This document shows positions 1 to 64,000 of a DNA stretch of 64,000 bases, piece after piece (within the stretch, counting starts at the first letter, position 1; the number at the start of each line of letters is the position of its first letter). The stretch is taken from assembly GCF_049337375.1 (NCBI RefSeq), contig NZ_JBMPIV010000015.1; one strand, given 5' to 3'. The stretch comes from Nannocystis pusilla. GTDB lineage: Bacteria > Myxococcota_A > Polyangia > Nannocystales > Nannocystaceae. Under the pieces are notes generated by a model. It was not told where the DNA came from. It worked only from the letters and a program-made list of their open reading frames with translations, and searched no databases. The position numbers and the translations under genes were made by a program.

Positions 1-38
1 CGAGAAGTCCCTGCGGACATGTCCCGAAGAACACCTGC

Positions 39-1607
39 TCAGTACAGCCGCAGCACCGCCACGCACGCGTCCCACAGCACGTGGGACACCAGCACCACGA
101 ACAGGCTGCGGGTCTTGAGCCCGAGCCAGGCCCAGAAGAAGCCCGCGCCCGCGGCCGCCACCACCAGCGCCGGCACCCCGAGGCTCACGTGCGCCACCGC
201 GAAGGCCGCCGCAGACGTCGCCGCGCCCCACCACGGCCCCGCGCGCGACGCCACCGCGAACGCCACCGCCCCGCGCCACACCACCTCCTCTGCCGCGGCG
301 ATCAGCGGAAGTAGCACCGCCGCGAGCCCGGCCGGCAGCAGGTGGACCCAGCTGTACACCGCGGCCACCTCGGCCCGCGCCTCCGGCGTCACCGCGAACA
401 GCACCTGGCTCCCGAGCCAGCCGGCCGCGACCAGCACCGCCGCCGCCATCACTCCCTGGACCCAGCCGCGCAGGCTCGGGCGCCACAGCTCGAGCCACGG
501 CAGCCGCACCGTCATCAGGCACAGCGGCACCAGCACCAGGTTGGCCGCCAGCATCCGCCACCACACGTGCGGCGTCAGCGAGCCGAGCGCCCAGATCAGC
601 GCCACCGCCAGCGGCACCAGCCAGGCCACGTGGATCGCGCCCTTGGAACATGTCCTGAAGAACATGTCCTCGTCGCCACGTCGCAGCCGCAGCGACAGCC
701 CCAACCACGGCTCGACCCCGGCCGACAGCGCCACGATCTTGGCCGCGGTCAGCGGCTGCGTCACCAGCCCGAGCTCGGCCGCCGCCGGGCCCGGATCGCC
801 GACCAGACCGTGGCTGAGCAGCCCGAGCTGCGCCCGCGTCAGCAGCGGATCCGGCAGCCTCTCGAGCCCCGCGACCGCGACCGCCAGCAGCGGGGCGGGG
901 CAGGGCACCAGAGTCACCGGCAGCGCCAGCGCGTCGGCCACCCGCGTCACAACCTCGCGCAGCGTCAGCACCTCCGGCCCGACCACGTCGTAGCAGCGCC
1001 CGATCGCCGCCGGTCGCTCCAGCGCCGCCGCGATCGCCAGCGCCACGTCCTCGACCAGCACCGGCTGCAGCGGCGCGTGGCCGCCGTCGGGGGCCGGGAA
1101 CACCGCCGCGTGGCGCAGCGTCGCCGCCAGGTTGCGCACGAAGTCGTCGCCCGGCCCGGCCACCGGCCCCGGGCGGAGGACCGTCCAGTCTGTCTCCGAG
1201 GACATGACCGAACGTTCAGCCTCTCGCTTCGTCGCCATGTACCGGGTCGGCCACGGCGGCTCCGCTCGCGGTCCCGCCACGCTGACGTGGACGAGCCGCC
1301 GGATCGCCGCCGCCCGCATCGCGGTCGTCAGCGCCGCCACCGTCGCCACGTGGGCCGAGTCGAACGACTGCCCCGGCTCCGCCCGCTTGATCCCCACCAG
1401 GTTGACCACCGCCTCGCAGCCCGTCAGCGCCGCCACCAGCTCGGGGCCTCCGCGGCTCACGTCCAGCTCTCGCCACACCAGCCCCGGCCGGTCGAAGCGG
1501 CCGCGACGGCCCCGCGACAGCCCCACCACCGCGTGACCGGCCTGCAGCAGCGCGTGGACGGTCGCCTGTCCGATGAACCCGCTCGCTCCGGCCACGGCGA
1601 CCTGCAT
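39..1607 (-). CDS. Fusion protein: N-terminal NAD(P)-binding epimerase/dehydratase (YfcH/NmrA-like) fused to a C-terminal CPBP/CAAX-family intramembrane metalloprotease domain
   Basis: ATG at 1607 gives MQVAVAGASGFIGQ (Rossmann GxxGxxG). The C-terminal half has multiple TM helices plus CPBP motifs EEVVWRG, FAVAHV, SHVLWD. It is a single uninterrupted ORF. The domain junction (DEDMFFRTCSKG) is encoded by a copy of the palindromic repeat at 641-672. Confidence 0.7.
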   Translation of the reverse strand: MQVAVAGASGFIGQATVHALLQAGHAVVGLSRGRRGRFDRPGLVWRELDVSRGGPELVAALTGCEAVVNLVGIKRAEPGQSFDSAHVATVAALTTAMRAAAIRRLVHVSVAGPRAEPPWPTRYMATKREAERSVMSSETDWTVLRPGPVAGPGDDFVRNLAATLRHAAVFPAPDGGHAPLQPVLVEDVALAIAAALERPAAIGRCYDVVGPEVLTLREVVTRVADALALPVTLVPCPAPLLAVAVAGLERLPDPLLTRAQLGLLSHGLVGDPGPAAAELGLVTQPLTAAKIVALSAGVEPWLGLSLRLRRGDEDMFFRTCSKGAIHVAWLVPLAVALIWALGSLTPHVWWRMLAANLVLVPLCLMTVRLPWLELWRPSLRGWVQGVMAAAVLVAAGWLGSQVLFAVTPEARAEVAAVYSWVHLLPAGLAAVLLPLIAAAEEVVWRGAVAFAVASRAGPWWGAATSAAAFAVAHVSLGVPALVVAAAGAGFFWAWLGLKTRSLFVVLVSHVLWDACVAVLRLY

Positions 1608-1702
1608 GCGAAGCCAGCCTCGCACCCGCCGGGCCCGCGGCGCAAGGCGGGATTTTGCTTCTCAAACGCCGTCCGCGCGCCTACAACAAAAATCAGACCC
1701 GC

Positions 1703-2785
1703 ATGTTCAGCGCCCTCGCCGATCACGCCTGCGCCCGCTTCGACCGCGTCATGCGGCACGGGCTTCGCCGCGTCCTCATGCAGCGCAACGAGCTCGACCG
1801 GCTCGCGCGGGCCGAGCTCGAGCGTCGCCTCGAGGTCGTCGCGCAGTACACCGACCCCGCCGTGCTCGCCGAGCCCGATCGCCTGCTCGCGCCGCCGGCG
1901 GCCCCGCCGCCGCTCGTCCCGCTCGCCGTGCGGCCGCTCGTCGACGGCCGCGCCACCCACTTCAGCTTCGCCTCGCCGTACCGCCCGCGCGACCCCGGCT
2001 ACGCCCGCGAGTACGCCACCTACGATCGCGTCGACACCGTCCACCTGCACGCCTGGCAGCACGACCGGCCCGCGCCCGCCTCGATCTTGCTCGCGCACGG
2101 CTGGTGCGTCGGCAACCGCCGCCTGCACGAGATCGAGTTCAGCATCTCCACCCTCTACCGGGACCTCGGCCTCGACGTCTACCTCTACGTCCAGCCGTTC
2201 CACAGCCTGCGCAAGCCGACCACCGCGCGCTTCTCGGGCGAGCTGTTCCCCTCGACCGATCTGGTGCGCACCAACGAGGCCTTCATCCAGACCGTCCAGG
2301 ACGTGCGCGCCGCCATCACCGCCATCCTGCGCCACAGCCCGGCGCCGCTCGGCATGATGGGCTCGAGCCTCGGCGGCTACACCTCGGCCCTGGTCGCCTC
2401 GATCGATCCGCGGCTGTCCTTCGTCGTCCCGATCATGGCCCCCGCCTCGTTCGCGCACCTCTTCTGGGATCACGGCGAGGGCGACTCGTTCCGCCGCCAG
2501 GCCGAGGCGCTCGGCATGACCCGCGAGCGCTTCCACAGCTCGTGGGCCCTGCACAGCCCCCTCTCGTACGAGCCCAAGGTCCCGTGGGAGCGCCGGCTCG
2601 TCGTCACCGCCCGCGGCGACGGCCTCGTCACCGAGGCCCACGCCGACGTGCTGTGGAACCACTGGCAGCGCCCGCGCCGCTTCCGCTTCACCGGCGGCCA
2701 CTTCCTGCAGCTCGGCCGCCGCGACTACATCCGCGAGCTGGCCCGCTTCCTCACCGACCTCCGCATCATCCCCGGGCCGCGCTGA
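1703..2785 (+). CDS. alpha/beta-fold hydrolase
   Basis: GSSLGG nucleophile elbow (GxSxG) and an HG-type oxyanion region (LAHGW). Divergent from the upstream gene. The start was chosen at the first ATG (MFSALADH) of the 1655..2785 ORF. Confidence 0.65.
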   Translation: MFSALADHACARFDRVMRHGLRRVLMQRNELDRLARAELERRLEVVAQYTDPAVLAEPDRLLAPPAAPPPLVPLAVRPLVDGRATHFSFASPYRPRDPGYAREYATYDRVDTVHLHAWQHDRPAPASILLAHGWCVGNRRLHEIEFSISTLYRDLGLDVYLYVQPFHSLRKPTTARFSGELFPSTDLVRTNEAFIQTVQDVRAAITAILRHSPAPLGMMGSSLGGYTSALVASIDPRLSFVVPIMAPASFAHLFWDHGEGDSFRRQAEALGMTRERFHSSWALHSPLSYEPKVPWERRLVVTARGDGLVTEAHADVLWNHWQRPRRFRFTGGHFLQLGRRDYIRELARFLTDLRIIPGPR

Positions 2786-2820
2786 GGCGCCGCAGGCCCC
2801 GCCGCTACAGTGCGGCTCGG

Positions 2821-2960
2821 GCGACGGCTCGAGATGTCTGAAGAGACATGCTCTTCCGAGCATTGTCATGGAGACATGCTCCGCAGAGCATGACCCATGG
2901 AACATGGCGTTGGAGACATTCCATTTCAGGCGTCTCCGAGAGCGCCGCACTCCCCCGGCC
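2821..2960. repeat. Cluster of REP-like palindromes (GAGACATGCTC / GAGCATGTC units) downstream of the hydrolase gene
   Basis: Direct reading: gagacatgctcttccgagcattgtcatggagacatgctccgcagagcatgacccatggaacatgg. These are nested inverted repeats built on a CATG core. Confidence 0.8.
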
Positions 2961-3811
2961 GCCGCAGCGTGCTCGGGTCGACCCACCGGCCGCCCGCTTC
3001 GGGCGATGCGTCCGCGCGGCGCGAGGCAGGGCTCGGCCGCGGCGGCCCGACGCGAACGGGCAGGCACCCCGCGCCTCTGGCTCGGCCGCGACGGGGCAGG
3101 GACCGCGTCCCGGGCTCTCGGCGCACACCAGCCGATCCCGACCCGGCAGGTCCGCTGCGCCGTCGTGGCCGTCGCGCCGGGCGCCGACGCGCGTCGAATC
3201 GCCGGCCGCGCTCCGTTCCAGCCTCGCTGAACCGGACAGTCGTACTCCGCCGCGGCGCCGAGACCGTCGTGCCGATCGGCGCACTGCGCTTCGTCCGTCG
3301 GCTCCAGCGCTCACCGAGCGACGTCGCCTGCGCCGCCCCGCGATCGAACAACGCGTTTCACTTCGCCTCGACCGCCGACGCGGGCCACGAATGACGCCGC
3401 AAGAATCGGCCCGCGCGCGCCGACCGAGCCTGAAGGGACAGGCGGCGGGCCGACCGACCTCATCGACCGTGCAGCCGCGAGCGCGGGTCAACCTCGCGAC
3501 CGACGACCGTGCTCCGACGAGCCTCGCTCCGGCTCGGCGCCGCGGGCCCGCAGCAAACGCCTCGGCGTGCCTCTCCGCCGCAAGGGAAGGGCGACCGGCT
3601 CGGCGCCGACGCCAGGCCGTCGCCGTCCTTCTTCATGCTTCATCGCGCCGGGCCTGTGCCGCGCATCACCGATGCGTCGCAGCGACCTTCTTACACCGGC
3701 GATGCTCGCCCACATCCCCGGGCGGCCCGAGCTCGCGATCGTCGCGTCGCGCCGGGACCGCCAGCGCTTCGCTTCCTTGATCTCCTCCGCGTGCTCTGGC
3801 AGCATGATGCT

Positions 3812-4786
3812 GTGCGGTTAGGTCTTGGCGCGCGCCCGGCGGGCGTCGCCGTTCTCTTCTCGTGGCTGGTAGCGACCGGGTGTAGCCCCGGGCGGTCCGA
3901 CGCGGCCTCGCGCGGCACCGACGGCGAGGGCAGCACCGTGGCGACCGCCGGCGAGGGCAGCACCACCGGCACCGCCGGCAGCACGAGCACCGGCGACGCC
4001 GCCACCAGCACGCCGGTCACCGGCACCGGCGCCCTCGTCACGCCGCCGCCCGACCTCGCGCCCGAGCTCCCGCCCGCGCCCGTCGAGCCGTGCGAGTCGC
4101 ACGCGGTCGAGGCCGACTGCGACGCCGCCGGTTGCATCTGGTTCGCCACCGAGCGCCTCGCCGATCGCTCGACCTGCGCCTTCGAGGCTGCGGGCTTCTG
4201 CGCCACCGCCAGCGCCTCGACCGGCGACGAGGACTACGACTCCACCTTCTACAAGCGGGTCGGCGACGTCGTCCACGTCCGCCGCGTCGGTCGCAAGGCC
4301 GGCGAATTCCCCGGCCCCGAGCATCCTGCGGGCTGGACCGAGTGCGGCCTCGGCTCGCAGGATCCCGAGGCGTGCGCCTGCGTGTGCGCGGCCGGCCGCT
4401 GTCCGGGTGACATCGCCCTCGCGCTGCTCGACGCCTGCGCCTCGCCGCGCCCGTGCGACGACGAGGTCGCCGGCGACGCCTGCCTCTACCAGGCGCTCGC
4501 CGCCGAGGCCGCCGCCAGCCTCCGCGTCGAGAGCCTCGTCGGCACCCGCGACATCGACGACCGCGTGTTCCTCCGCGGCGACGGCACCGCGACCTGGATG
4601 CGCAGCACCTGCGACCCGCGCGACGCCAGCTGCCGCGACCGCAAGTGGGAGCTGCCGCGCCTGTGCTCCCTGCGCGACCGCGCCGGCTTCCTCGCCTGCG
4701 CCGCGGCCGACCCGGCCGACCCGCAGTGCCGCGACGTGGCCGCCTGGTTCTCGGATTGCAAGCTGGCCCCCGCGACATGTCCGTAA
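3812..4786 (+). CDS. Cys-rich secreted lipoprotein, function unknown
   Basis: In-frame GTG at 3812 gives MRLGLGARPAGVAVLFSWLVATGCS, a signal peptide with an LVATGC lipobox. A Thr/Gly-rich linker is followed by about 20 Cys. Codon usage is consistent with real coding. The upstream part of ORF 3509..4786 was rejected. Confidence 0.5.
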   Translation: MRLGLGARPAGVAVLFSWLVATGCSPGRSDAASRGTDGEGSTVATAGEGSTTGTAGSTSTGDAATSTPVTGTGALVTPPPDLAPELPPAPVEPCESHAVEADCDAAGCIWFATERLADRSTCAFEAAGFCATASASTGDEDYDSTFYKRVGDVVHVRRVGRKAGEFPGPEHPAGWTECGLGSQDPEACACVCAAGRCPGDIALALLDACASPRPCDDEVAGDACLYQALAAEAAASLRVESLVGTRDIDDRVFLRGDGTATWMRSTCDPRDASCRDRKWELPRLCSLRDRAGFLACAAADPADPQCRDVAAWFSDCKLAPATCP

Positions 4787-5106
4787 GGGCAGCCTTCGGG
4801 CGCCGGCTGCGGCTGTCCTCGCAGACCTGTCCCATCGGCCAGCTCGCGTCCCACCGACTCGACTCGCGGCCGCCGAAGCTCCAGGCGTGAACGGTCCTCC
4901 GTCCGACCCGGCCGAGACGGCTCCGCGCCGGGCTCGACCGCCCGGTGATTTCGCCGCCCGCCAGCCGGCCGTCATCGAGCCCGAGGCCGTGTGAGGCGAC
5001 GAGCCCTGCCATCAAGCCTCGTTTTCGGTCGCCCTCCGCGGCCCTCGCCCGTTCGCGCGAAATCGCCCCTCGCACCTGCAGCACGACCTCGGCTACCGTT
5101 CTCGCC

Positions 5107-5664
5107 GTGTTGCAGGTCAAGAAGTACGGCAACCGTCGGCTCTACGACACCGAGGGCAGCCGGTACGTCACCCTCGAGGAGATCGCCGAGCGCGTGCGCA
5201 TGGGCGAGGACCTCAAGGTCGTCGACGCCAAGAGCGGGCAGGACCTCACCCAGGTCACGCTCGCGCAGATCATCCTCGAGAGCCGCGGCGCCGCGCGCCT
5301 GCTCCCGGTGTCCCTGCTCAAGCAGCTCGTGCGCATGCGGGACGACGCCCTCGCCGAGTTCTTCGGCCGCTACATCGCCTGGGCCCTCGAGGTCTACCTG
5401 CAGCTCAAGGGGGGCGCGCGCGCCGTCGTCCCGTGGAACCCGCTGGCCGACCTGGCGATGCCCGGGATCCTCAAGCGGTGGTTCGGCGGGGCCCCGCCCG
5501 TGGCCGGCGAGCCGGCGCCGCCGCCGTTCCCCGACGAGCCGCCGCCGCCCGAGCCTGGCGGCATGTCCGACGAGCTGGCCGCGTTGCGGCGCGAGCTCGC
5601 CGAGCTGCGGCGGACCGTCGAGGACGGCAAGCCCCCCCGCAAGGGCAGGCGGCCCGCCTCCTGA
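5107..5664 (+). CDS. phaR: PHA synthesis repressor PhaR (PHB/PHA accumulation regulator, DNA-binding)
   Basis: VLQVKKYGNRRLYDTEGSRYVTLEEIAERVRMGEDLKVVDAKSGQDLTQVTLAQIILE matches the PhaR N-terminal signature (KKYxNRRLYDT). There is an in-frame GTG at 5107, and a Pro-rich, coiled-coil C-terminus. Confidence 0.7.
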   Translation: MLQVKKYGNRRLYDTEGSRYVTLEEIAERVRMGEDLKVVDAKSGQDLTQVTLAQIILESRGAARLLPVSLLKQLVRMRDDALAEFFGRYIAWALEVYLQLKGGARAVVPWNPLADLAMPGILKRWFGGAPPVAGEPAPPPFPDEPPPPEPGGMSDELAALRRELAELRRTVEDGKPPRKGRRPAS

Positions 5665-5802
5665 GCCGTTTGTGCGCTGCACAAATCAGGCCTTGATCTC
5701 GGGCCGCGTCGGCCTATCCTCGGCCGGCAGACCCCGGCAGGCCGTTTCGCATGTGCAGCACGGCCGGGCCTTCGGGTAGCCTCGGGAGCGGAGGATCTTC
5801 GC

Positions 5803-7326
<1,524 letters not shown>

Positions 7327-7339
7327 GACTTTATTCGCC

Positions 7340-7738
7340 ATGTCCCAAGAGACAGCCCCCAGGAACCTCACCGCCCGGATCCTCCGGCTCGTCGGCTACC
7401 TCACCGACCCCAAGAGCGGCCCCGGGAAGTGGTGGATGCGCTTCGAGGGCGCCTCGACCGGCGTCATGACGCGCCTGGCCACCAGCCCGCGCTACCTCAA
7501 GCTCGCGGGCCGCGGGCTGCAGAAGATGTTCCACCTCCACCGCGACGTCGTCGACCTCACCGAGGAGGTCCTGCACTTCTGGCGCGTGCCGACCCTCGGC
7601 GACTTCGACGAGGTGCGGGCGCAGCTGCGGCGGGCCGAGGACCGGCTCGAGATCACCACCACCCAGCTCGAGCTCGCGCTTCAGCTGCTGGAGAAGCTGC
7701 AGGCCGAGCTGGCCCGCTCGGTCCGGGGGGCCGCGTGA
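7340..7738 (+). CDS. Small coiled-coil protein, putative PHA synthase accessory subunit (PhaE/PhaR-like of class III/IV synthases)
   Basis: 132 aa with a C-terminal heptad-like coiled coil (TTQLELALQLLEKLQAELA). Its stop overlaps the phaC start (GTGA at 7735-7738), implying translational coupling with phaC. Confidence 0.5.
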   Translation: MSQETAPRNLTARILRLVGYLTDPKSGPGKWWMRFEGASTGVMTRLATSPRYLKLAGRGLQKMFHLHRDVVDLTEEVLHFWRVPTLGDFDEVRAQLRRAEDRLEITTTQLELALQLLEKLQAELARSVRGAA

Positions 7739-8880
7739 CGACGCCGTTTTCGCGGGTCAAGGGCGCCGCGCGCAAGCTCGCGGACATGGCCGAAGGGACA
7801 GCCACGATCGGCGCCGCCTGGCAGCGGGCGCTGCGCGACCGCGCCATCAGCCCGACCCGCTACCTGGCGCCGCTGGTCAAGCGCGCCACCGGGCTCGGCG
7901 ATCCGCCGGTCAACTCGACGCCGAAGCGGGTCGTGTACGCGCGCGGCGGCATGAAGCTGATCCGCTTCGAGCCGGCCGTGCGTCGCTTCCGCACCCCGAT
8001 CCTGTTCGTCTACTCGCTGATCAACCGCTACTACATCCTCGACTTCCTGCCGGGTCGCAGCCTGATCGAGTTCATGACCCAGCAGGGCTTCGACGTCTAC
8101 GCCATCGACTGGGGCACGCCCGGCGCGGTCGAGCAGGACATGACCTGGGACGACCTGCTCGGCGGCTTCGTCGAGGCCGCCAAGCGGTGGGTCTTCAAGC
8201 TGTCCGGCGCCGACGACCTGACGATGTACGGCTACTGCATGGGCGGCACGATGGCGCTGGCCGCCGCGGCGCTCCACCCGAACGGCGTGCGCAACTTCGT
8301 CGCCCAGGCCACCCCGGTCGACTTCAAGCACGGTGGCATCTTCACCACCTGGACCGACCCCGAGTTCTTCGACGTCGACAGCATGGTCGACGCCTACGGC
8401 AACGTCCCGATCGACCTGATGGAGTCGGGCTTCTCGATGATGGCCCCGGTGCAGCGGATCTCGAAGTGGTTCGAGGTGTTCCGCCGCCTCGACGACCGCG
8501 ACTTCGTCACCAACTTCCTCGCCATGGAGCACTGGGCCGCCGACAACGTGCCGTTCCCCGGCGAGGTGTACCGGCAGTACATCCGCGACTGCTACCAGGA
8601 GAACAACTTCTTCGAGGGCCGCATGATCGTCGGCGGCCGGCGCGTCGATCTGCGCCAGATCCACGGCCCGCTGCTCGTCCTCGTCGCCGACAACGACACC
8701 ATCGCCCCGCCGCCCTCGTCGGAGGCGCTGCTCGGCGCCGTGGGCTCGACCGACAAGACCCTGCTGCGGTTCCCGGTCGGGCACATCGGCCTGTCGACCT
8801 CGAGCAAGGGCCCCAGGGTCATCTGGCCGAAGATCGCCGGCTGGCTCGCCGAGCACAGCGAGCCGCTGTCGCCCGGGTGA
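7735..8880 (+). CDS. phaC: Poly(3-hydroxyalkanoate) synthase PhaC, class III/IV type
   Basis: About 380 aa alpha/beta hydrolase with a lipase-box carrying Cys: GYCMGGTMA. Similar over its full length to short PhaC subunits (ILFVYSLINRYYILDF, DDTIAPP, HIGL). GTG start at 7735 overlaps the upstream stop. Confidence 0.85.
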   Translation: MTTPFSRVKGAARKLADMAEGTATIGAAWQRALRDRAISPTRYLAPLVKRATGLGDPPVNSTPKRVVYARGGMKLIRFEPAVRRFRTPILFVYSLINRYYILDFLPGRSLIEFMTQQGFDVYAIDWGTPGAVEQDMTWDDLLGGFVEAAKRWVFKLSGADDLTMYGYCMGGTMALAAAALHPNGVRNFVAQATPVDFKHGGIFTTWTDPEFFDVDSMVDAYGNVPIDLMESGFSMMAPVQRISKWFEVFRRLDDRDFVTNFLAMEHWAADNVPFPGEVYRQYIRDCYQENNFFEGRMIVGGRRVDLRQIHGPLLVLVADNDTIAPPPSSEALLGAVGSTDKTLLRFPVGHIGLSTSSKGPRVIWPKIAGWLAEHSEPLSPG

Positions 8881-8901
8881 GGCCCCGGGCGAGCCTTCGC
8901 G

Positions 8902-10422
8902 TCACTGTCCGAGCCACGTCGAGATCTGGGCGGCCGCCGTCGGGTGCCAGCCCAGCTTGAGGTGGTTGATGTCCTTCAGGACAGCCGAGTCGGTGAGCGT
9001 CCCGATCCCGTCGGTCGCCGCGCAGCTGTCGACGAACACCACGCCGTCGCTCGGCCCGGCGATCTCGTTGGGGATCCCCGGGATCAGCACGCTGTTGTCG
9101 CCCAGGTTCAGGTCGCCGCACAGCAGGTGCGTCGAGATCGAGGCCGGGATGCCGGCGTCGATCATGTCGGCGATCACCGAGCCCTGCTGGATCGCGTAGT
9201 CGATGCCCTTGCCGCGGGCGTACACGCCCTTGTACTGGCCTTCGCCGTAGTAGGTCGATTCGCTGTCGCCGACGATCCACTGCATCAGCCCGTTGTTGGC
9301 CGTGCCGGTCAGCGGATACACGTCGTCCCACGCCGCGAGCATCTGCAGCTGCCCGCGGTAGTTGTCGCCGGCGGCCGACTTGTAGATCGCGTACTCCGAG
9401 CGGTCCTCCCACAGGCCGAAGATCAGCAGCTCGTCGTGCGGCCCGGGCGCGTGGATCTTGCCGCCGAAGTCGGCGTAGACGCCGGCGTTGTGGGCCGTGC
9501 CGTAGCGGAAGATGTAGTCGAAGCCGAGGTTCGGCCCGCCGATCAGGATCAGCTTGTCGATGTCGTCGCGGTACTCGAGGTGTCCGCCGGTGAGGCCCGA
9601 CGCGTACATGCGCGTCGACATCACGCCCTTGCTCCACCCGATCACGTCGACCTTCTCGACCCCGGTGCGCTCGCGGATGATGTCGATGGCCCACGCGATC
9701 TGCAGGGCCCAGAACACGTTGTCGCCCTGGCTGTGCGCGTGCGAGACCGCGAACACGCGGTGGCCCGCGGCGGCCAGCTCCTGCATCAGGCCGATGTCGG
9801 GGCAGGTCGACTGACCGCAGCCGAAGTCGCCGCTCTCGCCGGGGTTGGCCCACGCGCGGTCGGCCTGGTCGTTGGCGCCGTGCGCCAGCAGCACCGTCGA
9901 CTTGGCGCCGTTGTTCCAGCCGGGCGCGTAGTACAGCAAGAAGCGCCCGCTGTGCGGCACCGGGTCGTTGCCGAAGAACTCGAGCCGCTGCCCGGTCTGG
10001 TGGGCCCGCTGATCGAGGTCGAACCGATCCTCTTGAATGAAGAACGGATCGGGGTCGAACCACCGCTCGACGCGGACCCAGCCGTTCAAGATGCCGTCCT
10101 CGAACGTGTCCTCGAGGACGAGCCCATGCAGCCCGTCGCCGCCGGTCTCGGTGGTCGTGCCCGTCGGCGCGGTCGGGTCGTCGGTCGTCGTCGAGGTGGT
10201 CGCGGGCGGCTCGGTCGTCGTCCCCGTCGGCGGCTCGTCGCCGGTCGACGTCGGCCCCGTCGTCGCAGTGCCGGTCGCGTCGCTCGCGGCGGTCGAATCG
10301 GTGCCCGGCGTGGAGTCGGTCACCGCCGCGGTCGTCGCGTCGGTGTCGCCGCCATCTTGCGGCGTACAGGCGAGGAGGAGGGTGAGGGCGGCCCAGGGAC
10401 GGCGTGTTCGCATGTGCAGCAA
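8902..10422 (-). CDS. Secreted lipoprotein lipase/esterase (alpha/beta hydrolase) with Thr/Pro-rich linker
   Basis: Signal peptide plus lipobox (ALTLLLAC), a long T/P/G linker, then a lipase-like domain with GWSKG (GxSxG) and HG oxyanion (LLAHGAND). Confidence 0.8.
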   Translation of the reverse strand: MLHMRTRRPWAALTLLLACTPQDGGDTDATTAAVTDSTPGTDSTAASDATGTATTGPTSTGDEPPTGTTTEPPATTSTTTDDPTAPTGTTTETGGDGLHGLVLEDTFEDGILNGWVRVERWFDPDPFFIQEDRFDLDQRAHQTGQRLEFFGNDPVPHSGRFLLYYAPGWNNGAKSTVLLAHGANDQADRAWANPGESGDFGCGQSTCPDIGLMQELAAAGHRVFAVSHAHSQGDNVFWALQIAWAIDIIRERTGVEKVDVIGWSKGVMSTRMYASGLTGGHLEYRDDIDKLILIGGPNLGFDYIFRYGTAHNAGVYADFGGKIHAPGPHDELLIFGLWEDRSEYAIYKSAAGDNYRGQLQMLAAWDDVYPLTGTANNGLMQWIVGDSESTYYGEGQYKGVYARGKGIDYAIQQGSVIADMIDAGIPASISTHLLCGDLNLGDNSVLIPGIPNEIAGPSDGVVFVDSCAATDGIGTLTDSAVLKDINHLKLGWHPTAAAQISTWLGQ

Positions 10423-10473
10423 TTTAGCCCATTCCTCGCCGGCGCCAAAGCGCGCACAAGCCCGCTTTGGCGG

Positions 10474-11526
10474 CTAGAACACCGACGCGGCAAAATTTCG
10501 CAGCGCCGCAAGAAAGCGCTCGTGCTGCTCGATGTGCGGCGAGTGTCCGCAGTCGGAGAACACCACCTCCTCGTAGCGTCCGCCCTTGCCGGCGTAGGCG
10601 TCGAGGACCGCGCGCATCTGCCCCACCATCGGCTGCGGCGGCGCGACCTCGTCGCCCGGCCAGCCCGGCACCGCGCCCAGCTTGCCGAGGAACCCGAAGT
10701 CGAACACCGACGTGTCGCTGACGATCTGGTCGTCGGCCCCGCGGATCCACAGCACCGGCGGCCGCGGATCGATGTCGGCGAACGGCGACAGGTCGACGTA
10801 CTTCGGCGAGATCGCGTTGTTCATGCCGCGCGTGCCGGGCGCGACTCCCGGCCAGTTCGCCGAGGCGGTCATGTCGCCGGGGTAGTGGTCGTCGCCGATC
10901 TTGGTCTTCACCACCGCCTCGACGAACGCGTCCTCGAGGGCCGGCTCGACCCGGAACGGCGGCTTGAAGTAGAAGGTGTTCATGACGTTGCGCGGCGACA
11001 CTTGGTTGTCGCCGCCGCGGTCGCCGGCCTTGATCAGGCGCGCGAACTCGGGGTTGGCAGTGCCGCCGCCCGAGCCGGCGAAGTCGGCGGTCGTCGCGGT
11101 GCCGCGGGCGTCGCGGGTGCCGCCGAAGCCGTACGGCGACATCGGGTTCTCGAGCACCAGCCCGGCGACATTGCTGGCGTGATCGATCGCGTACTGCATG
11201 ATCACGCCGCCGCCCGCCGACCAGCCGACGAACACGGCTGGCCGCGAGGACAGGTCGAGCGCGACGAGCAGCGCGTGCAGATCGTCGGCGAAGTCGCGCA
11301 CGCCGCGGGTCGCGTCGATCGGCGCCGGCTCAGTGTCGCCGAAGCCGCGCATGTCGGGCGCGATCACGCGGAAGCGATCGGAGAGCGCCAGCATCAGCGG
11401 CTCGAAGAACCCGCCGCTCGAGGCGTTGCCGTGGACGAGGACGACGAGCGGCGCCCCTGCCGGACCGGCGATGCGGGTGTGGACGCGGAGACGCGAGGTG
11501 GGGACGAGCTGCTGTTCGATCGGCAT
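10474..11526 (-). CDS. alpha/beta hydrolase
   Basis: ATG at 11526 (MPIEQQ...). VVLVHGN oxyanion region, GWSAGG nucleophile, C-terminal CGHSPHIE (His of triad). The upstream part of ORF 10474..11766 was rejected as an extension. Confidence 0.75.
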   Translation of the reverse strand: MPIEQQLVPTSRLRVHTRIAGPAGAPLVVLVHGNASSGGFFEPLMLALSDRFRVIAPDMRGFGDTEPAPIDATRGVRDFADDLHALLVALDLSSRPAVFVGWSAGGGVIMQYAIDHASNVAGLVLENPMSPYGFGGTRDARGTATTADFAGSGGGTANPEFARLIKAGDRGGDNQVSPRNVMNTFYFKPPFRVEPALEDAFVEAVVKTKIGDDHYPGDMTASANWPGVAPGTRGMNNAISPKYVDLSPFADIDPRPPVLWIRGADDQIVSDTSVFDFGFLGKLGAVPGWPGDEVAPPQPMVGQMRAVLDAYAGKGGRYEEVVFSDCGHSPHIEQHERFLAALRNFAASVF

Positions 11527-11953
11527 GTCGGCAGCAGGCAGAGTCGCAAATGACCCCGCACTTGTCGATGCGAGCGAGGATGCTCGATTTCGCGCCGAGG
11601 TGGTCACCTGGCGTAAGGGACAGGTCCCTCGGTGGTCAATGCCGGCGCGAGGCCCTCGCATCGCTCGGAGTCCGGGCGCGCAGGGCAGGGCAGGGCGCAC
11701 GCATCGCTCGGCGCTCTGCTGCCGCACCCGCCGCGCGGAGCCCTGGACGCGCAGGGCTGGGTGCACGGCTCATGCGGCGGAGACCGGCCTCCGGCGCCCT
11801 GCGCAGCAGCGGCACCACGCGGCCCGGTCTGCCCCTGCGTTTCGGGTCGGACCCGAGGATGCTCTGCTCGCCCGCTCGCGCCGCCGTAGCGTCGCCGCTC
11901 GCGCCGGCCGCTCGCCAGACCGAGGACGCTCCGCTCGTCCGCTCGCGTCGCCG

Positions 11954-12514
11954 TCAGCGTCGTCGCGAGCGCCGGCCGATCATCAGACCGAGGACGCCCA
12001 GGGCCAGCAGCGCGGGCGCGGTGTCGTCGCTCGTCCGGCAACCTTCGCAGCCCTCTTTCTTCGGCGGCGTGCCCTCGCTGCCGCCGTCGGACTCGGAGCC
12101 CTGCGAGGTGCCGGAGCCGTCGCTCGTCGACGTCGTGCCGGTCGTGTCCGACACGCACAGCTTGAACGACTTGCACATCCCTGCAGCGCACGCACCGCCC
12201 TCGCCGCAGTCCCCGAGGATGTTGTCGACCGAGAAGTCGCCGCCGGTGCTGGTCCACCCGCCGCCGCACGTGACCGTGCCCGCGCAGCGCTCGACCTCCT
12301 TGCACACCTTGCCCGAAGGACAGGTGTCGGTGCACTCGTTCGGCTCGCAGTACTCGCCCCCGTGGCAGCCGTTGGGGCTCGAGCCGTCGGGACAGCTCGG
12401 CGGTTCGGACACGGCGTCGGCGCGGGCGGTGCGGCTCGCGGCCGGAGCGAGCAGGAGCAACAGGGCCGCGGACCACCGCGCGGCGGAGCTTGTTAAGCAG
12501 CGAGACAAGGTCAT
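11954..12514 (-). CDS. Secreted Cys-rich protein with MYXO-CTERM-like C-terminal sorting signal
   Basis: ATG at 12514: MTLSRCLTSSAARWSAALLLLLAPAASRTARA signal peptide. A Cys-rich core, then C-terminal GCEGCRTSDDTAPALLALGVLGLMIGRRSRRR (Cys motif, hydrophobic helix, Arg cluster). Confidence 0.55.
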   Translation of the reverse strand: MTLSRCLTSSAARWSAALLLLLAPAASRTARADAVSEPPSCPDGSSPNGCHGGEYCEPNECTDTCPSGKVCKEVERCAGTVTCGGGWTSTGGDFSVDNILGDCGEGGACAAGMCKSFKLCVSDTTGTTSTSDGSGTSQGSESDGGSEGTPPKKEGCEGCRTSDDTAPALLALGVLGLMIGRRSRRR

Positions 12515-12837
12515 CGCGCGATCGTACACGCGGCGGGGCGACCTCCGCAACTCGCGCGGACGCGGACGCGCGCCCCGGACTGGGCCTTGCGACCGCGAGC
12601 GGCCGCGCCCGTTCACGGCTGGCCCTTGTGACATGTCGATCGAGACATTGCGCTGTGTCCGACGACCCGGGCGCCGCGATTCATGGCATCTGTCCTTCAA
12701 GCCATGTTCGACTTCGTCGGGCCGCCCGCGCCGTGAGGCTCGCCGACCCCGTAAACCGCCGCAGAACGGCGACTGCAGGCCGCAGGGCGCGCATTCGCCT
12801 GTGCTGCCGAAGCCGAACGACGTGTTAGCGTCGACCC

Positions 12838-14277
12838 ATGACATTCGCTTCGCATCGATGGACCTTCGCGCTCGTCGTCGCCTGCGGTTGCGGCGGCGGC
12901 AGCAACGACGCCGGATCGACGACCGACGGGCCGCAGACGACCACTACCTCGACGACGGCCTCGACCACCGACGACAGCGGCCTCACGACCACGACGACGA
13001 CAGCGAGCTCGTCCGCCGGCACCGACGAGCCCGCGCCCCCCACCACCGGACCGGGGACGACGACCGAGGCCACCAGCGACCCGACTGCGGCGACGACCGA
13101 GACCGGGACGACCGGCGAGCCGGTCGATCCGCCCGACCTGTGCGCCGGCCTGGTGCAGGACTTGATGGACCGGCCGATGACCCCGCTCGAAAAGCCCGAG
13201 GTGGGCGCGACCGTGGTCGACGCGGAGTTCGGCACCACGATCCGACGCATCAGCGGCGTGACCGCGATGGGCGCAAACCCGGTGGTCAAGCCGGCCTACA
13301 GCACGATCGCCGCGTGGAACACGGACGAGACGCGCCTCATCCTCTACGACGTGACGGAGGGCCACCTGCTCTACGACGGCAAGACCTACGAGTCCTTGAA
13401 AAAACTGCCGATCGATCCGCCGGACCTCGAGCAGTTCTACTGGCACGGCTCCGACCCCAGCATCGTGATGTTCATGCACGGCAAGACGCTGGTGCGCTTC
13501 GACGTCGACACCGAGGTCGAGGCGCCCGTGCACACCTTCGACTTCTGCGGCGGCCCTGTCAGCGGCGGCAGCGACCCGATGTTCTCGTCGTGGGATTCGA
13601 ACCGCTTCGGCTTCATCTGCGACGATCAAGTGTTCGTCTACGACGTCGCCACCGACGCGGTGCTCGGGCAGGTCACGCTCGACGAGAACCCGGCCCAGAT
13701 CGCGCCCAGCGGCTCGCTGGCGTACCTGAGCGATACTGGCCGCGTCGTCGATCCAGCGCTCGAGGTGCTGCGCACCCTCGATCTGCTCGAGCCGTGGGGC
13801 CACGCCTCGCTCGGCATGCTGGCGAACGGCCACGACACCTGGAACGGCTTCGTCTACGATCCGGGCCCCGGCGGCAACGACGACATCGGCGCGCTCGTGA
13901 CCTGGGACCTCACCGACGCGACCTCGCGGGTGATCATCGGCCCGAAGACCGGCTATCCCTATCCGCCGGCCGGCCACATCTCGGCGCTGGCGGTCCACCG
14001 GCCCGGCTGGGTCGTCGTCTCGACGATCGGCGATCCCGCCGGGCAGGGGCTCCTCGATCTCGAGCTGCTGCTGGCCGACACGAACACCGGCCAGGTGTGC
14101 CGCGTGGGCCGGCATCGCAGCTGCGGGCAGAACAACACCAACCTCGGCGAGCCGTACTGGGCCGCCCCGACCGCCGTCCCGAGCCCGAGCGGCACGCGGA
14201 TCCTGTTCGGCAGCGACTGGGGCGGCGGCGAGACCGTCGACGCCTACGTGGTCGAGCTGCCGAGCTACACGCCCTGA
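12838..14277 (+). CDS. Lipoprotein with Thr-rich linker and predicted beta-propeller-like domain, function unknown
   Basis: Signal peptide with lipobox (ALVVACGCGGG). T/S-rich linker. Globular domain with repeated WxxD/DGxxxxF blade-like segments. 479 aa. Confidence 0.75.
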   Translation: MTFASHRWTFALVVACGCGGGSNDAGSTTDGPQTTTTSTTASTTDDSGLTTTTTTASSSAGTDEPAPPTTGPGTTTEATSDPTAATTETGTTGEPVDPPDLCAGLVQDLMDRPMTPLEKPEVGATVVDAEFGTTIRRISGVTAMGANPVVKPAYSTIAAWNTDETRLILYDVTEGHLLYDGKTYESLKKLPIDPPDLEQFYWHGSDPSIVMFMHGKTLVRFDVDTEVEAPVHTFDFCGGPVSGGSDPMFSSWDSNRFGFICDDQVFVYDVATDAVLGQVTLDENPAQIAPSGSLAYLSDTGRVVDPALEVLRTLDLLEPWGHASLGMLANGHDTWNGFVYDPGPGGNDDIGALVTWDLTDATSRVIIGPKTGYPYPPAGHISALAVHRPGWVVVSTIGDPAGQGLLDLELLLADTNTGQVCRVGRHRSCGQNNTNLGEPYWAAPTAVPSPSGTRILFGSDWGGGETVDAYVVELPSYTP

Positions 14278-14282
14278 GCGGG

Positions 14283-14385
14283 CGCCTGTCCTTGCAGACA
14301 TCCGCGATCCCGCACCGGCGCGGATGTCCGCAGGGACAGGTCACCTCTCGAGCGGCTCGTCTGTCCGCGAAGACAGGCGGGCCTC
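14283..14385. repeat. Compound REP-like hairpin between convergent genes (terminator-like)
   Basis: CCTGTCCTTGCAGACATCCGCG - 12 nt - CGCGGATGTCCGCAGGGACAGG (20/22 bp inverted repeat), followed by CTGTCCGCGAAGACAG. Lies between the stop of the 12838..14277 gene and the stop of the 14395..15105 gene. Confidence 0.8.
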
Positions 14386-14394
14386 CTCGCCGGA

Positions 14395-15105
14395 TCAGCG
14401 CGGCCCGTAGATCACGTCCGATCGCACCGCATACTTCACGCCGGCCGTCACCTCCGCGCCCTCGTGGAGCAGCAGGTGATCGAACACTACCGCGCCGCCG
14501 ACCGGGGGCTTCAGCGCGAACCTCACCTTGTTGTCGAACTTGCGCCCGCGACCCTGGCCGCGGCGCTGCGACTTGTCCTTCTCCTCAAAAAAGCGGGTCG
14601 CGCCGCCCTCGAACTCGGCGTTGAGAAAGATGACCAGCGACTCGCGCGTCTCGCCGAGCGGCACCGCGGTGCGGACATCGACGTGCGGTGAGAAGCGCAT
14701 CCCGACCTCGTAGCGGTACACGCGGAAGCGGAAGTTGAGCCCGCGCAGCGGCGCCCCCTCGTGCTGCGGACCTACGACCCCGCGGATCCGCTGCCACAGC
14801 CCGTCCGCCAGCTCCGGCGCGTCGAACACCACCCGGAGGTTGTTGCGGGCCGCCAGGTTGACCCGGTACGTGTCGTCGCCGATCGCCAGGCCCGCGTGGG
14901 TGAAGCCGATCGCCTCCGCCGCCGCGATCAGTCGCTTGCACTCTTTCGGCGACATCACCCCGTGGAGCACATGCACCCCCGGCGCCACCTCTTCGCGGCG
15001 GGCGGTCGCCTCGCGGTCCGCCTCCAGGACCGCCTCCGTCAGCGCGTAGGGCGCCGCGTGGAACGTCGCCTCGCGGCGGAACGACTCGTGCTCGCGGCTC
15101 CGCAT
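14395..15105 (-). CDS. 2OG-Fe(II) oxygenase superfamily protein (prolyl 4-hydroxylase-like)
   Basis: HxD...H iron-binding facial triad (RFSPHVDVRT ... DHLLLHEG) with an R-x-S-type 2OG-binding region (YAVRSD). Start chosen at ATG 15105 (MRSREHES); the longer ORF to 15240 was not excluded. Confidence 0.65.
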   Translation of the reverse strand: MRSREHESFRREATFHAAPYALTEAVLEADREATARREEVAPGVHVLHGVMSPKECKRLIAAAEAIGFTHAGLAIGDDTYRVNLAARNNLRVVFDAPELADGLWQRIRGVVGPQHEGAPLRGLNFRFRVYRYEVGMRFSPHVDVRTAVPLGETRESLVIFLNAEFEGGATRFFEEKDKSQRRGQGRGRKFDNKVRFALKPPVGGAVVFDHLLLHEGAEVTAGVKYAVRSDVIYGPR

Positions 15106-15290
15106 CCCCTTGCCTCGGCTCACGGTCCTCCTTTTATCACGCCCCCATGCGGCCCTCCGCGGTGCGGACATTCGACCGCGAGAGCGCCGCTCGCGCAGGC
15201 CCTCGAACGGCTCAAACTGCCTCCAGCCCGCCGCCTGCACGGACTTTTCCTGAGCTTGCTCAGCATATCGGCCTCGGCTAGTGTCGTCTC

Positions 15291-17198
15291 GTGGCCAACT
15301 ACTTCGACGACAACGAAGACCTCCAGTTCTACATGGATCGCGGCCTCGACTGGGCGCCGATCGTCGGGCTCGTCGAGCAGGACTTCCGCATCCCGGGCGG
15401 TTACGCCTCGCTGGACGAGGCGCGGGCCGCCTACCGCGACATCCTCGGCATGGTCGGTGAGTTCGCCGCCGAGCAGGTCGCGCCGAAGTCGATGGCCATC
15501 GACGCCAAGGGCGTCCACTTGAAGGACGGCGAGGGTCACCTCGCGCCCGAGACCGACGCCCTGTTCGAGCAGATCAAGGGCCTCGACCTCCACGGTCTGG
15601 CCTTGCCGCGCGAGCTCGGCGGCATCGGCTGCCCCGCGGTCGTCCACTTCATGGTGTGCGAGCTGCTGGCGCGGGCCGACAACGTCGTCATGACGCACTA
15701 CAACTTCTACAGCGGCATCGCCCTGATGCTCCTGCTGTACTCGGTGCACGAGGGCTCCACCACCTTCGACCGCGAGCAGCGGGTCATCACCGGCACGCGC
15801 TTCCAGCCCGAGATCGCCGAGATCCTGCGCGGCGACGCGTGGGGCAGCATGGACATCACCGAGCCCGACGCCGGCAGCGACATGGCCGCGCTCAAGGCCC
15901 GCGCCGAGCAGGACGAAGAGGGCAACTGGTTCATCACCGGCCAGAAGATCTTCTTGACCTCCGGCCACGGCAAGCACCACATCGTCATCGCCCGCACCGA
16001 GCCCGACAAGCCCGGCCTCGGCGGCCTGTCGCTGTTCCACGTCCCGGCCTACGAGGACATGCCCGACGGCACGCGGCGCCGGATCGCCGTGATCGACCGC
16101 CTCGAGGAGAAGCTCGGCCACCACGGCTCGGCCACCGCCGCGGTCAGCTTCGACCGCGCCCCCGGCCGCCTGATCGGCAAGCGCGGCGAGGGCTTCCAGC
16201 TCATGCTGCTGCTGATGAACAACGCCCGCGTCGGCGTCGGCTTCGAGTCGATCGGCGCCTGCGAGGCCGCCTACCGCAAGGCCAAGGCCTACGCGGCCGA
16301 GCGCCGCAGCATGGGCAAGTCGATCGATCGCCACGAGATGATCGCCGACTTCCTCGACGAGATGCAGACCGAGATCCTCGGCCTGCGCGCGCTCGCCATG
16401 CAGTGCGCCTACCACGAGGAGCTGCACCAGCGCACCAAGATGCAGGGCGTGCTCGACACCGACCCCGACAGCATCGAGCGGGCGCGCGTGCTCAAGCAGG
16501 CCAAGCGCCACGCCAACCGGGCCCGCCGGCTCACCCCGCTGCTCAAGTACATCGCCAGCGAGAAGGCCGTCGAGATGGCGCGCAAGTGCATCCAGATCCT
16601 CGGCGGCGCCGGCTACGTCCGCGAGTACGGGGCCGAGAAGCTGCTGCGCGACGCCATGGTCCTGCCGATCTACGAGGGCACCAGCCAGATCCAGTCGCTC
16701 ATGGCGATGAAGGACGCGATGAGCGGCATCATGCGCAACCCGCAGCGCTTCCTCACCCGCGTGGCGCAGGCCCGCTGGCGCAGCCTCTCCGCCCTCGACG
16801 CGCTCGAGCGCCGCGTCGCGCGCCTCACCTCGCTGACGCTCGCCGCCCAGCAGCACCTGATCCAGCGCACCGCCGCCGACAAGCTGCGCGGCCTCGGCAA
16901 GCACAAGATCACCGAGTGGTCCAAGGAGTTCTTCCAGAACTGGGACCCCAAGCGCGACTTCTCCTACGCCATGCTGCACGCCGAGCGGCTGACGCGCCTG
17001 ATGGCCGACACCGCGATCGTCGAGATCCTCCTCGAGCAGTCGCGCAAGCACCCGGAGCGGCGCAGCATCCTCGAGCGCTGGCTCGAGCGCGCCGAACCGC
17101 GCTGCAACGCCCTCTACGAGGAGATCACGACCCGGGGCGACCGCCTGCTGGCCCAGCTGCGCGACCAGCAGGAGGACGAGGCCGCCTCGGCTCGCTGA
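15291..17198 (+). CDS. Acyl-CoA dehydrogenase (long FadE-like form)
   Basis: 635 aa. ACAD N-terminal, middle and C-terminal domain signatures ([55 protein letters not shown]). GTG start. Confidence 0.9.
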
Positions 17199-17301
17199 GC
17201 CCCGCGGTCCCTGTCGGCGCCGGCCGGTCTGCCGCGAGCGGGCCGCGCCGGCGCGCGCATTTCGGGCCAGCGGCCGCGAGATCGGGTACCGTCCGGCCCC
17301 C

Positions 17302-19134
17302 ATGGCCGTCCGCTTCCGATCCGCCGCCGAGCCGCGCCCCGCGACCGCCCGCCGCGGACGGGCGCGCGAGGCCACCACGGACGAGCCGGGCGCACCCGCC
17401 GAGCCGCGCCCCGCGACCGCCCGCCGCGGACGGGCGCGCAAGGCCACCACGGACGAGCCGGGCCTGCCCGCCGAGTCGCGCCCCGCGACCGCCCGACGCG
17501 GACGGGCGCGCAAGACCACCACGGACGAGCCGGGCGCACCCGCCGAGCCGCGCCCCGCGACCGCCCGCCGCGGACGGGCGCGCAAGGCCACCACGGACGA
17601 GCCGGGCGCACCCGCCGAGCCGCGTCGACCCACACCGCGGCCCCGTCGCACCGGCGGTAGCGAGCGGACCCGGGAGGCCGCTGCGGACGAGTCGCAGTCT
17701 GCGACCACCCGGCGCGTGCGGGCCCATGCGACCTCGGGCGCCGAGCCGCGCCGAGCCGCGCGGTCGAGCGTGCGTGAAGCCGCGCCCGCCAAGTCGCGCC
17801 CAGCCGCGCCGAAGAACGAACGTACCCCCGAGGTCGCGCCCACCGAGCCGCGACCTGCCCGGCGCGTGCAGGGTGGGGTGGCCACCGCCGACGTCGTCGT
17901 GTCCGCGCGGGTCGGCGACAACGCCGAGCTGTTCGCCCAGGTCCTCGAGTTACATGTCCCGAAGGGCAGCACCGTCGCCGACGTCACCTACGGCCTCGGC
18001 GTGTTCTGGCGCCGCGTCCCCGACGGGGCCTACACCCTGCTCGCCAGCGACATCGCCCTCAAGCCGGATGTCCCCGCGCGCGCCGGCGCGAAGCTGACGA
18101 GCGGCGTCGACTGCCGCGCCTTGCCGTACGCCGACGCCAGCCTCGACTGCGTCGTCCTCGACCCGCCCTACATGGAGGGCATGTACCGCCGCAGCGTCGA
18201 CCACATGGCCGGCTCCGGCACCCACGCCGCCTTCCGCCGCGCCTATTCGGCGGCCGCCGTCACCGAGTCGGGCCCCAAGTGGCACGACGCCGTCGTCGAC
18301 CTCTACGAAAAGGCCTGCCGCGAGGCCGCGCGCGTGCTCGTGCCCGGCGGCGTCCTGATCGTCAAGTGCCAGGACGAGGTCAGCGCCAACAAGCAGCGCC
18401 TCACCCACGTCGAGCTGATCACGGGCGGCGAGTCGCTCGGCCTCTACTGCAAGGACCTGTTCGTACTCGTGCGCCCCAACAGCCCCGGGGTCAGCCGGCT
18501 CAAGGCCCAGGTCCACGCGCGCAAGAACCACTCCTACTTCCTCGTGTTCGAGAAGCGTCGCCTGGCGATCCGCAGCGTCCGCGACTTCACGGCCGGCGCC
18601 GACATGTCCGCGAGGACAGCCACGGTCGTCCCCGAGAAGATGACCGAAGAGACAGGCGCGGGCCCGAGCAGGAAACGACGCAAGCCGGCCACCGAGAGCG
18701 CTGGCGGCGGCGGACCGTCCTCAAGGCGAGGTCCGTCGAAGTCCGAGGCGCCGGCCGAGCCCGCAGCGGAGACGGTCGCCCGAACCGGGACCCCGGGCGC
18801 GCTCGCCAGCGCGAGCCCCGCCGAAGCGAGTATGTCCCAAGGTGCAGGTGCACCGGCGCTCGCCCCCCCACGCAGCGAGCCGAGCGAGCCGCAGCCCCCC
18901 GGTGTGCCCATGCCCCTCGGGACAGGTTTGCTCGCACCCGAGCGCCCACCGGGCGCATCGACGACGCGACCCGTGAACAGCGACCTGTCCCTCGAGACAG
19001 CCACCCGCACCGCCACGGCCTCGCCTCCGGCTCAACTGCCGCTCCTCGACCTGTCCCAAGCGCCAGCCCCCAAATCCTCCCCGGGCCGACCTCGCCGCCG
19101 CCCGGCCAAGGCGGGGCAGGGGGGGGGCGGTTGA
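17302..19134 (+). CDS. SAM-dependent methyltransferase with DPPY catalytic motif (N6-adenine/N4-cytosine-like or rRNA m2G-like), N-terminal basic tandem repeats and C-terminal Pro-rich tail
   Basis: Five 20-aa repeats of [24 protein letters not shown] (60-bp DNA tandem repeats, 17330-17640). A core with a putative SAM loop ([12 protein letters not shown]) about 60 aa before [13 protein letters not shown], in gamma-class motif order. No adjacent restriction enzyme gene. Confidence 0.6.
17330..17640. repeat. 60-bp coding tandem repeat x5 (AT-hook-like basic repeats of the methyltransferase)
   Basis: ccgccgagccgcgccccgcgaccgcccgccgcggacgggcgcgca(a/g)ggccaccacggacgagccgggc units read directly from the sequence. 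Confidence 0.85.
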
Positions 19135-19303
19135 GGCGCCGGGAGTGCCGCGCGAGGACCGCGGTTGTCATTTTGGCAACCCGCCTCGGACGGCCTGACA
19201 ATTGCGCGTGACACCCTCGTTCTGGCTCCAGGAGTTGCTTTAGAATCATTCGCTTTTCACCGAGGACCCCGAATTGCACACCGCGGGTTCGACTCGAGCG
19301 CCC

Positions 19304-20713
<1,410 letters not shown>

Positions 20714-20722
20714 CGGAGAGCG

Positions 20723-21778
20723 ATGGAAGCCGTCTTCAAGCAGCACTTCTGGGTCGTCAAGGCGCTGGGCCTCAGCGTCGCCGCTGCGTTCGCCGCCTCG
20801 GCGTTCACCACCTGGCTCGGCACCTCGTACATCTACGAGACCCCGACCGACGAGGCCGAGGCGACCGGCACCGACACCGACGGCGCCAAGGAAGAAGAAG
20901 AGGACGAGGAGGACAAGCCGATCATCAACCCGCGGCTGATGTCGAGCCCCTCGCGCGGCCCCTCCGCGGCCGACCGCAACAAGGTCACGCAGACCATCCT
21001 CTCGCTCAACCTGTTCTGCCCGACCTGCACCAAGGTCGTCACGCCCGAGACCGGCCCCGGCGGCCCCGCGGTCGCGCCCGACCTCGGCCCCGGCGAGCTG
21101 CCGCAGGTCGCAGGCGGCAAGCAGCCCGGCGAAGGCCCGTGCACGCAGCCGCTGCGGCTCATCGCCACGATGGAGACCAACATGCCCGAGTACTCTTGGG
21201 CGACCATCCGCGACGAGGAGGACGGCAGCGTCGGTCCGTACTGGCCCGGCGATCGCATCCGCTCCGGCGTCTACCTCGTCAGCGTCGAGCGCAGCCTCGT
21301 CCACGTCAAGAACGGCGGCGCCCTCGAGTACATCGAGCTCGGCGTCGAGCCGCCGAAGCCCTCGGCCAAGCCGTTGCAGGTGGCCGAGAAGAAGGAAGAC
21401 GCGCCGCCGGCGGCGGGCGCCATCCCCGGGGCCGAGGACGCGATCAAGTGCGAGAGCGAGAACTCGTGCACCGTCGATCGCATGTTCATCGACAGCCTGT
21501 TCGCCAACCCGGCCGCGCTGACCAAGCAGGCGCGGGTGATGCCGTCGATCAAGGACGGCGAGACCAAGGGCTTCAAGTTCTACGGGATCCGCCCGGGCAG
21601 CCTGCCCAAGCTGCTCGGCATGAAGAACGGCGACCTCCTCACCTCGGTCAACGGCATCGAGCTGAAGTCGGTCGACCAGGTCATGGGCCTTTTGACCAAG
21701 ATGCGCAGCGCCAGCAACCTCCAGGTCACGATTGAGCGCAAGGGCGAGTCGATCACCAAGGACATCACGATCCAATGA
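20723..21778 (+). CDS. gspC: Type II secretion system protein GspC (TM anchor, HR region, C-terminal PDZ)
   Basis: N-terminal TM helix, acidic linker, and a C-terminal PDZ-like domain (KGFKFYGIRPGSLPKLLGMKNGDLLTSVNGIEL). RBS GGAGAG. Stop overlaps gspD start (ATGA). Confidence 0.75.
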   Translation: MEAVFKQHFWVVKALGLSVAAAFAASAFTTWLGTSYIYETPTDEAEATGTDTDGAKEEEEDEEDKPIINPRLMSSPSRGPSAADRNKVTQTILSLNLFCPTCTKVVTPETGPGGPAVAPDLGPGELPQVAGGKQPGEGPCTQPLRLIATMETNMPEYSWATIRDEEDGSVGPYWPGDRIRSGVYLVSVERSLVHVKNGGALEYIELGVEPPKPSAKPLQVAEKKEDAPPAAGAIPGAEDAIKCESENSCTVDRMFIDSLFANPAALTKQARVMPSIKDGETKGFKFYGIRPGSLPKLLGMKNGDLLTSVNGIELKSVDQVMGLLTKMRSASNLQVTIERKGESITKDITIQ

Positions 21779-24192
21779 TTGCGCGTAGCAACCCCGTCCG
21801 CCCGACTGCTTTGGGCCTCGTCTCTCTCGGTCTGGCCGCTCTGACGCTCGGCCCGACCACCGTCTCCGCGCAGGATCCGACCACCGGCGCGCCCAGCCGC
21901 GGCGGCGAGCTGATCGGCGACGAGGGCGGCGGCACGCCCGGCGGCGGCCCGATCCCGTTCAACACGTGCAAGAAGACCCCGCGCGGGGCCAAGTTCACGA
22001 TCACGTTGCCGAAGGAGACCGAGCTCGAGGACCTCGTCAACTGGATCATGTCGATCACGTGTCAGAAGTTCATCTGGGACCGCAAGGTGCGGTCCGGCAA
22101 GGTGACCATCCTGTCGCCCGAGCCGGTCACGGCCGAGGAGGCCTACGCGGCCTTCTACGCCGCGCTCGAGACGATGGGCCTGACCGTGGAGCCCTCGGGT
22201 CGCTACTTCAAGATCGTCGAGACCACCGACGCCAAGAACCGCACGCTGCCGACCTACGGCGACGACGCCAACGCGCCCAACAGCGACCGCTTCGTCACCA
22301 AGCTGATGCGCGTCAAGCACGGCAACAGCAAGGAGATCAGCGACGTCCTCGGCCAGCTCAAGAGCAAGTCGGGCAGCGTCGACCTGGTCGGCAACCTCCT
22401 CATCATCACCGATAAGGGCTCGATGGTGCGGCGGCTCGAGACCTTCGCCGCCGAGCTCGATCAGCCGATGGGCAGCGAGAAGATCTTCTTCTACCAGCTG
22501 CAGTACGCCAACGCCGAGGAGGTCGCGCAGATCATCCGCGACATCTTCGGCGAGGCCAAGGCCAGCGGCGGCGGTGGTGGCGGCGGCGGCGGGGCCACGG
22601 GCGGCCGCGCCGGTCGGCGGGCCGGCGGTGGCGGCGGTGGCGGCGGTCAGACCGACTCGGCGATCAGCCGCGTGATCGTCGACGAGCGCAGCAGCACCCT
22701 CATCATCGTCACCACCGAGTCCGACTACGTCGTCATCCGCAAGCTGATCGAGCGCCTCGACGTCAAGCTGCCCGGCGGCGGCGGCCGGATCCACGTCTAC
22801 AAGCTCAAGAACGCCGACGCCACCGAGGTCGCGCAGGTGCTGTCGCAGCTGGCCACCGGCGCCAAGCAGGCGGCCCAGGCCTCGCAGCAGGGCGGGCAGA
22901 AGCCGCCCGCGGGCAACCCGGTCAGCGCCGACCTGTTCTCCGGCGACGTCAAGGTCACGCCCGACCCGGCCACGCGCTCGCTGGTCATCATCGCCTCCGC
23001 GGCCGACTACAAGAACTTGGAGCCGGTGATCGAGAAGCTCGACCGCGAGCGGCGCCAGCTCTACATCGAGATCTACATGCTCGAGGTGAGCATCAAGCAC
23101 AGCACCGACGCCGGCGCGGGCGGCCACTTCGGCTACCCGATCAGCACCGAGCTCGGCGGCACCGCCGGCACCGCGATCGGCATGGTGGGCAGCGCGCCGA
23201 CGCCCGCGCTCAACTCGCTGCTGCTCTCGCCCGACTCGCTGAAGAACTTCACCCTCGGCCTCATCGGTCCCCCGCTGCTCAACTCCGGCACCATCCTCGG
23301 CACCGGCCGCGACGTGCCGGCCTTCGGCGCCATCATCCAGGCGCTGCAGAGCAACAGCGACGTCAACGTCGTCAGCGAGCCGCACATGTACGCGGCCGAC
23401 AACCAGGAGGCCACCATCGAGGTCGGCCGCAACGTCCCGACCCCGGGCGCCCTGTCCTTCGGAGCAGGTGGCGGCGGCGGCACCGGCCTGGTCCCGCTGC
23501 AGTCGGTCGAGCGTCAGGACGTCACCCTGCGCATCAAGGTCAAGCCCTACATCAACGACGAGCGCAACGTGACGATGGACGTCGAGGTCGAGGACCGCGA
23601 CATCACCGAGAAGGACCCGGTCCTCGGCGTCACCACCACCAAGCGGCGCATCAAGCTCGACAAGATCGTCGGCCGCGACGGCCAGCCGGTCGTGCTCGGC
23701 GGCCTCATCCGCGACCGCGAGAGCGAGAACGTCAAGCAGGTCCCCGGCCTCGGCTCGATCCCGCTCCTGGGCTGGCTGTTCAAGAACCGCGTCAAGGAGA
23801 AGGAGAAGATCAACCTCCTCCTCGTCATGGTCCCGCACATCATCGACAGCCCCGACGACGTGCGCCGGATCCACGAGCGGCGCGACAAGGAGCGGCTCGA
23901 GTTCATCGAGCGCGAGACCAACTTCCGCAAGCGCGAGCTCAAGAGCAACATCAACTACCGCAAGAAGTCCGGCATCTTGGCCGCGATCGACAAGGAGGCC
24001 CGGCGCATGGAGCAGGAGGAGCTGCTGCTGCGCCGCGCCGAGGAGGAGATGCGGCGCGAGATCATCACCGGCGAGCTCGGCCTCAGCCCGCGCTCCGCGG
24101 TCGACGACAACGTCGGCGGCGGCGACGGCGGGGGCGGCGGCGCGCCGCCCGCGACGGTGAACCCGGCGCCGGTGATCCGGCGCGAGCCCTGA
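21775..24192 (+). CDS. gspD: Type II secretion system secretin GspD
   Basis: Signal peptide, N0-N3 domains, and secretin domain (VPGLGSIPLLGWLFKNRVKEKEKINLLLVMVPHII). Contains a poly-Gly linker. 805 aa. Confidence 0.95.
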   Translation: MIARSNPVRPTALGLVSLGLAALTLGPTTVSAQDPTTGAPSRGGELIGDEGGGTPGGGPIPFNTCKKTPRGAKFTITLPKETELEDLVNWIMSITCQKFIWDRKVRSGKVTILSPEPVTAEEAYAAFYAALETMGLTVEPSGRYFKIVETTDAKNRTLPTYGDDANAPNSDRFVTKLMRVKHGNSKEISDVLGQLKSKSGSVDLVGNLLIITDKGSMVRRLETFAAELDQPMGSEKIFFYQLQYANAEEVAQIIRDIFGEAKASGGGGGGGGGATGGRAGRRAGGGGGGGGQTDSAISRVIVDERSSTLIIVTTESDYVVIRKLIERLDVKLPGGGGRIHVYKLKNADATEVAQVLSQLATGAKQAAQASQQGGQKPPAGNPVSADLFSGDVKVTPDPATRSLVIIASAADYKNLEPVIEKLDRERRQLYIEIYMLEVSIKHSTDAGAGGHFGYPISTELGGTAGTAIGMVGSAPTPALNSLLLSPDSLKNFTLGLIGPPLLNSGTILGTGRDVPAFGAIIQALQSNSDVNVVSEPHMYAADNQEATIEVGRNVPTPGALSFGAGGGGGTGLVPLQSVERQDVTLRIKVKPYINDERNVTMDVEVEDRDITEKDPVLGVTTTKRRIKLDKIVGRDGQPVVLGGLIRDRESENVKQVPGLGSIPLLGWLFKNRVKEKEKINLLLVMVPHIIDSPDDVRRIHERRDKERLEFIERETNFRKRELKSNINYRKKSGILAAIDKEARRMEQEELLLRRAEEEMRREIITGELGLSPRSAVDDNVGGGDGGGGGAPPATVNPAPVIRREP

Positions 24193-24211
24193 AGCTATCC
24201 TGTTGTCTGAG

Positions 24212-26059
24212 ATGCCCATGGACACCGCCCTCAAGACCACCGCAGAACGCAACGCCGGCTCGACCTTCGCGCCGCTCGGGGTCCGTCCGCTCGCGCGCCC
24301 GCTCGGCGAGATCTTGATCGAGATGGGCTGCGTCACCGCCGAGGCGCTCGCCGAGGGCCTGCAGGCGCAGCACCTCGAGGGCGAGAAGATCGGCGAGACG
24401 CTGGTGCGGCTCAAGCACTGCTCCGAGTGGGACCTCGCGCGCGGCCTGGCGCGGCAGTTCGGCCTGCCTGCCCGCGAGAACACCGAGATCAGCGACATCC
24501 AGGACGAGCTGGTCGAGCAGCTGCCGATCCAGTACGCGCGCGCCAACAAGGTCCTCCCGTACCGCCTCGACCGCGAGCGCGGCGTGCTCAGCGTCTACGC
24601 GGCCGATCCGCTGCGGCTGCTCGACCTCGACGACCTCGGCACCCTCTACGACGCCGACGTCGACGTCACGCTGATGCCGGAGTCGAACGTCCTCGAGATC
24701 ATCAACCGCACCTACGCGCGGCGCACCAAGGACGTCGACCTCGAGAAGAAGGAAGAGGAGTACGAGGAGGAGGACGAGGACATCCTGCACGCCTCGGCCG
24801 AGGACGCGCCGATCATCCGCTTCGTCAACAGCCTGATCTTCAACGCCTCGAAGGAGAAGGCCAGCGACATCCACATCGAGCCCGGCGACAAGGAGATCAT
24901 CGTTCGCAACCGCGTCGACGGCGTGCTGCACGAGGTCAAGCGGGCCCCCAAGGCGCACCTCCCCAGCGTCATCGCCCGCGTCAAGATCATGGCGGGCCTC
25001 AACATTGCCGAGAAGCGGCTGCCGCAGGACGGCCGCATCCGCCGCAAGATCGCCGGCAAGGAGGTCGACATGCGCGTCGCCACCGTGCCCACGGCCCACG
25101 GCGAGCGCGTCACCGTCCGTCTCCTCGACAAGTCCGCCGTCGCGCTCAAGCTCGACAACATCGGCATCGCGGCCGACCACCTGCGGATGATCCGCGACGT
25201 CATCAACCGACCGCACGGCATCTTCCTCGTCACCGGCCCGACCGGTTCGGGCAAGACGACCACGCTGTACTCGGCGCTGACCGAGATCAACACGCCGGAC
25301 CTCAACATCCTCACCGTCGAGGACCCGGTCGAGTACCAGCTCGCCGGCATCTCGCAGGTGCAGGTGCAGAGCAAGATCAACCTGACCTTCGCGGCCGGCC
25401 TGCGCTCCTTCCTGCGCCACGACCCGGACGTGATCATGGTCGGCGAGATCCGCGACGTCGAGACCGCCGAGATCGCGATCCAGGCGTCGCTCACCGGTCA
25501 CTTGGTGCTCAGCACCATCCACACCAACGACGCCGCGACCGGCATCACGCGCCTGGTCGACATGGGCGTGCAGCCGTTCCTGGTCGCCTCGTCGCTGGTC
25601 GCGCTGCAGGCCCAGCGCCTGATCCGCCGCGTCTGCGTCCACTGCTGCGAGCCGTACCGGCCGTCGGCGACCGAGCTCGAGGAGATCGGCATCATCCCCG
25701 CGGCCTTCTACGCCGGCGAGCAGGCGCTCAAGGTGCCGGTGCGCGACGAGAACGGCGAGGTCATACCGCTGTCGGTGCCCGAGCCGCGGCGGCTGCCGCC
25801 GCGCGGTCACGTCTACCGGGCCGTCGGCTGCGACAAGTGCCAGGGCAGCGGCTACTCCGGGCGAACCGGCGTGTACGAGGTCTTGATGGTCAGCGAAGAG
25901 GTCCGCCGCCTGGCGATCCGCAACGCCGACGCCATGCAGATCAAGCAGGCGGCGCTGGCTCAGGGCCTGCGCACGCTCCGCGACGACGGCGCGCACAAGG
26001 TCGTCTGCGGCATCAGCACCCTCGACGAGGTCCTGCGCGCGACCTCGGTGGAGTCGTAA
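24212..26059 (+). CDS. gspE: Type II secretion ATPase GspE
   Basis: T2SSE N-terminal domain. Walker A GPTGSGKTTT, Asp box, Walker B, His box. Tetracysteine Zn motif CVHCC...CDKCQGSG. The ORF track starts at TTG 24203; the first ATG is 24212. Confidence 0.95.
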   Translation: MPMDTALKTTAERNAGSTFAPLGVRPLARPLGEILIEMGCVTAEALAEGLQAQHLEGEKIGETLVRLKHCSEWDLARGLARQFGLPARENTEISDIQDELVEQLPIQYARANKVLPYRLDRERGVLSVYAADPLRLLDLDDLGTLYDADVDVTLMPESNVLEIINRTYARRTKDVDLEKKEEEYEEEDEDILHASAEDAPIIRFVNSLIFNASKEKASDIHIEPGDKEIIVRNRVDGVLHEVKRAPKAHLPSVIARVKIMAGLNIAEKRLPQDGRIRRKIAGKEVDMRVATVPTAHGERVTVRLLDKSAVALKLDNIGIAADHLRMIRDVINRPHGIFLVTGPTGSGKTTTLYSALTEINTPDLNILTVEDPVEYQLAGISQVQVQSKINLTFAAGLRSFLRHDPDVIMVGEIRDVETAEIAIQASLTGHLVLSTIHTNDAATGITRLVDMGVQPFLVASSLVALQAQRLIRRVCVHCCEPYRPSATELEEIGIIPAAFYAGEQALKVPVRDENGEVIPLSVPEPRRLPPRGHVYRAVGCDKCQGSGYSGRTGVYEVLMVSEEVRRLAIRNADAMQIKQAALAQGLRTLRDDGAHKVVCGISTLDEVLRATSVES

Positions 26060-26065
26060 CGAAGC

Positions 26066-27304
26066 ATGCCGGCGTACGCGTACACGGGCCTGCGCAAGGA
26101 CGGCAAGACGGTCAAGGGCGTCGAGTCGGCCGACACGGTCGCCGCGCTCAAGGCCAACCTCAAGCGCGCCGGCATCTTCCTCACCGCGGTCAGCGAGACC
26201 ACGGCGCAGGTGGCGGCCGCGGGCGGGGCGGGGGGGCGCGAGGTCGACCTCGGGGCGCTGTTCGACCGCATCTCGCAGAAGACGGTTTCGCGCACCACGC
26301 GGCTTTTGGCCACGCTGCTGTGCGCCGGCGTCACGCTGCCCGAGTCGCTGTCGGCGATCACCGAGCAGAGCGAGAGCCGGCGGCTCAAGGGCATCCTCAG
26401 CGACATCGCCAACAAGGTGAACGAGGGCAGCTCGCTGGCCGACGCCTGCGCCCGCTACCCCGACGTGTTCCAGCCGCTGTTCATCAACATGGTCCGCGCG
26501 GGCGAGGCGTCCGGCTCGCTCGAGACCGTGCTCCTGCGCATCGCCGACTTCATGGATCAGCAGGAGGAGCTGAAGGGCAAGGTCACCTCGGCGATGATCT
26601 ACCCGGCGATCATGACCGTGCTGTCGGGCGGCATCATCACGATGCTGATGCTCAACGTGGTCCCGCAGATCACGGAGATGTTCGAGGGCATGAACGCCCA
26701 GCTGCCGTGGAACACCGCGTTCCTGATCTGGCTCAGCGACTTCATCGCCGCCTGGTGGTTCATGATCATCGTCGGCTTCTTCGCCGCCGGCTGGCTGTTC
26801 CGCCGCTGGCGCAAGACCGACATCGGCCGCGCGACCGGCGACACCATCCTGCTCAAGCTGCCGATCATCGGCGACCTCGCACGCAAGCTGGCGATCGCGC
26901 GGTTCGCCCGTACACTTGCGACCATGCTCGCCAGCGGCGTGCAGCTGCTCGCGGCGCTCGACATCGTGCGGGCGCTGCTCGGCAACTGGGTGCTCGAGAA
27001 GGTCGTCGCCACCGCCCGCGACAACATCCGCGAGGGCGAGGGCATCGCCCCGGCGCTCAAGCGCAGCGGCCAGTTCCCGGCCCTGGTGACGCACATGATC
27101 TCGGTCGGCGAGCGCTCCGGTCAGCTCGAGCAGATGCTCACCGACGTCGCCAACGCCTACGACCGCGAGGTCAACACCGCGCTCACGCGCATGACCGCGC
27201 TGCTGGAGCCCCTCATGATCGTGCTCATGGGCGGCAGCGTCGGCTTTATCGTGTTCTCGATCATGCAGCCGATCATGATGCTCAACGAAATGGCCGCGCA
27301 GTAG
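26066..27304 (+). CDS. gspF: Type II secretion inner-membrane platform protein GspF
   Basis: Two T2SSF repeats and three TM segments. Typical motif VGERSGQLEQML. 412 aa. Confidence 0.95.
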   Translation: MPAYAYTGLRKDGKTVKGVESADTVAALKANLKRAGIFLTAVSETTAQVAAAGGAGGREVDLGALFDRISQKTVSRTTRLLATLLCAGVTLPESLSAITEQSESRRLKGILSDIANKVNEGSSLADACARYPDVFQPLFINMVRAGEASGSLETVLLRIADFMDQQEELKGKVTSAMIYPAIMTVLSGGIITMLMLNVVPQITEMFEGMNAQLPWNTAFLIWLSDFIAAWWFMIIVGFFAAGWLFRRWRKTDIGRATGDTILLKLPIIGDLARKLAIARFARTLATMLASGVQLLAALDIVRALLGNWVLEKVVATARDNIREGEGIAPALKRSGQFPALVTHMISVGERSGQLEQMLTDVANAYDREVNTALTRMTALLEPLMIVLMGGSVGFIVFSIMQPIMMLNEMAAQ

Positions 27305-27330
27305 CCCGAGTACCTCAGGAGAGACCACCC

Positions 27331-27777
27331 ATGAATCCGCAACTTCACACCGTCCGCCAGGCCGTCCGCCGCCGTCGTCAGAGCCGCGGCATGACGCTGA
27401 TCGAGATCCTCGTCGTGCTGGCGATCATCGGCCTCATCGTCGGCGGCGTCAGCGTCGTCGCCTTCAACGCGCTCTCGGACTCGAAGGTCAAGGTCGCCTA
27501 CAACGAGGTGGTCGAGATCCAGAAGCTCAGCGAGCAGTACATGCTGCAGAAGAACGACAAGTGCCCGAAGAGCATGGCGGACCTCAAGGCCGCCGGCGTC
27601 ACGGCGCGCGTCAAGAAGGACCCGTGGGGCGAGGAGTACGTCATCGTCTGCCCCGGTCAGCACGGTCCGGTCGACGTCACCTCCAACGGCCCCGACAAGA
27701 AGCCGTCCGGCGGCGACGATGTCAACAGCTGGGAGGACCCGAAGGAGATCGAGGCCGCCAAGGAGGAGAAGAAGTGA
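27331..27777 (+). CDS. gspG: Major pseudopilin GspG
   Basis: Prepilin leader ...RQSRG|MTLIEILVVLAIIGLIVGG with Glu+5. GspG core DPWGEEYVIVCPG...GGDDVNSWE. Embedded in the long spurious ORF 24427..27777; the ATG at 27331 is in frame. Confidence 0.9.
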   Translation: MNPQLHTVRQAVRRRRQSRGMTLIEILVVLAIIGLIVGGVSVVAFNALSDSKVKVAYNEVVEIQKLSEQYMLQKNDKCPKSMADLKAAGVTARVKKDPWGEEYVIVCPGQHGPVDVTSNGPDKKPSGGDDVNSWEDPKEIEAAKEEKK

Positions 27778-27818
27778 TCGGGCGCTAGCCCCGATCGTTC
27801 TCTCCCGCGAGGATCGTC

Positions 27819-28820
27819 ATGGCCATGCGGAGTCGACATCAAGCAGCGCGCGCTCGGCGAGGGAGCCTCGGCTTCACGTTGATCGAGGTCCTCGTGGTCA
27901 TGGGGATCCTCGCGCTGCTGATCGGCTCGGTGATCACCGGCCTCGGCGCCAGCAAGCAGGCGCAGGTGGCCCGCGTCACCAACCAGCTCGCCAACACGAT
28001 CCGCTTCGCCTACAACAAGGCCCGCGTCACCGGCACCTACTACCGCCTCCTCATCGACATCGACAAGAACTCCTTCACCATGCAGCGCGGCGACGACCGC
28101 ATGTACCTGCCCGCGACCGACCGCTACGGCCGGATCGTCGTCATCGACCCGGGCAAGGTGAAGGAGAAAGAGGAGCGGGACAAGCGGGCCGAGGAGAACT
28201 ACAACCGCTCGCTGCAGGCGCGCGTCCTCGACGCCGTCAAGGGCGCGCCGGTCGGCAAGCCGGGCCAGACCATGGGCCCGATGGGGCAGCCGATGGCGAG
28301 CGTGGCCCAGGGGACAGGTACTCCGGGACAGCCGACGAAGGCCGGCACCCCGGGCGCGCCGGCGACCCCCGGGCAGCCCGCGGCGGCCGGTGCGGCCAAG
28401 CCGGGCACCACGCCGTCCTCCGGCCAGTCGCTCGACAAGTACATCACGCCGCCGAAGAAGGTCCCGCGGCGCAAGCCGCCGATCTTCGGCGCCTTCGAGG
28501 ACGACAACAGCCTGTCGGAGCTGCGCAAGCCGTTCAAGTTCCCGGCGGAGGTCAAGGTCATCGCCGTGCGCACCGCCGAGGACCTCAAGCCGATCACCAA
28601 GGGCGAGGCGAGCCTCTACTTCTTCCCGCAGGGCCACACCCAGCTGGCGCACATCCACGTGCAAGAGGTCGCCAACCCGGAGAACGAGTTCACCATCATC
28701 GTCAAGCCGCTGACCGGCCGCGTCGAGGTCAAGGAGGGCCACATCGACCTGGCGCTGCAGGAGGACCCGACGGCGATCCGCGACGACCTCGGCAAGAAGA
28801 TGAACCGGAGGGCGTTCTGA
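27819..28820 (+). CDS. gspH: Minor pseudopilin GspH-like
   Basis: Prepilin N-terminus G|FTLIEVLVVMGILALLIG. Long periplasmic domain with a Pro/Gly-rich insert. Confidence 0.8.
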   Translation: MAMRSRHQAARARRGSLGFTLIEVLVVMGILALLIGSVITGLGASKQAQVARVTNQLANTIRFAYNKARVTGTYYRLLIDIDKNSFTMQRGDDRMYLPATDRYGRIVVIDPGKVKEKEERDKRAEENYNRSLQARVLDAVKGAPVGKPGQTMGPMGQPMASVAQGTGTPGQPTKAGTPGAPATPGQPAAAGAAKPGTTPSSGQSLDKYITPPKKVPRRKPPIFGAFEDDNSLSELRKPFKFPAEVKVIAVRTAEDLKPITKGEASLYFFPQGHTQLAHIHVQEVANPENEFTIIVKPLTGRVEVKEGHIDLALQEDPTAIRDDLGKKMNRRAF

Positions 28821-28821
28821 C

Positions 28822-29580
28822 ATGACCTCGCGCGACACCAAGCGCCCGCGGCTGCGGCCGCCCGAGCAGCGCTACGCCGCGGCAGGCTTCACCCTGCTCG
28901 AGGTCATGATCGCCATGGCCGTGCTGGCGCTGTCGCTGACCTCGATGCTCACGTCGCAGATGGCCAGCCTGCGGGCCACTCGCTACGCCCAGACCATCAC
29001 CTCGGTGGCGTTCCTCGCCGACTACCAGCTCATCGAGACCGAGTACATCGTCCGCAAGGAGGGCGGCTGGGTGCTCGAGGACAAGTTCTACGAGGGCACC
29101 TTCGCCGACCAGGGCTGGCCCGACGTCAAGTACAAGTGCATCGTCGACTTCCTCAAGCTGCCGGAGTTCACCGAGCTGCGCGCGGCCAAGGACGACACCG
29201 ACCGGGCCAACCGCGGCGAGAGCAGCATGTACTACCGCAGCGCCGCCGATCAGGCGTTCACGGCGCTCGGCATGGTCTGGACCCCGGTCAAGCAGGCGAT
29301 CGAGCGCTCGATCCGCAAGGTCAAGTGCACGGTCAAGTGGAAGAACGGCAACCTCGACGAGGAGTTCATCGTCAACACCTTCTGGGCCGACCCGGAGAAG
29401 CTCAAGCAGCTGCCCGGCCTCGGCGGCGAGGCGAAGGAGGGCGACCTCGGCGACGAGAAGCCGCAGGGCGGCGGGGCCGGGACCGGCACAGGGACCGGCG
29501 CCGGGGCGCAGCCGGCCGGCGGGCGCCAGACGGGCGCGACGGGGCCGGGGGCGAGCATGGGCATGGGAGGGAAGCGATGA
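28822..29580 (+). CDS. gspI: Minor pseudopilin GspI-like
   Basis: AAG|FTLLEVMIAMAVLAL prepilin motif. 252 aa with a Gly-rich tail. Stop overlaps gspJ start (ATGA at 29577-29580). Confidence 0.8.
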   Translation: MTSRDTKRPRLRPPEQRYAAAGFTLLEVMIAMAVLALSLTSMLTSQMASLRATRYAQTITSVAFLADYQLIETEYIVRKEGGWVLEDKFYEGTFADQGWPDVKYKCIVDFLKLPEFTELRAAKDDTDRANRGESSMYYRSAADQAFTALGMVWTPVKQAIERSIRKVKCTVKWKNGNLDEEFIVNTFWADPEKLKQLPGLGGEAKEGDLGDEKPQGGGAGTGTGTGAGAQPAGGRQTGATGPGASMGMGGKR

Positions 29581-30302
29581 GCACCATCGGCCATGTCGTT
29601 CCGACCATGTCCTCCAGGACATCCCGCCAGCGCGGCCTGTCGCTGATCGAGATCCTCGTCGCGGTGGCGATGATGACGATGATGACCGCGTCGGTCTACG
29701 CCAGCTTCAGCACCACGGCGCAGAGCATGCGTTCGGCGGAGAAGACTCAGCAGAAGTACGCGGTGCTGCGCAACTGCCTGGCGCGCATGGGCACCGAGGT
29801 CTCGCTGGCGTACCTGTCGCACAACCGCCCGGCCGGCGACGACAAGCACTACACGCTGTTCGAGGGCCGCGACCAGTTCAACTCCGACAGCCTGACGTTC
29901 TCGGCGTTCGCCCACATCCGCATGCGCAAGGACGCCAACGAGAGCGATCAGTCGGTCGTCCAGTACTTCCTCGCCAAGGACCCGAACGACGCCAACCGCA
30001 CCCACCTCTTCAAGCGCGAGACGCGGCGGCTGATGGGCGACGTGCCGGAGAAGATGGAGGAGTGGTGGCCGGCCTACGTGTTCTGCGAGGACATCAAGTC
30101 GTTCGACGTCAAGTTCTGGGACGTCAAGCGCATCGAGTGGCGCGACGAGTGGCGCACGATGAAGCAGGACATGCAGCCCAACCGCCTGCCCGAGCGCGTG
30201 AAGATCACCCTCGGCGTGTGGGACGCGGACCTCGGCAAGGAGGTCAAGTACGTGACCCAGACCCTCATCCCGATGCAGGAGCGCATCGACTTCTCCCGCT
30301 GA
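29577..30302 (+). CDS. gspJ: Minor pseudopilin GspJ-like
   Basis: QRG|LSLIEILVAVAMM prepilin motif. RBS GGGAGGGAAG upstream. 241 aa. The upstream part of ORF 29136..30302 was rejected. Confidence 0.8.
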   Translation: MSTIGHVVPTMSSRTSRQRGLSLIEILVAVAMMTMMTASVYASFSTTAQSMRSAEKTQQKYAVLRNCLARMGTEVSLAYLSHNRPAGDDKHYTLFEGRDQFNSDSLTFSAFAHIRMRKDANESDQSVVQYFLAKDPNDANRTHLFKRETRRLMGDVPEKMEEWWPAYVFCEDIKSFDVKFWDVKRIEWRDEWRTMKQDMQPNRLPERVKITLGVWDADLGKEVKYVTQTLIPMQERIDFSR

Positions 30303-30315
30303 AAGGCCCCCGCCC

Positions 30316-31686
30316 GTGACCGCCCACGCCGACACCGCCAAGCCCAAGCGACATGTCCGTCCGGCCAGGTCCGGCGCGGCGCGTCGGCGCGGCGGCGGCA
30401 AGGAGCACGGCATCGCGCTGCTGATGGTGCTGGCCTGCATCGCGGTGCTGCTGCCGTTCACCGCCGCGTTCAGCTACACCACGCGCGTCGACTGGCAGGC
30501 CGCGATCAACCTGCGCGACGAGATCTCGGCGCGCAACCTGACCCGCGGCGGGATGCGCCTGTCGCTGCTGCTGTTCGAGCTGCAGCGCATGGTGTTCAAC
30601 CAGAAGCAGTTCCGGCAGATGCTCGGCACCTGGGACATCACCCAGGTCGCGCCGTACCTGATGTCGGCGTTCGGCTCGAAGGACGGTCACGAGGCCATCT
30701 CGGGCCTGGTCGGCCTCGACAACTCGACCTTCAAGGATCTCGCCATCGACCACGGCGGCTTCGAGATCCGCGTCGAGGCCGAGAGCGGCAAGCTCAACGT
30801 CAACTGCCTGGCGTCGGCCGGGCAGGGCAAGGACAACTCGCAGGCGCGCACCGTCGAGACGCTCGAGGCGATGCTGATGCCGACGCTCTACGACCCGCTG
30901 TTCGACGAGGAGAAGAGCGACGGCCAGCGCTACACCCGGGCCGACGTCATCAAGGCGATCGTCGACTACATCGACGAGGACAACAAGTCCTGGGACATGG
31001 TCAAGCTGGCGTCGTCGTCGACGCAGGAGCGCTACCGCTACACCGAGATCTTCGACCCGTACCAGCCGCGCAACGCCCGGATCGACAGCGTCGAGGAGCT
31101 GCACCTGGTCCAGGGCGTCGACGACGACCTGATGACGGCGATCGCCGCCGACCTCACCGTCTACGGCGGCTGCAAGGTCAACCTCAACTTCGCCAGCGCC
31201 GACCAGATCGCGCTGGTGCTGCGCCACTCGGTCACCGAAGAGGACAAGTGGAAGACCGAGGGCGAGAACTTCCTGATCAAGACGCTGCCGCTGGCCCGCT
31301 ACGTGGTCGACACGCGGACGATGAGCCTGTTCGCCGACATGAAGGCGTTCAAGGAGTTCGTCGAGAAGCCCGACAAGTTCATGAACCCGCTGGCCGCGCT
31401 CGGCGGCGGCGGGGCGGCCGGGCAGGCGCTCAACCGGGCCAACCTGCCGCGCATCCCCGAGGGCATGAACATCCGCGAGAACAGCGAGGAGAACAAGGAC
31501 TCGGGCGAGCAGCTCGGCGGCCTCAGCGACATCGCCACCATCGCCCCCGAGCGGGTCTATCGCATCGAGATCATCGCCGAGGTCGGCGCGGTCAAGAAGC
31601 GCCTCACCGCGATCTACGACATGCAATTCGTCCGCAGCGAGGGCGCGAAGGGCACCGGCGCGTGGCTCTACCTGCGCGAGGACTGA
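30316..31686 (+). CDS. gspK: Minor pseudopilin GspK-like
   Basis: GIALLMVLACIAVLL N-terminal helix, large periplasmic domain. Position after gspJ is conserved. GTG start. Confidence 0.8.
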   Translation: MTAHADTAKPKRHVRPARSGAARRRGGGKEHGIALLMVLACIAVLLPFTAAFSYTTRVDWQAAINLRDEISARNLTRGGMRLSLLLFELQRMVFNQKQFRQMLGTWDITQVAPYLMSAFGSKDGHEAISGLVGLDNSTFKDLAIDHGGFEIRVEAESGKLNVNCLASAGQGKDNSQARTVETLEAMLMPTLYDPLFDEEKSDGQRYTRADVIKAIVDYIDEDNKSWDMVKLASSSTQERYRYTEIFDPYQPRNARIDSVEELHLVQGVDDDLMTAIAADLTVYGGCKVNLNFASADQIALVLRHSVTEEDKWKTEGENFLIKTLPLARYVVDTRTMSLFADMKAFKEFVEKPDKFMNPLAALGGGGAAGQALNRANLPRIPEGMNIRENSEENKDSGEQLGGLSDIATIAPERVYRIEIIAEVGAVKKRLTAIYDMQFVRSEGAKGTGAWLYLRED

Positions 31687-31726
31687 TCTCCATGGCTCTC
31701 ATCTTCAACCGCAAGGACTGCCGCAC

Positions 31727-33481
31727 GTGGCTCAGAAGTACGTAGGACTCGACCTCGGAACCTCCGAAGTCAAGGCCGTGCTCATCAACGCCGGCCTGCG
31801 CACCATCCAGGTGCTCGAGACGGTCGTCGAGCCGGTGACGCTCACGCCGCAGGGCGACACCTCGCTGGCCGCCGCGCTCGACATCGGCATCGCCGTGCTG
31901 CGCCGCCGCGGCTGGAACCACTACCCGATCGGCGTGGTGCTGCCCGGCAGCTTCGCGGCCTATCGCGTGTTCAAGTTCCCGTTCAGCGACCCGCGCCGGA
32001 TCGCCCAGGCGATCGCGTTCGAGGCCGAGGGCCAGTTCCCCGTCCCGCTCGAGAACCTCGAGCTCGACCACGTGCCCGCGACCGTCGCCGGCGGCGGCGG
32101 CCAGGCGCTCGCGGTCGCGGTCCGTCGCTCCGCCGTCGACCAGGTCCAGGCCGCGTTCAAGGCGGCGACGATCGACGTCAAGCTCATCACCGTCGACGTC
32201 CTGGCGACCGCGCAGGTGCTCACCGCCGACCTGCCCGAGCCGGCCAAGGGCGCGCCCTCCGAGGCGCGCACGCCGGTGGTGCTCGGCCTCGACATCGGCC
32301 ACGCGACCACCGACCTGGTGGCCTTCGGCGCCAAGGGCCCGCTCGCGGCCCGCATGCTCCGCCGCGGCGGCGTGCACGTCACCCGCGCGCTGCAGCAGCG
32401 CTACCAGCTGAGCGACGCCGAGGCCGAGACAGCCAAGCGCGACAACGCCTTCCTGCCGCACCGCGGCCAGGGCGACCTGTCGGCGGAGCAGCTCGAGTCG
32501 GCGACGATCGTGGCCCGCGCGCTCGAGCCGGTGGTGCGGGAGATCGAGCACACGCGCATGTGGCTGCGGGCCGAGTTCTCGGCCGAGGTGGTGCAGCTGC
32601 GCCTGTCCGGCGGCGGCGCCAACCTCCGCGGCCTCGACGCCTACCTGGCCGAGCAGCTCGGCCTGCCGACCGAGCGCGCCCGCCCGCGCGAGAGCCTCGG
32701 GCTCAAAGGTCTCGCGGGACATGACTGGACGGCCATGTCGGCCGCGCTCGGCGGCGCCGTCGGCTGCGCCCGTCGGCCGCTGATCCAGCTGCACAAGGAC
32801 GCCGCCGTCCAGCGCGGCGGCGACGGCAGCTGGATCGCCGAGCGGATCGCCACGGTCGCCGCGCTCGGGTTCGCGATCCTCGCGTTCGGCGTGGTCGACA
32901 CCGTGGTCGGCTCGAGCGCGCTCGAGGCGGAGCGCGCGGCCTACGAGGAGGAGCTCGGCGAGGCCAGCCACAAGGTGTTCGGCGAGGCGCTCACCTCGAA
33001 GGCCGAGATCGAGGAGCGCCTCAACGCCGTCGACGGCCGCGACATCACCAAGCTGATCCCGCAGCGCGGCGCGCTCGACGTGCTCGCGGGCTTCGTCAAG
33101 GCGGCCACGCCGACCGGCCCGAAGCCGGCGCCGGCGCCGACGCCGATGGTGGCGGAGGAGGGCGCCAGCCCCGACGCCGAGAGCGGGTCGGCGACGACGC
33201 CGACGTCGCCGGTCCAGCTGCCCTCGGTCGAGGGCTCGGCGGGCGTCGTGTGGGACGACGAGTTCGTGCTGTCGCTGATCGAGATCCGGCCGCGCGCGAT
33301 CCAGTTCCGCGCCTCCGCCACGCGCTCGTCGGCGCAGGAGCGGTTCAAGAACAAGCTGCTGCAGACGCTGCCCTGCGTCATCCCGTTCCAGGTCGCCAAG
33401 GTGCGCGACGAGGGCACCAAGAAGGTGTTCGACCCCAACATCGAGCACGACTGCTACAGCAGCACGGAGACCGAGTCGTGA
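31727..33481 (+). CDS. gspL: GspL-like assembly protein (cytoplasmic actin-like/PilM-like domain + TM + periplasmic domain)
   Basis: N-terminal YVGLDLGTSEVKAVL actin-like ATPase fold start, a TM segment (AALGFAILAFGVV), and a periplasmic C-terminus. Position in the operon fits GspL. Confidence 0.7.
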   Translation: MAQKYVGLDLGTSEVKAVLINAGLRTIQVLETVVEPVTLTPQGDTSLAAALDIGIAVLRRRGWNHYPIGVVLPGSFAAYRVFKFPFSDPRRIAQAIAFEAEGQFPVPLENLELDHVPATVAGGGGQALAVAVRRSAVDQVQAAFKAATIDVKLITVDVLATAQVLTADLPEPAKGAPSEARTPVVLGLDIGHATTDLVAFGAKGPLAARMLRRGGVHVTRALQQRYQLSDAEAETAKRDNAFLPHRGQGDLSAEQLESATIVARALEPVVREIEHTRMWLRAEFSAEVVQLRLSGGGANLRGLDAYLAEQLGLPTERARPRESLGLKGLAGHDWTAMSAALGGAVGCARRPLIQLHKDAAVQRGGDGSWIAERIATVAALGFAILAFGVVDTVVGSSALEAERAAYEEELGEASHKVFGEALTSKAEIEERLNAVDGRDITKLIPQRGALDVLAGFVKAATPTGPKPAPAPTPMVAEEGASPDAESGSATTPTSPVQLPSVEGSAGVVWDDEFVLSLIEIRPRAIQFRASATRSSAQERFKNKLLQTLPCVIPFQVAKVRDEGTKKVFDPNIEHDCYSSTETES

Positions 33482-34086
33482 GCGCCATCGAAACCACCCT
33501 GTTCGGGTTCATGTCCCGCTTCAACCCGCGCGAGCGGGCGCTGCTCGGCGTGCTGATGCTGGTGTTCTTCGTCACCGCGGTCGGCGTGCTCTACATGATG
33601 CGCAAGAGCTCGTTCGACACGGCCCGCGCCGAGATCGCCGAGCTGCGCGAGGCCCTCGTCCTCGTGCGCACCAAGGGCACCGCGTACGACACCAAGAAGA
33701 AGGAGAAGGAGGCGCGCGAGGGCCGGATCGCCAGCGCCCAGCCGATCGTGTTCTCGATCCTCCTCGAAGAGGCGCAGAAGAACCTCGTCACGGGCACGCT
33801 GCGCGGCGAAGAAGAGCGACAGCCGATGGTGGTCGACGAGGAGAAGGGCCTGACCAAGCGCGTGGTCGCGTTCGAGGTCCGCAACGTGGCGCTCGAGGAG
33901 CTGCTGAACTTCCTCGCCAAGCTCGAGGGGCAGCCGGGCAACATCCTGTTCGTCGAGCGCCTGATGCTGCGCTCGCCCTCGGCGCTCGAGGACCGCCTCA
34001 ACGCCGAGGTCGAGCTCGCCACGTGGCAGCTGCAGAAGCCGGAAGAGCCGGCGCCGGTGCCCGGCGGCGAGGAGGGGGAGTCGTGA
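33478..34086 (+). CDS. gspM: GspM-like protein
   Basis: Short cytoplasmic N-terminus, one TM (LLGVLMLVFFVTAVGVLYMM), and a periplasmic domain. GTG at 33478 overlaps the gspL stop. ATG 33511 is an alternative start. Confidence 0.6.
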   Translation: MSAIETTLFGFMSRFNPRERALLGVLMLVFFVTAVGVLYMMRKSSFDTARAEIAELREALVLVRTKGTAYDTKKKEKEAREGRIASAQPIVFSILLEEAQKNLVTGTLRGEEERQPMVVDEEKGLTKRVVAFEVRNVALEELLNFLAKLEGQPGNILFVERLMLRSPSALEDRLNAEVELATWQLQKPEEPAPVPGGEEGES

Positions 34087-35621
34087 AGATCCGCCTGCCC
34101 AACCTCGCCAACCTGCGCCGCGGCGGCGGCGACCTGCCCGCGGCCCCGCCCGCGAGCGGCACCATCGTCGCGCCGGCGGCCCCGATCGGCGGCTTCGGCG
34201 ACCGCATGCGCCTGTTCTCGCGGCGCCTCCGCAGCTCCGCCGGCTGGGTGTTCCTGGCCGTGTTCGTGTTCTTCGCCTTCATCTGGATCAGCCTGCCGAC
34301 CCGCGCGCTCGCGTGGCGCATCGGCCACCAGGCGCGCCAGGCCGGCTACCTGATCGACATCGAGGACATGTCGGTGCGGCCGTGGGGCAGCGCGACGCTC
34401 TACAACGTCACGTGGACGTACGCGCCGTCGCACCCGGGCCAGATCCCGCACCAGATGGTGCTCGACGCGGTCGACGTCGACTTCTCGATCCTCGGCTACC
34501 TGCTGCTCGGCAACATCGACGTCGAGGTCGACACGATGCTCGACGAGGCGCCGATCCACGCCGAGTACGCGCGCAGCAGCAGCGAGTCGAGCATCAAGAT
34601 CGAGGTCACCGAGCTGCCGCTCGGCTCGGTGCCGAAGCTGCAGCAGGCGCTGGGCGCCCCGCTGCGCGGCCTGTTCGCCCTGCACGTCGACATGACGATG
34701 CCGGAGAACCTGTTCGAGAAGGCCGAGGGGTCGATCTCGCTCGAGTGCGCCTCGTGCTCGATCGGCGACGGCGAGGAGCTGCTGTTCATCCCCGGCTCGT
34801 CGGGCATCACCGCCAAGGGCATCACCATCCCCGAGATCGACCTCGGCACGCTGGTCGGCAAGCTGAAGGTCGCGGAGGGCCGGGCCACCGTCGAGGACTT
34901 CAAGACCAAGAGCGCCGACATCGAGCTCGAGCTCACCGGCGACATGCCGCTCAAGGATCCGTTCTCGAAGTCCGAGTTCGCGTTCCAGATGAAGCTGCTG
35001 GTCACGCAGGCGCTGCAGGACAAGAGCGAGACGCTGCGCTTCGCGGTGCAGACTGCCGGCCCGTCGTCGAAGATGGATCCGCCGGACGACGGCTGGCTCG
35101 GCTTCAAGCTGCGCGGCACCGTCGGCAAGCCGCGCTTCATGGGCATCAAGAGCAAGACCGCCGAGGAGCGGATGCTCGAGCGGCGGCAGAAGAACGCGGA
35201 GCGCGAGGCGGCCAAGAAGGCGCGCACCAAGTCGCGTTCGACGAAGAAGACCGAGGAGAAGGACGCGCTCGAGCGCAACAACGGGCCGGAGCTGCCGAGC
35301 GTCGGCGCGGGCGAGACCGGCGGGGCCGACCGCGAGCCGACGAAGGCGCCGGACACCGAGATGCGTCCGGCCGAGCCGCCGTCGACGCCCTCGACGCAGC
35401 CGCCGCCGCCCGAGCCGGAGCCCGAGGCGCGGCAGGAGGAGCCGCCGCCGCCGCCGCCGTTGCCGCCGGCGATGGAGGAAGTGCAGCAACCGGAGGGTGG
35501 TCAGGGGCAGGGCCAGGGCGACGGTCAGGCCCCGCCCGAAGGCCAGCCGGACGGCCAGGCGCCGGCCGAGGCGCCCCGCGAGGGTGAGGCGCCGCCGCCG
35601 AATGACGCGCCGACTGGCTGA
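34083..35621 (+). CDS. gspN: GspN-like protein with long Pro/Glu-rich C-terminal tail
   Basis: TM (WVFLAVFVFFAFIWISL) plus periplasmic domain, at the last position of the gsp operon. GTG 34083 overlaps the gspM stop. ATG 34206 is an alternative start. Confidence 0.55.
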   Translation: MKIRLPNLANLRRGGGDLPAAPPASGTIVAPAAPIGGFGDRMRLFSRRLRSSAGWVFLAVFVFFAFIWISLPTRALAWRIGHQARQAGYLIDIEDMSVRPWGSATLYNVTWTYAPSHPGQIPHQMVLDAVDVDFSILGYLLLGNIDVEVDTMLDEAPIHAEYARSSSESSIKIEVTELPLGSVPKLQQALGAPLRGLFALHVDMTMPENLFEKAEGSISLECASCSIGDGEELLFIPGSSGITAKGITIPEIDLGTLVGKLKVAEGRATVEDFKTKSADIELELTGDMPLKDPFSKSEFAFQMKLLVTQALQDKSETLRFAVQTAGPSSKMDPPDDGWLGFKLRGTVGKPRFMGIKSKTAEERMLERRQKNAEREAAKKARTKSRSTKKTEEKDALERNNGPELPSVGAGETGGADREPTKAPDTEMRPAEPPSTPSTQPPPPEPEPEARQEEPPPPPPLPPAMEEVQQPEGGQGQGQGDGQAPPEGQPDGQAPAEAPREGEAPPPNDAPTG

Positions 35622-35701
35622 ACGCCGTGCCAGTGCGCCTTTCATGCCAGACATGAAAATCTCGCAACGATAGGAGAAACGTCGTGGGCGGGGGACGCGG
35701 G

Positions 35702-35719
35702 TTTGCGCGAGCGCGCAAA
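35702..35719. promoter_or_regulatory. Perfect 8-2-8 palindrome TTTGCGCG-AG-CGCGCAAA upstream of the second sigma54 regulator gene
   Basis: Read directly. About 65 bp upstream of ATG 35785 and about 80 bp downstream of the gspN stop. Could be an operator or an intrinsic-terminator-like stem. Confidence 0.4.
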
Positions 35720-35784
35720 GTATGCATTACACCCGCGCATCTTCCGCCCGCAGAGTAGGCGAAGCCCCCGCGGAGGTACCGCCT

Positions 35785-37203
35785 ATGACGAACTTTGAAG
35801 AGACCAGGCCGACCCGAATTTTAGTGGTCGATGACGAGTCAAGCGCACGCTCTGCACTCAGCGAGCTGCTGCGCGAGGAAGGTTATGAAGTCCAGTCCGC
35901 CGCCGACGGATACAAGGCGCTCGGACGCATCGACCAGTGGGAGCCGGATGTCGTCATCACCGACGTCAAGATGCCCGGCCTCAACGGCCTCGAGCTCATA
36001 TCCAAACTCCGTGAACTCTACCCTGACGTCGCGGTCGTCGTGATGACGGCCTTCGGCTCGGTCGAGGGCGCCGTCGAGGCGCTCCACCTCGGCGCCGACG
36101 ATTACCTCAGCAAGCCCGTCGACCTGCCGCAGCTGCTCATCGTGCTGCAACGGGTCCTGCGACACCGCGCGCTGCAACGCGAGGCCCGCCACCTCCGCTC
36201 GGCGCTCGAGAGCCAGCGCGCCGACCAGCGCGCCGGCATCATCGGTCAGTCGAAGGTGTTCCGCGACCTCCTCGGCCTCGCGCGCCAGGTCGCCGACTCG
36301 CCGGTGTCGGTGCTCGTCACCGGCGAACGCGGCACCGGCAAGCAACACCTGGCGCGCCTGATCCACCACTGGTGCGGCCGCCGCGGTCCGTTCGTCAGCC
36401 TGCAATGCAGCGGCTTCACCGACGAGGCGTGCGCCCGCGAGCTGTTCGGGGTGCGCGACGGCGAGGCGGTGCTGCGCGAGGGCCGACTCGTCGAGGCCGA
36501 CGGCGGCACGCTCTTCCTCGCCGACGTCGACGAGCTGCCCCCGGGCGTGCAGGCGGCGCTGCTGCGGTTCCTGCAGGATCGGGCGTTCTGCCGCGTCGGC
36601 GACAGCGAGCCGCTGCAGGCCGATGTCCGCGTGATCGCGGCCACCAGCCAGGACTTCGGCGCGGCCAGGGGCAGCAAGCTGCGCGAGGACCTGTACTACC
36701 GCCTCAACGTGGTCAGCCTGCGCATGCCGTCGCTGCGCGAGCGCCGGGATGACATCCCGCTGCTGGCGATGCACTTCCTGCGGCAGTTCGCAGCCCAGGC
36801 ACATCGACCGGTGGTCGGCTTCAGCGAGCGGGCGCTCGGGGTGCTGCTCGGGTGCGACTGGCCGGGCAACATCCGTCAGCTCGAGAACAGCGTCGAGCGA
36901 GCGGTGGTGCTCGCGCGCGGGGCGGAGATCGAGCCGCGCGACCTGCCGCGCGAGCTGATGTCGAAGATGCGCGGCGACGACTCGGCGCCCGTGATCCCGG
37001 GCGCGTCGCTGCGAGAGATCGAGCGCTACGCGATCCTGCGGACGCTCGAGCACGTCGGCGGCAGCACCAGCAAGGCCGCGAAGATCCTCGGGATCTCGCC
37101 GCGCAAGATTCAGTACCGCCTCAACGAATACCGCGTCGCTCCGCAGACGGGGATGCCCCCCGTGCCACCCGAACCGCACGCGCACCGCGGCGCGCTGAAG
37201 TAG
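35785..37203 (+). CDS. Sigma54-family enhancer-binding response regulator with degenerate GAFTGA loop
   Basis: REC domain ([10 protein letters not shown]54-equivalent), AAA+ (GERGTGKQ, R-finger) and HTH. The GAFTGA position reads [23 protein letters not shown] 8 nt upstream of ATG 35785. Confidence 0.85.
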
Positions 37204-37367
37204 GGCGCAGAACATCGAACCGCGGCGCGTGACCACGGTTCATCGACTTCGAAGACTGTCCCGAAGGACATGTCGTGTCTCTCCAGCGCCGCCGCCCCCG
37301 CGCGCGTGGGAGCGCGCGTCGGGTGACATCGCGGCAGCGTGTTACGCTCGCGCCTTCGGAGGGTGCG

Positions 37368-39767
37368 ATGAAGGAGATCGAGATTCGGATCGGGCGTGGC
37401 GCCGCGGCCACGCGTTTCGCCGCCGTCCTGGTCAAGTCGGGCAGCACGGCCACCCGCAGCTTCGAGCGCGCGCGCAGCGGGCCGGGCGTGCAGATCCACC
37501 TCACCGGCGAGCGCGACTACCACGTCGCCCTCGTCGCCGAGCCCTCGGCGGCCGACAAGGCGCTGCTGCGGTCGTCGGTCGGGCACAAGATCCTGCTCGA
37601 CTTCCCCGGCCGCCGCGCCGTCCGCCAGCGCCTCGCCGGTCTCTCGGGACAGGGCCTTCAGGACAGGCCGGAGCCCCAGGCGGCGGCGCTCGACCTGACC
37701 GCGGGCATCCACGGCGCGGCCCCGCTGTTCCTGCTGCCGTCCGGCGAGCTGGCCGGCGACGCTGCCGGACCTGCACCGAAGGACATGTCGTCGCTGCCGG
37801 TGTTCGTCGCCGCGGCGCGCTGGATCTCCGCGCGGCGGACCTCGAGCTTCGAGTGCCTGTTCCCGCCGAGCGCGTTCTTCCCCGACGAGCCGCTGCGGGC
37901 CGAGCGGCTGACGCGGGCGCAGGCAGGTGCGCTGCTGCAGCAGGTCGAGGCGGTGTTGACCGCGGCGGCGCCCGCAGGTCCGCACGGGGCGGTCGACGAT
38001 GCGGTGCAGCTGCGCTCGGCGGCGCTGACGGTGCTGTCGCACGTGGTCGCCACGGTGCTCAAGGACCCCGAGTTCCGCGCCGCCGCCGACGCGGCCGCCG
38101 CTCGCATCCTCCGGCTGATCGACGACGAGGCCGGACCCGGCGGACGCAGCGAGCTGCGGGCGCACGCCATCTCGCTGCTCTCGCTGCGCGGCCCGGCCCT
38201 GCGGCCCGAGCAGCAGGCGCGCGCGCAGGCGCTGCTGCGCTCGCTGTCGCGGCAGGCCCCGCCGTACGCGGCGCTGAACGGGCCGTGGCGGTTCGCTGTG
38301 GCCTCGGCCTCCGAGTTCTTTCCGGGCGAGGTCGAGCTGCTGCAGACCAAGTACGGCTTCACCAAGATCGCCGCGCCCGAGGGCACGCCGAAGCCGCCGA
38401 ACCAGTGGGGCGAGGGCTACGCGGTGCTGCAGGCGCCGTTCGTCGGCAAGGGCGGGCGCGAGTTCTTCGTGTTCGCCCGCTCGGCCTCGCCGCGCGACGA
38501 GAACTTCGAGATGTCGCAGGAGTTCTTCACCGGCCTGCTCGTCAGCCGCCACGCCAACCTCGGCGCCTACGACATGCGCGCCTCGGCGATCCAGACCCAG
38601 CAGGTCGGCTACAAGCTGATGATGAACTGCCAGTGCGCCGGGCTGACCACGCGCTTCGCCATCGCCCGCATGTTCCCCGACGCCGACATCTTCTCGAGCT
38701 GGGACTCGACCTACTTCCGCACCGGCGAGGGCGACAAGGTGGTGGCCTCGGAGGGCATCGACTGCTTCGTGGCGATCCTGCGCGGCCTCGCCGAAGAGGA
38801 GGACTTCGCGGCGATCGACCAGCGGATCCGCAAGGCCCAGTGGCACCACCGCCAGAGCCGCACGCCCGACTTCGTGCAGTTCATCGGCCCGGCCCACCCG
38901 CTGGTGGTGGCGCGCTACCAGGACATCAACCGCGACGGCAAGGCCGACTACTACGACGGCTTCCTCGACTTCCGCCTGGTCGAGATCGCCGAGAGCCTCA
39001 AGGACTCGGCGGTGCCGCGCGACCCCGGCGCGTCGCCGTCGCAGATCAGCGGCGAGGCGGCGCGCGGGCTCGGCTGGGCCGCCGGCAGCCTCAATCGGGT
39101 CACGCAGTACTCTGAACTTTGGGACAGCTTGCCGGGCCAGGCCGAGATCCTGTACGCGTTCCGGGCCGGCGGCTTCTTCAGCGGCGCCGAGCCGCCGCGC
39201 GACGTGCCGGCCGGCAAGGGCCCCCGCGGAGAGCTCGGCCGCTTGCCCGCGGTGGTCCGCTACGTCCGCGACCCGGCCGGCGACGCGCTGACCGCCGACG
39301 TTTTGTTTCACAGCCACCTCAGCCACAGCGCGCAGGAGCTCAAGCGCTTGCTGGTCGCCGCCGAGGCGTGGTGGCGGGCGATCGACCTCGGCTACCTCGC
39401 CGACGCGCCGCCGCTCGACACGCTGCTCGGCCAGCGCGCCGGACTGCTGCTGCTGCTCGCCGGCTTGCTCGAATTCCCGGCCGACCAGAACTTCGTCGAC
39501 GGCCTGTGGGAGATGGCGCTCGACATGCTGCAGCTGCCGCGGCTGTCCCGCTCGCTGATCCGCCGCTGCAACAGCGACGAGGACCACGACAACGGCAACT
39601 ACTATGGGTCGGTGCGAGGCATCCGCGAGCTCGTCGGCACGGCCGAAGCCCCCGGCGGGGCGCTCAAGCAGGCCAACCCGGAGGCCTACGAGGACCTGGC
39701 CGCCGCCGACCCGGCGATCGGCCGCGCCCGCCCGCTCGGCGAGGTCGCGCAGGCGGCAGGGGTGTGA
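37368..39767 (+). CDS. Large hypothetical protein (about 800 aa), function unknown
   Basis: Good RBS (GGAGGG), diverse amino-acid composition, and GC3-rich codons. Contains the motif MMNCQCAGLT and an EF-hand-like loop DINRDGKADYYD. No confident family assignment. Confidence 0.6.
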   Translation: MKEIEIRIGRGAAATRFAAVLVKSGSTATRSFERARSGPGVQIHLTGERDYHVALVAEPSAADKALLRSSVGHKILLDFPGRRAVRQRLAGLSGQGLQDRPEPQAAALDLTAGIHGAAPLFLLPSGELAGDAAGPAPKDMSSLPVFVAAARWISARRTSSFECLFPPSAFFPDEPLRAERLTRAQAGALLQQVEAVLTAAAPAGPHGAVDDAVQLRSAALTVLSHVVATVLKDPEFRAAADAAAARILRLIDDEAGPGGRSELRAHAISLLSLRGPALRPEQQARAQALLRSLSRQAPPYAALNGPWRFAVASASEFFPGEVELLQTKYGFTKIAAPEGTPKPPNQWGEGYAVLQAPFVGKGGREFFVFARSASPRDENFEMSQEFFTGLLVSRHANLGAYDMRASAIQTQQVGYKLMMNCQCAGLTTRFAIARMFPDADIFSSWDSTYFRTGEGDKVVASEGIDCFVAILRGLAEEEDFAAIDQRIRKAQWHHRQSRTPDFVQFIGPAHPLVVARYQDINRDGKADYYDGFLDFRLVEIAESLKDSAVPRDPGASPSQISGEAARGLGWAAGSLNRVTQYSELWDSLPGQAEILYAFRAGGFFSGAEPPRDVPAGKGPRGELGRLPAVVRYVRDPAGDALTADVLFHSHLSHSAQELKRLLVAAEAWWRAIDLGYLADAPPLDTLLGQRAGLLLLLAGLLEFPADQNFVDGLWEMALDMLQLPRLSRSLIRRCNSDEDHDNGNYYGSVRGIRELVGTAEAPGGALKQANPEAYEDLAAADPAIGRARPLGEVAQAAGV

Positions 39768-39809
39768 GACCGTTGCACGCGGGCGAGGCGGCGTGGCAGA
39801 CAGGAGGGA

Positions 39810-40136
39810 ATGCACCGCCTCACGCCCGGGCTCGCCGGGTTCGCCCTGGTCCTCGCGGCCTGCACCGGCTCGGCTCGGCCGCCCCAACCTGTCCCGGAGG
39901 ACAGTTCACCCGCGGCCGCGCCGGCCGCAGTCGGCCCTGCGGATGCCGGCGGCTCGTGCTCGGCCAGCGCCGCGTGTCCGGGCGCCGCGCCGGCCCGTTG
40001 CGCTGGGCGCGGCGAGGGCCGCTGCCGCAGCGAAGACGGCGTGGGCTGCCGCTTCGAGCCGAAGTCGGGCCCCCCGCAGGTCCGCTGCTGCGACGGCTCG
40101 GAAACTTGCACGTTCACGCCGCTGCCGGGCGCGTGA
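39810..40136 (+). CDS. Small Cys-rich lipoprotein
   Basis: Strong RBS AGGAGGG. Signal peptide plus lipobox (LVLAACTG). 8 Cys in 108 aa. Confidence 0.5.
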   Translation: MHRLTPGLAGFALVLAACTGSARPPQPVPEDSSPAAAPAAVGPADAGGSCSASAACPGAAPARCAGRGEGRCRSEDGVGCRFEPKSGPPQVRCCDGSETCTFTPLPGA

Positions 40137-40149
40137 GCGCGTATGAGCG

Positions 40150-40292
40150 GTCCGCCGGAATCTGCGCTTCCGGCGAGGTCCTGGATGACCTGTCCGCGAG
40201 GACATGTGCTTCGGGCAATGTCCGGGCGGCCCGGTGCTAGGCGGTTGAGCTGTCCGCAGAGACCTGCTCTTCGGGCAATGTCCCGGCGACCA
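40150..40292. repeat. Cluster of three REP-like palindromes between convergent genes
   Basis: gacctgtccgcgaggacatgtgcttcgggcaatgtccgggcgg ... gagctgtccgcagagacctgctcttcgggcaatgtcccggcg. The last unit supplies the C-terminal 18 codons and the stop of the 40237..41280 gene. Confidence 0.8.
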
Positions 40293-41280
40293 GGTGCTCG
40301 AGCCAGGCGGCGAAGCGCGGGCCGGTGAGCCCGTGGCCGAGGTGGTAGCGCAGCTCGGCCTCGACCGCGCCGCGCCACGCCTCGAGCTCGCCCGAGCCGG
40401 CCAGCAGCTCGCCGACCGTGACGTCGCCGAGGCCGGCGACCGCCTCGGTGAGGACGGCTTCGACCTCGGCGGGCAGGCGGTCCCAGGCTGCCACTGCGAC
40501 CAGCGCGGCCTGGACGTCGGCCGCGACCACGGCCGGGTCGAGCTTGACGAGCTCGGCGTGGACGGCCGACTCCGGCAGATCGAGCAGCGAGGCGAGGACG
40601 TCGGCGCGGAAGGCCGCGCCCTCGCCGGCGTGCTTGGGGTCGCTGACGCGGTCGACGATCATGTCGATCACGCGACCGACGGCGCCGTCGACGAAGCCGC
40701 GCACGCGGTCCTCGACCGAGGCGTCGAGCCCGACCACGGAGGCCACGCCCTTGGCGACGCCGAACAGCTTCGAGGTGACGCCGGCGCCCGGGATCTTGCT
40801 GGTGTCCGGCAAGATCGAGCCGACCTTCTTGGCGAAGTCGAGCAGGGTGGTGTGGAGGATCGTGCGCGACAGGTCGCGCACGGTCGCTTGATCGACGACG
40901 GCTCGCACGAGCGCGCGGCTCGGCGTGTAGGGCCTGCGGACCACGGTGCGCAGCAGCGGCAGCAGGTCGCCGGGCAGCCGCGCGCGCAGCGTGCCCTGCC
41001 GCGGACGGATCCGGGCCAGAGCGTCGCGGAGGCGCTGCTCCAGCCACGTCGCGTGGGCGGGCGCGGCGGCGACGGCCTGCAGGCCGGTGACGATCAGCGG
41101 GGTCAGCCGGACGGGATCGATGAAGCGGCGCGCCGGCGCAGCGAGGACCTCGTCGACCAGCAGCGCTGCCAGCGCGGCGAGGTAGCGCGGCTCGTCGCGC
41201 AGTCGCGCGAGGAGGGCAGGGACGTGGGGCACGCCGGCCCTATACCAAGCTTCTCGCACGGGGGATACGCTGGTCCTCAC
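40237..41280 (-). CDS. Hypothetical protein
   Basis: 347-aa ORF with GTG start and coding-like composition. No recognisable motifs. The C-terminal tail is encoded by a repeat element. Confidence 0.5.
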   Translation of the reverse strand: MRTSVSPVREAWYRAGVPHVPALLARLRDEPRYLAALAALLVDEVLAAPARRFIDPVRLTPLIVTGLQAVAAAPAHATWLEQRLRDALARIRPRQGTLRARLPGDLLPLLRTVVRRPYTPSRALVRAVVDQATVRDLSRTILHTTLLDFAKKVGSILPDTSKIPGAGVTSKLFGVAKGVASVVGLDASVEDRVRGFVDGAVGRVIDMIVDRVSDPKHAGEGAAFRADVLASLLDLPESAVHAELVKLDPAVVAADVQAALVAVAAWDRLPAEVEAVLTEAVAGLGDVTVGELLAGSGELEAWRGAVEAELRYHLGHGLTGPRFAAWLEHLVAGTLPEEQVSADSSTA

Positions 41281-41342
41281 GACGCGCTGCGCCGAGCTCT
41301 CGCCCGAGACCCGGCCTCCACCACGCGCGTTGTCCCGCCGCC

Positions 41343-42194
41343 ATGCACAGTCGCAACGTCGAGATCAAGAGCCCCTGCCACGAGTCATGGGACGCCATGC
41401 ACGGCGATGCGGAGCGCCGCTTCTGCGATGTCTGCGCCAAACACGTGCACAACCTCTCGGCGATGACGCGGCAGGCCGCCACCGATCTCCTGCAGGCGCA
41501 CAAGGGCGAGCACCTGTGCGTCCGCTACTCGAACCAGGAAGACGGCCAGATCGCGTTCCGCGACACCGTCCCGCTGTCTCGCCTCCGCCCGGTGCGGACC
41601 GCCTTCGCGGCGATGCTGCTCGCCGCCTGCGCCCCGCACGGCGACGGCCCGCCGATCCAGGACATCGGCGACATCGCCATCGAGGCGATGGCTCGCGACG
41701 CCAAGCCCTCGCCCGAGGGCGGCTGCGAGGTCCAGACCGGGCCCTTCACCACGATGCACTTCCCCTCAGGTCACGAGGTCTGCAAGAACGTCGTCGACCT
41801 GGGGGCCCAGATCCGTCCGCCCCAGCCGCCGCCGATCCCGACGACCCCCGAGGTGACGGTGCCGACGATGGGCGCCGCGCCGATCGCCGCCGATCCGCCG
41901 CCGCCGCCGCCGACCGAGGAGTTGATGGGCAAGGTGGCGCCGGTCGAGCACGCGAAGATGGGCGAGGCGATGCCGGAGGTGAAGGAGCCGTGCGACCCGC
42001 AGGCCGGCTTCGCCCCGCCGCCGCCGCAGCAGATGGGCCAGGCGCCGGTGAAGGTGGTCGAGCCGCCCAAATCGGAGCCGCTGATGGGCGACATCGCCGT
42101 CGACATCCCGCCGCCGCCGCCGCCCGAGCCGGTGCGGATGGGCCGGATCGCCCCGGCCAAAACCGGCACCGCGAAGGTCGTCGGCGACCGCTGA
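41343..42194 (+). CDS. Cys-rich N-terminal zinc-ribbon-like domain protein with Pro-rich repeats (possible anti-sigma-like or membrane-anchored regulator)
   Basis: N-terminal CHESWDAMHGDAERRFCDVCAKHVHNLSAMT (C/H-x-C-x2-C arrangement), a hydrophobic segment (FAAMLLAAC), then PPPP-rich repeats around ...MG... units. Confidence 0.55.
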   Translation: MHSRNVEIKSPCHESWDAMHGDAERRFCDVCAKHVHNLSAMTRQAATDLLQAHKGEHLCVRYSNQEDGQIAFRDTVPLSRLRPVRTAFAAMLLAACAPHGDGPPIQDIGDIAIEAMARDAKPSPEGGCEVQTGPFTTMHFPSGHEVCKNVVDLGAQIRPPQPPPIPTTPEVTVPTMGAAPIAADPPPPPPTEELMGKVAPVEHAKMGEAMPEVKEPCDPQAGFAPPPPQQMGQAPVKVVEPPKSEPLMGDIAVDIPPPPPPEPVRMGRIAPAKTGTAKVVGDR

Positions 42195-42367
42195 GCGCGA
42201 GCTTCTGCGCGCCGGAAATTGGCGTCGAGCGAGGCGACCTCGAGCCCCTGAGCGCCTGAGCGGCGTCGGCAGGGGCGCTCGTCGTCATGGCCTTCGTCCT
42301 CGTGGGCGGCCGTCTCCGAGGGCGAGGGCCGCCGGTCTCGCTCGATGGTGGAGGCGCCGCCATCGGC

Positions 42368-42545
42368 TATGGTCGAAGAGACATGTCCGGGCGGTCATGC
42401 CTGACGTCCCCTGCGAGCGCGGCTGGAGCCGGCCTGCGGAGCTGACGGACATGATCGGACGGACATGCCCGAAGCGCCATGCTGCTTCGGGCATGTCTTC
42501 GAGGACATGCCCGAAGCGACAGGCTCTCAGCTACCGGCGGTGAAG
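42368..42545. repeat. Cluster of REP-like palindromes between convergent genes
   Basis: gaagagacatgtccgggcggtcatgcc...gacggacatgatcggacggacatgcccgaagcgccatgctgcttcgggcatgtcttcgaggacatgcccgaagcgacagg, which form several overlapping hairpins. Confidence 0.8.
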
Positions 42546-45500
42546 TCCTCGCGGTTGCTGTCCCACCAGGCCTGCCAGGCGCGCAGGGCCAGGTCGCGGC
42601 TGCGGCGGTCGCCCTCGGCCGGGAACGGGATCCGCTGCCCGGTGATCCGCGCCAGCTCGTCGGCGGCCCAGCGGCGCACAGCCTCGTCGCGGTGGCGCAG
42701 GCCGTCGATGACCCACTCGATGCGCGGCTCCTGGCCGTGCTCGGCGTACCAGGCCCGCCAGCGCTGGGCGCGGTAGCCGTGGTGCTTGGCGGTGATCGAG
42801 CACAGGGCCTCGAGCGCGGCCTCGCGGACGTGTTTGTCGCGGACCGCCAGCAGGTCGATGAGGCGCGGCACCGCGAGGGTGTCGCGCAGGGTGCCGGCGG
42901 CCTCGACGGCGAGCAGCTGGCGGTCGCGGTCCGAGCTCTCGAGCTCGCCGCGGATCTCCGCGGCCACCGCCGCGAAGTCGGGCACGCGGCTGTAGGACTC
43001 GAGCACGCGGGTGGCGATCAGCCGCACGTCGGGGTCGGGGTCGAACGCCAGCTCGCCGAGCGGCCGCAGGCACTTCGGGTCGCGCAGCTCCTGGAACAGG
43101 AACGCGGCGTAGAAGCGGATCTGCGGCCGTGCGCTGGCGAACAGGGCGAGCACGTGCGGGCTGACCGCGTGCCCGAGCTCGACGCAGGCGCGCAGCAGCG
43201 GGCCGTGAGCGCTCGGCGGCGGGAAGTTGGTCGCGTTGGCGAGGTCGATGGGACCGGGGAAGCGCGCGGCCAAGCGGGCCAGGCCGCGCTCGTCGAGCGC
43301 GCGCAGCCGCGACACGCTGGTCCACTCGGCCGGGTTCTGCAAGAAGTCCTCGATCACCGCGTCGATCTCGCGGTCGTCGAGCGCCGCGCCGGAGGCGGCC
43401 TCGGCGGTCGCGGCCGGCTCCTCAGTCGACGGCTCGTCGCTCGCGGGGGGCTCGGCGGCCGGCGCGGCCGCGGGGCGGTCGGCCGCCGGCGGGGCCGCGA
43501 TGGACCCGCTGGCTTCGGCGGCGTTGCCGGGCCCGCTCGCGTCGACCTGCGCCTTGGAACCGGTCGCCAGGGACATGTCCTCGGGGGCATGTTCCGCCGG
43601 GATGGCCCCTCGCGCGGTCGACTGGGCCGAGGCGTCGTCGGCCTCCGCCTCGCGCACCAGCTTGGGCATGGTCAGGGCGCTGGACGAGGAGTCGGGGCGC
43701 GGGTCGTGCTTGCCGCGCCGCCGGCCGCTGCGCGGGCCGATCAGCGTGGTCGGCATCGACAGCGTCGGACCGCCCTCGAGCTCGTCGGGGTCGCTGCGAC
43801 GGGCCATCGGGTGAGGCGTGGCGGTGAGGCCGCCCGAGCGCCGCAGCGTCTTCGGGATCACCAGCACCGGCTCGTCCTCGGCCGGCTCGTTCGCGCGGCG
43901 ACGGCGGCCCGCGCCGGGCGTGCCGGGCGGGGCGACGAGGTTGGGGATCAAGGTCTCGGGCGGGACCGGGGAGTCGACCCGCGGGAGGTCGAGGACGGTC
44001 TTGGCGTCGGGCGCGGCGCGGGTCTCGACCAGCAGCGGCTCGTGCGTCGGCGGCGGCGAGAGGTCGAGGATGGTCGGGGTGTCGGAGGCGGCGCGCGGCC
44101 ACTCGTCGAAGTCGTCGCGCGTGGATGCCCGCGTGGTCTCCTCGAGCACTACCCGCGGCGCGCCCGGCAACGTCGCCGCCGGATCGTGATCGACGCGGGC
44201 CTCGGCGGCGGTCGCGGCCGAACGCAGCGCCGCGGCCACGGGCAGCGGGTCCTCGATGCCCGACGGCTCGGCGGTGGCGATCCAGCCCGGCATCTCGGGC
44301 TGCGGGCTCGCCGGCGGCGGCTCGGGGCTGTCCGATCGGGCATGTCCGAAGGTATTGGGCCGATCGGACAGGTCGATCGTCACCGCCGGCAGCGGCGGCT
44401 TGGTGAACATCGCGGCGAAGCGGGCCACGAGCGGGCTGTCCTGGCCGTTCTCGGGGCCGAGGGGCACCGGGACCGGCGCGAGGCCGAGGCCGGGGCCGTC
44501 GCGGCGCGGCGGCGGGCTGTCGGGCTCGTCGGGGTCGTCGGTGAGGTCCTCGTACTCCGGCTCGTCGGCGGGCGGGGACGGCGGCTCGTCGGCGAGCGTC
44601 TGGGCCCGCACGAGCGCCGAGCTCTCGGCGCGCACCGGCAGCGGCGTCACGGTCGCCGGGTCGTCGCGCCGGATCGGGTTCTTCAGGGTGATGACGGCGC
44701 GCCCGCGGTTGGCGCGGCTGCGCAGCCGGCCGGCGAGGCTGTTGCTGTCCCCGAAGCCAGGTTCACTCGCGGCGCCGCTCGCGGTCGGCGGCGCCTCGGG
44801 CTCGTCGGGCTCGGCCGACGCCTCTGCGGCCGGCGGCTCGGGCTCGCTCTCCGAGCTGTCCGCAGAGACAGGTGGCGTCGTGGCCGGCGCGTCGGTCTCG
44901 TCGACGGTGACGATCGGGGTCGCCAGGTGCGGCCGGATCGACGGGCGCGTGCGGTCGGCCGGGCCGGCCCCGGGCGTGCCGCCGGGCACCACCCACCCGA
45001 GCAGCCGCAGCAGCGCCTCGAGGCTCTGCCGGGCCGTGTCGCACAGCTCGCGCAGGACGGTCCGTTCGCGCGGATCGAAGGCGACGCCGGAGCGGTCGAG
45101 GTAGAGCATCAGCACGGTGCGGCCGCCGGCGAGCACGGGCTCGAAGATGCAGGGGATCCCCAGCGGCTGGCCGACGGCGAACGACAGGCTCGGCTCGATC
45201 AGGAGGTGCAGCGGGCCCTGGCCGGACACCGCGCGATCGAGCAAGCCACCCTCGGGCAGCGGGATGACGAGGCCTTCGGACATCCGCAGCGCGCTGCCGG
45301 GCGCGGCCAGGACGCGCAGGCCCTCGCGCTTGACCCCGAACAGGGCCACGCGCGGGGCGATCAGCGCGGCGGCCCGCACCAGGGCCTCGGTGATCCGGTC
45401 GCGCTCGCGCGCGGTGGCGAGAGTGGCGCGGGCGGCGTCGAGGCGCTGCGCCAGAGTCATGACCATCGGCTGCGGCGCGGCCGGCGGCTTGCGCGTCGAC

Positions 45501-48004
45501 GACTCGACCAGATCCTCGTCGGACGCGGCCTCCGGGGCGCTCGTGGCGACTTCGGCAGAGCTGGTCGAAGGGACAGGCTGGCTCGGCGCGGGCGCGACGG
45601 GGCTGGCCGAAGAGACAGGTGGGTTCGGCGCGGCCGCAGGGCGAGCGACGCCGTTGCTGGAGCCGTGCGCGGGGGTGGACTTGTCGGGGGCGGGGGAGGG
45701 CGCCACGCCGACGGGGATGCCGACGAGGGTGCGCCTGTCCCAATTGCCAGACGAGGTGTCCGAGTAGATCGGCACCCCGAGGGCCGGAGTCACCGGTCGG
45801 GGCGTGGTGGCCGGCGGCAGGATGATGAGCGGCGTGTCGGGGGCGATGGCCATCGCCGCCAGCGATGCGTTCTCGTCCTCGAAGCCGCCCGGGTCGATGA
45901 GCGGGGCGTCCGGGGCGACGGGGACGGGCGAGGGCCGCGTCGACGGTCGGTTGGCGGCCGCAGCGGCATCGGGCTCGGGCGCGCGGGAGTCGTACGCCGC
46001 CGTCTGGCGGTTCGCGGCGGCGGCGGGCGTGGGGGCGGGCTCGGTCCGGCGTCCCGCAGCGGCGTGGCTCGGGGTGTCGAGCTGGGGTGACCTGGTCGCA
46101 GAGACAGGTGTTGTGTCTGGGGCGGGGGCGCGGCGGGAGGGCGGGGGCGTAGCGGAGCTGTCCGTGGGGACAGGTGCCGGCGCGCCGGTGACGCCCGACG
46201 ACGCCGATGCTGCGCCTTGGCTGTCCTCAGGGACAGGTGTCGCGGTCGCTGGCGTGGAGCTCGTGGAGGCGGCCGTCCGGTCCGCGGCGGGGGGCACGGC
46301 GGCACGGACATCCCGGTCGGGCGCCGGCGAGCCGGCGGGAGTCGGCGCTGCGGGGGCGGCGGATGCCGGGTCGTTCCCCGCGCGGGCTCGGCTGCTCGAG
46401 TCGGTCGTCTCGTCGCGGCTGTCCTTGAGGGCAGGTGCGAGCGGTTCGCTCGAGCTGTCTCCGAGGGCAGGCGCGGTCGCGGCGGCGTCGGCGGACGCGC
46501 CCGTCCGCGGCGAGCCGGTCGCAGCCTCCGCTGGCGGCGGAGCGGCGCTGGACGGTGACCCCGTCGCGCGCGCCGCGGTGTTCGGTCCCGACATCGCCGC
46601 CGGTCGCGGGCCGGCCATCTGTCTGTCCGCTGGGACAGGTACGTCGGCCTGCAGCGCGTTGGCCAGCGGCCCCGGCGCGGCGGCAGTCGAAGCGGTCGTC
46701 CCGTCCGCCGCGACAGAGGCAGTCCGCGGGTCTGCCGCGGCACTCGAGCTCGCGGTGCCGGCGGCTGGCCCGGCCTCGGTGCCTTCTATCGCGTCGACGG
46801 ATCTGTCCCCGGAGACAGGAGCATCCGGGGGGCCAGCGGCGGGCGCCGATCGCTGCGCGGTGCCGGCGGTCTGGTCGACCGCAGCGCCGTCGGTCCGCGA
46901 CGAGCCGCGGGCAGGGCCCCCGGCCTCGACCTCCAGGCCATGGGTGGCGGCGGGCGCATCGGTGCGAGGGGCCGGAGCGCTGGACGTCGCGCTCCCGTCC
47001 GGGCGGGCCGCTCGGTCGGCGCCGGTGTTCGCCGCATCGGCGATTCGAGCGTCGACCGGCGTGTCCGCGCCGGACGGCTCCCGTCGGGCGTCGGCGTGCG
47101 ACCTGTCCGCAGGGACAGCCGCCTCTGTCGCTCGGTCGCCGGCCGGCCGCCTGTCCGCAGGAACAGCTGCCTCGGCGCGTGCATCCGCCGGCTGCCTGTC
47201 CGTAGAGACAGCTGACTCGGCGCGGGCTTCTGCTGGATGCCTGCCCGAAGGGACAGCTGCCTCGGCGCGAGCCTCGGTCGGCTGCCTGTCCATGGGAACA
47301 GCTGCCTCGGCGCGGGTCTCCGCCGGCTGCCTGTCCGCAGGGACAGCTGCCTCGGCGCGAGCCTCGGTCGGCTGCCTGCCCGAAGGGACAGCTGACTCGG
47401 CGCGGGCCTCTGCCGGATGCCTGTCCGCCGGGACAGGTGCTTCCGCCGCCCGCCTGTCCGCAGGGACAGCCGCTTCGCTCGGCCGCGGCTCGGCGGCGCC
47501 CGGGACCAGGCTGATCGTGATCGAGGCGGTGCGCAGCGCCTCGAGGTAGTCGAGCAGGATCAGGGCGTAGCGCGGGGCGAGGATCGAGCCGGTGCGCTCG
47601 GCGGCGATCTTGGCCAGGCAGCACTCGGGCGCGACGACCGGGTAGAAGCCGCGGACCATGCGGTAGAGCTGGCCGAGCTTGGCGTCGGGCAGGTCGGGGT
47701 GGACGGCGACGATCAGCCGGCCGTCCTCCTGCGCGAGCGGCATGGCCCAGCCGATGTCGACCAGGTCTCTCGGGACATGTTCCCAGGGACGGCTCGCCCC
47801 GCGCTCGAGCAGCCGCACCGGCGCGCCGGGCAGGCCGCAGGCGCTCTGCAGCAGGGCGTCGAGCTGCAGCGGGGTCATCAACCCGAGCTCGAGGATCGCG
47901 GTGTCGAGGCTGCCGCCGGCCAGCTGCTGCCGCCGGGTCGCGGCCTCGAGATCGGCGCGCGACAGCGGGCCGTTGGCTTCGAGGTGGCGCAGGAGGAGGC
48001 TCAA
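42527..48004 (-). CDS. Giant multidomain protein (about 1825 aa): N-terminal MshEN/T2SSE_N-like domain, about 1200 aa disordered Ala/Pro/Thr/Ser-rich region with 15-aa tandem repeats, possible GAF-like segment, C-terminal HEAT/PBS-lyase-like repeats
   Basis: The likely start is TTG 48004, overlapping the RDD gene stop (ATTGA). N-terminus: LSRADLEAATRRQQLAGGSLDTAILELGLMTPLQLDALLQ. C-terminus: repeated ...DPDVRLIATRVL... / ...DKHVREAALEAL... HEAT-like helices. Upstream in-frame codons (to 49204) overlap rsmE/RDD and are Arg-rich, so they were rejected. Confidence 0.7.
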   Translation of the reverse strand: MSLLLRHLEANGPLSRADLEAATRRQQLAGGSLDTAILELGLMTPLQLDALLQSACGLPGAPVRLLERGASRPWEHVPRDLVDIGWAMPLAQEDGRLIVAVHPDLPDAKLGQLYRMVRGFYPVVAPECCLAKIAAERTGSILAPRYALILLDYLEALRTASITISLVPGAAEPRPSEAAVPADRRAAEAPVPADRHPAEARAESAVPSGRQPTEARAEAAVPADRQPAETRAEAAVPMDRQPTEARAEAAVPSGRHPAEARAESAVSTDRQPADARAEAAVPADRRPAGDRATEAAVPADRSHADARREPSGADTPVDARIADAANTGADRAARPDGSATSSAPAPRTDAPAATHGLEVEAGGPARGSSRTDGAAVDQTAGTAQRSAPAAGPPDAPVSGDRSVDAIEGTEAGPAAGTASSSAAADPRTASVAADGTTASTAAAPGPLANALQADVPVPADRQMAGPRPAAMSGPNTAARATGSPSSAAPPPAEAATGSPRTGASADAAATAPALGDSSSEPLAPALKDSRDETTDSSSRARAGNDPASAAPAAPTPAGSPAPDRDVRAAVPPAADRTAASTSSTPATATPVPEDSQGAASASSGVTGAPAPVPTDSSATPPPSRRAPAPDTTPVSATRSPQLDTPSHAAAGRRTEPAPTPAAAANRQTAAYDSRAPEPDAAAAANRPSTRPSPVPVAPDAPLIDPGGFEDENASLAAMAIAPDTPLIILPPATTPRPVTPALGVPIYSDTSSGNWDRRTLVGIPVGVAPSPAPDKSTPAHGSSNGVARPAAAPNPPVSSASPVAPAPSQPVPSTSSAEVATSAPEAASDEDLVESSTRKPPAAPQPMVMTLAQRLDAARATLATARERDRITEALVRAAALIAPRVALFGVKREGLRVLAAPGSALRMSEGLVIPLPEGGLLDRAVSGQGPLHLLIEPSLSFAVGQPLGIPCIFEPVLAGGRTVLMLYLDRSGVAFDPRERTVLRELCDTARQSLEALLRLLGWVVPGGTPGAGPADRTRPSIRPHLATPIVTVDETDAPATTPPVSADSSESEPEPPAAEASAEPDEPEAPPTASGAASEPGFGDSNSLAGRLRSRANRGRAVITLKNPIRRDDPATVTPLPVRAESSALVRAQTLADEPPSPPADEPEYEDLTDDPDEPDSPPPRRDGPGLGLAPVPVPLGPENGQDSPLVARFAAMFTKPPLPAVTIDLSDRPNTFGHARSDSPEPPPASPQPEMPGWIATAEPSGIEDPLPVAAALRSAATAAEARVDHDPAATLPGAPRVVLEETTRASTRDDFDEWPRAASDTPTILDLSPPPTHEPLLVETRAAPDAKTVLDLPRVDSPVPPETLIPNLVAPPGTPGAGRRRRANEPAEDEPVLVIPKTLRRSGGLTATPHPMARRSDPDELEGGPTLSMPTTLIGPRSGRRRGKHDPRPDSSSSALTMPKLVREAEADDASAQSTARGAIPAEHAPEDMSLATGSKAQVDASGPGNAAEASGSIAAPPAADRPAAAPAAEPPASDEPSTEEPAATAEAASGAALDDREIDAVIEDFLQNPAEWTSVSRLRALDERGLARLAARFPGPIDLANATNFPPPSAHGPLLRACVELGHAVSPHVLALFASARPQIRFYAAFLFQELRDPKCLRPLGELAFDPDPDVRLIATRVLESYSRVPDFAAVAAEIRGELESSDRDRQLLAVEAAGTLRDTLAVPRLIDLLAVRDKHVREAALEALCSITAKHHGYRAQRWRAWYAEHGQEPRIEWVIDGLRHRDEAVRRWAADELARITGQRIPFPAEGDRRSRDLALRAWQAWWDSNREDFTAGS
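47095..47490. repeat. 45-bp coding tandem repeat (about 9 units), each unit containing a CTGTCC-N4-GGACAG palindrome
   Basis: Units such as gcctgtccgcagggacagctgcctcggcgcgagcctcggtcggct. Encodes AVPADRQPAEARAEA-type repeats in the giant minus-strand protein. Confidence 0.85.
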
Positions 48005-48600
48005 TGTTCCCTCACGACGTAGGTGCCTGTCAGGTAGTCGTGGAAGGCCCGCTTCTCGCGGTCGAAGGCCATCCACAGCGAGCCGAGGCCGCCGGGCACC
48101 AGGCCGACGGCGGTGCCCGCGAACCGCACCGTCGCGCGCACCGGGCCGACCTTGCCGCCGGCGCGGTGGACCACGCGGATCCCGGTGAGCTTCTGCCCGG
48201 GTGTCCTTCCGGACAGGGCGATGAAGAGCACAAAGTAGATCGCGACCATCACCAGGAGCGGCGCCAGCCACACGAGGATCTCGAGCGGGTCGACGGTCAG
48301 GAGCTGGAGCAGGCCGGCCCACGAGAAGGCGCCGCGCACCGGGCTCGCCTCGCCGATCACGCGCTGAAGACCGAGGTGCAGCGGGCCGGCGGTGACGAGC
48401 AGGATCGCGGCGTCGACCAGCGCGGCGGCGAGGCGACGCCAGAAGCCGGCGACGCGCACCGGCACCAGCGCTTGCCCGCACGCCGGGCACGTCGGTTGCC
48501 CGTCCTTGACGAGGCCGATGTCCAGCGCCGCGTCGCAGCTCGGACACGGTGCGGGTCGCTCCTTGCGGGACCAAAACGCCATCGGCGCGCACCATAACAC
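48001..48600 (-). CDS. RDD-family membrane protein with N-terminal zinc-ribbon
   Basis: CPSCDAALD...CPACGQ zinc ribbon. TM segments. RDD signature AFDREKRAFHDYLTGTYVV. Confidence 0.75.
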   Translation of the reverse strand: MLWCAPMAFWSRKERPAPCPSCDAALDIGLVKDGQPTCPACGQALVPVRVAGFWRRLAAALVDAAILLVTAGPLHLGLQRVIGEASPVRGAFSWAGLLQLLTVDPLEILVWLAPLLVMVAIYFVLFIALSGRTPGQKLTGIRVVHRAGGKVGPVRATVRFAGTAVGLVPGGLGSLWMAFDREKRAFHDYLTGTYVVREH

Positions 48601-48654
48601 GGCCCCGGGCCTCCCGGTCCGTCCCCGCGCGGCGCGGCCGGTCCCCGCCGGCGC

Positions 48655-49344
48655 TCAGGCGAACATCACGCGAGCGACGGCGACCAGCGCCGCCGTCTCG
48701 GTGCGCAGCGTGTAGGGCCCGAGGCCGAGCGCGCGGAAGCCCGCGGCGCGCAGCAGCGCCGCCTCCTCGGGGGTAAACCCACCCTCGGGCCCGACGCACA
48801 CGCGAGCACCCGCGGCGACCGCCGGCGCGTCGCTCGATGTCGCGCGCAGCTCCTCCCACGCGAACAAGCCGGGGAGGTCGGTGCGCCGGTGCGTGGCCTC
48901 GCGGAGATCGACGGGTCCCGAGATCGCGGGCGCGCGCGGCCTGCCGCACTGCCGCTGCGCCGCTCGCAGCACCCGCGCGATCCGTTCGCCGCCGGGCGCC
49001 GCGCCCTGGCTGCGGGCGCAGCGGACCAGCACGACCTCGGCGACGCCGATCTCGCACAGCGCCGGCAGCACGTCCAGCACGGTGGCCGGCTCGGGCATGC
49101 CGAGCAGGACCACGACCTCGCGCGCGGGGACCGGCACCGTTCGTTGCTCGAGCAACTTCACAGTGGTGCCGCGCGCGTCGCCGCCGACGACCTCGGCCAG
49201 CCACAGCGCGCCGTGGTCGTCGATCGCCTCGATGCGCGCGCCGTCGCCGACCCGGCGGACCCGCCGGAGGTAGTGCGACTCGGCGGCGTCGAGGTCGACG
49301 CGCGCCGGGTCGGCCGGCGCGCCCACGAACACCCGCGTGCTCAT
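48655..49344 (-). CDS. rsmE: 16S rRNA (uracil1498-N3)-methyltransferase RsmE
   Basis: ATG 49344 (MSTRVFVG). PUA-like N-terminus and SPOUT C-terminus: VCVGPEGGFTPEE...LGPYTLRTETAALVA. Start overlaps the prmA stop (ATGA). Confidence 0.85.
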   Translation of the reverse strand: MSTRVFVGAPADPARVDLDAAESHYLRRVRRVGDGARIEAIDDHGALWLAEVVGGDARGTTVKLLEQRTVPVPAREVVVLLGMPEPATVLDVLPALCEIGVAEVVLVRCARSQGAAPGGERIARVLRAAQRQCGRPRAPAISGPVDLREATHRRTDLPGLFAWEELRATSSDAPAVAAGARVCVGPEGGFTPEEAALLRAAGFRALGLGPYTLRTETAALVAVARVMFA

Positions 49345-50306
49345 CCGGCCGCTCTCAGGACCAGCGCGCACCACTCGGCGAGGTCGCGGCGGTCGGCCAG
49401 CGCCAGCCCGGCCGCGTTGTAGGCGGCGAGCACGTCGTCGGCCTCCTCGCCGAGCACGCCGCTGAGGACGACCGCGCCGCCGGGGGCGAGGCGGCGCGCG
49501 AGGTCGCCGGCGATCGGGATCAGCACGCCGGGGCGGATGTTGGCGAGGATCAGATCGAAGCTGTCCGAAAGTTCCAAGACGGTCGCGGCCCGGATCTCGA
49601 GCCGTTCCTCTAGCTTGTTGGCGGCGGCGTTCTCGGCGGTGGTGTCGGCCGCGTCGGGGTCGTTGTCGGCGGCGACCACCGCGGCCTGCGGGAACAGCCG
49701 CGCCGCCGCGAGGGCGAGGATGCCGGAGCCGCAGCCGAGGTCGAGCACGCGGTCGGGGCGCGCGCCGGCCTCGGCGAGGGCGACCAGCAGCTCGAGGCAC
49801 AGCCGCGTGGTCTCGTGCTGGCCGGTGCCGAAGGCGCGGCCGGGGTCGAGGACCAGCTCGAGCTCCGGGTCGCCGGGCCGGCGATCGATCCAGCTCGGCC
49901 GCACCAGCAGCGTCGTCGTCGCGGCCGAGAACACCAGCGGCGCGTAGAACTGCTTCCACGTGTCGCGCCAGTCGTCGTCGGTGCGCACCGCCGGGGTCAG
50001 CCGCAGCGGCAGGCGCAGGTCGGCGCCGAGCCGCTCGACCTCGGCGATGAGGCCTTCGAGGCCGTCGGGGGTGGTGTAAATCGTCAGCTCGGGGATCTCG
50101 CACCGACTGCCGAGCGTCGACGCGTCCCGCGTCTCCACACCCGCAGCGCGCGGGTCCTCGGCGATCAGCGTCGCCAGCGCCTCGAGCCGCTCCGACGCCT
50201 CGGTCAGCTCGCCGAGGTCGAGGCCCTCGCCGTCGTCGGACCGGCCGCGGAGCTGGACCAAAAGCGTCGCCCACGGTTCGGCGGTCGTCTCTGCTGTCTC
50301 ACGCAT
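49341..50306 (-). CDS. prmA: Ribosomal protein L11 methyltransferase PrmA
   Basis: FGTGQHETTRLCLE, LDLGCGSGILALAA SAM motif. 321 aa. Confidence 0.9.
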   Translation of the reverse strand: MRETAETTAEPWATLLVQLRGRSDDGEGLDLGELTEASERLEALATLIAEDPRAAGVETRDASTLGSRCEIPELTIYTTPDGLEGLIAEVERLGADLRLPLRLTPAVRTDDDWRDTWKQFYAPLVFSAATTTLLVRPSWIDRRPGDPELELVLDPGRAFGTGQHETTRLCLELLVALAEAGARPDRVLDLGCGSGILALAAARLFPQAAVVAADNDPDAADTTAENAAANKLEERLEIRAATVLELSDSFDLILANIRPGVLIPIAGDLARRLAPGGAVVLSGVLGEEADDVLAAYNAAGLALADRRDLAEWCALVLRAAG

Positions 50307-50549
50307 GGCGCGGCAATATAGGCGAGTTCGTCACAATATCGACGGATCAAATTGCATGCTCAATTACAAAAAAGGCTCTAACAGGCCGTGACCTGCGGCC
50401 CGCGGGCCCGTGCGCACTTTTTAACTTTATTCGCCCCGTGGCCTCTGCCATACCTCAGGGCCAGATCTGGGCGGCGCCTCCGGCGACGGCGACCCATGAG
50501 GGGTTGGCCGCGACGCATCATCCCCCGGGCGCTGCAGAGGGAGAGGCAC

Positions 50550-50777
50550 ATGGTGGCATTTACGGGAGTCAAGGTGTTCTCGGCGACCAAGGCTTGGGAG
50601 CGCGAGCAGATCAGCGACCGCATCAACGAGTGGCTCGAGGCCAATCCCGGCGTCGAGATCGTCGACAAGGTGGTCACCCAGAGCTCCGACAGCGAGTTCC
50701 ACTGCCTGACCATCACCCTGTTCTACAGCCGCCCGACCAGCCGTGGTGCCCACGCCCAGGCGTCCGCGGCGCCCTGA
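50550..50777 (+). CDS. Small hypothetical protein (75 aa)
   Basis: Strong RBS AGGGAGAGG 6 nt upstream of ATG 50550. Balanced composition (VKVFSATKAWEREQISDRINEWLEANPGVEIVDKVV...). Confidence 0.5.
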   Translation: MVAFTGVKVFSATKAWEREQISDRINEWLEANPGVEIVDKVVTQSSDSEFHCLTITLFYSRPTSRGAHAQASAAP

Positions 50778-50991
50778 CGCCGGTCGCGGCCCACAGTCCG
50801 AATCGAGCTTTCTCCTGGCGCCCCGGCGCCTGTCGCGTCGAGGGTCGCACTGTCTCGGCGGCTCGCGTCGTGCCCGCTGAGAGCGCGAGGGACGCGGCGC
50901 GAAGTGCATCTGACCTTCGGGACAGGTCCCCTGGGACATCTGGTGGCGCCGCTTGTCGCGCAGCCTGGCCAGCGGGTATGGTGCGCCGGCG

Positions 50992-52002
50992 ATGGCACGA
51001 GGGCGGCTCAGCGTCGAGGCGTACGCAGCGGGGGTGCAGGCCGGCGATCGGGCGGTGCTGGCGCGGGCGATCACCCTGGTCGAGAGCCAGCGGGCCGACG
51101 ATCAGGTGCTGGCGCGCGAGCTGGTGGCTGCGCTGCAGACGGGCGATTCGCGGGCAGGCGGGGCGCTGCGCGTCGGCATCACCGGCAGCCCGGGGGCCGG
51201 CAAGAGCACGCTGATCGAGGCGCTCGGCCTGCATCTGGTGCGGGACCTCGGCCGGCGCGTCGCCGTGCTCGCGGTCGATCCCAGCTCCGTGCGCAGCGGC
51301 GGCAGCATCCTCGGCGACAAGACCCGCATGCAGGAGCTGGCCCGGGAGCCGCGCGCCTTCATCCGCCCGTCGCCGTCGCTCGGCGAGCTCGGCGGCGTCG
51401 CCCGCCACACCCGCGAGACCGTGCTGCTGTGTGAGGCCGCCGGCTTCGACGTCGTGCTGGTCGAGACCGTCGGCGTCGGCCAGTCGGAGGTGATGGTCGC
51501 GCAGCTCGTCGACTGCTTCCTCGTCCTCATGCTCGCCGGCGCCGGTGACGAGCTGCAGGGCATCAAGCGCGGGATCCTCGAGCTCGCCGACATCCTCGCC
51601 ATCACCAAGGCCGACGGTGACAACCTCGCCGCTGCCGAGCGCGCCCGCGCCGAGTACGCCCTGGCGATGCGCCTCATCCGGCCCAAGCACGCCGGCTGGT
51701 CGGTCCCCGTCGTCACCACCTCTTCCGTCACCGGCGCCGGCCTCGCGGCGCTGTGGCAGACCGTCGAGCGTCACCGCGAGGCCCTCCAGGCCGGCCCCGC
51801 CTGGCAGGCCCAGCGCGAGGCCCAGCACGTGTACTGGTTGTGGCGCGCGATCGAGGCCGAGTTGATGCGTCGCTTCGCCGCCGATCCCGAGGTGCTCGCG
51901 CGCCGGCCCGCGCTCGAGGCGGCCGTCCGCGCCGGGCGGCTCAGCCCCGACCACGCCGCTGCCGAGCTGCTCGCCGCGTTCGCCGGGCCGACGGGGCGGT
52001 AG
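50992..52002 (+). CDS. meaB: MeaB/ArgK-family G-protein (methylmalonyl-CoA mutase-associated GTPase / LAO-AO transport ATPase)
   Basis: P-loop GSPGAGKST. Switch region VDPSSVRSGGSILGDKTRM. NKxD-like ITKADG. C-terminal dimerisation helix. Confidence 0.85.
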   Translation: MARGRLSVEAYAAGVQAGDRAVLARAITLVESQRADDQVLARELVAALQTGDSRAGGALRVGITGSPGAGKSTLIEALGLHLVRDLGRRVAVLAVDPSSVRSGGSILGDKTRMQELAREPRAFIRPSPSLGELGGVARHTRETVLLCEAAGFDVVLVETVGVGQSEVMVAQLVDCFLVLMLAGAGDELQGIKRGILELADILAITKADGDNLAAAERARAEYALAMRLIRPKHAGWSVPVVTTSSVTGAGLAALWQTVERHREALQAGPAWQAQREAQHVYWLWRAIEAELMRRFAADPEVLARRPALEAAVRAGRLSPDHAAAELLAAFAGPTGR

Positions 52003-52089
52003 GGCAGATCCTCACGCACATCGTCGGTTCGGGGGCGAAGCGTTGCGCGGAGCGAGCGCGGGAATCCGGCCGGTCGCTATGATGCGCCC

Positions 52090-53541
52090 GTGAGCGTCGA
52101 TCCCGACCGGTTGCTCGAGTTGTTCCGCCGTCACCTCCCGCTGCGCGAAGGGTCCGTCGAGCTCGCGTTCGCGTCCGGCTACGACGCGCCCGTGTGGCGC
52201 AACGAGGCGGGCTATCCCGTCGTGGCCCTGCGGCTGACGACCTTCGAGCCGGTCGACGGCGTCATCCCGCTCGACGTCCGCGAGCAGGAGGTTTTCATCG
52301 GCGACGATCGCGAGCACGCACCCGAGCGCTGGCTGGCGTACGTCGAGGGCCACCTGCGGGCGATGCCCGCGATCCTCGCGCACTTCGGCGAACCCGACGC
52401 GATGCTGCCCTGCGACCTGTTCGGCTACGGGGCCGTGCTCGCCGACGAGGCGCTGCAGCGGGCCGACGACTTCGCCGCGGCGCTCCGCGATCCGGTTCGC
52501 CTGGCAGTCATGGACGAGGCCGCGCGCGAGGCCGAGTGGCGCGAGCGCCTCGAGCCGCTCGGTCTCGCCGATCACGTCGACGAGGTGCGGGCCATGGCGC
52601 GCGCGTCGATCCGCCTGCACCTGTCTCGCAGCGACGAGCTCGACGAGGACGATGACGACGATGCCGAGGTCGACGATGGGGAAGGCGACGATGAGGAAGG
52701 CGACGACGGCGACGACGCGGGGGCCGACAAGGACGACGACGACGACGGCGACGACGCGGGGGCCACTCATGAGCCCGGCCAGACGCGCCTGGGCGGTGCT
52801 CCCGACTTGCCGCGCGACCTGCCGTGGCCCGAGGTCGACGGCGTCTTGCTGACCTTCGTCGCCCAGTTCGACCTCGCCGAGCTCGCGGGCCGGCCCGCCG
52901 CGCGCGAGCTGCCCGCGCATGGCCTCCTGAGCTTCTTTTACGCCCCCATCCCGCCCGACGGCGTGCGCGGCCATCCGGTGCGGGTGCTCCATTTCACCGA
53001 CCTCGACGCGCTCGCGCGCCGTCCGGTGCCTCCGGGGGTCGAGCGGCTGAGCGCCTACGACATCGACGTCGCCGACGAGCGGCTGTACCCGTGCGTCGAC
53101 AGCTACTTCTTCTACGAGTCCTTGCTGCCCGAGGCGCGCGTCCTCGCGGTCCATCGTCAGCGTCAGCGGGGCGAGGGGGGCGAGCTCGTCCCGTTCAACC
53201 CGCTCGCGTACTTCATCGCCGAGTCCGGCGAGCTCGACGACCACGAGCGGCCGTACCACCGCCTGCTCGGCCACCCGGCCTCGATCCAGGGCGATCCGTA
53301 CCTCGACGTCGAGATCGACACTCGCCCCCAGGGCTGGGACGGGTGGGACGACGGCAGCCCGGAGGCGCTGGCGATCCGCCGGCGAGCGCTGCGCTGGCGG
53401 TTGCTGCTGCAGATCGACGCCACGGAGCGGGACGAGCTGCTGCTCAACCAGGACGGCGGCTTCTTCTACTTTTGGATCCCCGCCGACGCCCTGGCCGTCC
53501 ACGACTGGTCGCAGGCGCGCGGGGCGCTGCAGTGCCACTGA
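52090..53541 (+). CDS. DUF1963 (YwqG-like) domain protein with internal poly-acidic insert
   Basis: C-terminal HRLLGHPASIQGDP...GGFFYFWIPADAL matches the DUF1963 signature. An Asp/Glu/Gly-rich run lies at about 52640-52800. Confidence 0.75.
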   Translation: MSVDPDRLLELFRRHLPLREGSVELAFASGYDAPVWRNEAGYPVVALRLTTFEPVDGVIPLDVREQEVFIGDDREHAPERWLAYVEGHLRAMPAILAHFGEPDAMLPCDLFGYGAVLADEALQRADDFAAALRDPVRLAVMDEAAREAEWRERLEPLGLADHVDEVRAMARASIRLHLSRSDELDEDDDDDAEVDDGEGDDEEGDDGDDAGADKDDDDDGDDAGATHEPGQTRLGGAPDLPRDLPWPEVDGVLLTFVAQFDLAELAGRPAARELPAHGLLSFFYAPIPPDGVRGHPVRVLHFTDLDALARRPVPPGVERLSAYDIDVADERLYPCVDSYFFYESLLPEARVLAVHRQRQRGEGGELVPFNPLAYFIAESGELDDHERPYHRLLGHPASIQGDPYLDVEIDTRPQGWDGWDDGSPEALAIRRRALRWRLLLQIDATERDELLLNQDGGFFYFWIPADALAVHDWSQARGALQCH

Positions 53542-53600
53542 AGCGCATGTCCTGGAGAGCATGTCCGCGGGGACATGCTCTCCGGAGCATGGCCTCGAGA
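53538..53600. repeat. REP-like palindrome cluster between convergent genes
   Basis: cgcatgtcctggagagcatgtccgcggggacatgctctccggagcatggcctcgagagcatgctc. Lies between the DUF1963 stop (53541) and the MATE stop (53611). Confidence 0.8.
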
Positions 53601-53610
53601 GCATGCTCGA

Positions 53611-55026
53611 TCAGCCGGTCGCGCCGCGGCCGGTGATGTCGATGCGGCGCCAGGCGCCGGTGCGGAAGCGGAGCGCCATCGCCAGGGCCAGGAACACCAT
53701 GTACACGCACATGCTCCACATCGCCGCGGTCGCGCCGCCGTCCCAGACGAACACGGTCAGCCAGGCCAGGGGCAGCCAGATCACCCAGGCGAGCGCGATC
53801 CGGAGGATCAGCGGCCAGGCGGTGTCGCCGGCGGCGCGCAGCGCCTCGCTGAAGGTGATCACCGAGGCGTCGAGCAGCTGCCACACGGCGCTGATCGCCA
53901 GCAGCTGGGCGCCGAGGTGCACGACCTCGCTGGACGTCTCGAGCTCGTCGCGGGCGAAGATCGTCATCAGCGGCACCGGGATCGCGAAGTAGAGCAGCCC
54001 GACCAGGCCTTGCCACGCGGCGGCGACCGAGAAGGTGCGCGCCACGATCCGCGGCACGTGGTCGTGGCGGCCGGCGCCGATCGCCTGGCCGACCAGGACC
54101 GCGCCGGCCGAGCCGAGGCCGAAGGCGGGCATGAACGAGACCGAGTTGACGGCCACCACGGCCATCAGCGCCGCGACCGCGACGGTCCCGAGCTCGGCGA
54201 CCACGAGGTTGATGAAGATCAGGAAGGCCGCGAACTCGAGGAACCAGTTGAGGCCGTTCGGCAGGCCGAACCGCATCATCCGCGAGAACTCGCGCAGGTT
54301 GAGGCGGCCGTCCGAGCTGTCCGGAAGGTCAGGTACCGGGTGCTCGACGTGGCCGAGCGCCGCCGGGTCGATGGCCCGCCGGTCGCGCGCGCGCCAGAAG
54401 GCGTGGCAGCACACCGCGAAGCCGGCGACGCTGGCGAACACGCTGGCCCACGCGGCCCCCTGGACGCCGAGCGCGGGGGCGCCGAGGTTGCCGTAGATCA
54501 GGACCCAGTTGAGGCCGATGTTGACGACCATGGCGACCAGGCTGGCGCGCATCGACACCTGGGTGTCGCCGAGGCCGGCGAACCAGTTGCCGAGCGCCTC
54601 GGTGCCGACGACCACGCCGGTGCTGAGCATGCGGATCGCCATGTACTCGGCCATCACCTCGCGCACCGCCGGCTCGTGGCCGGTGAGCGACAGCAGCGGG
54701 CCTATCGCCGGGATGGCGGCGATGGTGGCGAGCATCGCCAGGGCGGACAGGCACAGGCCGTACCAGGCGTAGCGGCGCGCGCTGGCGAGGTCGCCCCGAC
54801 CGGCGAGCTGGGCCGCGTAGCTCTGGACGATGAACGTGATGCCCATCGGCAGCACGAGGATCCCCAGCGCGTTCATGGCGCCCGTGGTCGCGGCCGCGAG
54901 CGCGTCGTCGCCGAGCGGGGCGACCATGGCCGCGTCGCTGAAGCTGATCACCGACTGCGCCGAGCGTGCGAGCACGATCGGCCAGGCGAGGGTGATGAGC
55001 GCGCGGAGTCCGGGGACCGAGGCCAT
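53611..55026 (-). CDS. MATE-family multidrug/efflux transporter
   Basis: ATG 55026 (MASVPGLRALITLAWP). 12 TM helices and MATE repeats. The upstream in-frame region (to 55971) is Arg-rich and was rejected. Confidence 0.85.
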   Translation of the reverse strand: MASVPGLRALITLAWPIVLARSAQSVISFSDAAMVAPLGDDALAAATTGAMNALGILVLPMGITFIVQSYAAQLAGRGDLASARRYAWYGLCLSALAMLATIAAIPAIGPLLSLTGHEPAVREVMAEYMAIRMLSTGVVVGTEALGNWFAGLGDTQVSMRASLVAMVVNIGLNWVLIYGNLGAPALGVQGAAWASVFASVAGFAVCCHAFWRARDRRAIDPAALGHVEHPVPDLPDSSDGRLNLREFSRMMRFGLPNGLNWFLEFAAFLIFINLVVAELGTVAVAALMAVVAVNSVSFMPAFGLGSAGAVLVGQAIGAGRHDHVPRIVARTFSVAAAWQGLVGLLYFAIPVPLMTIFARDELETSSEVVHLGAQLLAISAVWQLLDASVITFSEALRAAGDTAWPLILRIALAWVIWLPLAWLTVFVWDGGATAAMWSMCVYMVFLALAMALRFRTGAWRRIDITGRGATG

Positions 55027-55070
55027 GGGCGCGGGAGGATACTCGCCCTTCGCCCGCGACGTCTCGCGCG

Positions 55071-56660
55071 TCAAGGCGCGCGCGTGAACTGTGCAGCCGC
55101 CGGATCGACGAGGCTGTCGACGCTCACGCGGCCGTTGCTGGCGAGGTGACGCAGCACCTGCCACACCGCCACCGGGTCGGCGCCGAGCGATTCGGCGAGC
55201 TCGCGCGCGGTCTTGCCTCCAGAGCCGCCCGTCAGCGCGGCGAGCACCGCGGCCTGCAGCGTGAGCACGCTCTTCGCCGCCTGCTTGCCGGCCTCGACGC
55301 CGGGCTGGTGGTAGGCGTTGACGTCGATGAGCTCGGCGTAGATCCCCACCGCGCGCTCGAACAGCGCGATCAAGGCGCCGACGGCGGCGGCGTCGACCTG
55401 GCGCAGGACGATCGTCGCGCTGGCCCGACCGCGCTCGGCGAGCGCGGCGCGGGTGCCCTGATAGAAGCCGTCGAGGCAGTCGCCCGAGCTCACCTGCGGC
55501 TCGACCTCGACCATGCCCGGGCCCGTGACCTGACCGTCGAGGTCGCGGAGCACCCGCACGAACACCGCGAAGAAGTTGTGCAGGCCGTCGCGCAGCTGCT
55601 GCACGTAGGCGTGCTGGTCGGTCGAGCCCTTGTTGCCGTAGACCGCGAGCCCCTGCCACACCTCGCGGCCCTGGCGGTCGAGCCGCTTGCCGAGCGACTC
55701 CATCACCAGCTGCTGCAGGTAGCGCGACAGCAGCGACAGGCGATCCTTGTATGGCAAAATGACCATGTCCCGAAGGCCATGTCCGGAGCCCTGCTGGTGC
55801 CACAACCAGGCGAGCAGGGCGGCCGGGTTGCGCCGCGCCGGCCGCACGCGGCCCCACTGGTCCATCGCCGCGGCGCCGCGCAGGAGGCCGCGCCAGTCGT
55901 GCCCGAGCAGCGCCGCCGGCAGCAGCCCGACCGGCGAGAGCACGCTGGTGCGCCCGCCGACCCAGTCCCACATCGGGAAGCGCGCCAGCCAGCCCTCGCG
56001 CTGCGCCAGTTCATCGAGCGCGCTGCCCGCGAGGGTGATGGCGATCGCCCGCTTGGGGAACTCGATCGCCTGCCGGGCGCAGGCGGCCCGCAGCTCGAGC
56101 ATGCCGTTGCGCGTCTCGACGGTGGAGCCCGACTTGGAGACGACGAGGAGCAAGGTCTGCGCGAGCGTACCTGTCTCTGCGAGCAGGTCGGCGATGCCGG
56201 CCGGGTCGGTGTTGTCGAGGACGCGCAGGCTGAAGCCGGGGCCGCTGTCGCGCGCGGTCAGGGCGGCCTCGAGCAGCTGCGGGCCGAGAGCGCTGCCGCC
56301 GATCCCGACGAGGATGGCGCCGGTGAACGGCCGACCGTCGTCGGCGAGGATCTGGCCGCCGCGCACGCCGTCGGCGAAGGCCTCGATCTGCCGCCAGCTG
56401 TCGTGGATGGCCTGGGCGATCGCGGGATCGGGGGCGCGCTCCGGGTCGCGCAACCAGTAGTGCCCGACCATGCGGCCCTCGTCGGCGTTGGCGACGGCGC
56501 CGCCCTCGATGCGGTGGAGGGCGTCCAGCGCAGCCTCGAGCCGCGGGGCGTTGGCGGTCAGCGCGGGCTCGTCGAGCTGGGCGTCGGCGAAGTCGAGCTC
56601 GATGTCGAGTTCGGCACGGTAAAGGCGCCAGGTGAGATAGTGGTCGAGTGCGTCGGCCAT
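55071..56660 (-). CDS. pgi: Glucose-6-phosphate isomerase
   Basis: ATG 56660 (MADALDHYLTW). PGI signatures: ILVGIGGSALGPQ, SKSGSTVET, the GGRTSVLSPVG-like motif (WVGGRTSVLSPVGLLP), and a C-terminal catalytic region. Confidence 0.9.
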   Translation of the reverse strand: MADALDHYLTWRLYRAELDIELDFADAQLDEPALTANAPRLEAALDALHRIEGGAVANADEGRMVGHYWLRDPERAPDPAIAQAIHDSWRQIEAFADGVRGGQILADDGRPFTGAILVGIGGSALGPQLLEAALTARDSGPGFSLRVLDNTDPAGIADLLAETGTLAQTLLLVVSKSGSTVETRNGMLELRAACARQAIEFPKRAIAITLAGSALDELAQREGWLARFPMWDWVGGRTSVLSPVGLLPAALLGHDWRGLLRGAAAMDQWGRVRPARRNPAALLAWLWHQQGSGHGLRDMVILPYKDRLSLLSRYLQQLVMESLGKRLDRQGREVWQGLAVYGNKGSTDQHAYVQQLRDGLHNFFAVFVRVLRDLDGQVTGPGMVEVEPQVSSGDCLDGFYQGTRAALAERGRASATIVLRQVDAAAVGALIALFERAVGIYAELIDVNAYHQPGVEAGKQAAKSVLTLQAAVLAALTGGSGGKTARELAESLGADPVAVWQVLRHLASNGRVSVDSLVDPAAAQFTRAP

Positions 56661-57134
56661 GTCGGCGCGCTTTATAGCAGCGTCGGCGCTCGCGGGGGGC
56701 CTGGGGACGCCAGGCCTCGGGCGGGCGGCCTTGCTTCGGAGGTTCGTTGCGGTTGCTGCGGGGTCTCGAGGGCTGGTTCGCGAACTGCCGAGGCCGCCTC
56801 GCGGGCGGTGGGGGACGCGGGCCGGCGCCCAGTCCTCGCCGATGCACCCTCCTTCGTCGGGCGCGTCTCGCTGCGGATGGGCGCCGGCCCGCGTCCCCGA
56901 CCGCTGCACGGCCTGCCTCGTGCGTGGCCCGAGCGCCGGTCGTCGGCTCCGGTGTCGGGAGGGCGCGAAGCGGGGAGGGCTCTCCGAGCGATGGACGGCC
57001 GGGGCCGGCCGCCCATCGCTCGGACCTCCTGGAGAGCTATCCGGCGCTCGTCGGTGCGCGGCGACGGGCGGCGCGGCGAACGTCTCGGGGCGGGCGAGGG
57101 CGGCGCGAGCGAAGGGCCGGCGGGAGGGCTGGGG

Positions 57135-57225
57135 AAACTACAGGACATGTCCTTCACGGCATGTTTTTGGGGACATGATGAAAAAGACATGGCGAAATGG
57201 GCATGTCCTTGCGGGCATACCCTCT
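57135..57225. repeat. REP-like palindrome cluster downstream of the UGPase gene
   Basis: caggacatgtccttcacggcatgtttttggggacatgatgaaaaagacatggcgaaatgggcatgtccttgcgggcatac. Confidence 0.75.
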
Positions 57226-57289
57226 CTGCGTGGGTGCTGCTCGGCTGGGCCGAGGATGAGGCCGGGTGCGCGCGGCCCTGGGCGGGGGC

Positions 57290-58414
57290 TCAGCCGGGAT
57301 CGAGGCCGACGCTGCGGACGATCTCGGTCATCGCGGGGCGGGCGGCGGCGAGGTCGTCGCGGGTCTTGATCGGGAGGAAGCGGGCGCGGTCGACCCGCAG
57401 GCAGGCGGTCCGGGCGAACTCGGTGATCTGGCCGATGAGCTGTTCGAACTGGATGACGGGCAGGTCGTCGCGGCCGGGCCACTCGACGGAGCGCTGGACG
57501 GGGAACCAGGTGAGCGGGTAGGGGCGCTCGAGGGCGGCCAGGGAGATCCACAGGGTGTTGGTGTTGAAGTGCGGGTACTGGGCCAGGGAGACGCCGGGGG
57601 GCAGGCGGAAGGACTCGATGATGGTGGCGCGGCCGTCGACCTCGGCGACGCAGCCGCCGGCGTCGTCGGGGGCGCGCGCGACGACCTCGACGCTGAGCTC
57701 GGCGCCGGCGTCGACTGCGTCGAGGTGGGCGCCGAGGACGGTGGGATCGAGGGAGGCGCCGAGGTTGTCGACGTTGGAGACGAGGAGGTGCTCGACGCCG
57801 CTGCGGCGCAGCTCGGCGACGACGCCGCTGTCGCGCACGCGCCGGAGGGTGTCGCCGTGGCCGGGCGCGGCGTAGACGGTGGTGTCGGGCAACCCGTCGG
57901 CACCGGGCAGGCTGACGAGCGGGGTGCCGTCCGGCAAGACGCGCGGCATCAAGGACTGCAAGAACTCGTGGCGGTCGTCGGCAGGGACGCCGGACCACCC
58001 GATGGTGGCGAGGTGATCGCCCGAGGCGGCCGCGGTGGCGAAGCTGTGCATGACGACGGCCGGGACGCCGGCCGCACGGACGCCGGCGAGCTTGACGGCC
58101 AGGAACGAGAGGTCAGGTCGATCGGGCAAGACGGGGACGACGCCCTTGACGACGCCGCCGAAGCGCGTGGCCATGCCGCCGTTCAAGATCAAGGCGGCGA
58201 CCTTGCGCGCGGCGAGGGCGTCCTGACCGCGCGCGCGCCAGCGGGGCCGGGCGTCGGCGCGGCCGAGGTCGAGCAGGACGTCGTCGCCGAGCGGCCGCGG
58301 CGGGGCGGTCAGCCGGGCGCGAGTAGGGCTGAGCTCGCCGCGGGCGAGGGCGCTGCGGAGCTCGTCGAAGAGGGCGGCGTCGAAGGCGATGTCGGCGACC
58401 GAAGGGCGGAGCAT
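57290..58414 (-). CDS. UTP--glucose-1-phosphate uridylyltransferase (UDPGP family)
   Basis: LNGGMATRFGG nucleotide-binding loop. VSNVDNLGA motif. Left-handed beta-helix C-terminus. Confidence 0.8.
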   Translation of the reverse strand: MLRPSVADIAFDAALFDELRSALARGELSPTRARLTAPPRPLGDDVLLDLGRADARPRWRARGQDALAARKVAALILNGGMATRFGGVVKGVVPVLPDRPDLSFLAVKLAGVRAAGVPAVVMHSFATAAASGDHLATIGWSGVPADDRHEFLQSLMPRVLPDGTPLVSLPGADGLPDTTVYAAPGHGDTLRRVRDSGVVAELRRSGVEHLLVSNVDNLGASLDPTVLGAHLDAVDAGAELSVEVVARAPDDAGGCVAEVDGRATIIESFRLPPGVSLAQYPHFNTNTLWISLAALERPYPLTWFPVQRSVEWPGRDDLPVIQFEQLIGQITEFARTACLRVDRARFLPIKTRDDLAAARPAMTEIVRSVGLDPG

Positions 58415-58715
58415 GACGCGCTGGTCTTACTCCACGTCGGCCGCGCGGTCGAACCCGAGGGCCCGAAGACCCGGCGAAAGCGCCCGCGGGTGACGGGCGG
58501 ACGACATGCTCGCGACGCCCCGCCGACGCACGCCGTCGACTGCGGAATCACCGCGAGAGCGCACCCTCGGGAGCGCCAGGAGCCGGTGCCCTGGCGACGC
58601 GGCGAGCGAGGTCCGAGCCGCCTGGTCGCACCGGACCTCGCCGCCCGGAACAACCCTCGTCGTGGACGCCGTCGTCGCGGACGCCAGCGTCACGCGTCGA
58701 GGCGGACGCGCGGGA

Positions 58716-59810
58716 TCACAGGCGACCGACGGCGCGGGCCCACGCGATGGTGTGCTCGAGCCCTCGCGCGAGCGGCCACTGCGGGGCGTACTCGAGCTCG
58801 CGCACGGCCCGGCTGTCGTCGCACCACCAGCCCGGCGCCATGCTGCCGCGGGCCTTGTCGAGCGTCAGCGCGGGGGCCTTGCCGCGCAGGCGGCCGATCG
58901 CGTGGTTGATGCCGGCGACGGTCCACACCGCGGCCTGCGGCATCGGCAGCGCGATCGCCCGCCGGCCGAGCGCGGCGGCGGCGGCCCGGCCGAACTCGAC
59001 GACGGTGCTGCGCTGGCCGTCGGTCAAGTAGTAGATGCCGGCGCCGGCGGGGTGCGAGATGTCCTCGGGGACATGGTCGAAGGGGCTGCCTTGATCGGCG
59101 AGCACGTGCTCGCCGTCGCGGGGGATCGGGCGACCGCGAGCGCCGGCGCGGGCGATGCCCTCGACGAGATCGAGGGCGTGGATGAAGGACATCCACGCGG
59201 GGCGCAGGCCGGGCTGGGCGATGACCCCGAACTTGGCCGAGCGGATCATCTGCAACATGTCGAGGTCGCGCGGGCCGTAGACCGCGGGCGGACGCACGAT
59301 CACGGCCTCGACGTCGCCGGCGCGCGCGGCCGCGAAGACCAGCCGTTCGCCGTCGAGCTTGCTGTCGCCGTAGAGCGTGTAGCCGACGCGCGGGGCGTGG
59401 TGCTCGCGCCGCGCGACCTCCGGGTGCGAGGGGCCGGCGGCCATCAGCGACGACACGTAGACCAGCCGCCGCGGCCGTCGCGGGGCCTGGCGGATCGCCG
59501 CGAGCACGTTCGCCACGCCGGCCGCGTTGGCCCGCGCGAACTCGTCGCGCGTGAACGCGGCGGTCAGGCCGGCCACGTGATAGACGGTGTCGACGCCGTC
59601 GAACGCGGTCGCCATCGCGTCGACGTCGGACAGCGACGCGCGCACGAGCTCGGGCTGCGCGTCGGTCCGCGCGAGCGCGTCGGCGAGGTTGTCGAGGTTG
59701 GCGCTGGCGCGGACCATCGCCCGCACCGCGTCGCCGCCCGCGAGCAGACGATCGACGAGGTGACTGCCGATGAACCCGTTCGCGCCGGTGACGAGGACCT
59801 TCGTGCGCAC
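58716..59810 (-). CDS. NAD-dependent epimerase/dehydratase (3-beta-HSD/UDP-sugar epimerase family)
   Basis: VLVTGANGFIGSHLVDRL Rossmann motif. YxxxK (YGDSK). GTG start. Confidence 0.85.
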   Translation of the reverse strand: MRTKVLVTGANGFIGSHLVDRLLAGGDAVRAMVRASANLDNLADALARTDAQPELVRASLSDVDAMATAFDGVDTVYHVAGLTAAFTRDEFARANAAGVANVLAAIRQAPRRPRRLVYVSSLMAAGPSHPEVARREHHAPRVGYTLYGDSKLDGERLVFAAARAGDVEAVIVRPPAVYGPRDLDMLQMIRSAKFGVIAQPGLRPAWMSFIHALDLVEGIARAGARGRPIPRDGEHVLADQGSPFDHVPEDISHPAGAGIYYLTDGQRSTVVEFGRAAAAALGRRAIALPMPQAAVWTVAGINHAIGRLRGKAPALTLDKARGSMAPGWWCDDSRAVRELEYAPQWPLARGLEHTIAWARAVGRL

Positions 59811-60129
59811 GAAGCGGGGGATTACCTACCGCGACGCGTCGACGTCAAGGCTGTGACACAGGACCCGAGAGCTTCACCACGCGCCGCTTCGATCGCGGTC
59901 TCCTGTCCGCAGCATGCGTGACATACAGCCAGTGTGCGACGCATTTCGCAGTCCACACGCGAGCGCGAGCGCGACTCGGCCGTCGAGTTCGCTGCGGGGC
60001 GTGGAGATTGTTGCACTCGAGATTAACTACCAGCGGCCGATGCAGCCGCATGCGGCCGTATCGAGGCGCATCATTTTATGCATCGGTTTAAATAGTTCGC
60101 CGATAAGGCCAGCGCGTCGCAATCTGCAA

Positions 60130-60164
60130 CACGTGCAGCGAGGCGACAGCGCGCGCTGCACGTG
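60130..60164. promoter_or_regulatory. Perfect 11-bp inverted repeat CACGTGCAGCG-N13-CGCTGCACGTG in an AT-enriched promoter region: candidate operator of the lipid-synthesis operon
   Basis: Read directly from the sequence. Lies about 80-110 bp upstream of the alpha-oxoamine synthase start, inside the least GC-rich stretch of the window (tttaaatag, aaaatttcc). Confidence 0.45.
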
Positions 60165-60240
60165 GATCCGCATGCGCTGAGGAACAAAATTTCCGTGACA
60201 GCCGCGATACTTTCGCTGTAACTACGCCCCGGGCCCCGAC

Positions 60241-61515
60241 ATGCCGGGGAGTTCCGTGATGGGCCGCGAAGCCGAGCACAGTTTGGCCGACTTCTACTTC
60301 TCGGACAGCGACGATCCGCTCTGTCCGCCCGAGGGCTTCGTGCAGTGGGCCGAGGCCGGCTCCTGGGCGATGTCGATGTACGAGCCCCACATGTTGGGGG
60401 CCGTCGCACCGCGCATGGCGATCGAACGCGCCGGCGAACGCAGCGACGTCATCAACCTCAGCTCGTACAACTACCTCGGGCTCGCAACGCACCCGGAGGT
60501 CGTCGCGGCGGCGCAGGAGGCCCTGCGCACCTACGGCACCGGGGCCTGCGGATCGCCGCTGCTCTCGGGGCTGTCGGATCTGCACCGCGGGCTCGAGCAG
60601 GAGCTGGCGGCGTTCCTCGGCCAGGAGGACTGCATCCTCTTCAACAGCGGCTTCGCCGGGGGAATGGGCACGCTCGCCGGCGTGTTGCGCAAGGGCGACG
60701 TGGCCATCCTCGACGCCAAGACCCACCTGTGCTCGATCGACGGCGCCAAGCTGTCGCGCGCCAAGCTGGTGTTCTTCGACCACAATGACCCCGACTCGCT
60801 CGACCAGGCGCTGACCGACAGCGAGGGCGCGCGCCGGCTGGTGGTGGTCGAGGGCGTATACTCGATGGACGGCGACACGGCCGATCTGCCGAAGTTGCTG
60901 CCGGTGGCCGAGAAGCACGGCGTCGGCGTGCTGATCGACGAGGCCCACTCGATCCTCGTGTATGGCGCCAACGGCCGCGGCGTGGTCGAGCACTACGGCG
61001 CCGAGAAGTCGATCGGCCTGCAGTTCGCGACCTTCAGCAAGGCGTTCGCCGGCTGCGGCGGCTTCACCGTCGGGCCGCGCGCGCTGCTGCAGTACATGCG
61101 CTACTACATCAACGCCTACGGCTTCAGCTGCGCGCTGCCGCCGGCGGTGGTGGCCGGGCTCCGCAAGGCGCTCGAGGTGGCGACCCGCGACAACTCGCTG
61201 CGCGAGACGCTGTGGGCCAACACCCGCTACTTCCGCGAGAAGGCGCAGCAGATCGGCCTCGACCTCGGGCATGGCTCGAGTCAGGTGGTGCCGATCATGG
61301 TCGGATCGGATCGCCGCCGGCTGTATGAGTTGACGCGCACGCTCCATCGTCGCGGGCTGTTCCTCGCGCCGGTCGACTACCCCTCGGTGCCCGAGGACGG
61401 GCTGCGCTTCCGCGTCGCGATCACGGCCGCGCACACGCGCGCCGACCTCGACCGCGCGCTCGAGATCCTCGAGGACACGATCATCCGCGGCCGCGTCGAC
61501 GGGGCGGCCGAGTGA
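60241..61515 (+). CDS. Alpha-oxoamine synthase family PLP enzyme (serine palmitoyltransferase / 8-amino-7-oxononanoate synthase / KBL-like)
   Basis: PLP-lysine motif FSKAFAGCGGF. SYNYLGL. GVYSMDGD. The start may be ATG 60259, preceded by GGGGAG. 424 aa. Confidence 0.85.
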   Translation: MPGSSVMGREAEHSLADFYFSDSDDPLCPPEGFVQWAEAGSWAMSMYEPHMLGAVAPRMAIERAGERSDVINLSSYNYLGLATHPEVVAAAQEALRTYGTGACGSPLLSGLSDLHRGLEQELAAFLGQEDCILFNSGFAGGMGTLAGVLRKGDVAILDAKTHLCSIDGAKLSRAKLVFFDHNDPDSLDQALTDSEGARRLVVVEGVYSMDGDTADLPKLLPVAEKHGVGVLIDEAHSILVYGANGRGVVEHYGAEKSIGLQFATFSKAFAGCGGFTVGPRALLQYMRYYINAYGFSCALPPAVVAGLRKALEVATRDNSLRETLWANTRYFREKAQQIGLDLGHGSSQVVPIMVGSDRRRLYELTRTLHRRGLFLAPVDYPSVPEDGLRFRVAITAAHTRADLDRALEILEDTIIRGRVDGAAE

Positions 61516-61538
61516 GCGGGACAGGGTAGGGGGGCACG

Positions 61539-62549
61539 ATGAAGACGACGCTGGTGTTCATGTTCCCAGGGCAGAGCTCGCGCTACCCGGGGATGCTCGG
61601 CAAGCTGGCCCGGCTGCACCGCCGGGCCGCCGAGGTGCTGGCGCGCTGCAGCGACGTGCTCGGCCGCGACCTCGACGCGCACACCAGCGAGGACAACCCG
61701 ACGGCGTTCGATCGCAACGTCGACGTCCAGGTCGGCGTGTTCGTCGCCAACCACATGATGCTCAGCATCCTGCAGGCCGAGGGCGTCGACGCCGAGCTGT
61801 CGCTGGGGCTGTCGCTCGGCGAGTACAACCACCTCGTCCACATCGGCGCGCTCGAGCTGCCGGAGGCGCTGCGCCTGGTCCAGGCCCGCGGCGAGGCCTA
61901 CGACGCCGGCCCGCGCGGGATGATGGCCTCGGTCCAGCCGCTCGACCTCGAGACGCTCGAGGAGGTGGTCGAGCAGATCCGCGGCCAGGGCCTCGGGGTG
62001 CTCGAGATCGTCAACCTCAACTCGCCGAAGCAGCACGTGCTGTCGGGCGACGCCGCCGCGGTCGAGGCCGCGGTCGCGCTGCTGGAGGACGAGCACTACG
62101 TGGTGCCGACGATCATCGAGCGCCAGGTGCCGATGCACTCGTCGCTGTTCGAGCCGGTCGGCGCGGCCCTGCGCCCGCACCTGCAGCGCGCGCGCTTCAA
62201 GGCCCCGCGGCTGCCGTACCTGCCGAACCGCCGCGGCGAGTTCGTGCCGGCGCCGACCGCCGGCGAATTCGTCGACCTGCTCGAGGAGCACGTGCACACG
62301 CCGGTGCTGTGGCGGCGGTCGATCGACCGCGTCGCCGAGCGCCACCCGGGCGCGGTGTTCATCGAGGTCGGCCCGCGCCAGGTGCTGCACAACCTGCTCG
62401 ACCGCAAGTGGTCGTCGCGGCCGAAGTACGCCACCGACAACCGCGACGACGCCGCCGGGCACCTGGCCGGCGTGCTCGCGGCGCTGCGCCAGCACCTGCC
62501 GCCGACCCCGCGCAAGGACGTGGCCCAGGAGGCGTCGTGGACGAGCTGA
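61539..62549 (+). CDS. Acyltransferase, FabD-like (malonyl-CoA:ACP transacylase family)
   Basis: MFPGQSS N-terminus and a GLSLGEY active-site Ser motif. 336 aa. Confidence 0.8.
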   Translation: MKTTLVFMFPGQSSRYPGMLGKLARLHRRAAEVLARCSDVLGRDLDAHTSEDNPTAFDRNVDVQVGVFVANHMMLSILQAEGVDAELSLGLSLGEYNHLVHIGALELPEALRLVQARGEAYDAGPRGMMASVQPLDLETLEEVVEQIRGQGLGVLEIVNLNSPKQHVLSGDAAAVEAAVALLEDEHYVVPTIIERQVPMHSSLFEPVGAALRPHLQRARFKAPRLPYLPNRRGEFVPAPTAGEFVDLLEEHVHTPVLWRRSIDRVAERHPGAVFIEVGPRQVLHNLLDRKWSSRPKYATDNRDDAAGHLAGVLAALRQHLPPTPRKDVAQEASWTS

Positions 62550-63091
62550 GCGGCCTCGACGCGCTGATCAAGCAGCACCGCCGGCGGCCTGTGTTCGTGC
62601 CCGGCGAGGGCAGCACGCGAGTCGAGTTCGGCCGCGCCGCGATCGAGCGCATGCTGCCGCACCGCGACCCGTTCCTGTTCGTCGACGCGATCGACGCGGT
62701 CGAGCTGCCGCGCACGCCCGAGGACCCGGGCATGATCCGCGGCGTGCGGACCATCGACGCCGGCGACGCGGTGTTCACCGGCCACTTCCCCGGCGACCCG
62801 GTGTACCCGGGCGTGCTGCTGGTCGAGGCGATCGGGCAGCTCGGGATCTGTCTCTTGCACCTCATGGCCAAAGGGACAGCCAGCATCGACGCCGCGGACG
62901 CGCCGGCGCGCCTGCGGCTGCTCAAGGTCCACCACGCCCTGTTCCAGGGCGGCGTCCGCCCGGGCGACCGGCTGACGCTGCTCGCCCGCTCGCTCGAGCA
63001 CAGCGACTACGTCTCGACCTGCGTCGGCCAGGCCCTCCGCGGCGAGGAGGTCCAGGCCCTCGCGGTGTTCGAGGTCTACTTGATGGACTGA
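62537..63091 (+). CDS. FabZ/FabA-like 3-hydroxyacyl-ACP dehydratase (hotdog fold)
   Basis: LPHRDPFLFVD...FTGHFPGDPVYPGVLLVEAIGQ. GTG 62537 overlaps the upstream gene's 3' end. Confidence 0.7.
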   Translation: MDELSGLDALIKQHRRRPVFVPGEGSTRVEFGRAAIERMLPHRDPFLFVDAIDAVELPRTPEDPGMIRGVRTIDAGDAVFTGHFPGDPVYPGVLLVEAIGQLGICLLHLMAKGTASIDAADAPARLRLLKVHHALFQGGVRPGDRLTLLARSLEHSDYVSTCVGQALRGEEVQALAVFEVYLMD

Positions 63092-63111
63092 CTCCCCCCA
63101 GAAGAGCACGC

Positions 63112-64000
63112 ATGGTCTCATCGCAGGCACAATCGCCCCGCCGCGTGGTCATCACCGGCCTCGGCATCAACACGCCCCTGGGCGACGATCTCGACACCTT
63201 CTACGCCAACCTGGTCGCCGGCAAGTCGGCGATCACGCGCTGGAAGTGGCACAACAACGACGGCGTGTACTCGAAGATCGGCGGCGATCTGTCGGAGTAC
63301 GACGTCAAGGCCAAGCTGGCACGCCTGCGCGACGTGCTGCCGGCCGAGGTGCACAAGCGGGCCCGCCAGCTGTGCAACAAGGCGCCGTTCTCGACGTCGC
63401 TGTCGGTGCTGTGCGCGGCCGATGCGTGGCGCGACGCGGGCATGGTCGAGGTCGCGGACCCGACCCGCTGCGCCGTGCTGGTCGGCGGCCACAACCTCAA
63501 CGAGCGCTACTTCGCCGACAACTACGTCACCTTCCAGACGGAAGATCCCGACTACATCGACTCGATGGCGGCGCTGCACATGCTCGACACCGACCACGCC
63601 GGCTCGGTGAGCGAGATGCTCGGCTGGAAGGGCGCCTGCTACACGCTCGGGGGCGCGTGCGCCAGCGCGAACGTGGCCCTGCGCAACGCCATCGACGAGA
63701 TCCGCCACCACGACCACGACATGGCGATGGTGGTCGGCGCGGTGCTCGACTTCTCGCAGATGGGCGTGCACGCGATGGCGCTGCTCGGCGCCATCACCTT
63801 CGAGAGCTTCAACGACACGCCCGAGCTGGCCAGCCGGCCCTACGACTCGCGGCGCGAGGGCTTCGTGCCGTCGCACGGCGCCGGCGCGCTGGTGCTCGAG
63901 GAGCTCGGCCACGCGCTGAAGCGCGGCGCGACGATCTACGCCGAGGTGCTCGGCTGCACCTCGACCTCGGACGGCTGCCACCTGCCGTCGCCGTCGACCG
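63112..64000 (+). CDS. Beta-ketoacyl-ACP synthase (KAS I/II family), 5'-partial view; continues beyond window
   Basis: Self-translation gives MVSSQAQSPRRVVITGLGINTPLGDDLDTFYANLVAGKSAI ... active-site Cys in YTLGGACASANVAL. No stop before the window end. Confidence 0.85.
   Translation, partial: MVSSQAQSPRRVVITGLGINTPLGDDLDTFYANLVAGKSAITRWKWHNNDGVYSKIGGDLSEYDVKAKLARLRDVLPAEVHKRARQLCNKAPFSTSLSVLCAADAWRDAGMVEVADPTRCAVLVGGHNLNERYFADNYVTFQTEDPDYIDSMAALHMLDTDHAGSVSEMLGWKGACYTLGGACASANVALRNAIDEIRHHDHDMAMVVGAVLDFSQMGVHAMALLGAITFESFNDTPELASRPYDSRREGFVPSHGAGALVLEELGHALKRGATIYAEVLGCTSTSDGCHLPSPST

Follow-up and report, generated by a model that had tools for sequence, protein, structure and literature searches.

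A genus-restricted family of short palindromic repeats in Nannocystis that resembles REP/BIME elements in appearance and distribution

REPs are found mainly between unidirectional and convergent ORFs (PMC3733652), with some copies lying inside ORFs or supplying stop codons (PMC2817692, PMC3733652). In E. coli, REPs and BIMEs protect the upstream mRNA and terminate transcription partly via Rho (PMC2817692, PMC3733652, bioRxiv 10.64898/2026.03.23.713779), with one E. coli REP acting both as a partly Rho-dependent terminator and as an mRNA stabiliser (bioRxiv 10.64898/2026.03.23.713779). The REP superfamilies of Di Nocera et al. are marked at one end by a conserved tetranucleotide, GTAG or CGTC (PMC3733652), and where REP/BIME elements are mobilised by a RAYT, the rayt (Y1 transposase) gene is flanked by two inverted REPs (PMC2817692).

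The repeats described here come from a 64-kb stretch of Nannocystis pusilla DNA (referred to as the window), and from sampled DNA of other Nannocystis genomes. Like the REP/BIME elements of Enterobacteria, Pseudomonas and Stenotrophomonas, they are short, GC-rich, imperfect palindromes of very high copy number and species- or genus-restricted occurrence, which form compound clusters of regular spacing past stop codons and between unidirectional or convergent genes, and are followed by no U-tract. They are distinct from REP/BIME elements in having a shorter unit, a 14–24-nt hairpin with a fixed 4-nt loop, that is fully symmetric and carries no GTAG/CGTC head. In addition, the arms are themselves palindromic, giving rise to a 14-nt lattice, and around a third of the copies are intragenic and, in the cases compared, born by substitution. 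A further difference, from the RAYT-associated elements, is that no RAYT gene was found in 640 kb of sampled Nannocystis DNA.

Other repeated words and hairpins invite comparison. The USS of Haemophilus and the DUS of Neisseria are asymmetric single words that occur about once per kb, in genes (through point mutation, in tolerant codons) as well as in intergenic DNA, where inverted pairs form terminator-like hairpins after genes. The Nannocystis motif is likewise present roughly once per kb in both genic and intergenic copies; unlike USS and DUS, however, every copy, the genic ones included, is already an inverted pair, and we know of no competence link for Nannocystis. Neisseria also harbours dRS3/NIME, of which dRS3, like the Nannocystis unit, is a short inverted repeat that occurs in arrays and whose spacer varies. 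For high-GC bacteria such as Mycobacterium, “I-shaped” terminator hairpins of unrelated sequence and without a U-tract have been proposed. The Nannocystis repeats share with these the stable GC-rich stem-loops past stops, the missing U-tail and the setting of a 70% GC genome devoid of canonical terminators, but reuse one stem sequence thousands of times, and do so within genes as well.

A symmetric hairpin with a fixed 4-nt spacer

The core of the repeat unit is the hairpin TGTCC-N4-GGACA, usually extended to C(A/C)TGTCC…GGACA(T/G)G. With up to one mismatch allowed, the window contains 53 matches to the core where dinucleotide shuffles predict 1.65, and the spacing of the core is strict: TGTCC and GGACA are separated by exactly 4 nt, all other spacers between 0 and 15 nt yielding only 0–4 matches in the window, including the control spacers that keep the codon phase of the pair. 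The same holds for all of the sampled DNA, in which the N4 spacer gives 466 units against 4–23 at other spacers. A sequence-only reading of the window had taken these hairpins for a REP-like repeated family, an identification that is borne out, the hairpins being more than a set of independent terminators. TGTCC is the most frequent stem among the window's perfect hairpins with a 4-nt loop, though it is AT-richer than the genome; the half-site TGTCC occurs 85 times against ~21 expected, with ~50 of these sitting in hairpins, and is barely enriched when unpaired. A relaxed unit, TGYYY-N4-RRRCA (81 matches, against ~30 in shuffles), proved too noisy, and the strict core was therefore retained.

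A position-frequency matrix of 297 intergenic units gives the symmetric consensus GG(G/A)C(A/C)TGTCC-N4-GGACA(T/G)G(C/T)CC, each arm of which is half of the 10-bp palindrome GGRCATGYCC. The stem of 7–10 bp and the 4-nt loop add up to 18–24 nt, at the short end of the size range of REPs (~20–40 nt), and the consensus 24-mer has a DNA fold of -11.7 kcal/mol. The palindrome does not extend into the loop, where complementarity at positions 1/4 and 2/3 does not exceed expectation, and no GTAG/CGTC tag appears in the matrix within 14 nt on either side of the unit. Distances between neighbouring units peak at 14, 28, 42 and 56 nt. Together, the half-palindrome arms and the 14-nt steps reveal the compound clusters to be runs of the palindrome separated by variable 4-nt spacers, and, with 10-bp palindromes and free spacers on such a lattice, adjacent arms can pair in either register. 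Adjacent arms in clusters can also zip into longer stems, for example at 14283–14340. The regular spacing of BIMEs has its counterpart in a clear 14-nt step; BIMEs also alternate in orientation, but a symmetric unit has no orientation that could be assigned. As a guess, arrays might grow in 14-nt steps through slippage between the palindromic arms.

No cluster matched Rfam 15 at gathering or E-value thresholds. The lone Rfam match with an E-value below 1 lies at 15852–15933 and is an unrelated one due to chance. CRISPR arrays, MITEs and tandem protein repeats were rejected as readings of the intergenic clusters, as the spacers measure only 4 nt, neither terminal inverted repeats nor target-site duplications are present, and the clusters lie outside ORFs.

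The taxonomic reach of the family was assessed by a pattern scan with the 16-base seed GCATGTCC-N4-GGACATGC, using one genome for each of 185,579 species. Among the matches listed, 69 of 120 came from six Nannocystis species, and the remaining 51 were singletons in unrelated taxa, as chance predicts. Nannocystis loci of 8 kb average 4–7 units each, whereas the 51 other matches listed carry the seed alone. Loci of 21 kb from more distant relatives hold 0–1 units: none in relatives with 75% and 65% orthologue identity, and one in Sorangium; in a Nannocystaceae MAG, 15 kb contain 4 units. In Nannocystis DNA unselected for the motif the density is 0.37–0.92 units/kb, which, in genomes of 11–13 Mb, extrapolates to thousands of copies per genome. 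The family therefore exceeds the 100 copies per genome, and displays the species or genus specificity, by which REPs are recognised. A literature search found no paper on these repeats in Nannocystis or other myxobacteria; the family is specific to the genus Nannocystis and apparently undescribed. The family is new but the kind of element is familiar, and by itself it reveals no new mechanism.

Clusters at gene 3′ ends and between convergent genes

The intergenic and principal intragenic sites of the window are collected in Table 1. Gene calls were checked by Pfam and against the NCBI calls of syntenic Nannocystis loci. All nine clusters listed by the sequence-only reading were located at their coordinates and in their gene contexts, to which two further intergenic sites can be added, at 39890–39903 and 50911–50938. 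One context requires amendment: the cluster at 40150–40292, described as lying between convergent stops, does occupy a convergent gap, but its right part (40243–40298) is inside ORF 40237–41232(-), within the last ~20 codons. Fold prediction gave a mixed result, with five clusters at z = -4 to -6, and three (1–40, 37249–37285 and 40150–40292) that are not unusually stable as wholes (z -0.4 to -1.1).

Table 1. Repeat units and clusters in the 64-kb window; strands are given in brackets and z-scores refer to predicted folds.
Coordinates	Feature	Gene context	Fold
6–33	two abutting units AGTCCctgcGGACA / TGTCCcgaaGAACA with common junction palindrome GGACATGTCC; cluster cut by window edge	just downstream of stop (39–41) of epimerase-CPBP gene 39–1607(-)	z = -1.1 (1–40)
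2834–2900	alternating arms GACATGCTC / GAGCATTGTC, 4–5-nt spacers	begins 49 nt past stop of hydrolase gene 1655–2785(+)	RNA z = -5.2, DNA z = -4.2
4773–4841	three units, the first at 4778–4791	loop of first unit contains TAA stop (4784–4786) of gene 3812–4786(+), a lipoprotein gene in the sequence-only reading	z = -2.1
14283–14340	two inverted 22-nt copies, 12 nt apart	6 nt past stop of 12838–14277(+)	
14358–14379	third unit of the same gap, GTCTGTCCgcgaAGACAGGC	ends 16 nt short of stop of 14395–15123(-)	
19394–19415 (+)	single intragenic unit ACATGTCCgttcGGACAGCT, translated N-M-S-V-R-T-A	receiver domain of sigma-54 activator	
37253–37274	single unit CTGTCCcgaaGGACATG	50 nt past stop of sigma-54 response-regulator gene 35785–37203(+)	z = -0.4, not unusually stable
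39886–39907	single exact unit ACCTGTCCcggaGGACAGTT	convergent gap 39768–40236	
40150–40298	cluster with two ~56-nt direct repeats (40183–40238 and 40243–40298, 80% identical), each a unit plus a GC-TTCG-GGC hairpin	convergent gap; second repeat within ORF 40237–41232(-)	z = -0.7 as a whole, not unusually stable
42368–42545	cluster of GRCATGYC arms	between convergent genes 41343–42194(+) and 42527-(-)	z = -5.4
47091–47477 (-)	nine 45-nt tandem repeats, each with CTGTCC-N4-GGACAG	HEAT-repeat protein gene	
50907–50942	two abutting units	tandem gap upstream of meaB (51034–52002,+)	
53538–53600	cluster with a 12-bp perfect stem GAGAGCATGTCC/GGACATGCTCTC	fills 69-nt convergent gap between 52090–53541(+) and MatE gene 53611–55074(-)	z = -5.8
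57135–57225	six RCATGY arms	65–155 nt downstream of stop (57290) of UGPase gene 57290–58414(-)	- strand z = -4.3

The element at 14283–14385 sits in a 117-nt gap that runs from the stop of 12838–14277(+) to the stop of 14395–15123(-), a 2OG-Fe(II) oxygenase gene, and contains three hairpin units: TGTCCttgcAGACA (14287), TGTCCgcagGGACA (14325) and TGTCCgcgaAGACA (14362). Each of the two inverted 22-nt copies has one TGTCC-N4-(G/A)GACA unit (14287–14300 and 14325–14338), such that 14283–14340 can form either one 22-bp stem or two small hairpins, as in a REPIN. The description of these arms from the letters alone, as a 22-bp imperfect stem with a 12-nt loop, agrees with the fold computations: the RNA fold of 14278–14394 reaches -75 kcal/mol (z-scores of -6.2 for the + strand and -4.4 for the - strand), and DNA parameters give the same structure with z = -3.9. 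The element is kept in Nannocystis sp. ILAH1 and N. pusilla. The long stem in ILAH1 shows one compensatory pair (ATCCGCG/CGCGGAT to ATCCACG/CGTGGAT), and loops and spacers have changed between the orthologues from gcag to ccgg and from gcga to tcaa. An inverted 22-nt pair with a short spacer, one long hairpin and a compensatory change are features shared with REPINs (PMC3116915), from which the family differs in having no single doublet spacing, its distances peaking at 14, 28, 42 and 56 nt, and no RAYT seen in the sampled DNA.

The position of units relative to genes was analysed in 69 independent 8-kb Nannocystis loci, with every seed-holding gap set aside, using a gene caller based on codon usage that recovered 59 of 60 NCBI stops with zero extra calls in four Nannocystis loci. 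Density is highest in convergent gaps (6.15 units/kb; 18 of 33 occupied), followed by tandem gaps (1.94 units/kb; 40 of 177), divergent gaps (0.55 units/kb; 11 of 82) and genes (0.30 units/kb), and the difference in occupancy between convergent and divergent gaps is significant both in these loci (p = 2e-5) and in the window alone (4 of 5 against 0 of 6; p = 0.015). The seed-holding gaps themselves comprise 47 convergent, 14 tandem and one divergent, where gap lengths would predict 9.9, 33 and 19.2. In tandem gaps, units are closer to the upstream stop (median 74 nt) than to the next start (162 nt). The median distance from a stop to the first unit is 25 nt, and in gaps of at least 200 nt the first unit falls within 30 nt of the stop in 39%, against 8–10% under uniform placement. 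Non-genic DNA, 16% of the total, has 64% of the units. The central observation of the sequence-only reading, that the hairpins favour gene 3′ ends and the gaps between convergent genes, thus holds both in the window and genus-wide, and the family shows the preference of REPs for unidirectional and convergent gaps downstream of ORFs. The ranking of densities, from convergent through tandem and divergent gaps to genes, is also what simple insertion tolerance would predict.

Copies within genes and the evolution of the family

Beyond the sites listed by the sequence-only reading, the window holds ~22 intragenic units and one 9-copy 45-nt tandem array. Across the sampled DNA, 167 of the 466 units (36%) lie inside called genes, compared with ~9.5 at control spacers, an enrichment of about 15-fold. 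Genic units are distributed evenly over the length of genes. The frame in which they would specify Cys-Pro-x-Gly is avoided; their translations are (M/L)-S-x-(R/G)-T or x-V-(P/L)-x-D, with rare codons that end in A or T. The array at 47091–47477 lies in the open frame of a large HEAT-repeat protein, in a low-complexity stretch, where it would encode 15-aa repeats (...EARAEAAVPADR...), and is a related, intragenic form of the family. Some genic units occur in variable tails or linkers, such as this HEAT-repeat stretch and the C-terminal tail of a DNA methyltransferase, which is missing in homologues outside the genus. Others are situated in conserved domains without an indel, such as the receiver-domain unit at 19394–19415 (core at 19398), which shows no indel relative to solved homologues, uses the rare codons GTT, ACA and GCT, and is conserved across four further Nannocystis genomes. 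Where genic copies were compared, in a few cases, their gain and loss between species went by point substitution and not by insertion, which neither a purely extragenic terminator nor a mobile-insertion picture explains; a role in the 3′ UTR likewise leaves the genic copies unaccounted for.

Palindromic repeats translated within proteins are also represented by the Rickettsia palindromic elements and the intragenic REPs of Thauera and Xanthomonas (PMC3733652), to which the 15-aa repeats at 47091–47477 and the variable methyltransferase tail are the Nannocystis parallels. Those cases, however, are insertions of 100–150 bp or of whole REPs, whereas several of the Nannocystis genic copies occupy conserved domains with no indel.

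Intergenic clusters are orthologous in Nannocystis sp. ILAH1 and N. pusilla, with their arms retained and their loops or spacers changed. Compared with ILAH1, the array at 2834–2900 has the same arms and altered spacers; compared with N. pusilla Na p29, the arms are retained at 53538–53600, with altered loops, and at 57135–57225, with altered spacers. In orthologous intergenic copies, 7 of 80 arm positions differ, against 11 of 32 in loops and 73 of 288 in flanks (p = 0.003 and 0.001), a contrast that is in part one of ascertainment, intact copies having been chosen in one genome. In the window-to-close-relative comparisons only 1 of 90 arm positions has changed, against ~20% in the flanks, which exceeds the ascertainment bias. 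Paired double variants are over-represented (TGCCC/GGGCA, n=11; TGTCT/AGACA, n=6), and in intergenic copies positions -1 and +1 covary, 138 being complementary against 105.6 expected. The oxygenase gene has a family hairpin 10–30 nt past its stop in all five Nannocystis genomes compared, even in the two in which the downstream sequence and neighbouring gene differ. Arm conservation and the persistence of a family hairpin past the same stop in five species argue that the elements are maintained. After the stop orthologous to the flagged locus, N. exedens has a different single hairpin and SCPEA4 has none.

Homologues place the window in Nannocystis, an exact-sequence look-up of two of its proteins having given no match. 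The window and N. pusilla Na p29 are 97.5% identical over 29 kb, and no presence/absence polymorphism was found within those 29 kb; the comparison therefore yields no direct evidence of recent mobility. A regex for a RAYT-like C-terminal motif, run over all six reading frames of 640 kb of sampled DNA, found none, the window genes include no RAYT, and none of 26 genes flanked on both sides by units is transposase-like.

It is unlikely that the repeats are simply selfish or neutral, with copies surviving where they are least harmful and the 3′ bias serving as a map of tolerance. The order of densities is exactly that expected from tolerance, clusters turn over between species (as in N. exedens and SCPEA4), strand asymmetry is absent, and no other structure compensates at gene ends that lack the family. 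On the other hand, the crowding at the stop goes beyond uniform placement in promoter-free DNA (39% against 8–10%), loops and flanks diverge 3–4 times faster than arms, the stop of one gene keeps its hairpin in five species despite unalignable flanks, and neither a mobilising enzyme nor a target-site footprint was seen.

A second alternative, which we regard as quite improbable, is that TGTCC-N4-GGACA is a DNA-level word, either bound by an abundant dimeric protein (for instance a gyrase-type or nucleoid factor of the sort that binds BIMEs) or kept by molecular drive, in the way of uptake sequences or HIP1. The hairpins at 3′ ends would then arise incidentally, as such words are stacked at sites that tolerate them. 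Symmetric, sequence-specific arms around a free 4-nt spacer are consistent with this, and the FNR/CRP-type site TTGAT-N4-ATCAA has the same geometry. Also in keeping with a word of this kind are the 15-fold enrichment inside genes, evenly along them; the presence of genic copies in conserved domains, without indels and with rare codons; their coming and going by point substitution; the lack of a G·U excess on the sense strand; and a density of ~0.4–0.9 per kb, similar to those of USS, DUS and HIP1. Against it, the paired double variants and the -1/+1 covariation of intergenic copies favour base-pairing over independent half-sites, as does the compensatory change in the outer stem, and the 14-nt lattice mismatches the helical repeat. 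Moreover, with 10 of 230 positions changed, the conservation of genic arms is, once ascertainment is allowed for, not clearly below half the flank rate, and neither a candidate binding protein nor a competence link was identified. A wider version, in our estimation just as doubtful, treats the palindrome as a genome-wide Nannocystis signature word, written by point substitution into coding and non-coding DNA alike. It would be held in place by a sequence-specific protein or by drive, through an uptake or repair bias or short-patch conversion from the thousands of copies, and the stacks past stops would represent a secondary use as terminator-like structures.

Possible transcript ends without U-tracts

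The sequence-only reading had noted that no cluster carries a U-tract, and this is confirmed by pattern scans for a hairpin followed by a U-tract, which gave zero matches at any cluster and, window-wide, no more matches than shuffles. The clusters thus lack the GC-rich hairpin with trailing U-tract that defines an intrinsic (Rho-independent) terminator. The GC-rich stems directly downstream of stops could be seen as ordinary intrinsic terminators that resemble one another by coincidence, yet this is highly improbable, as a U-tract follows none of them, one stem sequence is common to thousands of copies, and a third of the copies are within genes. Canonical intrinsic termination at these hairpins is excluded.

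Signals specific to RNA were sought on the sense strand, where G·U is not favoured over A·C (30 against 39). A bias towards pyrimidine-rich loops on that strand was dropped, as long gaps and tandem arrays accounted for most of it and it was gone in gaps of up to 250 nt. Since the consensus is, in addition, fully symmetric, no RNA-specific sequence signal can be claimed. At 3′ ends without a family hairpin, z < -2 was obtained in 16%, compared with 12% of divergent gaps. Since tandem 3′ ends lacking the family have no surplus of structure, gene ends in these genomes do not generally require a hairpin; the result neither strengthens nor rules out a role in termination. The symmetry, the lack of a G·U preference, the loop bias that was not robust and the genic copies all count against an exclusively RNA-level role.

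Despite this, the hairpins are probably best regarded as Nannocystis-specific short palindromic repeats that are REP/BIME-like in look and distribution and that, by analogy, would have a role in RNA. A functional reading is favoured by the features held in common with REP/BIME elements: copy number, genus restriction, compound clusters, position and the absence of a U-tract. By analogy with E. coli REPs, the clusters would be transcribed as the 3′ ends of mRNAs, where their stable stem-loops could block 3′-to-5′ exonucleases; they may in addition terminate transcription leakily, assisted by a factor and independently of a U-tract, and could insulate convergent or tandem transcription units from one another. 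The role of mRNA 3′ stabiliser or factor-dependent terminator, as proposed by the sequence-only reading, is plausible on this analogy. As the family has the descriptive features of REPs, but lacks the tag and is only partly extragenic, and as 640 kb yielded no RAYT, we class it as REP/BIME-like and do not file it with the RAYT-type REPs.

Myxobacterial genomes are large and very GC-rich, their transcript ends are poorly understood, and the window is essentially without canonical terminators. A family hairpin in about one in two convergent gaps and one in four tandem gaps provides a handle on the boundaries of transcription units in Nannocystis, and a way to test termination and mRNA 3′ protection in the absence of U-tracts. 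As a clean marker at the level of the genus, the family is of use in typing and in the binning of metagenomic contigs. Finally, its symmetric form, 14-nt lattice and substitution-born genic copies offer a contrast to the RAYT-driven REPs in how a short repeat comes to spread through a genome.

Hairpins and neighbouring DNA among Nannocystis genomes

The N. pusilla strain Na p29 is 97.5% identical to the window over the segments compared (window 53512-61564 against locus L044, and 6516-29146 against locus L125). Coding DNA adjoining the clusters, which are compound runs of the family hairpin (TGTCC-N4-GGACA), is almost identical between the two, while 15-25% of positions are changed in the inter-arm spacers and elsewhere between genes, for instance at 57230-57290. 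At the 2OG-Fe(II) oxygenase gene, a family hairpin lies 10-30 nt past the stop codon and is kept in five Nannocystis genomes, as compared using window 14395-15123 (minus strand) and its orthologues in loci L001, L125, L126 and L127. Among these genomes the hairpin varies in subtype (CCTGTCT... or CATGTCT...) and in loop, and the gene downstream of the oxygenase is not the same one.

The 1 kb at 2786-3811, following the hydrolase gene, has no confident gene call and no Pfam match, and an ORF within it (2848-3780, plus strand) matches no family. The only NCBI call in the orthologous stretch of Nannocystis sp. ILAH1 is a 63-aa ORF.

Units within genes and in repeat arrays

Hairpin units also occur inside genes. 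The DNA methyltransferase carries three to six in a C-terminal tail of ~170 aa that is missing from the ~250-aa homologues outside Nannocystis and varies among species, giving total protein lengths of 344 to 552 aa. In the type II secretion region, where a sigma-54 response regulator precedes the gene cluster, several genes contain single units in N-terminal leaders or linkers (28303, 29608, 30354).

The 45-nt array shares an open frame with a large HEAT-repeat protein, and its predicted translation consists of 15-aa repeats, (Q/R)P(T/A)EARAEAAVPADR. Frame-specific GC3 is weak across the array; both flanks have a clear coding signal, with the frame unchanged. The array resembles the long arrays of three other Nannocystis loci, where units come back at intervals of 42-56 nt as part of a longer repeated segment; an N. 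bainbridge example is CCTGTCCcttcGGACACC, repeated six times. Additional single units are dispersed through the low-complexity stretch around the 45-nt array.

Repeat arrays and genes of the window and of other Nannocystis loci
Feature	Location	Strand	Details
72-nt tandem repeats	window 17252-17683		n=5; directly upstream of methyltransferase gene or within its N-terminal extension
DNA methyltransferase gene	window 17866-19134		PF01555
Type II secretion/pseudopilus gene cluster	window 19304-35621		complete; GspD, E, F, G, J, K, PilM-like protein, minor pseudopilins
Second sigma-54 regulator	window 35785-37203		after secretion cluster
45-nt tandem repeats	window 47091-47477	minus	n=9; CTGTCC-N4-GGACAG hairpin in each copy
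Stretches entered with 45-nt array	window 46159-46817; 43576-44870		
Long arrays	L038 4556-6357; L092 4310-4923; L005 1065-1275		other Nannocystis loci

Look-alikes of the arm palindrome

The 10-bp arm palindrome, GGRCATGYCC (for example at window 15-24, 43571-43580 and 57143-57152), is identical to the consensus for a p53 half-site in eukaryotes, RRRCATGYYY. The palindrome is centred on RCATGY, which has the pattern of a type II restriction site. The two matches are almost certainly coincidences, by which motif searches could be misled.

Follow-up and report, generated by a model that had tools for sequence, protein, structure and literature searches.

A locally solitary predicted DNA methyltransferase of the M.NruI/M.Sbo13I subgroup with putative basic tails in Nannocystis pusilla

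The stretch of DNA analysed here (the window) comprises 64,000 nucleotides of contig NZ_JBMPIV010000015.1 of Nannocystis pusilla (assembly GCF_049337375.1). The open reading frame under study, which a preliminary description made from the letters alone had singled out, was borne out as real and consists of an N-terminal extension, a methyltransferase core and a C-terminal tail (Table 1). In the window it is preceded by a gene for an acyl-CoA dehydrogenase and followed by one for a sigma54/NtrC-type regulator, and the order 2OG oxygenase, acyl-CoA dehydrogenase, methylase, sigma54 regulator and GspD is kept in Nannocystis, while in Enhygromyxa-like genomes the methylase is linked to aconitase instead. 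Multi-locus alignment revealed that the non-coding block abutting the ATG, the ATG itself and the first codons are near-invariant in the window and in loci L001, L002, L003, L082 and L083. This upstream block does not correspond to a known RNA, as an Rfam search of positions 17000-19400 gave no match, and no match to the sigma-70 consensus was found in it. Downstream, the terminator-like hairpin is followed by a promoter-like site at 19173-19202, assigned to the next gene.

Table 1. Features of the methylase locus, with positions in the window and the evidence for each.
Feature	Position	Strand	Evidence or remark
Conserved non-coding block abutting the ATG, putative promoter or 5' leader	17240..17301	+	Multi-locus alignment A3
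Full open reading frame	17302..19134	+	610 aa, ATG to TGA; N-terminal extension, M.NruI/M.Sbo13I-type core and C-terminal tail; ORF list
Arg/Ala/Pro/Thr-rich N-terminal extension (aa 1-188), probably translated	17302..17865	+	Frame, ATG conservation, composition
Four near-identical 72-bp (24-aa) units; 216-bp strain-specific expansion	17329..17616	+	TRF, unit alignment
Alternative internal GTG start (MQGGVATAD...)	17866..17868	+	Annotated start of orthologues P0002, P0003, P0006 and P0007
Methyltransferase core (aa 190-416), QGGVATAD to HSYFLVF	17869..18549	+	Alignment A1, AF2 model, dN/dS
Motif I, SAM-binding G-loop (aa 225-236)	17974..18009	+	D, T, G, G, F and W invariant in A1; definition as in PMC2890505
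Motif IV, catalytic DPPY (aa 287-290)	18160..18171	+	Invariant in A1; Pfam N6_N4_Mtase match begins here
Family-specific motif IVa, predicted as the likely DNA-contact or target-recognition loop	18172..18249	+	A1, pLDDT, PMC2890505
Ala/Pro/Gly/Ser-rich C-terminal tail (aa 431-610), pI 10.5	18592..19131	+	Composition, tail alignment
Conserved short motif QLPLL (aa 578-582), about 30 aa from the C-terminus	19033..19047	+	Tail alignment
Conserved terminal basic patch and Gly tail	19084..19131	+	Holds the only GRP tripeptide of the protein (aa 595-597)
Terminator-like hairpin and T-run	19147..19175	+	Begins 13 nt past the stop codon

BLASTP comparison of the core (aa ~187-430) with the methylase of Shigella boydii plasmid pSB13 showed 58% identity over 244 aa (E 2e-100), a value above the 49% identity between M.NruI and M.Sbo13I, the two founders of a subgroup that is defined by gamma motif order, DPPY and the extra motifs IVa and Xa, with TCG^CGA as its site (Zhu et al. 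2010, PMC2890505). Judging by host species, size (5.4 kb) and gene order, pSB13 appears to be the Sbo13I plasmid; its arrangement, in which an HTH controller gene and then the nuclease gene are convergent with the methylase gene, agrees with the Sbo13I system of PMC2890505. The window protein displays the features of the subgroup: the G-loop is followed by the acidic motif II LLASD (aa 246-250) and then by DPPY, which is the gamma-type order (X-I-II-III-IV-V-VI-VII-VIII, where the SAM-binding region precedes the catalytic one); motif IV is DPPY and not NPPY, as the subgroup requires, with MEG directly after it; and motif IVa, which follows motif IV (MEGxxRxxxxHxAGxGxHxxFRxxYS), and the N-terminal motif Xa (RxQGGxAT) correspond position by position to those of the pSB13 methylase and 29 homologues. 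The earlier proposal of a gamma-type DNA amino-methyltransferase was supported, and the G-x-G element that it had placed about 60 aa upstream of DPPY lies 51-55 aa ahead of it.

Alignment A1, which holds 30 sequences, mainly homologues from outside the Nannocystaceae, contains 85 invariant columns, all of which are kept in the window protein, including motif IVa in full. This motif has many invariant residues in A1 and coincides with low pLDDT at core residues 111-144 of the DNA-free AF2 model, which otherwise predicts a Rossmann fold for the core (pLDDT 72, pTM 0.75). Within Nannocystis, the core has a dN/dS of 0.04-0.19, which indicates purifying selection. At the profile level, the open reading frame matched phrog_24333, "DNA methyltransferase" (1.5e-61). 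In HMM searches, Pfam N6_N4_Mtase (PF01555) scored 25.8 bits, just under its gathering threshold of 26.7, and MethyltransfD12 and RsmD gave no match. The N6_N4_Mtase match covers only positions 2-110 of the 221 model positions and corresponds to the catalytic half, the SAM-binding half being permuted to the N-terminus. Searches of the PDB, both direct and profile-based, returned nothing significant either for the core or for the nuclease described below. Judged by its sequence, the gene is a DNA methyltransferase of the known NruI/Sbo13I family, and its predicted chemistry is not new.

Ahead of the core, the preliminary description had counted five repeats of 20 aa (60 bp). A tandem repeat does occupy the first ~105 codons, but TRF analysis revealed a period of 72 bp, or 24 aa, with 4.2 copies at 94% match over 17324-17624; there are four units, 97-100% identical, and a degenerate "fifth" that shares their first 8 nt only. 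Seven differences, mostly non-synonymous, separate the units. The 72-bp unit is local and was not found dispersed elsewhere in the window, and the two closest strains (L001 and L002) have one copy, leaving a 216-bp gap against the window array. By composition, the extension has a pI of 11.8 and a net charge of +21. The label "AT-hook", which implies an Arg-Gly-Arg-Pro core (GRP tripeptide) with basic residues on either side, proved loose: the units read RRGRARK (RGRA), the RGRP core is absent from the repeats, and Pfam AT_hook had no match at E<=1 in the window protein. A canonical RGRP/GRP core is present in the orthologues L082 (RRGRPKG), L083 (TRGRPRE) and L023 (TGRPKK), and EPRP..RRGR-type motifs recur in all species with unit lengths that differ (24, ~16 and ~15-17 aa).

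The extension is probably translated. The alternative is that translation begins at GTG 17866, or at GTG 17770, and that the array lies outside the protein as a VNTR in the 5' leader or promoter, perhaps tuning expression, with no DNA-binding tail; we regard this as rather unlikely, although several observations speak for it. Public annotation begins the orthologues at MQGGVATAD or MREAAPAK and leaves the repeats out, and homologues in other phyla start 10-25 aa ahead of the QGG motif. In DNA of ~75% GC long open frames are uninformative, and a second frame is also stop-free over the extension; the frames are not clearly separated by GC3, which there is only slightly above the GC of positions 1 and 2. 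The prevalence of non-synonymous differences between units points the same way, as does a 1-nt frame break in the extension region of L081. This locus, however, has a frameshift in the C-tail as well, and indel errors in its assembly are the suggested cause. Further against an internal start, the ATG and about 60 bp upstream of it are near-invariant over five species, and the distance from the ATG to the core is a multiple of three in 6 of 7 Nannocystis loci, at six different lengths (567, 351, 348, 195, 273 and 357 nt). In addition, the EPRP...RRGR(P/A) peptide motifs persist despite the differing unit lengths, and other Nannocystaceae copies have basic tails that are unmistakably coding. A Shine-Dalgarno sequence was found at neither candidate start (ATG 17302 or GTG 17866).

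The C-terminal tail of about 180 aa, described earlier as rich in Pro, Ala and Ser, was recovered as such (Ala 17%, Pro 17%, Gly 12%, Ser 11%). In nine aligned Nannocystis-type orthologues the tail measures between 50 and 231 aa, but its end is conserved, so it is translated. QLPLL, or the variants QLPLV and QTDLF of other species, is conserved in 8 of the 9 Nannocystis tails, and bears a tentative resemblance to a beta-clamp-binding motif; the consensus of peptides that bind the beta sliding clamp is QL[SD]LF or QLxLxL. This reading was downgraded, since the motif sits among degenerate DLSxExAP units and a chance match is possible.

Long tails set the solitary copies apart from those linked to restriction. 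Only solitary Myxococcota (Nannocystaceae) copies have C-tails of more than 45 aa (6/15), whereas in the 51 restriction-linked copies the C-tail has a median of 16 aa and a maximum of 45 aa. The flavour of the tails differs as well, with Arg-rich RGR repeats in Nannocystis and Lys-rich, histone-H1-like tails in Enhygromyxa (net charge +38 to +69). A histone-H1-like tail, dominated by Lys, Ala and Pro and with (A/P)KK-type repeats, is not a feature of the window protein, whose tails are Arg/Ala/Pro/Thr-rich and Ala/Pro/Gly/Ser-rich, but is present in L015, L025 and P0111, the last a solitary copy with a Lys-rich N-terminal tail. DNA binding by the tails, as proposed earlier, is plausible by charge and composition and by the confinement of long basic tails to the solitary Nannocystaceae copies, but the repeat array itself is strain-specific.

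A convergent (tail-to-tail) neighbour of ~200 aa with a PD-(D/E)XK nuclease signature accompanies the methylase in 53 of 80 genomic loci from many phyla. Members of this partner family have an invariant E..D..ExK (alignment A2) and match the pSB13 nuclease with a probability of 100 in hhalign; two are named "restriction endonuclease" by NCBI, and several carry an XRE-type HTH domain as a fusion. The partner abuts the methylase in 53 of the 65 non-Myxococcota loci, in none of the 15 Myxococcota loci and nowhere in the window, where a tblastn search for a restriction-enzyme remnant also found none (best E-value 0.11 or worse). Because the partner is absent from the window and from all 15 Myxococcota loci, the methylase is locally solitary, with no adjacent restriction enzyme within the 64 kb searched; the same had been noted at first reading. 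The window thus holds the methylase of an NruI/Sbo13I-type restriction-modification system without the adjacent endonuclease that would complete it.

The predicted site itself is scarce. Among the hexamers of the window TCGCGA shows the strongest depletion, with 13 occurrences against 50 expected (z -5.2; next hexamer -2.9), and its near-variants TCGCGT, TCGCGC and TCGCGG show no depletion there. Other Nannocystaceae loci are depleted too (observed/expected 3/17.7, 29/52, 23/46 and 2/8.6), and the high-GC controls Mx8 (20/21.6), SAP1 (15/24) and pTT27 (4/3.9) show little or no depletion. The 13 remaining sites revealed no pattern when checked for intergenic clustering, most being apparently inside coding frames. 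Homology (58% to M.Sbo13I) and site depletion together suggest that the target is most probably within TCGCGA. The modified base may be either m6A or m4C, because the two characterised members reportedly differ, with m6A reported for M.NruI and probable m4C for M.Sbo13I (PMC2890505).

A quite different palindrome had been proposed before, with a CATG core said to saturate the genome and a speculative link to the methylase. CATG occurs 253 times in the window against 221 expected, no CATG-cored 8-12-mer was enriched in k-mer statistics of the window, and palindrome-arm extension showed that extended palindromes around CATG are no commoner there than around other 4-mer cores. These two analyses led us to reject the idea, and TCGCGA takes its place as the predicted site. 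Nor is the tail-coding region laden with palindromes: its 800 bp contain three imperfect ones of 10-11 nt and one imperfect inverted repeat of 10 nt with a 36-nt spacer.

The depletion bears on whether the methylase is truly without a partner. One alternative is that a functional TCGCGA restriction-modification system persists, in which the gene for the restriction enzyme lies at another place in the ~12-Mb genome and the methylase provides ordinary self-protection. The depletion supports this because it would be hard to maintain without ongoing restriction pressure; at an observed/expected ratio of 0.26, it is as strong as or stronger than the 0.48 found in loci from genomes that keep an adjacent nuclease. 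We nevertheless consider an unlinked partner improbable, given that the nuclease abuts the methylase in most loci outside the Myxococcota and leaves no trace in the Myxococcota loci or the window. Unlinked restriction and methylase genes are also unusual for Type IIP systems. No Nannocystis-named protein stood among the listed matches of two nuclease searches, a weak point as most matches are nameless. Alternatively, the solitary enzyme may have drifted to another DNA target or lost its specificity, so that the TCGCGA depletion would be a relic. Compared with M.Sbo13I, the core has a different residue at 42% of positions, its motif V is DLYEKAC where the family has DLYxxA(G/S), and a solitary enzyme is free of the need to match a nuclease. 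Such drift is nonetheless doubtful in view of the full retention of the invariant columns and of motif IVa, the low dN/dS of the core, and a depletion that is specific to TCGCGA and common to all Nannocystaceae sets. An RNA methyltransferase of the tRNA/rRNA m2G or m7G type, raised as an alternative in the preliminary description, is highly improbable: the top Foldseek matches are Bud23 and Trm11, a homologue is entered as "tRNA G10 N-methylase Trm11" in one JGI record and one phage record reads "tRNA-methyltransferase", but these fold matches reflect generic Rossmann similarity (TM ~0.46, 14% identity) that carries no information on substrate, no RNA methyltransferase family, Trm11, RsmD and Bud23 included, was matched at the sequence level in Pfam or NCBIfam, and the family of the window protein includes two experimentally characterised DNA methylases and is genetically paired with a restriction nuclease.

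Taken together, the gene is likely to encode a Type II DNA amino-methyltransferase that belongs to the M.NruI/M.Sbo13I subgroup, is locally solitary, derives from a TCGCGA restriction-modification system and has gained basic disordered tails. According to this model, the ancestor would have been a TCGCGA-specific restriction-modification system; the Nannocystaceae lineage would have lost the restriction enzyme and retained the methylase in the chromosome, where purifying selection has maintained it. The ~245-aa core would bind SAM with its motifs X-I-II-III and use DPPY to methylate an exocyclic amino group, at N6 if the outer A is the target and at N4 if a C is, most probably within a TCGCGA site. 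Once solitary, the enzyme would have acquired intrinsically disordered, positively charged extensions with fast turnover by replication slippage, represented in this strain by four N-terminal units of 24 aa, each with RGR, and by the Pro/Ala/Gly/Ser tail of 180 aa, which ends in a conserved basic patch. The likeliest role of these tails would be non-specific electrostatic binding of DNA or the nucleoid, which may make rare sites easier to find and methylate; this role is proposed from charge and composition.

A bolder and rather improbable extension of this model is that, in the Nannocystaceae, a methylase from a restriction-modification system has become an epigenetic writer associated with the nucleoid. 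Its tails, HMGA-like (RGR) or H1-like (K/A/P) and acquired independently at one end or the other, would anchor it to chromosomal DNA, and the conserved QLPLL/QTDLF would perhaps tether it to the replisome clamp, so that the few TCGCGA sites left, which selection would keep scarce, would serve as regulatory or replication-linked marks and not in self-protection. A possible comparison for such a clamp tether is DNMT1, with its PCNA-binding box.

With M.Sbo13I and M.NruI, the Nannocystis protein shares the ~245-aa core, gamma order, DPPY, motifs IVa and Xa, and the DLY..A of motif V. It differs from them in the lack of a convergent restriction enzyme or controller gene, in ~188 N-terminal and 180 C-terminal extra residues that are disordered and basic, and in its stable chromosomal position, as opposed to a small plasmid or mobile context. 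Dam and CcrM are solitary methyltransferases of the alpha and beta class, respectively. The Nannocystis methylase resembles them in having no nuclease nearby, in its vertical inheritance within the lineage and in its purifying selection, and by this analogy its role could lie in regulation or in processes tied to replication and not in defence; however, it is not homologous to them (for Dam, there is no MethyltransfD12 match), and its target is rare and depleted, not abundant. Mycobacteriophage homologues (Wheeler gp62, Niza, Dallas and others; phrog_24333) belong to the same core family with 57% identity, and in Wheeler, the one phage inspected, an adjacent nuclease is likewise lacking. The phage copies are short (~270 aa), tail-less and presumably anti-restriction, whereas the Nannocystis gene is chromosomal and has conserved neighbours.

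The closest parallel for the tails lies in myxobacterial CarD proteins, whose C-terminal domains carry HMGA-type AT-hooks in Myxococcus and a histone-H1-like K/A/P region in Anaeromyxobacter (PMC9304148 and references therein). In both cases a bacterial globular domain is joined to a eukaryote-like basic low-complexity tail, here putatively DNA-binding and of either the Arg/RGR (Nannocystis) or the Lys/Ala/Pro type (Enhygromyxa, P0111). Unlike CarD, the repeats contain RGRA and not RGRP and the tail is borne by a methyltransferase, not by an RNA-polymerase-binding module, with no sign of shared ancestry.

What is new in these results is that the whole family Nannocystaceae keeps the methylase at fixed chromosomal positions, under purifying selection and with no restriction partner next to it, that eukaryote-like basic disordered tails have arisen repeatedly and in the solitary copies only, where they are Arg- or Lys-rich, N- or C-terminal and variable between strains, and that the predicted target is still about 4-fold depleted despite the lack of an adjacent nuclease. 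The locus extends the myxobacterial habit, known from CarD, of adding HMGA/H1-like tails to bacterial domains, and offers a concrete case, open to testing, of the possible repurposing of a defence methylase.

A database search with the methyltransferase core revealed more than 7,400 homologues, the majority of 250-300 aa and 60-70% identical, in Myxococcota, Planctomycetota, Acidobacteriota, Chloroflexota, cyanobacteria, actinobacteria, candidate-phyla bacteria and one archaeon. By tblastn against plasmids, the core matched the Shigella boydii plasmid pSB13 (5,424 bp; 58% identity, E 2e-100), on which an HTH gene is followed by the gene of a 224-aa "hypothetical protein", convergent with the methylase. 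This layout is the published organisation of the Sbo13I system, which S. boydii C13 carries on a 5.4-kb plasmid (PMC2890505). Both NruI and Sbo13I cut at TCG^CGA, the modified base being probably N6-adenine for M.NruI and probably N4-cytosine for M.Sbo13I; at 49% identity to each other, the two methylases stand apart among gamma-type amino-methyltransferases as a subgroup of their own, marked by DPPY in place of NPPY and by the extra motifs IVa and Xa, and a protein of Plesiocystis pacifica (Nannocystaceae) was already among their listed homologues (PMC2890505). DPPY and motifs IVa and Xa were all found in the window methylase and were invariant in the core alignment (A1, 30 sequences). By its sequence, the methylase is a member of the M.NruI/M.Sbo13I family.

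The profile check proposed in the preliminary description yielded N6_N4_Mtase as the only Pfam match, on the catalytic half alone and below threshold (25.8 bits vs a cut-off of 26.7). NCBIfam gave no useful match, and PHROGs matched phrog_24333 "DNA methyltransferase" (1.5e-61). The AlphaFold model of the core showed a Rossmann fold (pLDDT 72, pTM 0.75), with the motif-IVa loop at low confidence. Foldseek with this model returned only generic class-I methyltransferases (TM ~0.46), and thus the fold is uninformative on the substrate; DNA is indicated as substrate by family membership and by the genetic partner.

All ORFs of 80 genomic loci were clustered. A protein of ~200 aa adjoined the methylase in 53 of them, in nearly all cases in convergent orientation and either abutting the methylase 3' end or overlapping it. 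This partner belonged to no Pfam, NCBIfam or PADLOC family, and was identified as the restriction nuclease by several lines: the invariant E41...D71...E84-x-K86, an hhalign probability of 100 with the pSB13 nuclease, the NCBI label "restriction endonuclease" on two members, its AlphaFold model (pLDDT 93) and N-terminal fusions to an XRE-type HTH (P0166, P0168, P0170, P0182, P0194, P0203, P0212, P0214, P0218). In the fusions the controller is joined to the nuclease, whereas pSB13 has a separate controller gene.

The partner was absent from the window and from all 15 Myxococcota/Nannocystaceae loci, and tblastn searches of the 64-kb window and of 18 Myxococcota loci revealed no nuclease remnant. 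The enzyme had been described earlier as a solitary DNA methylase of gamma order, which the subgroup motifs and the lack of an adjacent nuclease bear out. Gene order in Nannocystis is conserved (2OG-Fe(II) oxygenase, acyl-CoA dehydrogenase, methylase, sigma54-type response regulator, type II secretion secretin), while in Enhygromyxa-like genomes the methylase gene adjoins aconitase. The two arrangements are bridged by one metagenome-assembled genome (L008), in which the methylase follows aconitase and precedes the sigma54 regulator. The core showed dN/dS of 0.04-0.19 within Nannocystis, which is purifying selection. The conserved gene order, the selection on the core and the missing partner therefore indicate that the methylase is vertically inherited and locally solitary, and not a recent mobile insertion. 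The order regulator, GspC-like, GspD also stays linked to the methylase in Nannocystis and in two related metagenome-assembled genomes. Homologues of the methylase (57% identity) are present in several mycobacteriophages of cluster-A type, presumably serving anti-restriction; in Wheeler, the sole phage inspected, the gene lies among replication genes without an adjacent nuclease.

Coordinates of the features in the window and in homologous loci
Feature	Sequence	Coordinates	Strand	Remark
Methylase ORF, 610 aa	window	17302..19134	+	ATG to TGA
Tandem repeat	window	17324-17624		period 72 bp, 4.2 copies, 94% match (Tandem Repeats Finder)
Four 24-aa units, [24 protein letters not shown]	window	17329-17616	+	in-frame reading; DNA 97-100% identical
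QLPLL-type peptide	window	19033-19056
Sigma54-dependent NtrC-type response regulator	window	19274-20713	+	downstream of methylase
GspC-like protein	window	20723-21778	+	downstream of methylase
GspD secretin (type II secretion)	window	21775-24192	+	downstream of methylase
Remaining TCGCGA sites	window	3494, 3733, 11963, 25473, 32871, 41693, 48240, 52308, 53982, 56778, 58510, 61025, 61415
Histone-H1-like (A/P)KKK repeat tail	L015	6343-7269		C-terminal
Histone-H1-like (A/P)KKK repeat tail	L025	~6700-7119		C-terminal
Histone-H1-like (A/P)KKK repeat tail	L089	5001-5260		N-terminal (P0111)
Frameshifted methylase	L081 (N. pusilla, GCA_049060185.1)	3750-5185
Methylase homologue	L086 (Mycobacterium phage Wheeler)	2456-3274

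The window contains 13 copies of TCGCGA, where 50 would be expected under a maximal-order Markov model (~4-fold depleted) and 60 +/- 8 by order-3 simulations. TCGCGA was the most depleted by z-score (-5.2; next -2.9) among ~1,670 testable hexamers and scarce in each of the four 16-kb quarters, and its one-base variants TCGCGT, TCGCGC and TCGCGG showed no depletion in the window. Most of the remaining sites apparently lie within coding frames, with no obvious pattern. Observed/expected counts elsewhere were 3/17.7 in other Nannocystis species (L003, L082, L083), 29/52 in Nannocystaceae genomes from metagenomes (L004-6, L008-9), 23/46 in Enhygromyxa and relatives, 2/8.6 in the solitary, aconitase-linked locus L089, and 117/244 in the 53 nuclease-keeping loci pooled (second most depleted hexamer); the controls gave 20/21.6 (Myxococcus phage Mx8), 15/24 (Streptomyces plasmid SAP1) and 4/3.9 (Thermus plasmid pTT27). 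The depletion is independent support for the TCGCGA assignment and agrees with a long-standing association with restriction at TCGCGA. In the window it equals or exceeds that in genomes retaining the nuclease, and such strong, persistent depletion next to no nuclease gene is the main argument that an unlinked TCGCGA nuclease may be encoded elsewhere in the genome.

CTAG was also strongly depleted in the window (6 observed, 39 expected), which is common to many bacterial genomes and probably unrelated to the methylase gene. A speculative link between the methylase and a CATG-cored palindrome found no support: the window has 253 CATG sites (221 expected), palindromes extended around CATG no more often than around other tetramers, and no frequent CATG-cored 8-12-mer palindrome was found in the window.

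Ahead of the core lies an Arg-, Ala-, Pro- and Thr-rich N-extension (aa 1-188; pI 11.8, net charge +21). Its repeats had been given as five units of 20 aa (60 bp), which is wrong: the period is 72 bp, with four units and a "fifth" sharing just its first 8 nt with them. The repeat peptide quoted was the correct 24-mer, and the G-loop (aa 225-236), DPPY (aa 287-290) and a 180-aa C-terminal tail rich in Ala, Pro, Gly and Ser were as described. The window (GC ~72%) is closest to N. pusilla-type genomes, strain Na p29 (L001) being 99% identical over the protein core; compared with the two closest strains, with one unit each, the array is a clean 216-bp (3 x 72) expansion that grew by slippage. Other N-extensions comprise four ~16-aa units (EPRPAARRVKDKTxPx) in N. 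bainbridge, the last directly joining the core, degenerate 15-17-aa units in N. exedens, and a basic stretch without repeats in strain ncelm1. The AT-hook analogy drawn earlier is loose, since the units read RRGRARK, without the canonical RGRP core, and the methylase has no Pfam AT-hook match, although the canonical core is present in orthologues (RRGRPKG, TRGRPRE, TGRPKK).

Public annotation places orthologue starts at internal GTG codons, which would leave the N-extension untranslated; a Shine-Dalgarno sequence was found at neither candidate start, GC3 hardly separates the frames there, and differences among repeat units are mostly non-synonymous. An internal start is nevertheless rather unlikely, because the ATG and ~60 bp upstream are near-invariant in five species and the ATG-to-core distance is divisible by three in six of seven loci, with six different lengths; the exception, L081, is frameshifted in the C-tail too, suggesting assembly errors. 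Translation of the N-extension is thus the probable reading. Indel errors of long reads in G/C runs are the probable source of the L081 frameshifts (in the N-extension a 1-nt deficit), which account for the odd 394-aa annotated protein P0001.

The C-tail (aa 431-610) ranges from 50 to 231 aa among aligned Nannocystis-type orthologues and consists of degenerate [DE]L[ST]x[EA][TP]AP units. Its end is constant in these orthologues (Q(L/T)(P/D)L(L/V/F), a basic patch and GQGGGG), indicating that the tail is translated, and a terminator-like hairpin lies 3' of the stop codon. The QLPLL/QLPLV/QTDLF peptide, conserved ~30 aa from the C-terminus here and in orthologous tails, resembles the bacterial beta-clamp-binding consensus, and may equally be one more degenerate DLSxExAP unit. 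The tail had been called palindrome-laden, which it is not: 800 bp contain only three imperfect palindromes (10-11 nt) and one imperfect inverted repeat (10 nt, spacer 36 nt). In N. exedens (L083, FOMX01000051.1) the contig ends inside the C-tail, in a repeated SEPDLSLEPPP...KRPRASEPD segment; these repeats appear to break short-read assemblies.

Across the family, long basic tails are restricted to solitary copies. C-tails above 45 aa occurred only in solitary Myxococcota copies (6 of 15), while those of nuclease-linked copies (n = 51) did not exceed 45 aa (median 16 aa). Enhygromyxa C-tails have AAKKKPVAKKK-type repeats with net charges of +38 to +69, and P0111, solitary and aconitase-linked, has a tail of this kind at its N-terminus. 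The Nannocystis and Enhygromyxa flavours mirror the HMGA-type vs H1-type C-terminal domains of myxobacterial CarD (PMC9304148, citing Garcia-Heras et al. 2009). The solitary methylase would methylate TCGCGA, and its disordered basic tails could add non-specific DNA or nucleoid affinity, which might help it to find its rare sites. The interest of the system lies in the domestication of the methylase, the acquisition of tails and the persisting site depletion, rather than in the enzyme itself.

Follow-up and report, generated by a model that had tools for sequence, protein, structure and literature searches.

The gene at positions 35785–37203 (+ strand) of the 64,000-nucleotide stretch of Nannocystis pusilla DNA analyzed here (the window; G+C content, 71.7%) encodes a 472-aa atypical EBP-type response regulator, EBP2. 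We consider it probable, at a rough probability of 0.65, that this EBP homolog is a phosphorylation-controlled, ATP-binding, non-hydrolysing DNA-binding regulator that works independently of sigma-54. A DNA-binding regulator rather than a motor is proposed because EBP2 has lost its L1 tip, its catalytic pair and its switch residue, while the nucleotide-binding, arginine, phospho-acceptor and DNA-binding residues are kept. The annotation of EBP2 as a "sigma-54-dependent transcriptional regulator" is very probably wrong.

The EBP2 gene and its shortened L1 loop

The mechanical open reading frame of EBP2 begins at 35722. The ATG at 35785 is the most likely start codon, because a GGAGG Shine-Dalgarno sequence lies at 35772–35776, 9 nt before it, because the N-terminus reads MTNFEE or MTKFEE in six Nannocystis orthologs, and because 1–2 nt indels between species in the C-run at 35764–35769 would break the frame if this region were coding. 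The product, 99% identical to a protein of Nannocystis pusilla Na p29, matched the Pfam models Response_reg (8e-32), Sigma54_activat (PF00158; 4.3e-43, 147 bits against a cut-off of 20.2), AAA_lid_14, and HTH_8 (1e-11). The receiver domain (35818–36141, +) has the expected fold and an intact acidic phospho-acceptor pocket, consisting of the DD pair, the phospho-acceptor D60, T88, and K110 in the 472-aa numbering. The AAA+ domain of the sigma-54-interaction type (36238–36720, +) shares 38–47% identity in its core with those of ZraR, NtrC1, and PspF, and is followed by a Fis-type HTH_8 DNA-binding domain (37006–37131, +), whose conservation is the highest in the protein.

The L1 loop (36439–36483, +, in frame) lies where a preliminary description of this DNA had placed a degenerate GAFTGA loop. 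The GAFTGA site corresponded to a net 4-residue gap in EBP2 in HMMER alignments with the solved structures of NtrC1 (1ny5, 4l4u), NtrC4 (3dzd), and ZraR (1ojl), in a MAFFT alignment with the paralog EBP1 encoded in the same window, and in a BLASTP alignment with PspF. The numbering of the PspF sequence used matched the published K42, N64, F85, T86, D107, and E108. No GAFTGA occurred elsewhere in the EBP2 protein, which disposes of the possibility that the true L1 lies at another place and retains the motif. Both the Phe and the Thr of GAFTGA, the residues by which bEBPs contact region I of sigma-54, were missing from the loop. An AlphaFold2 model built with 49 clade sequences (mean pLDDT, 83.6) predicted L1 as a short, tight beta-hairpin of residues 222–225 and 228–232 with a two-residue turn (pLDDT >90), and a long helix (residues 114–144) linking the receiver to the AAA+ domain.

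The remaining ATPase motifs of EBP2 form a mixed set. Walker A (GERGTGKQ; 36322–36345, +), both Arg fingers (the R of LRED and the R of YYRL within LREDLYYRL; 36682–36702, +), the sensor II Arg (GNIRQLE; 36874–36876, +), and the L2 loop (RVGD) are present. Gln replaces the glutamate-switch Asn, N64 of PspF (36403–36405, +), and Walker B (36520–36525, +) reads GTLFLADV against GTLFLDEI in relatives, Ala-Asp replacing Asp-Glu, which corresponds to the changes D107→A and E108→D in PspF. The earlier statement that the domain retains Walker A/B and R-finger residues thus holds for Walker A and the Arg fingers but not for Walker B. Set against a canonical bEBP, EBP2 has the PF00158 domain, Walker A, Arg fingers, and sensor II, and lacks GAFTGA, the Walker B DE, and the switch Asn. 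In bEBPs, mutants of the Walker B Glu bind ATP and still assemble but do not hydrolyse it; the structure of NtrC1 E239A (3m0e) is an example. The AAA+ domain of EBP2 is probably not an active ATPase, because its Walker B is degenerate (AD), and the motifs suggest that bound ATP would not be hydrolysed; given the Asp at the Glu position, some residual activity is possible.

The type II secretion cluster, EBP1, and the upstream palindrome

EBP2 follows a complete type II secretion (T2SS) cluster (20714–35621, +; assigned by Pfam and TIGR04411), with 163 nt between gspN and the EBP2 start codon. The genes encode, in order, a GspC-like PDZ protein, the GspD secretin, GspE, GspF, pseudopilins, GspK, a PilM/GspL-like protein, a small GspM-sized open reading frame, and GspN (182 bits against the TIGR04411 cut-off of 50), and the same order was found in orthologous T2SS loci. 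In at least 18 of the 23 loci with an L1-less EBP2 ortholog, gspK, gspL, or gspN lay no more than 10 kb upstream of the regulator; in one further locus, the upstream sequence ends at a contig edge. The gene tables of five loci were read, and the regulator stood directly 3' of gspN in four of them and was separated from it by one opposite-strand gene in the other. The genes 3' of EBP2 were not conserved among loci, and no histidine kinase was present in the 64-kb window or in the gene tables of five orthologous EBP2 loci. A CPBP/Rce1-like fusion near the cluster was considered as a myxosortase and rejected, as it scored below every NCBIfam cut-off of the myxosortase type. Second copies of EBP2 unlinked to the cluster occurred at four loci (L022, L024, L026, and L027), two of which were found in MAGs with a linked copy as well; their neighborhood (Ser/Thr kinase, PEGA, amidohydrolase, and UbiA genes) offered no functional clue. 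The synteny makes control of the T2SS by EBP2 plausible.

In M. xanthus, the gspD secretin gene is reported to be essential and required for gliding slime, the MXAN2511 T2SS operon has been reported as a sigma-54 promoter target of Nla28, and surface proteins of the MYXO-CTERM type rely on the T2SS. The Nannocystis cluster is headed by EBP1 (19274–20713, +), a canonical NtrC-type regulator directly before gspC. EBP1 was previously described as keeping its GAFTGA segment, and the alignment bears this out. From the locus-tag numbers of M. xanthus (gspD, MXAN2514; gspK, MXAN2505; nla4, MXAN2516), EBP1 appears to correspond in position to Nla4. Orthologs of EBP1 head the cluster in both other genomes checked, on the same contigs as the EBP2 orthologs (L089 with L007 and L090 with L020), and both genes have orthologs together on three further contigs. 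Over these five shared contigs, the EBP1 orthologs were 79–84% identical to the window protein and the EBP2 orthologs 63–68%, and therefore EBP2 evolves faster than EBP1.

This arrangement raises the alternative that EBP2 co-assembles with EBP1 in mixed rings, in which L1-less, hydrolysis-dead subunits would tune or poison sigma-54 activation, as an anti-activator or a co-activator. The two regulators bracket one T2SS cluster not only in the window but also in the two other genomes examined at both ends, the three further contigs with both orthologs agree with such a partnership, and the Arg fingers, whose action is in trans from one subunit to another, have stayed conserved although Walker B is dead; further, hetero-oligomeric EBPs are reported in M. 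xanthus, going by the title of a 2012 article by Volz et al. However, EBP1 and EBP2 are just 42% identical, their HTH recognition helices differ in the MAFFT alignment, and the unlinked second copies of EBP2 lie far from any EBP1, and we regard mixed rings as unlikely. A more speculative and somewhat more doubtful version is that the two bracket the Nannocystaceae T2SS as a matched pair, a canonical sigma-54 activator at the head and a "Walker-B-trap" L1-less paralog at the tail, co-assembling or acting sequentially, so that the dead subunit would set the threshold or timing of T2SS expression; if true, the arrangement would give a sigma-54 activator a hard-wired dominant-negative partner.

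An operator-like element lies 5' of EBP2 at 35702–35727 (no strand assigned). It consists of the perfect palindrome TTTGCGCGAGCGCGCAAA at 35702–35719, the only match in the window, overlapping GCGCAAAGTATGCAT at 35713–35727, which is the window version, with two mismatches, of a clade-wide GCGCA-W5-TGCGC element. The candidate autoregulatory sequence of EBP2 within 35690–35735 is TTTGCGCGAGCGCGCAAAGTATGCAT. Between about 35697 and the start codon, the leader was near-invariant in six Nannocystis species, whose sequences diverged further upstream; the conserved leader matched no Rfam family. Outside Nannocystis, 13 of 18 loci carried GCGCA-W5-TGCGC 60–230 nt (at most 260 nt) 5' of the start, against an expectation of 0.011 per 290 nt from a background taken from the same loci. 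The same palindrome type was present upstream of Usp-linked and other paralogs with an LGIS[PT]RKIQ recognition helix; it was found neither upstream of EBP1 orthologs nor at T2SS promoters. These occurrences suggest that GCGCA-W5-TGCGC is the type of site bound by the HTH family of EBP2, and that the upstream palindrome is likely an autoregulatory site. The site could instead belong to a paralog, because the palindrome type also precedes GAFTGA- or GAFAGA-bearing paralogs with the same recognition helix. The targets of EBP1, which the preliminary description had put forward as targets of EBP2, are not favored, given the different recognition helices and the absence of the palindrome upstream of EBP1 orthologs; the broader expectation that a GAFTGA-less protein would not remodel sigma-54 holoenzyme, and so would be a repressor, an anti-activator, or a partner of another sigma factor, agrees with the published atypical EBPs and with the conservation of the deletion.

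The shared site type leads to a second alternative, in which EBP2 would occupy the GCGCA-W5-TGCGC enhancers of same-helix GAFTGA or GAFAGA paralogs, such as the Usp-linked ones, and thereby block their activation of sigma-54. The presence of the palindrome upstream of these paralogs fits this proposal, as does an HTH that is near-invariant across EBP2 and the paralog families. The window, however, contains neither such a paralog nor any such site other than the one at EBP2 itself, and the conserved T2SS linkage would be left unexplained; competition of this kind thus seems improbable to us.

Promoter searches bear on a third alternative, that EBP2 is still a sigma-54 activator working through a non-canonical, shortened L1. 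A search of the window for TGGCAC-N5-TTGC with up to 2 mismatches returned fewer matches than shuffled sequence and none near EBP1 or EBP2, a GG-N10-GC scan against the consensus yielded no convincing site 5' of EBP1, gspG, or EBP2 (such absence is not proof), and no −24/−12 sigma-54 match lay between the palindrome and the EBP2 start codon. Between 35300 and 37600, no sigma-70 promoter was recognized and no + strand terminator was found between gspN and EBP2. The rest of the AAA+ fold, with L2, the Arg fingers, and sensor II, is compatible with a surviving activator. Against this stand the missing GAFTGA Phe and Thr in a hairpin four residues shorter, the loss of the Walker B DE and the N64 switch, the lack of a nearby −24/−12 promoter, and the published GAFTGA-less EBPs, which do not use sigma-54, and we consider continued sigma-54 activation very unlikely.

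Conservation and descent of the L1 deletion

The conservation of the motifs was analyzed in alignments of 79 genome loci and of the 120 top-ranked homologs from the database. A 4- or 5-residue L1 deletion was present in all 23 genome loci at least 63% identical to EBP2 (L010–L032, from Nannocystis and other Nannocystaceae/Polyangia MAGs), so the degenerate motif singled out in the preliminary description is general among orthologs, and it was also present in the closest metagenomic homologs. In the six independent Nannocystis assemblies (L010–L015), L1 read ELFGVR[DE]----G[EG]AVLREG, with no more than two positions differing and all substitutions conservative. The overall dN/dS of EBP2 against four Nannocystis species (Nei-Gojobori) was 0.09–0.13; by domain, it was 0–0.08 for the HTH, 0–0.12 for the receiver, 0.03–0.09 for the lid, and 0.12–0.24 for the AAA+ core.

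In an alignment of the 49 clade sequences, D60, T88, K110, the GxxGxGK of Walker A, and the second Arg finger R306 were invariant, D16/D17 and the first Arg finger R300 were nearly so, and the HTH contained a long invariant run, LGIS-RKIQYR. Walker B varied within the L1-less clade (DE, DD, DA, PD, AD, LD, TD, GD, and VD), its second position being nearly always acidic, and the N64 position was occupied by Q, K, R, P, L, or V, whereas GAFTGA-bearing relatives have N or H. These patterns indicate that the L1 deletion and the kept motifs are maintained by purifying selection in an old Nannocystaceae lineage. EBP2 thus combines homology to PF00158 with a GAFTGA that is deleted and a deletion that is under selection, as in an atypical EBP. 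We found no evidence for a sequencing artefact or for a pseudogene in decay, and both can be dismissed, as the 12-nt loss is in frame, L1 is essentially identical in the six independent assemblies, which together exclude the sequencing error that the preliminary description had allowed for, and the deletion is common to loci down to 63% identity, with a dN/dS of about 0.1 in each domain.

The descent of the deletion was traced in a neighbor-joining tree (200 bootstraps) from which the columns of L1 and Walker B had been masked out. Another Nannocystis family, in which L1 is 12 residues shorter, grouped with the 4-residue-deletion family in one clade with a bootstrap of 1.0; the 4-residue-deletion family alone reached 0.53–0.56, and a genus-level subclade with Walker B xD reached 0.955. 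The sister group (L056 and L061) likewise has no L1, with DD as its Walker B, and therefore the loss of L1 is old. The nearest keepers of GAFTGA, GAFAGA, or GAFVGA, 60–63% identical to EBP2, adjoin Usp genes; they are Usp-linked paralogs, which rules out their being T2SS-linked orthologs that would mark a recent loss. On this tree, the EBP2 lineage represents an independent, Nannocystaceae-specific L1 loss. A scheme in which L1 was lost first and Walker B later was dropped in view of the bootstrap of only 0.53–0.56 for the 4-residue clade and an outgroup that already has DD.

The 12-residue-deletion family, also GAFTGA-less, occurred in every Nannocystis genome examined, and other such families were found elsewhere in the Nannocystaceae. 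The misannotation extends beyond EBP2, because each Nannocystis genome examined holds at least one further GAFTGA-less family and others exist in the Nannocystaceae; reconstructions of sigma-54 regulons or counts of activators in Nannocystis would be in error through annotations such as that of EBP2. Further, the fixed L1 deletion combined with varied Walker B states provides a natural series on the role of the AAA+ domain once it is uncoupled from sigma-54, and the conserved position after gspN makes EBP2 a concrete candidate for a regulator linked to the myxobacterial T2SS.

Proposed function and comparison with known atypical EBPs

In the mechanism that we propose, an unlinked kinase would phosphorylate the receiver domain of EBP2, and phosphorylation would alter the dimer or oligomer state of the protein through the long linker helix. 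The AAA+ domain would bind ATP without useful hydrolysis and serve as an assembly module, not as a motor. The HTH dimer would bind palindromes of the GCGCA-W5-TGCGC type, one of which precedes the start codon of EBP2 by about 70 nt, and EBP2 would activate or repress transcription by a non-sigma-54 RNA polymerase through occupancy or recruitment, the controlled promoters being read by a sigma-70-type holoenzyme. Its targets would probably be its own gene and, plausibly, genes functionally tied to the T2SS. The conserved Arg fingers and sensor II would be unnecessary in a plain dimeric repressor, which counts against this main reading.

The atypical EBPs described in the literature include the NtrC proteins of R. 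capsulatus and Caulobacter, NtrX, VpsR, TyrR, PhhR, HupR, and HsfA; those that lack GAFTGA act at sigma-70 promoters, and some of them have Walker B changes. EBP2 resembles NtrX, VpsR, and the Rhodobacter and Caulobacter NtrC proteins and is a member of no named family. NtrX of Brucella abortus, Caulobacter, and Sinorhizobium has the same REC-AAA+-HTH architecture and a 3–4 residue L1 deletion that removes GAFTGA, leaving the motif EGxEG---GxxK/R, and it has been reported as a repressor. In a Foldseek search with the EBP2 model, NtrX (5m7n/o/p) was the best full-length match, at 33–34% identity; against the NtrX equivalog NF051870, EBP2 scored 341 bits, below the 600-bit cut-off. NtrX is encoded in an alphaproteobacterial ntrYX operon with its cognate kinase, whereas EBP2 has no adjacent kinase, is linked to the T2SS, and belongs to a separate Nannocystaceae clade of independent origin. 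The scores of EBP2 were likewise below the cut-offs of the TyrR model NF008085 (188 against 576 bits) and of every other NCBIfam equivalog model.

VpsR of Vibrio cholerae shares with EBP2 the lack of GAFTGA and a degenerate Walker B (ND in VpsR, AD in EBP2), and it is a sigma-70 class II activator with its site near the promoter. It is activated by c-di-GMP and needs neither phosphorylation nor ATP. In contrast, both Walker A and the phospho-acceptor pocket are fully conserved in EBP2, which shares only about 28% identity with VpsR; a comparison of EBP2 by eye with FleQ-type c-di-GMP motifs showed no match. The NtrC proteins of R. capsulatus and Caulobacter are, like EBP2, response regulators whose L1 deletions remove GAFTGA, and both need receiver phosphorylation. 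That of R. capsulatus acts with sigma-70 and requires phosphorylation and the binding of ATP but not its hydrolysis; that of Caulobacter regulates sigma-70 promoters, with hydrolysis predicted to be necessary. Their deletions comprise at least 8 residues, and both proteins regulate nitrogen and have a cognate NtrB, whereas EBP2 has no ntrB or glnA context.

TyrR, PhhR, and HupR are, like EBP2, AAA+ homologs of sigma-54 activators with a variant GAFTGA, and they work without sigma-54; TyrR and PhhR carry ACT/PAS sensory domains where EBP2 has a receiver. Among myxobacterial proteins, the canonical EBP PexR represses sigmaA promoters by occupancy. HsfA of Myxococcus xanthus, likened here to EBP2 by its description, is a myxobacterial NtrC-like response regulator with a variant GAFTGA; HsfA and its kinase share the hsfBA operon, a hybrid kinase phosphorylates HsfA, and its targets are lonD, pilY1, and secondary-metabolite genes.

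Leader and palindromes upstream of the EBP genes

A leader of about 90 nt (35697-35784) directly upstream of EBP2, the response regulator gene lacking the GAFTGA-tipped L1 loop, was near-identical across six Nannocystis species, and the sequence immediately upstream of it was divergent. The leader contains a perfect 18-bp palindrome, TTTGCGCGAGCGCGCAAA, as well as an ATGCAT; neither an Rfam match nor a recognisable promoter was observed in it. A second palindrome, GCGCA-(A/T)5-TGCGC, was recurrent upstream of EBP genes encoding LGIS[PT]RKIQ in the HTH. Among homologous EBP loci in other genomes, it lies 60-230 nt 5' of the EBP gene in L017, L018, L019, L001, L021, L025, L027, L029-L032, L016, and L024, and was also found upstream of the gene in L005, L006, L035, L041, L043, L044, and L072. 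The palindrome precedes both L1-less genes and the Usp-linked genes bearing GAFTGA or GAFAGA. The LGIS[PT]RKIQ HTH family probably uses this palindrome type as its operator or enhancer.

L1-less copies and other altered EBP families

In L024 and L026 (3500-12600), the L1-less regulator occurs as an unlinked second copy within a conserved gene block of its own, in the order Ser/Thr kinase with TPR, PEGA-domain protein, amidohydrolase, L1-less regulator, and UbiA prenyltransferase.

Besides the EBP2 lineage, additional GAFTGA-less EBP families exist, comprising one EBP per Nannocystis genome (L039, L046, L047, L051, L054, and L060) and further loci (L036, L042, L045, L052, L056, and L061), all annotated as sigma-54-dependent regulators. 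One family, found in all Nannocystis genomes examined, has a 12-residue L1 deletion and TD or AD at Walker B (canonically DE), and deletions in other families span 6-9 residues. One Usp-linked family, from Enhygromyxa, Plesiocystis, and MAGs (L033-L035, L037, L038, L040, L053, and L072), carries GAFAGA throughout, a Thr to Ala change in GAFTGA, and other EBP families have GALPGT, GAVPGA, or GAFPGA at this position.

Genes downstream of EBP2

The gene next after EBP2 (37275-39767, plus strand) encodes an 830-aa protein matching no Pfam or NCBIfam model, whose position is conserved only inside the genus Nannocystis (91-98% identity in the homologous loci L009-L015). Further downstream, a gene of about 1800 codons (42527-47998) was assigned to the minus strand by codon-position G+C, the long overlapping ORFs on the plus strand being spurious; its sole domain matches are C-terminal HEAT/Arm repeats.

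The T2SS cluster, its upstream genes, and EBP1

A gene located a few genes ahead of the T2SS cluster (20714-35621), at 39-1661 on the minus strand, encodes an NAD-dependent epimerase/SDR domain fused to a CPBP/Rce1-like intramembrane protease domain. Its position is conserved, as seen in the EBP1-ortholog loci L089 (4901-6472, minus strand) and L090 (512-2083, minus strand). The fusion scored below every cut-off of the NCBIfam myxosortase-type models, and therefore a link to MYXO-CTERM sorting is speculative. PHA-related genes were also observed at 4891-8880 (plus strand), encoding a PhaR-like regulator (PHB_acc_N), an AMP-binding ligase, and a PhaC-like alpha/beta hydrolase. The ORF at 17302-19134 (plus strand) begins with four tandem copies of an Arg/Pro-rich unit of about 24 residues; after these comes an N6_N4 DNA-methylase match that is weak (25.8 bits, slightly below the cut-off). 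Within the cluster, GspN (34023-35621, plus strand) extends past its TIGR04411 match in a low-complexity, Pro/Glu/Gln-rich C-terminal tail of about 150 residues.

At the cluster head, gspC is directly preceded by EBP1 (19274-20713), a canonical NtrC-type EBP with conserved GTGACA/TGTCA repeats upstream, and this placement is kept in Nannocystaceae (L089 and L090). On the adjacency of the M. xanthus locus tags of nla4 (MXAN2516) and gspD (MXAN2514), EBP1 appears to correspond in position to Nla4.

Follow-up and report, generated by a model that had tools for sequence, protein, structure and literature searches.

An open reading frame of 1825 codons, studded with copies of the palindrome CTGTCC-N4-GGACAG, raises the questions of whether it is a single gene, what its protein might do, and how a nucleotide palindrome came to be repeated within a coding frame. 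These questions were addressed in a window of 64,000 nucleotides from Nannocystis pusilla (the whole stretch of DNA that was analyzed) and by comparison with orthologous loci. The explanation that we favor, with moderate confidence, is that the gene product is a modular scaffold found in Nannocystaceae, cytoplasmic and probably membrane-associated, in which three folded modules (MshEN/GSPII, GAF, and a HEAT solenoid) would be strung along two intrinsically disordered tethers. The word scaffold is drawn from the domain types.

Architecture of the gene and its surroundings

42527..48004, minus strand: whole gene, 1825-aa protein (degenerate MshEN, linker 1, GAF, linker 2, HEAT), from the ORF, start codon, and GC3
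47525..48004, minus strand: aa 1-160, MshEN/GSPII (T2SSE_N) fold with degenerate c-di-GMP motifs, from profile, pLDDT, Foldseek, and motif table
45455..47524, minus strand: aa 161-850, disordered linker 1, from conservation, composition, palindrome positions, and GC by codon position
45005..45454, minus strand: aa 851-1000, conserved GAF-fold domain, from conservation and fold
43370..45004, minus strand: aa 1001-1545, disordered linker 2, from conservation, composition, and palindrome positions
42527..43369, minus strand: aa 1546-1825, HEAT (PBS-HEAT type) solenoid, from Pfam HEAT_2/HEAT/Arm, alphaRep, CpcE, and conservation
48001..48600, minus strand: upstream partner, RDD-family membrane protein with an N-terminal zinc ribbon (RDD 2.4e-24)
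42484..42517, minus strand: very stable hairpin with a 14-bp stem, GCUUCGGGCAUGUC / GACAUGCCCGAAGC, from sequence and folding energy

The frame described by the initial annotation is real: it opens with TTG at 48004, closes with a stop codon at 42527-42529 on the minus strand, and its product is identical (100% match) to NCBI WP_422888961, 'hypothetical protein [Nannocystis pusilla]'. Profile searches restricted the family to Nannocystaceae plus distant Sorangium relatives and retrieved no characterized homolog. One could still suppose that the long frame is an artefact of 75% G+C, and that the N-domain, GAF, and HEAT belong to two or three distinct genes, with the repeats as untranslated spacer. 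Compatible with this are the GC3 signal that is missing from the array and from the initial ~1.1 kb of linker 1 (46279-47524, GC by codon position), the several other frames open there, and the annotation of only a 378-aa C-terminal piece in one N. pusilla assembly. Yet complete orthologs (1110-1936 aa; only 1127 aa in Paraliomyxa) each keep a single open frame across all three domains despite wholly different linker lengths and arrays, the remainder of both linkers has a GC3 of 0.88-1.0, strong tandem periods are all multiples of 3, and so are all seven indels that separate the gene from that of the 99%-identical strain L129, which makes the artefact scarcely credible. We conclude that this is a real 1825-residue protein in which two long disordered linkers join three folded domains.

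Comparison with L129 also revealed how differently these parts evolve. Almost all amino-acid differences (99/102) fell in linkers, and DNA identity was 0.992 in the N-domain, 0.984 in GAF, and 0.989 in HEAT, but 0.949 in linker 1, the fastest-evolving part. Codon differences, counted as synonymous:nonsynonymous, were 15:3 for the domains and 37:61 for linker 1. Conservation along the protein was profiled over 21 orthologs. The folded domains are thus under strong purifying selection, while the linkers are near-neutral and indel-rich with the frame strictly kept. Linker 1 is rich in Ala, Pro, Ser, Thr, and Arg and has no conserved islands; linker 2 is rich in Pro, Ala, Asp, and Glu and retains short motifs within Nannocystis (e.g., VITLKNP, LIPNLVAPPG, VLVIPKTLRR, PTLSMPTTLI, and LTMPKLV). 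The initial description of ~1200 aa of low complexity between the end domains applies to the linkers, but overlooked the conserved GAF-fold domain at aa 851-1000, which has an invariant Cys at aa 952. At the C-terminus, the proposed HEAT/PBS-lyase repeats were recovered over ~280 aa, with HEAT_2 at 4.5e-12 (over the curated Pfam cut-off), further matches to HEAT and Arm, and matches to alphaRep (3.8e-28) and CpcE (1.7e-3). This region has 75 invariant columns and a Trp-rich C-terminal helix.

The stop of the RDD gene overlaps the giant-gene start by 4 nt (TTGA), an arrangement repeated in every Nannocystaceae locus, which suggests translational coupling. Both the scaffold role and a partnership with the RDD protein are inferred. 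On the other side, the hairpin starts 10 nt past the stop codon, has a core of TGTC...GACA and a third arm copy at 42462-42475, and folds at -52.3 kcal/mol (z=-5.2). It has no U tract and no match to a canonical terminator, and is probably a transcript-end hairpin.

The N-terminal domain and c-di-GMP

Resemblance of the N-terminus to MshEN had been noted from the sequence, and the fold is now well supported. A profile search against the PDB retrieved PilF (4.2e-11), M. xanthus PilB (2e-7), and MshE (3.7e-4), the structure was predicted with a pLDDT of 92, and the best 19 Foldseek matches were all MshEN/GSPII structures, led by 5htl_B (E=1.4e-6), with the PilB(N)-PilZ complex of Xanthomonas citri in second place (7lko, E=2e-6). 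For the best sequence match, full-length PilF, the alignment favors the GSPII-A region, which as an isolated chain scores well too. Motif I (aa 3-26), a spacer (aa 27-31), and motif II (aa 32-55) follow each other in the expected register. However, both motifs require RLG, and the domain has LLL/LLR/HLR in motif I and SLD in motif II. In 24/24 Nannocystaceae orthologs, both 24-residue motifs lack the Arg of position 1 and the Gly of position 3, and motif II is invariably S-L-D with A or S, not Q, as its last residue. The relaxed published motif was matched by 0/33 family members, although this pattern is imperfect and also fails on motif II of PilF GSPII-C (RLE), a 12 nM binder. Likewise, the NCBIfam c-di-GMP motif model NF053729 gave 15.4 bits against a cut-off of 38 (E=0.012).

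These results bear directly on the proposal that the protein is a c-di-GMP-responsive scaffold whose MshEN-like domain binds the nucleotide. On the one hand, the fold and the 24+5+24 register are kept, hydrophobic positions are mostly preserved, motif I retains Q24, NF053729 does match weakly, some true binders such as PilF GSPII-C depart from the consensus, and the MshEN repertoire is expanded in myxobacteria (17-22 in M. xanthus). On the other hand, the contact residues are gone, the score is far under the cut-off, the PilF match is strongest over its GSPII-A region, and like changes accompany experimental non-binding in XpsE (R38G, G40L, G11V, Q61V) and in PilF GSPII-A (S39, A41, R62). Judged from the sequence, direct c-di-GMP sensing is unlikely because the key Arg and Gly are lost in all 24 orthologs, as in these non-binders, and we give the sensor model as first proposed a very small chance. 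Residual or atypical nucleotide binding may persist. The authors of the PilF GSPII-A structure proposed that this domain, which does not bind the nucleotide, offers partner proteins a 'landing pad', and the degenerate domain described here would most likely serve as such a protein-docking site rather than as a nucleotide receptor. By analogy, it could dock a PilZ-type or GspL/PilM-type partner and so be tied to c-di-GMP or to pilus/secretion machinery indirectly: the N-domain of Xanthomonas PilB docks PilZ, which binds the c-di-GMP receptor FimX, and the second Foldseek match is that very complex. This particular link appears improbable, as pil, gsp, and pilZ genes are absent beside the gene at all loci compared, where the conserved neighbors are prmA, rsmE, and the RDD protein.

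A palindrome carried in frame

47091..47477, minus strand: tandem array of nine palindrome-bearing units, from TRF, direct repeats, in-frame units, and ortholog/strain comparison
46803..46818, minus strand: isolated in-frame palindrome, 1 mismatch, PVSGDR, aa 396
46623..46638, minus strand: isolated in-frame palindrome, PVPADR, aa 456
46419..46434, minus strand: isolated in-frame palindrome, 1 mismatch, PALKDS, aa 524
46221..46236, minus strand: isolated in-frame palindrome, PVPEDS, aa 590
46158..46173, minus strand: isolated in-frame palindrome, PVPTDS, aa 611, retained in most Nannocystis orthologs
44856-44871, minus strand: linker 2 palindrome, PVSADS, aa 1045

The window holds 8 exact copies of the palindrome (0.02 expected) and 55 with up to two mismatches (4.1 expected), and among palindromes there with a 5-bp stem and a 4-nt loop TGTCC/GGACA is the commonest. 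The giant gene (5.5 kb) contains 17 cores, the intergenic DNA (~5.9 kb) 16, and the remaining coding DNA (~52 kb) 20. Linker 1 holds 14/17 of the in-gene cores (~6.8 per kb), and linker 2 one clear palindrome and two weaker cores. With at most one mismatch, the gene contains 15 copies; outside the nine-copy array there are 6 (or 13 with at most two mismatches), fewer than the 'at least 15 further' initially counted. In Nannocystis the consensus is RSM-TGTCC-N4-GGACA-KSY. Both gene and flanks carry the palindrome in this genus and in a metagenomic relative, while it is absent from ortholog and flanks alike in Paraliomyxa and Sorangium. One exact variant searched genome-wide returned 14 Nannocystis among the 80 matches listed, and further Nannocystis proteins carry the palindrome in frame within disordered segments, including a phase-1 array that reads LSGGTG. 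Beyond 3 nt on either side of the core nothing is conserved, and we found no GTAG/CGTC tag and no target duplication. The palindrome is a REP-like element of the genus Nannocystis, enriched in intergenic DNA; its genome-wide maintenance by a hairpin-recognizing transposase, an abundant DNA-binding protein, or templated repair is possible.

The array comprises seven regular 45-bp units, one of 48 bp, and one of 33 bp. TRF detected 7.5 copies of a 45-bp repeat (47102-47440), and the nine palindromes, irregular end units included, fall between 47103 and 47469, in agreement with the ~9 units first reported. They encode 15-mers like E-A-A-V-P-A-D-R-Q-P-A-E-A-R-A (aa about 176-301). Variation in repeat number, initially only predicted, is evident: other Nannocystis have 3.4-3.9 copies of the 45-bp unit compared with 7.5 here, arrays are lineage-specific (units of 45, 42, and 36 bp), and in the array of L129 a 33-nt unit was gained and units were reshuffled. 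Some ortholog arrays are devoid of the palindrome (N. punicea has one of 63 bp that encodes 'PVPSTR', and L005 one of 51 bp), so tandem duplication does not depend on it.

All in-gene copies share one codon phase, xCT GTC CNN NNG GAC AGx, which reads [A/P]-V-[P/S/L]-x-D-[R/S]. A single phase was found in 74/74 copies from six Nannocystis orthologs and in 85/86 cores from seven, a T-ending codon precedes V-x-x-D in 14/21 cases (4.6% elsewhere), and the following Arg is AGR in 9/9 (14/163 Arg codons gene-wide), values whose significance is overstated because tandem copies are not independent events. The codon pattern recurs in five orthologs. Rare codons (NCT, AGG) spell the palindrome, which means that it is kept as a nucleotide sequence, and the gene does host the repeat family, as had been suggested. 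Mean pairwise identity across species was 0.82 in the stems compared with 0.52-0.58 in loops, flanks, and remaining linker, in an alignment possibly anchored by the palindromes and at sites picked for being palindromes in this window. Stems would thus be kept at the nucleotide level while loops and flanks drift. The hairpin is weak (-4 to -5 kcal/mol as DNA), and the array mRNA showed no excess structure over shuffled sequences (z=-0.33).

Could the palindrome be a mere by-product of selection for a repeated PVPxD[R/S] short linear motif? The preferred codons for Val (GTC) and Asp (GAC) are reverse complements of each other, so V-P-x-D yields GTCC-N4-GGAC nearly for free. Moreover, at the site matching aa 456, N. 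punicea has lost the palindrome and keeps the peptide PIPADR with common codons, its 63-bp array encodes PVPSTR, and similar PVPxD[S/R] peptides occur in further Nannocystis proteins. Some peptide-level constraint is possible, but as a full explanation this seems quite unlikely to us: the outer stem pairs demand rare codons (NCT before Val; AGG/AGA for Arg) used far over background, the same palindrome abounds in intergenic DNA, phase-1 copies encode LSGGTG in another protein, and the motif is wholly absent from the Paraliomyxa and Sorangium orthologs. The in-gene copies might instead be many independent REP/MITE-like insertions, as with the Rickettsia RPEs, rather than amplified seeds. In-frame palindromic repeats in ORFs have precedent, usually in loops or linkers, and this element is genus-wide, intergenic-enriched, and present in several unrelated genes. 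Independent insertions, however, would be expected in phase 1 too, because that phase is tolerated in another Nannocystis protein, and the near-uniform phase does not agree with this. Isolated copies occupy orthologous sites in different species and are therefore old, new copies are seen as tandem units only, and the cores have neither a tag nor a target duplication, so that we regard this origin as doubtful.

The best reading is that linker 1 is an in-frame sink for the REP-like palindrome, varying by tandem duplication. It would resemble intergenic DNA kept open in frame, with the palindrome at about intergenic density. New palindromes would come about when palindrome-bearing units duplicate in tandem and in frame, slip, or recombine unequally, and the phase is thereby kept automatically. 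Such events could generate both the lineage-specific arrays and the length variation between strains.

Comparison with known systems

The closest counterparts of the N-domain are two MshEN-fold domains that lack c-di-GMP binding: PilF GSPII-A (Thermus thermophilus, 9g1w) and, from Xanthomonas, the N-terminal domain of XpsE (2d27/2d28). All share the two-subdomain fold, the 24+5+24 register, and the loss of the terminal Gln of motif II, and GSPII-A also has Ser for Arg and a side chain in place of Gly in this motif (S39/A41; S32/D34 in the giant protein). However, those domains start secretion/pilus ATPases, whereas the giant protein has no ATPase domain, is degenerate in motif I too (no Arg, no Gly), and continues into ~690 aa of disorder. 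MshE (5htl) and M. xanthus PilB, with c-di-GMP-binding or canonical-motif MshEN, are homologous in fold, but the giant protein has no RLG...Q contact residues. Wang et al. 2016 list fusions of MshEN to REC, HD-GYP, CheA, CheX, cyclase, and Ser/Thr kinase, and the MshEN-GAF-HEAT architecture is not among them. As for the HEAT region, its repeat sequence type is common to PBS-lyase-type proteins (alphaRep consensus designs, CpcE), but a bilin lyase function has no support (equivalog NF058502, 13.5 bits against a cut-off of 330).

Like the RPEs of Ogata et al. 2000 and the REPs found within genes by Di Nocera et al. 2013, the Nannocystis palindrome is genome-wide and mainly extragenic, also occurs in frame in functional ORFs, and adds peptide segments where flexible linkers or loops tolerate it. 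It differs in its size (a conserved core of 16-20 bp, compared with RPEs of 100-150 bp and REPs of 20-40 bp), in having no GTAG or CGTC tag and no known associated transposase, and in the many copies carried by one gene in one phase through tandem duplication, with no visible insertion. Finally, close strains differ by the gain, loss, and reshuffling of in-frame units of 33-48 bp, and sister species have different arrays, which recalls contingency-like tandem-repeat length variation in low-complexity coding sequence. On/off frameshifting is not seen in the giant gene, and what changes is the tether length of a cytoplasmic protein rather than an expression switch or a surface antigen.

Reading frame and domain architecture of the giant protein

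The window has a G+C content of ~72% and therefore contains long ORFs in many frames. Among these, the minus-strand frame proposed by the initial annotation proved to be the true gene: its GC3 lies at 0.9-1.0 across most of its length and its product is identical in 1825/1825 amino acids to the NCBI entry 'hypothetical protein [Nannocystis pusilla]'. The gene starts at a TTG codon with a 4-nt overlap with the TGA of the upstream ORF.

Giant gene and upstream neighbour
42527-48004, minus strand: giant gene, 1825 aa
48001-48600: RDD-family gene, upstream neighbour

Upstream of the true start, the minus-strand ORF stays open for another 400 codons, up to 49204. Long ORFs in other frames or antisense across 42527-49204 (e.g., 42479-46090 on the plus strand, 1203 aa) were rejected as high-GC artefacts, since the gene frame has a GC3 of 0.9-1.0 there and is conserved in orthologs; very long ORFs in other frames are a by-product of ~75% G+C. 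The first ~1.1 kb of linker 1 (46279-47524) showed no third-position GC excess (GC1/2/3 of 0.78/0.75/0.79, and 0.83/0.69/0.70 in its 45-bp array), against a GC3 of 0.85-0.99 in all other predicted CDSs of the window. Composition-based gene finders could split or mis-frame the giant gene at this point. In the N. pusilla Na p29 assembly (P0089, OV079_15440) it is annotated merely as a 378-aa C-terminal fragment, and the metagenomic homologs P0034-P0085 and P0091-P0112 are mostly N-domain-only or HEAT-only pieces on short contigs. The likely cause is the repetitive linker, at which short-read assemblies, or the gene calls made on them, break. Because many of the homologs in databases are N- or C-terminal fragments, the family is under-annotated.

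An alignment of 21 orthologs was used to divide the protein into five parts.

Five-part division of the giant protein
aa 1-160, MshEN-like N-domain: conserved, ungapped
aa 161-850, linker 1: barely alignable
aa 851-1000, predicted GAF domain: conserved, ungapped
aa 1001-1545, linker 2: semi-conserved, few short motifs
aa 1546-1825, HEAT region: conserved

Profile and model comparisons assign the N-domain to the MshEN/GSPII (T2SSE_N, PF05157) fold, with a predicted four-helix N-subdomain and alpha/beta C-subdomain. Specifically, the ortholog profile searched against the PDB recovered T. thermophilus PilF (4.2e-11), M. xanthus PilB (2e-7), the isolated PilF GSPII-A domain (2.2e-7) and V. cholerae MshE (3.7e-4). 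In the Foldseek search with the AlphaFold model (pLDDT 92.3), the best 19 matches were all MshE, PilB-N, PilF-GSPII or XpsE-N (probability 1.00 each, TM 0.43-0.58). An ortholog profile was needed for this assignment: the single N-domain sequence did not reach the PF05157 threshold, and Pfam and NCBIfam searches with the single protein gave no MshEN match above threshold. The Sorangium relative P0026 passes PF05157 (31.4 bits versus a cut-off of 23.1). The searches gave no sign of a secretion ATPase of the GspE/PilB type: Pfam detected no T2SSE ATPase domain with Walker boxes, and TIGR02538 (PilB) aligned with residues 4-102 only, at 10.5 bits versus a cut-off of 675.

The C-terminus is assigned by sequence to the HEAT repeat proteins, with several predicted repeats (Pfam HEAT_2, 46.5 bits versus 27.7 across 3 stretches; HEAT, 27.5 versus 23.5), and its profile matched alphaRep, a consensus PBS-type HEAT design, in the PDB (3.8e-28). 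Both end domains of the initial annotation were thus borne out. Its picture of a uniformly low-complexity middle was not, since aa 851-1000 form a conserved domain that is modelled as a GAF fold, i.e., a six-stranded antiparallel sheet with flanking helices. This domain was recognised by fold comparison alone. Sequence searches were unproductive: Pfam PF01590 gave 14.2 bits versus a gathering score of 22.4 (E=0.066), and the ortholog profile found no meaningful relative in the PDB. By these measures it is a divergent GAF. The GAF domain (45005-45454) has an invariant Cys952 (45149-45151) in an 'IPC' motif at the beginning of a beta strand, as well as invariant Arg, Asp and Tyr residues. Bilin-binding phytochrome GAFs are among its closest folds, and the C-terminus is of the PBS-lyase HEAT type. 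The fusion of MshEN to GAF and HEAT is not among the architectures listed for the MshEN domain.

All Nannocystaceae loci that were examined share the gene order prmA - rsmE - RDD-family gene - giant gene; they come from five further Nannocystis genomes, a close strain, a metagenomic relative and Paraliomyxa. The 4-nt overlap between the RDD stop and the giant-gene start was present in each. Distant Sorangium relatives (about 30% identity, MshEN plus HEAT) have a different neighbourhood without the RDD gene. Full-length, HEAT-profile and N-domain-profile searches returned no characterised homolog, no Myxococcus homolog and no named protein, but only Nannocystaceae or Sorangium proteins or fragments; the two profile searches retrieved Nannocystaceae proteins only, many of them fragments at contig ends. 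The protein lacks a signal peptide-like N-terminus, and in the AlphaFold model its first residues already belong to MshEN helix 1. We infer that it is a cytoplasmic scaffold, which the co-translated RDD protein might hold at the membrane.

Three further genes lie downstream, and their order beside the giant gene is kept in all Nannocystis loci. None of their products has a significant Pfam match; the 283-aa protein has a Cys-rich N-terminal segment (SPCHESW...RFCDVCAKHV) followed by a Pro-rich tail.

Downstream genes
41343-42194, plus strand: 283 aa
40237-41259, minus strand: 340 aa
37368-39767, plus strand: 799 aa

Missing cyclic-di-GMP contact residues in the N-terminal domain

MshEN receptors of c-di-GMP carry two tandem 24-residue motifs, RLGxx(L/V/I)(L/V/I)xxG(L/V/I)(L/V/I)xxxxLxxxLxxQ, with a 5-residue spacer between them, in which Arg stacks against guanine, polar contacts come from the Gly region and Gln, and Leu residues act as hydrophobic clamps (Wang et al. 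2016). The giant protein preserves the register and the hydrophobic core of these motifs, with motif I at LLLRHLEANGPLSRADLEAATRRQ (aa 3-26), the spacer at aa 27-31 and motif II at SLDTAILELGLMTPLQLDALLQSA (aa 32-55). Within the family, motif I has L or H at position 1 and L or R at position 3. Positions 1 and 3 of motif II are S and D in 24/24 Nannocystaceae orthologs, and position 24 is A in 23/24 and S in 1/24. Across both motifs, position 1 is never R/K and position 3 is never G.

It is very improbable on this evidence that the N-domain binds c-di-GMP directly. None of the family members (0/33) matched the strict or the relaxed pattern, the latter being matched by the control, M. xanthus PilB, and the NCBIfam model NF053729 (c-di-GMP_motif) scored 15.4 bits versus a cut-off of 38 (E=0.012). 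[quoted passage not shown] On the other hand, motif II of PilF GSPII-C, a nanomolar binder, fails the pattern too, and sequence gives no certainty. The initial annotation, which proposed a candidate c-di-GMP-responsive scaffold with a repeat-built coding region, was largely right in what it observed and half right in its interpretation, whose c-di-GMP component is not supported.

The N-domain shares its fold with the c-di-GMP-binding subset of MshEN domains, but the motif that defines this subset was not found in it. Functionally it comes closest to two domains that do not bind the nucleotide, the PilF GSPII-A 'landing pad' and the XpsE N-domain, and the family represents a conserved, degenerate MshEN of the 'landing-pad' kind. 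Without the RLG...Q contacts, an MshEN-like fold should not be read as a receptor of c-di-GMP.

The palindrome in the giant gene and across Nannocystis

The tandem array of about nine 45-bp units reported in linker 1 was recovered by Tandem Repeats Finder (47102-47440, 7.5 copies, 80% matches), and nine palindromes lie between 47103 and 47469 when the irregular 48- and 33-bp end units are included. The window holds 8 exact copies of CTGTCC-N4-GGACAG versus 0.02 expected, and 55 versus 4.1 expected with up to 2 mismatches. The previous count of at least 15 further copies in the gene was too high, as 6 (up to 1 mismatch) or 13 (up to 2 mismatches) lie outside the array.

Copies of CTGTCC-N4-GGACAG in the giant gene
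Exact: 7 copies, 3 outside the array
Up to 1 mismatch: 15 copies, 6 outside the array
Up to 2 mismatches: 22 copies, 13 outside the array

All 15 in-gene copies with up to 1 mismatch (15/15) lie in one codon phase, xCT GTC CNN NNG GAC AGx, which encodes [A/P]-V-[P/S/L]-x-D-[R/S]. The same phase was found in 74/74 copies of six Nannocystis orthologs and in 11/12 copies of a 63%-identical metagenomic ortholog. Codon choice at the motif is unusual: the codon preceding V-x-x-D ends in T in 14/21 cases versus 4.6% elsewhere in the gene, and the following Arg is AGG/AGA in 9/9 cases versus 14/163 Arg codons gene-wide; in-gene copies are partly tandem duplicates and hence not independent, but the direction of the effect is unambiguous. 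This rare-codon pattern recurs in five orthologs. A palindrome that is a mere by-product of the peptide is unlikely, since the outer stem pairs need rare codons.

Among palindromes with a 5-bp stem and a 4-nt loop, the core TGTCC-N4-GGACA ranks first in the window, even though the pentamer TGTCC is not itself common. Intergenic DNA (~9% of the window) contains 16/53 cores, and in 14 other Nannocystis loci 52/120 cores fall in the 16% that is non-coding.

Distribution of palindrome cores in the window
Giant gene (5.5 kb): 17 cores, 14 of them in 2.07 kb of linker 1
Intergenic DNA (about 5.9 kb): 16 cores
Other coding DNA (about 52 kb): 20 cores

Only three positions on each side of the core are informative (R-S-M ... 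K-S-Y); nothing is conserved beyond +-3 nt, and neither a GTAG nor a CGTC tag was found at the palindrome ends. The palindrome occurs in both the gene and its flanks in Nannocystis and in the metagenomic relative, and is missing from both in Paraliomyxa (ortholog of 1127 aa) and Sorangium. When one exact variant was searched against the genomes of 185,579 species, 14 Nannocystis loci were among the 80 matches listed, the rest being singletons.

Many of the 20 cores in other coding DNA read ATGTCC-N4-GGACA and lie at or close to start codons. Copies of ATGTCC-N4-GGACA(G/T) with the ATG at or near predicted starts were observed at 7340-7355, 19397-19412, 29607-29622, 18604-18619 and 1190-1205 (minus strand), the 19397 copy having AAGGAG a few nt upstream. 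Proteins from such starts would open with M-S-x-x-T, and the start codon would then lie within the hairpin stem or inverted repeat. Intergenic clusters were seen at 14286-14376, 39889-39904 plus 40190-40205, 53561-53576 and 37256-37271; at the first, three palindromes are packed into 90 bp between two convergent genes and lie inside a larger palindrome. Just 3' of the giant-gene stop, at 42462-42517, a 14-nt arm occurs three times (GACATGCCCGAAGC or its complement), and these copies fold as a hairpin with a 14-bp stem (-52.3 kcal/mol, z=-5.2) without a U tract. Its TGTC...GACA core is related to the genome-wide palindrome. No canonical sigma-70 promoter or intrinsic terminator was found in a scan of the 3' spacer, and no Rfam family matched over 42000-48700.

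In-frame palindromes were also found in other proteins.

Other proteins with in-frame palindromes
UvrD/AddA-like helicase: 7 phase-2 copies in a disordered N-extension (PVPADR and similar)
FGE-sulfatase-like protein: 7 phase-1 copies (LSGGTG/MSGGTG)
Zinc-ribbon protein: 5 in-frame copies (PVPxD[S/R])
Ser/Thr kinase: 3 in-frame copies (PVPxD[S/R])

These four proteins, whose in-frame palindromes lie in disordered segments, are encoded at L070 2880-7481 (N. punicea), L069 3792-5084 (Nannocystis sp. RBIL2), L084 5132-6934 (N. radixulma) and L018 2144-4444 (N. exedens); the loci were picked for containing the palindrome and their frequencies are biased. The phenomenon is therefore not unique to the giant gene.

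Linker evolution and relation to known repeat elements

Array content is lineage-specific across orthologs, and the palindrome is entirely absent from two further ortholog arrays (63 bp x 6; 51 bp x 4.9).

Palindrome-array dimensions across orthologs
This window: 45 bp x 7.5
Three relatives: 45 bp x 3.4-3.9
N. bainbridge: 42 bp x 4.1
L005 (another ortholog locus): 36 bp x 7.7

The isolated in-gene palindromes occupy orthologous positions across species, and their stem columns are 0.82 identical versus 0.52-0.58 in loops, flanks and the remaining linker. Ascertainment, as well as anchoring of the alignment by the palindromes, may inflate this difference. The clearest view comes from a near-identical strain (Logan ERR2215891). 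In the three domains its DNA is 0.992, 0.984 and 0.989 identical, versus 0.949 in linker 1, and 99/102 amino-acid differences fall within the linkers. Its array has one extra 33-nt palindrome-bearing unit and a reshuffled set of ADR and SGR unit variants; together with the differences among orthologs, this substantiates the suggestion of repeat-number variation. All indels (7/7) are multiples of three (33, 3, 6, 3, 6, 9, 6), and the ratio of synonymous to nonsynonymous codon differences is 15:3 for the domains and 37:61 for linker 1, which indicates that the frame is under selection while the sequence of linker 1 is nearly free. The missing GC3 signature in early linker 1 is consistent with rapid turnover.

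In-frame duplication of palindrome-containing units best explains the uniform phase within the giant gene, phase 2 is also the phase that agrees best with GC3-rich codon usage, and a putative nucleotide-level force keeps the palindrome stems. Hairpin stability, in RNA or DNA, does not account for this force: single hairpins are weak (-4 to -5 kcal/mol), and the folding of the array mRNA does not surpass that of shuffles (z=-0.33). As a tentative proposal that could well prove wrong, the genus-specific 16-20-bp palindrome may be both raw material and driver for disordered segments. Maintained at the DNA level by some sequence-specific system, it would persist in or colonise IDR-coding DNA in acceptable phases (PVPxD[R/S], LSGGTG) and seed in-frame tandem amplification. 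If true, a DNA element of selfish or structural nature would tune the tether length in scaffold, helicase, kinase and other proteins.

The giant protein is an unstudied, probable scaffold that is restricted to its lineage and built from ordinary domain types. What stands out is its palindrome-coded linker of variable length, along with the hint that disordered segments are written in this way throughout the genus. The locus provides a clean and comparably sampled example of a palindrome that is spread genome-wide and also lives within a reading frame (a 99%-identity strain pair, six species and two outgroups without the element), and combines nucleotide-level upkeep against codon bias, a single phase, a lost GC3 signature and strain-level array remodelling. 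How repeat elements create or resize disordered bacterial linkers is directly testable here.

A literature search for a repetitive extragenic element in Nannocystis found no paper. Like REP elements, the repetitive extragenic palindromes that RAYT transposases (IS200/IS605-type Y1) mobilise, the Nannocystis palindrome is short, of high copy number and concentrated in extragenic DNA, but it lacks the GTAG or CGTC tetranucleotide that is conserved on one side of REP elements (Di Nocera et al. 2013). Closest to the phenomenon at the DNA level are the in-frame Rickettsia palindromic elements (RPE) and intragenic REPs in linkers. RPE, like the palindrome in the giant gene and four other proteins, sit in frame inside functional protein genes. 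However, RPE span about 100-150 bp and are homologous over their full length, whereas dispersed copies in Nannocystis share only a 16-20-bp core. If the proposal holds, the RPE phenomenon would have a compact counterpart in the palindrome of these bacteria, acting on linkers genome-wide. It differs from both RPE and intragenic REPs in having many copies in one phase within one gene, spread by tandem duplication.
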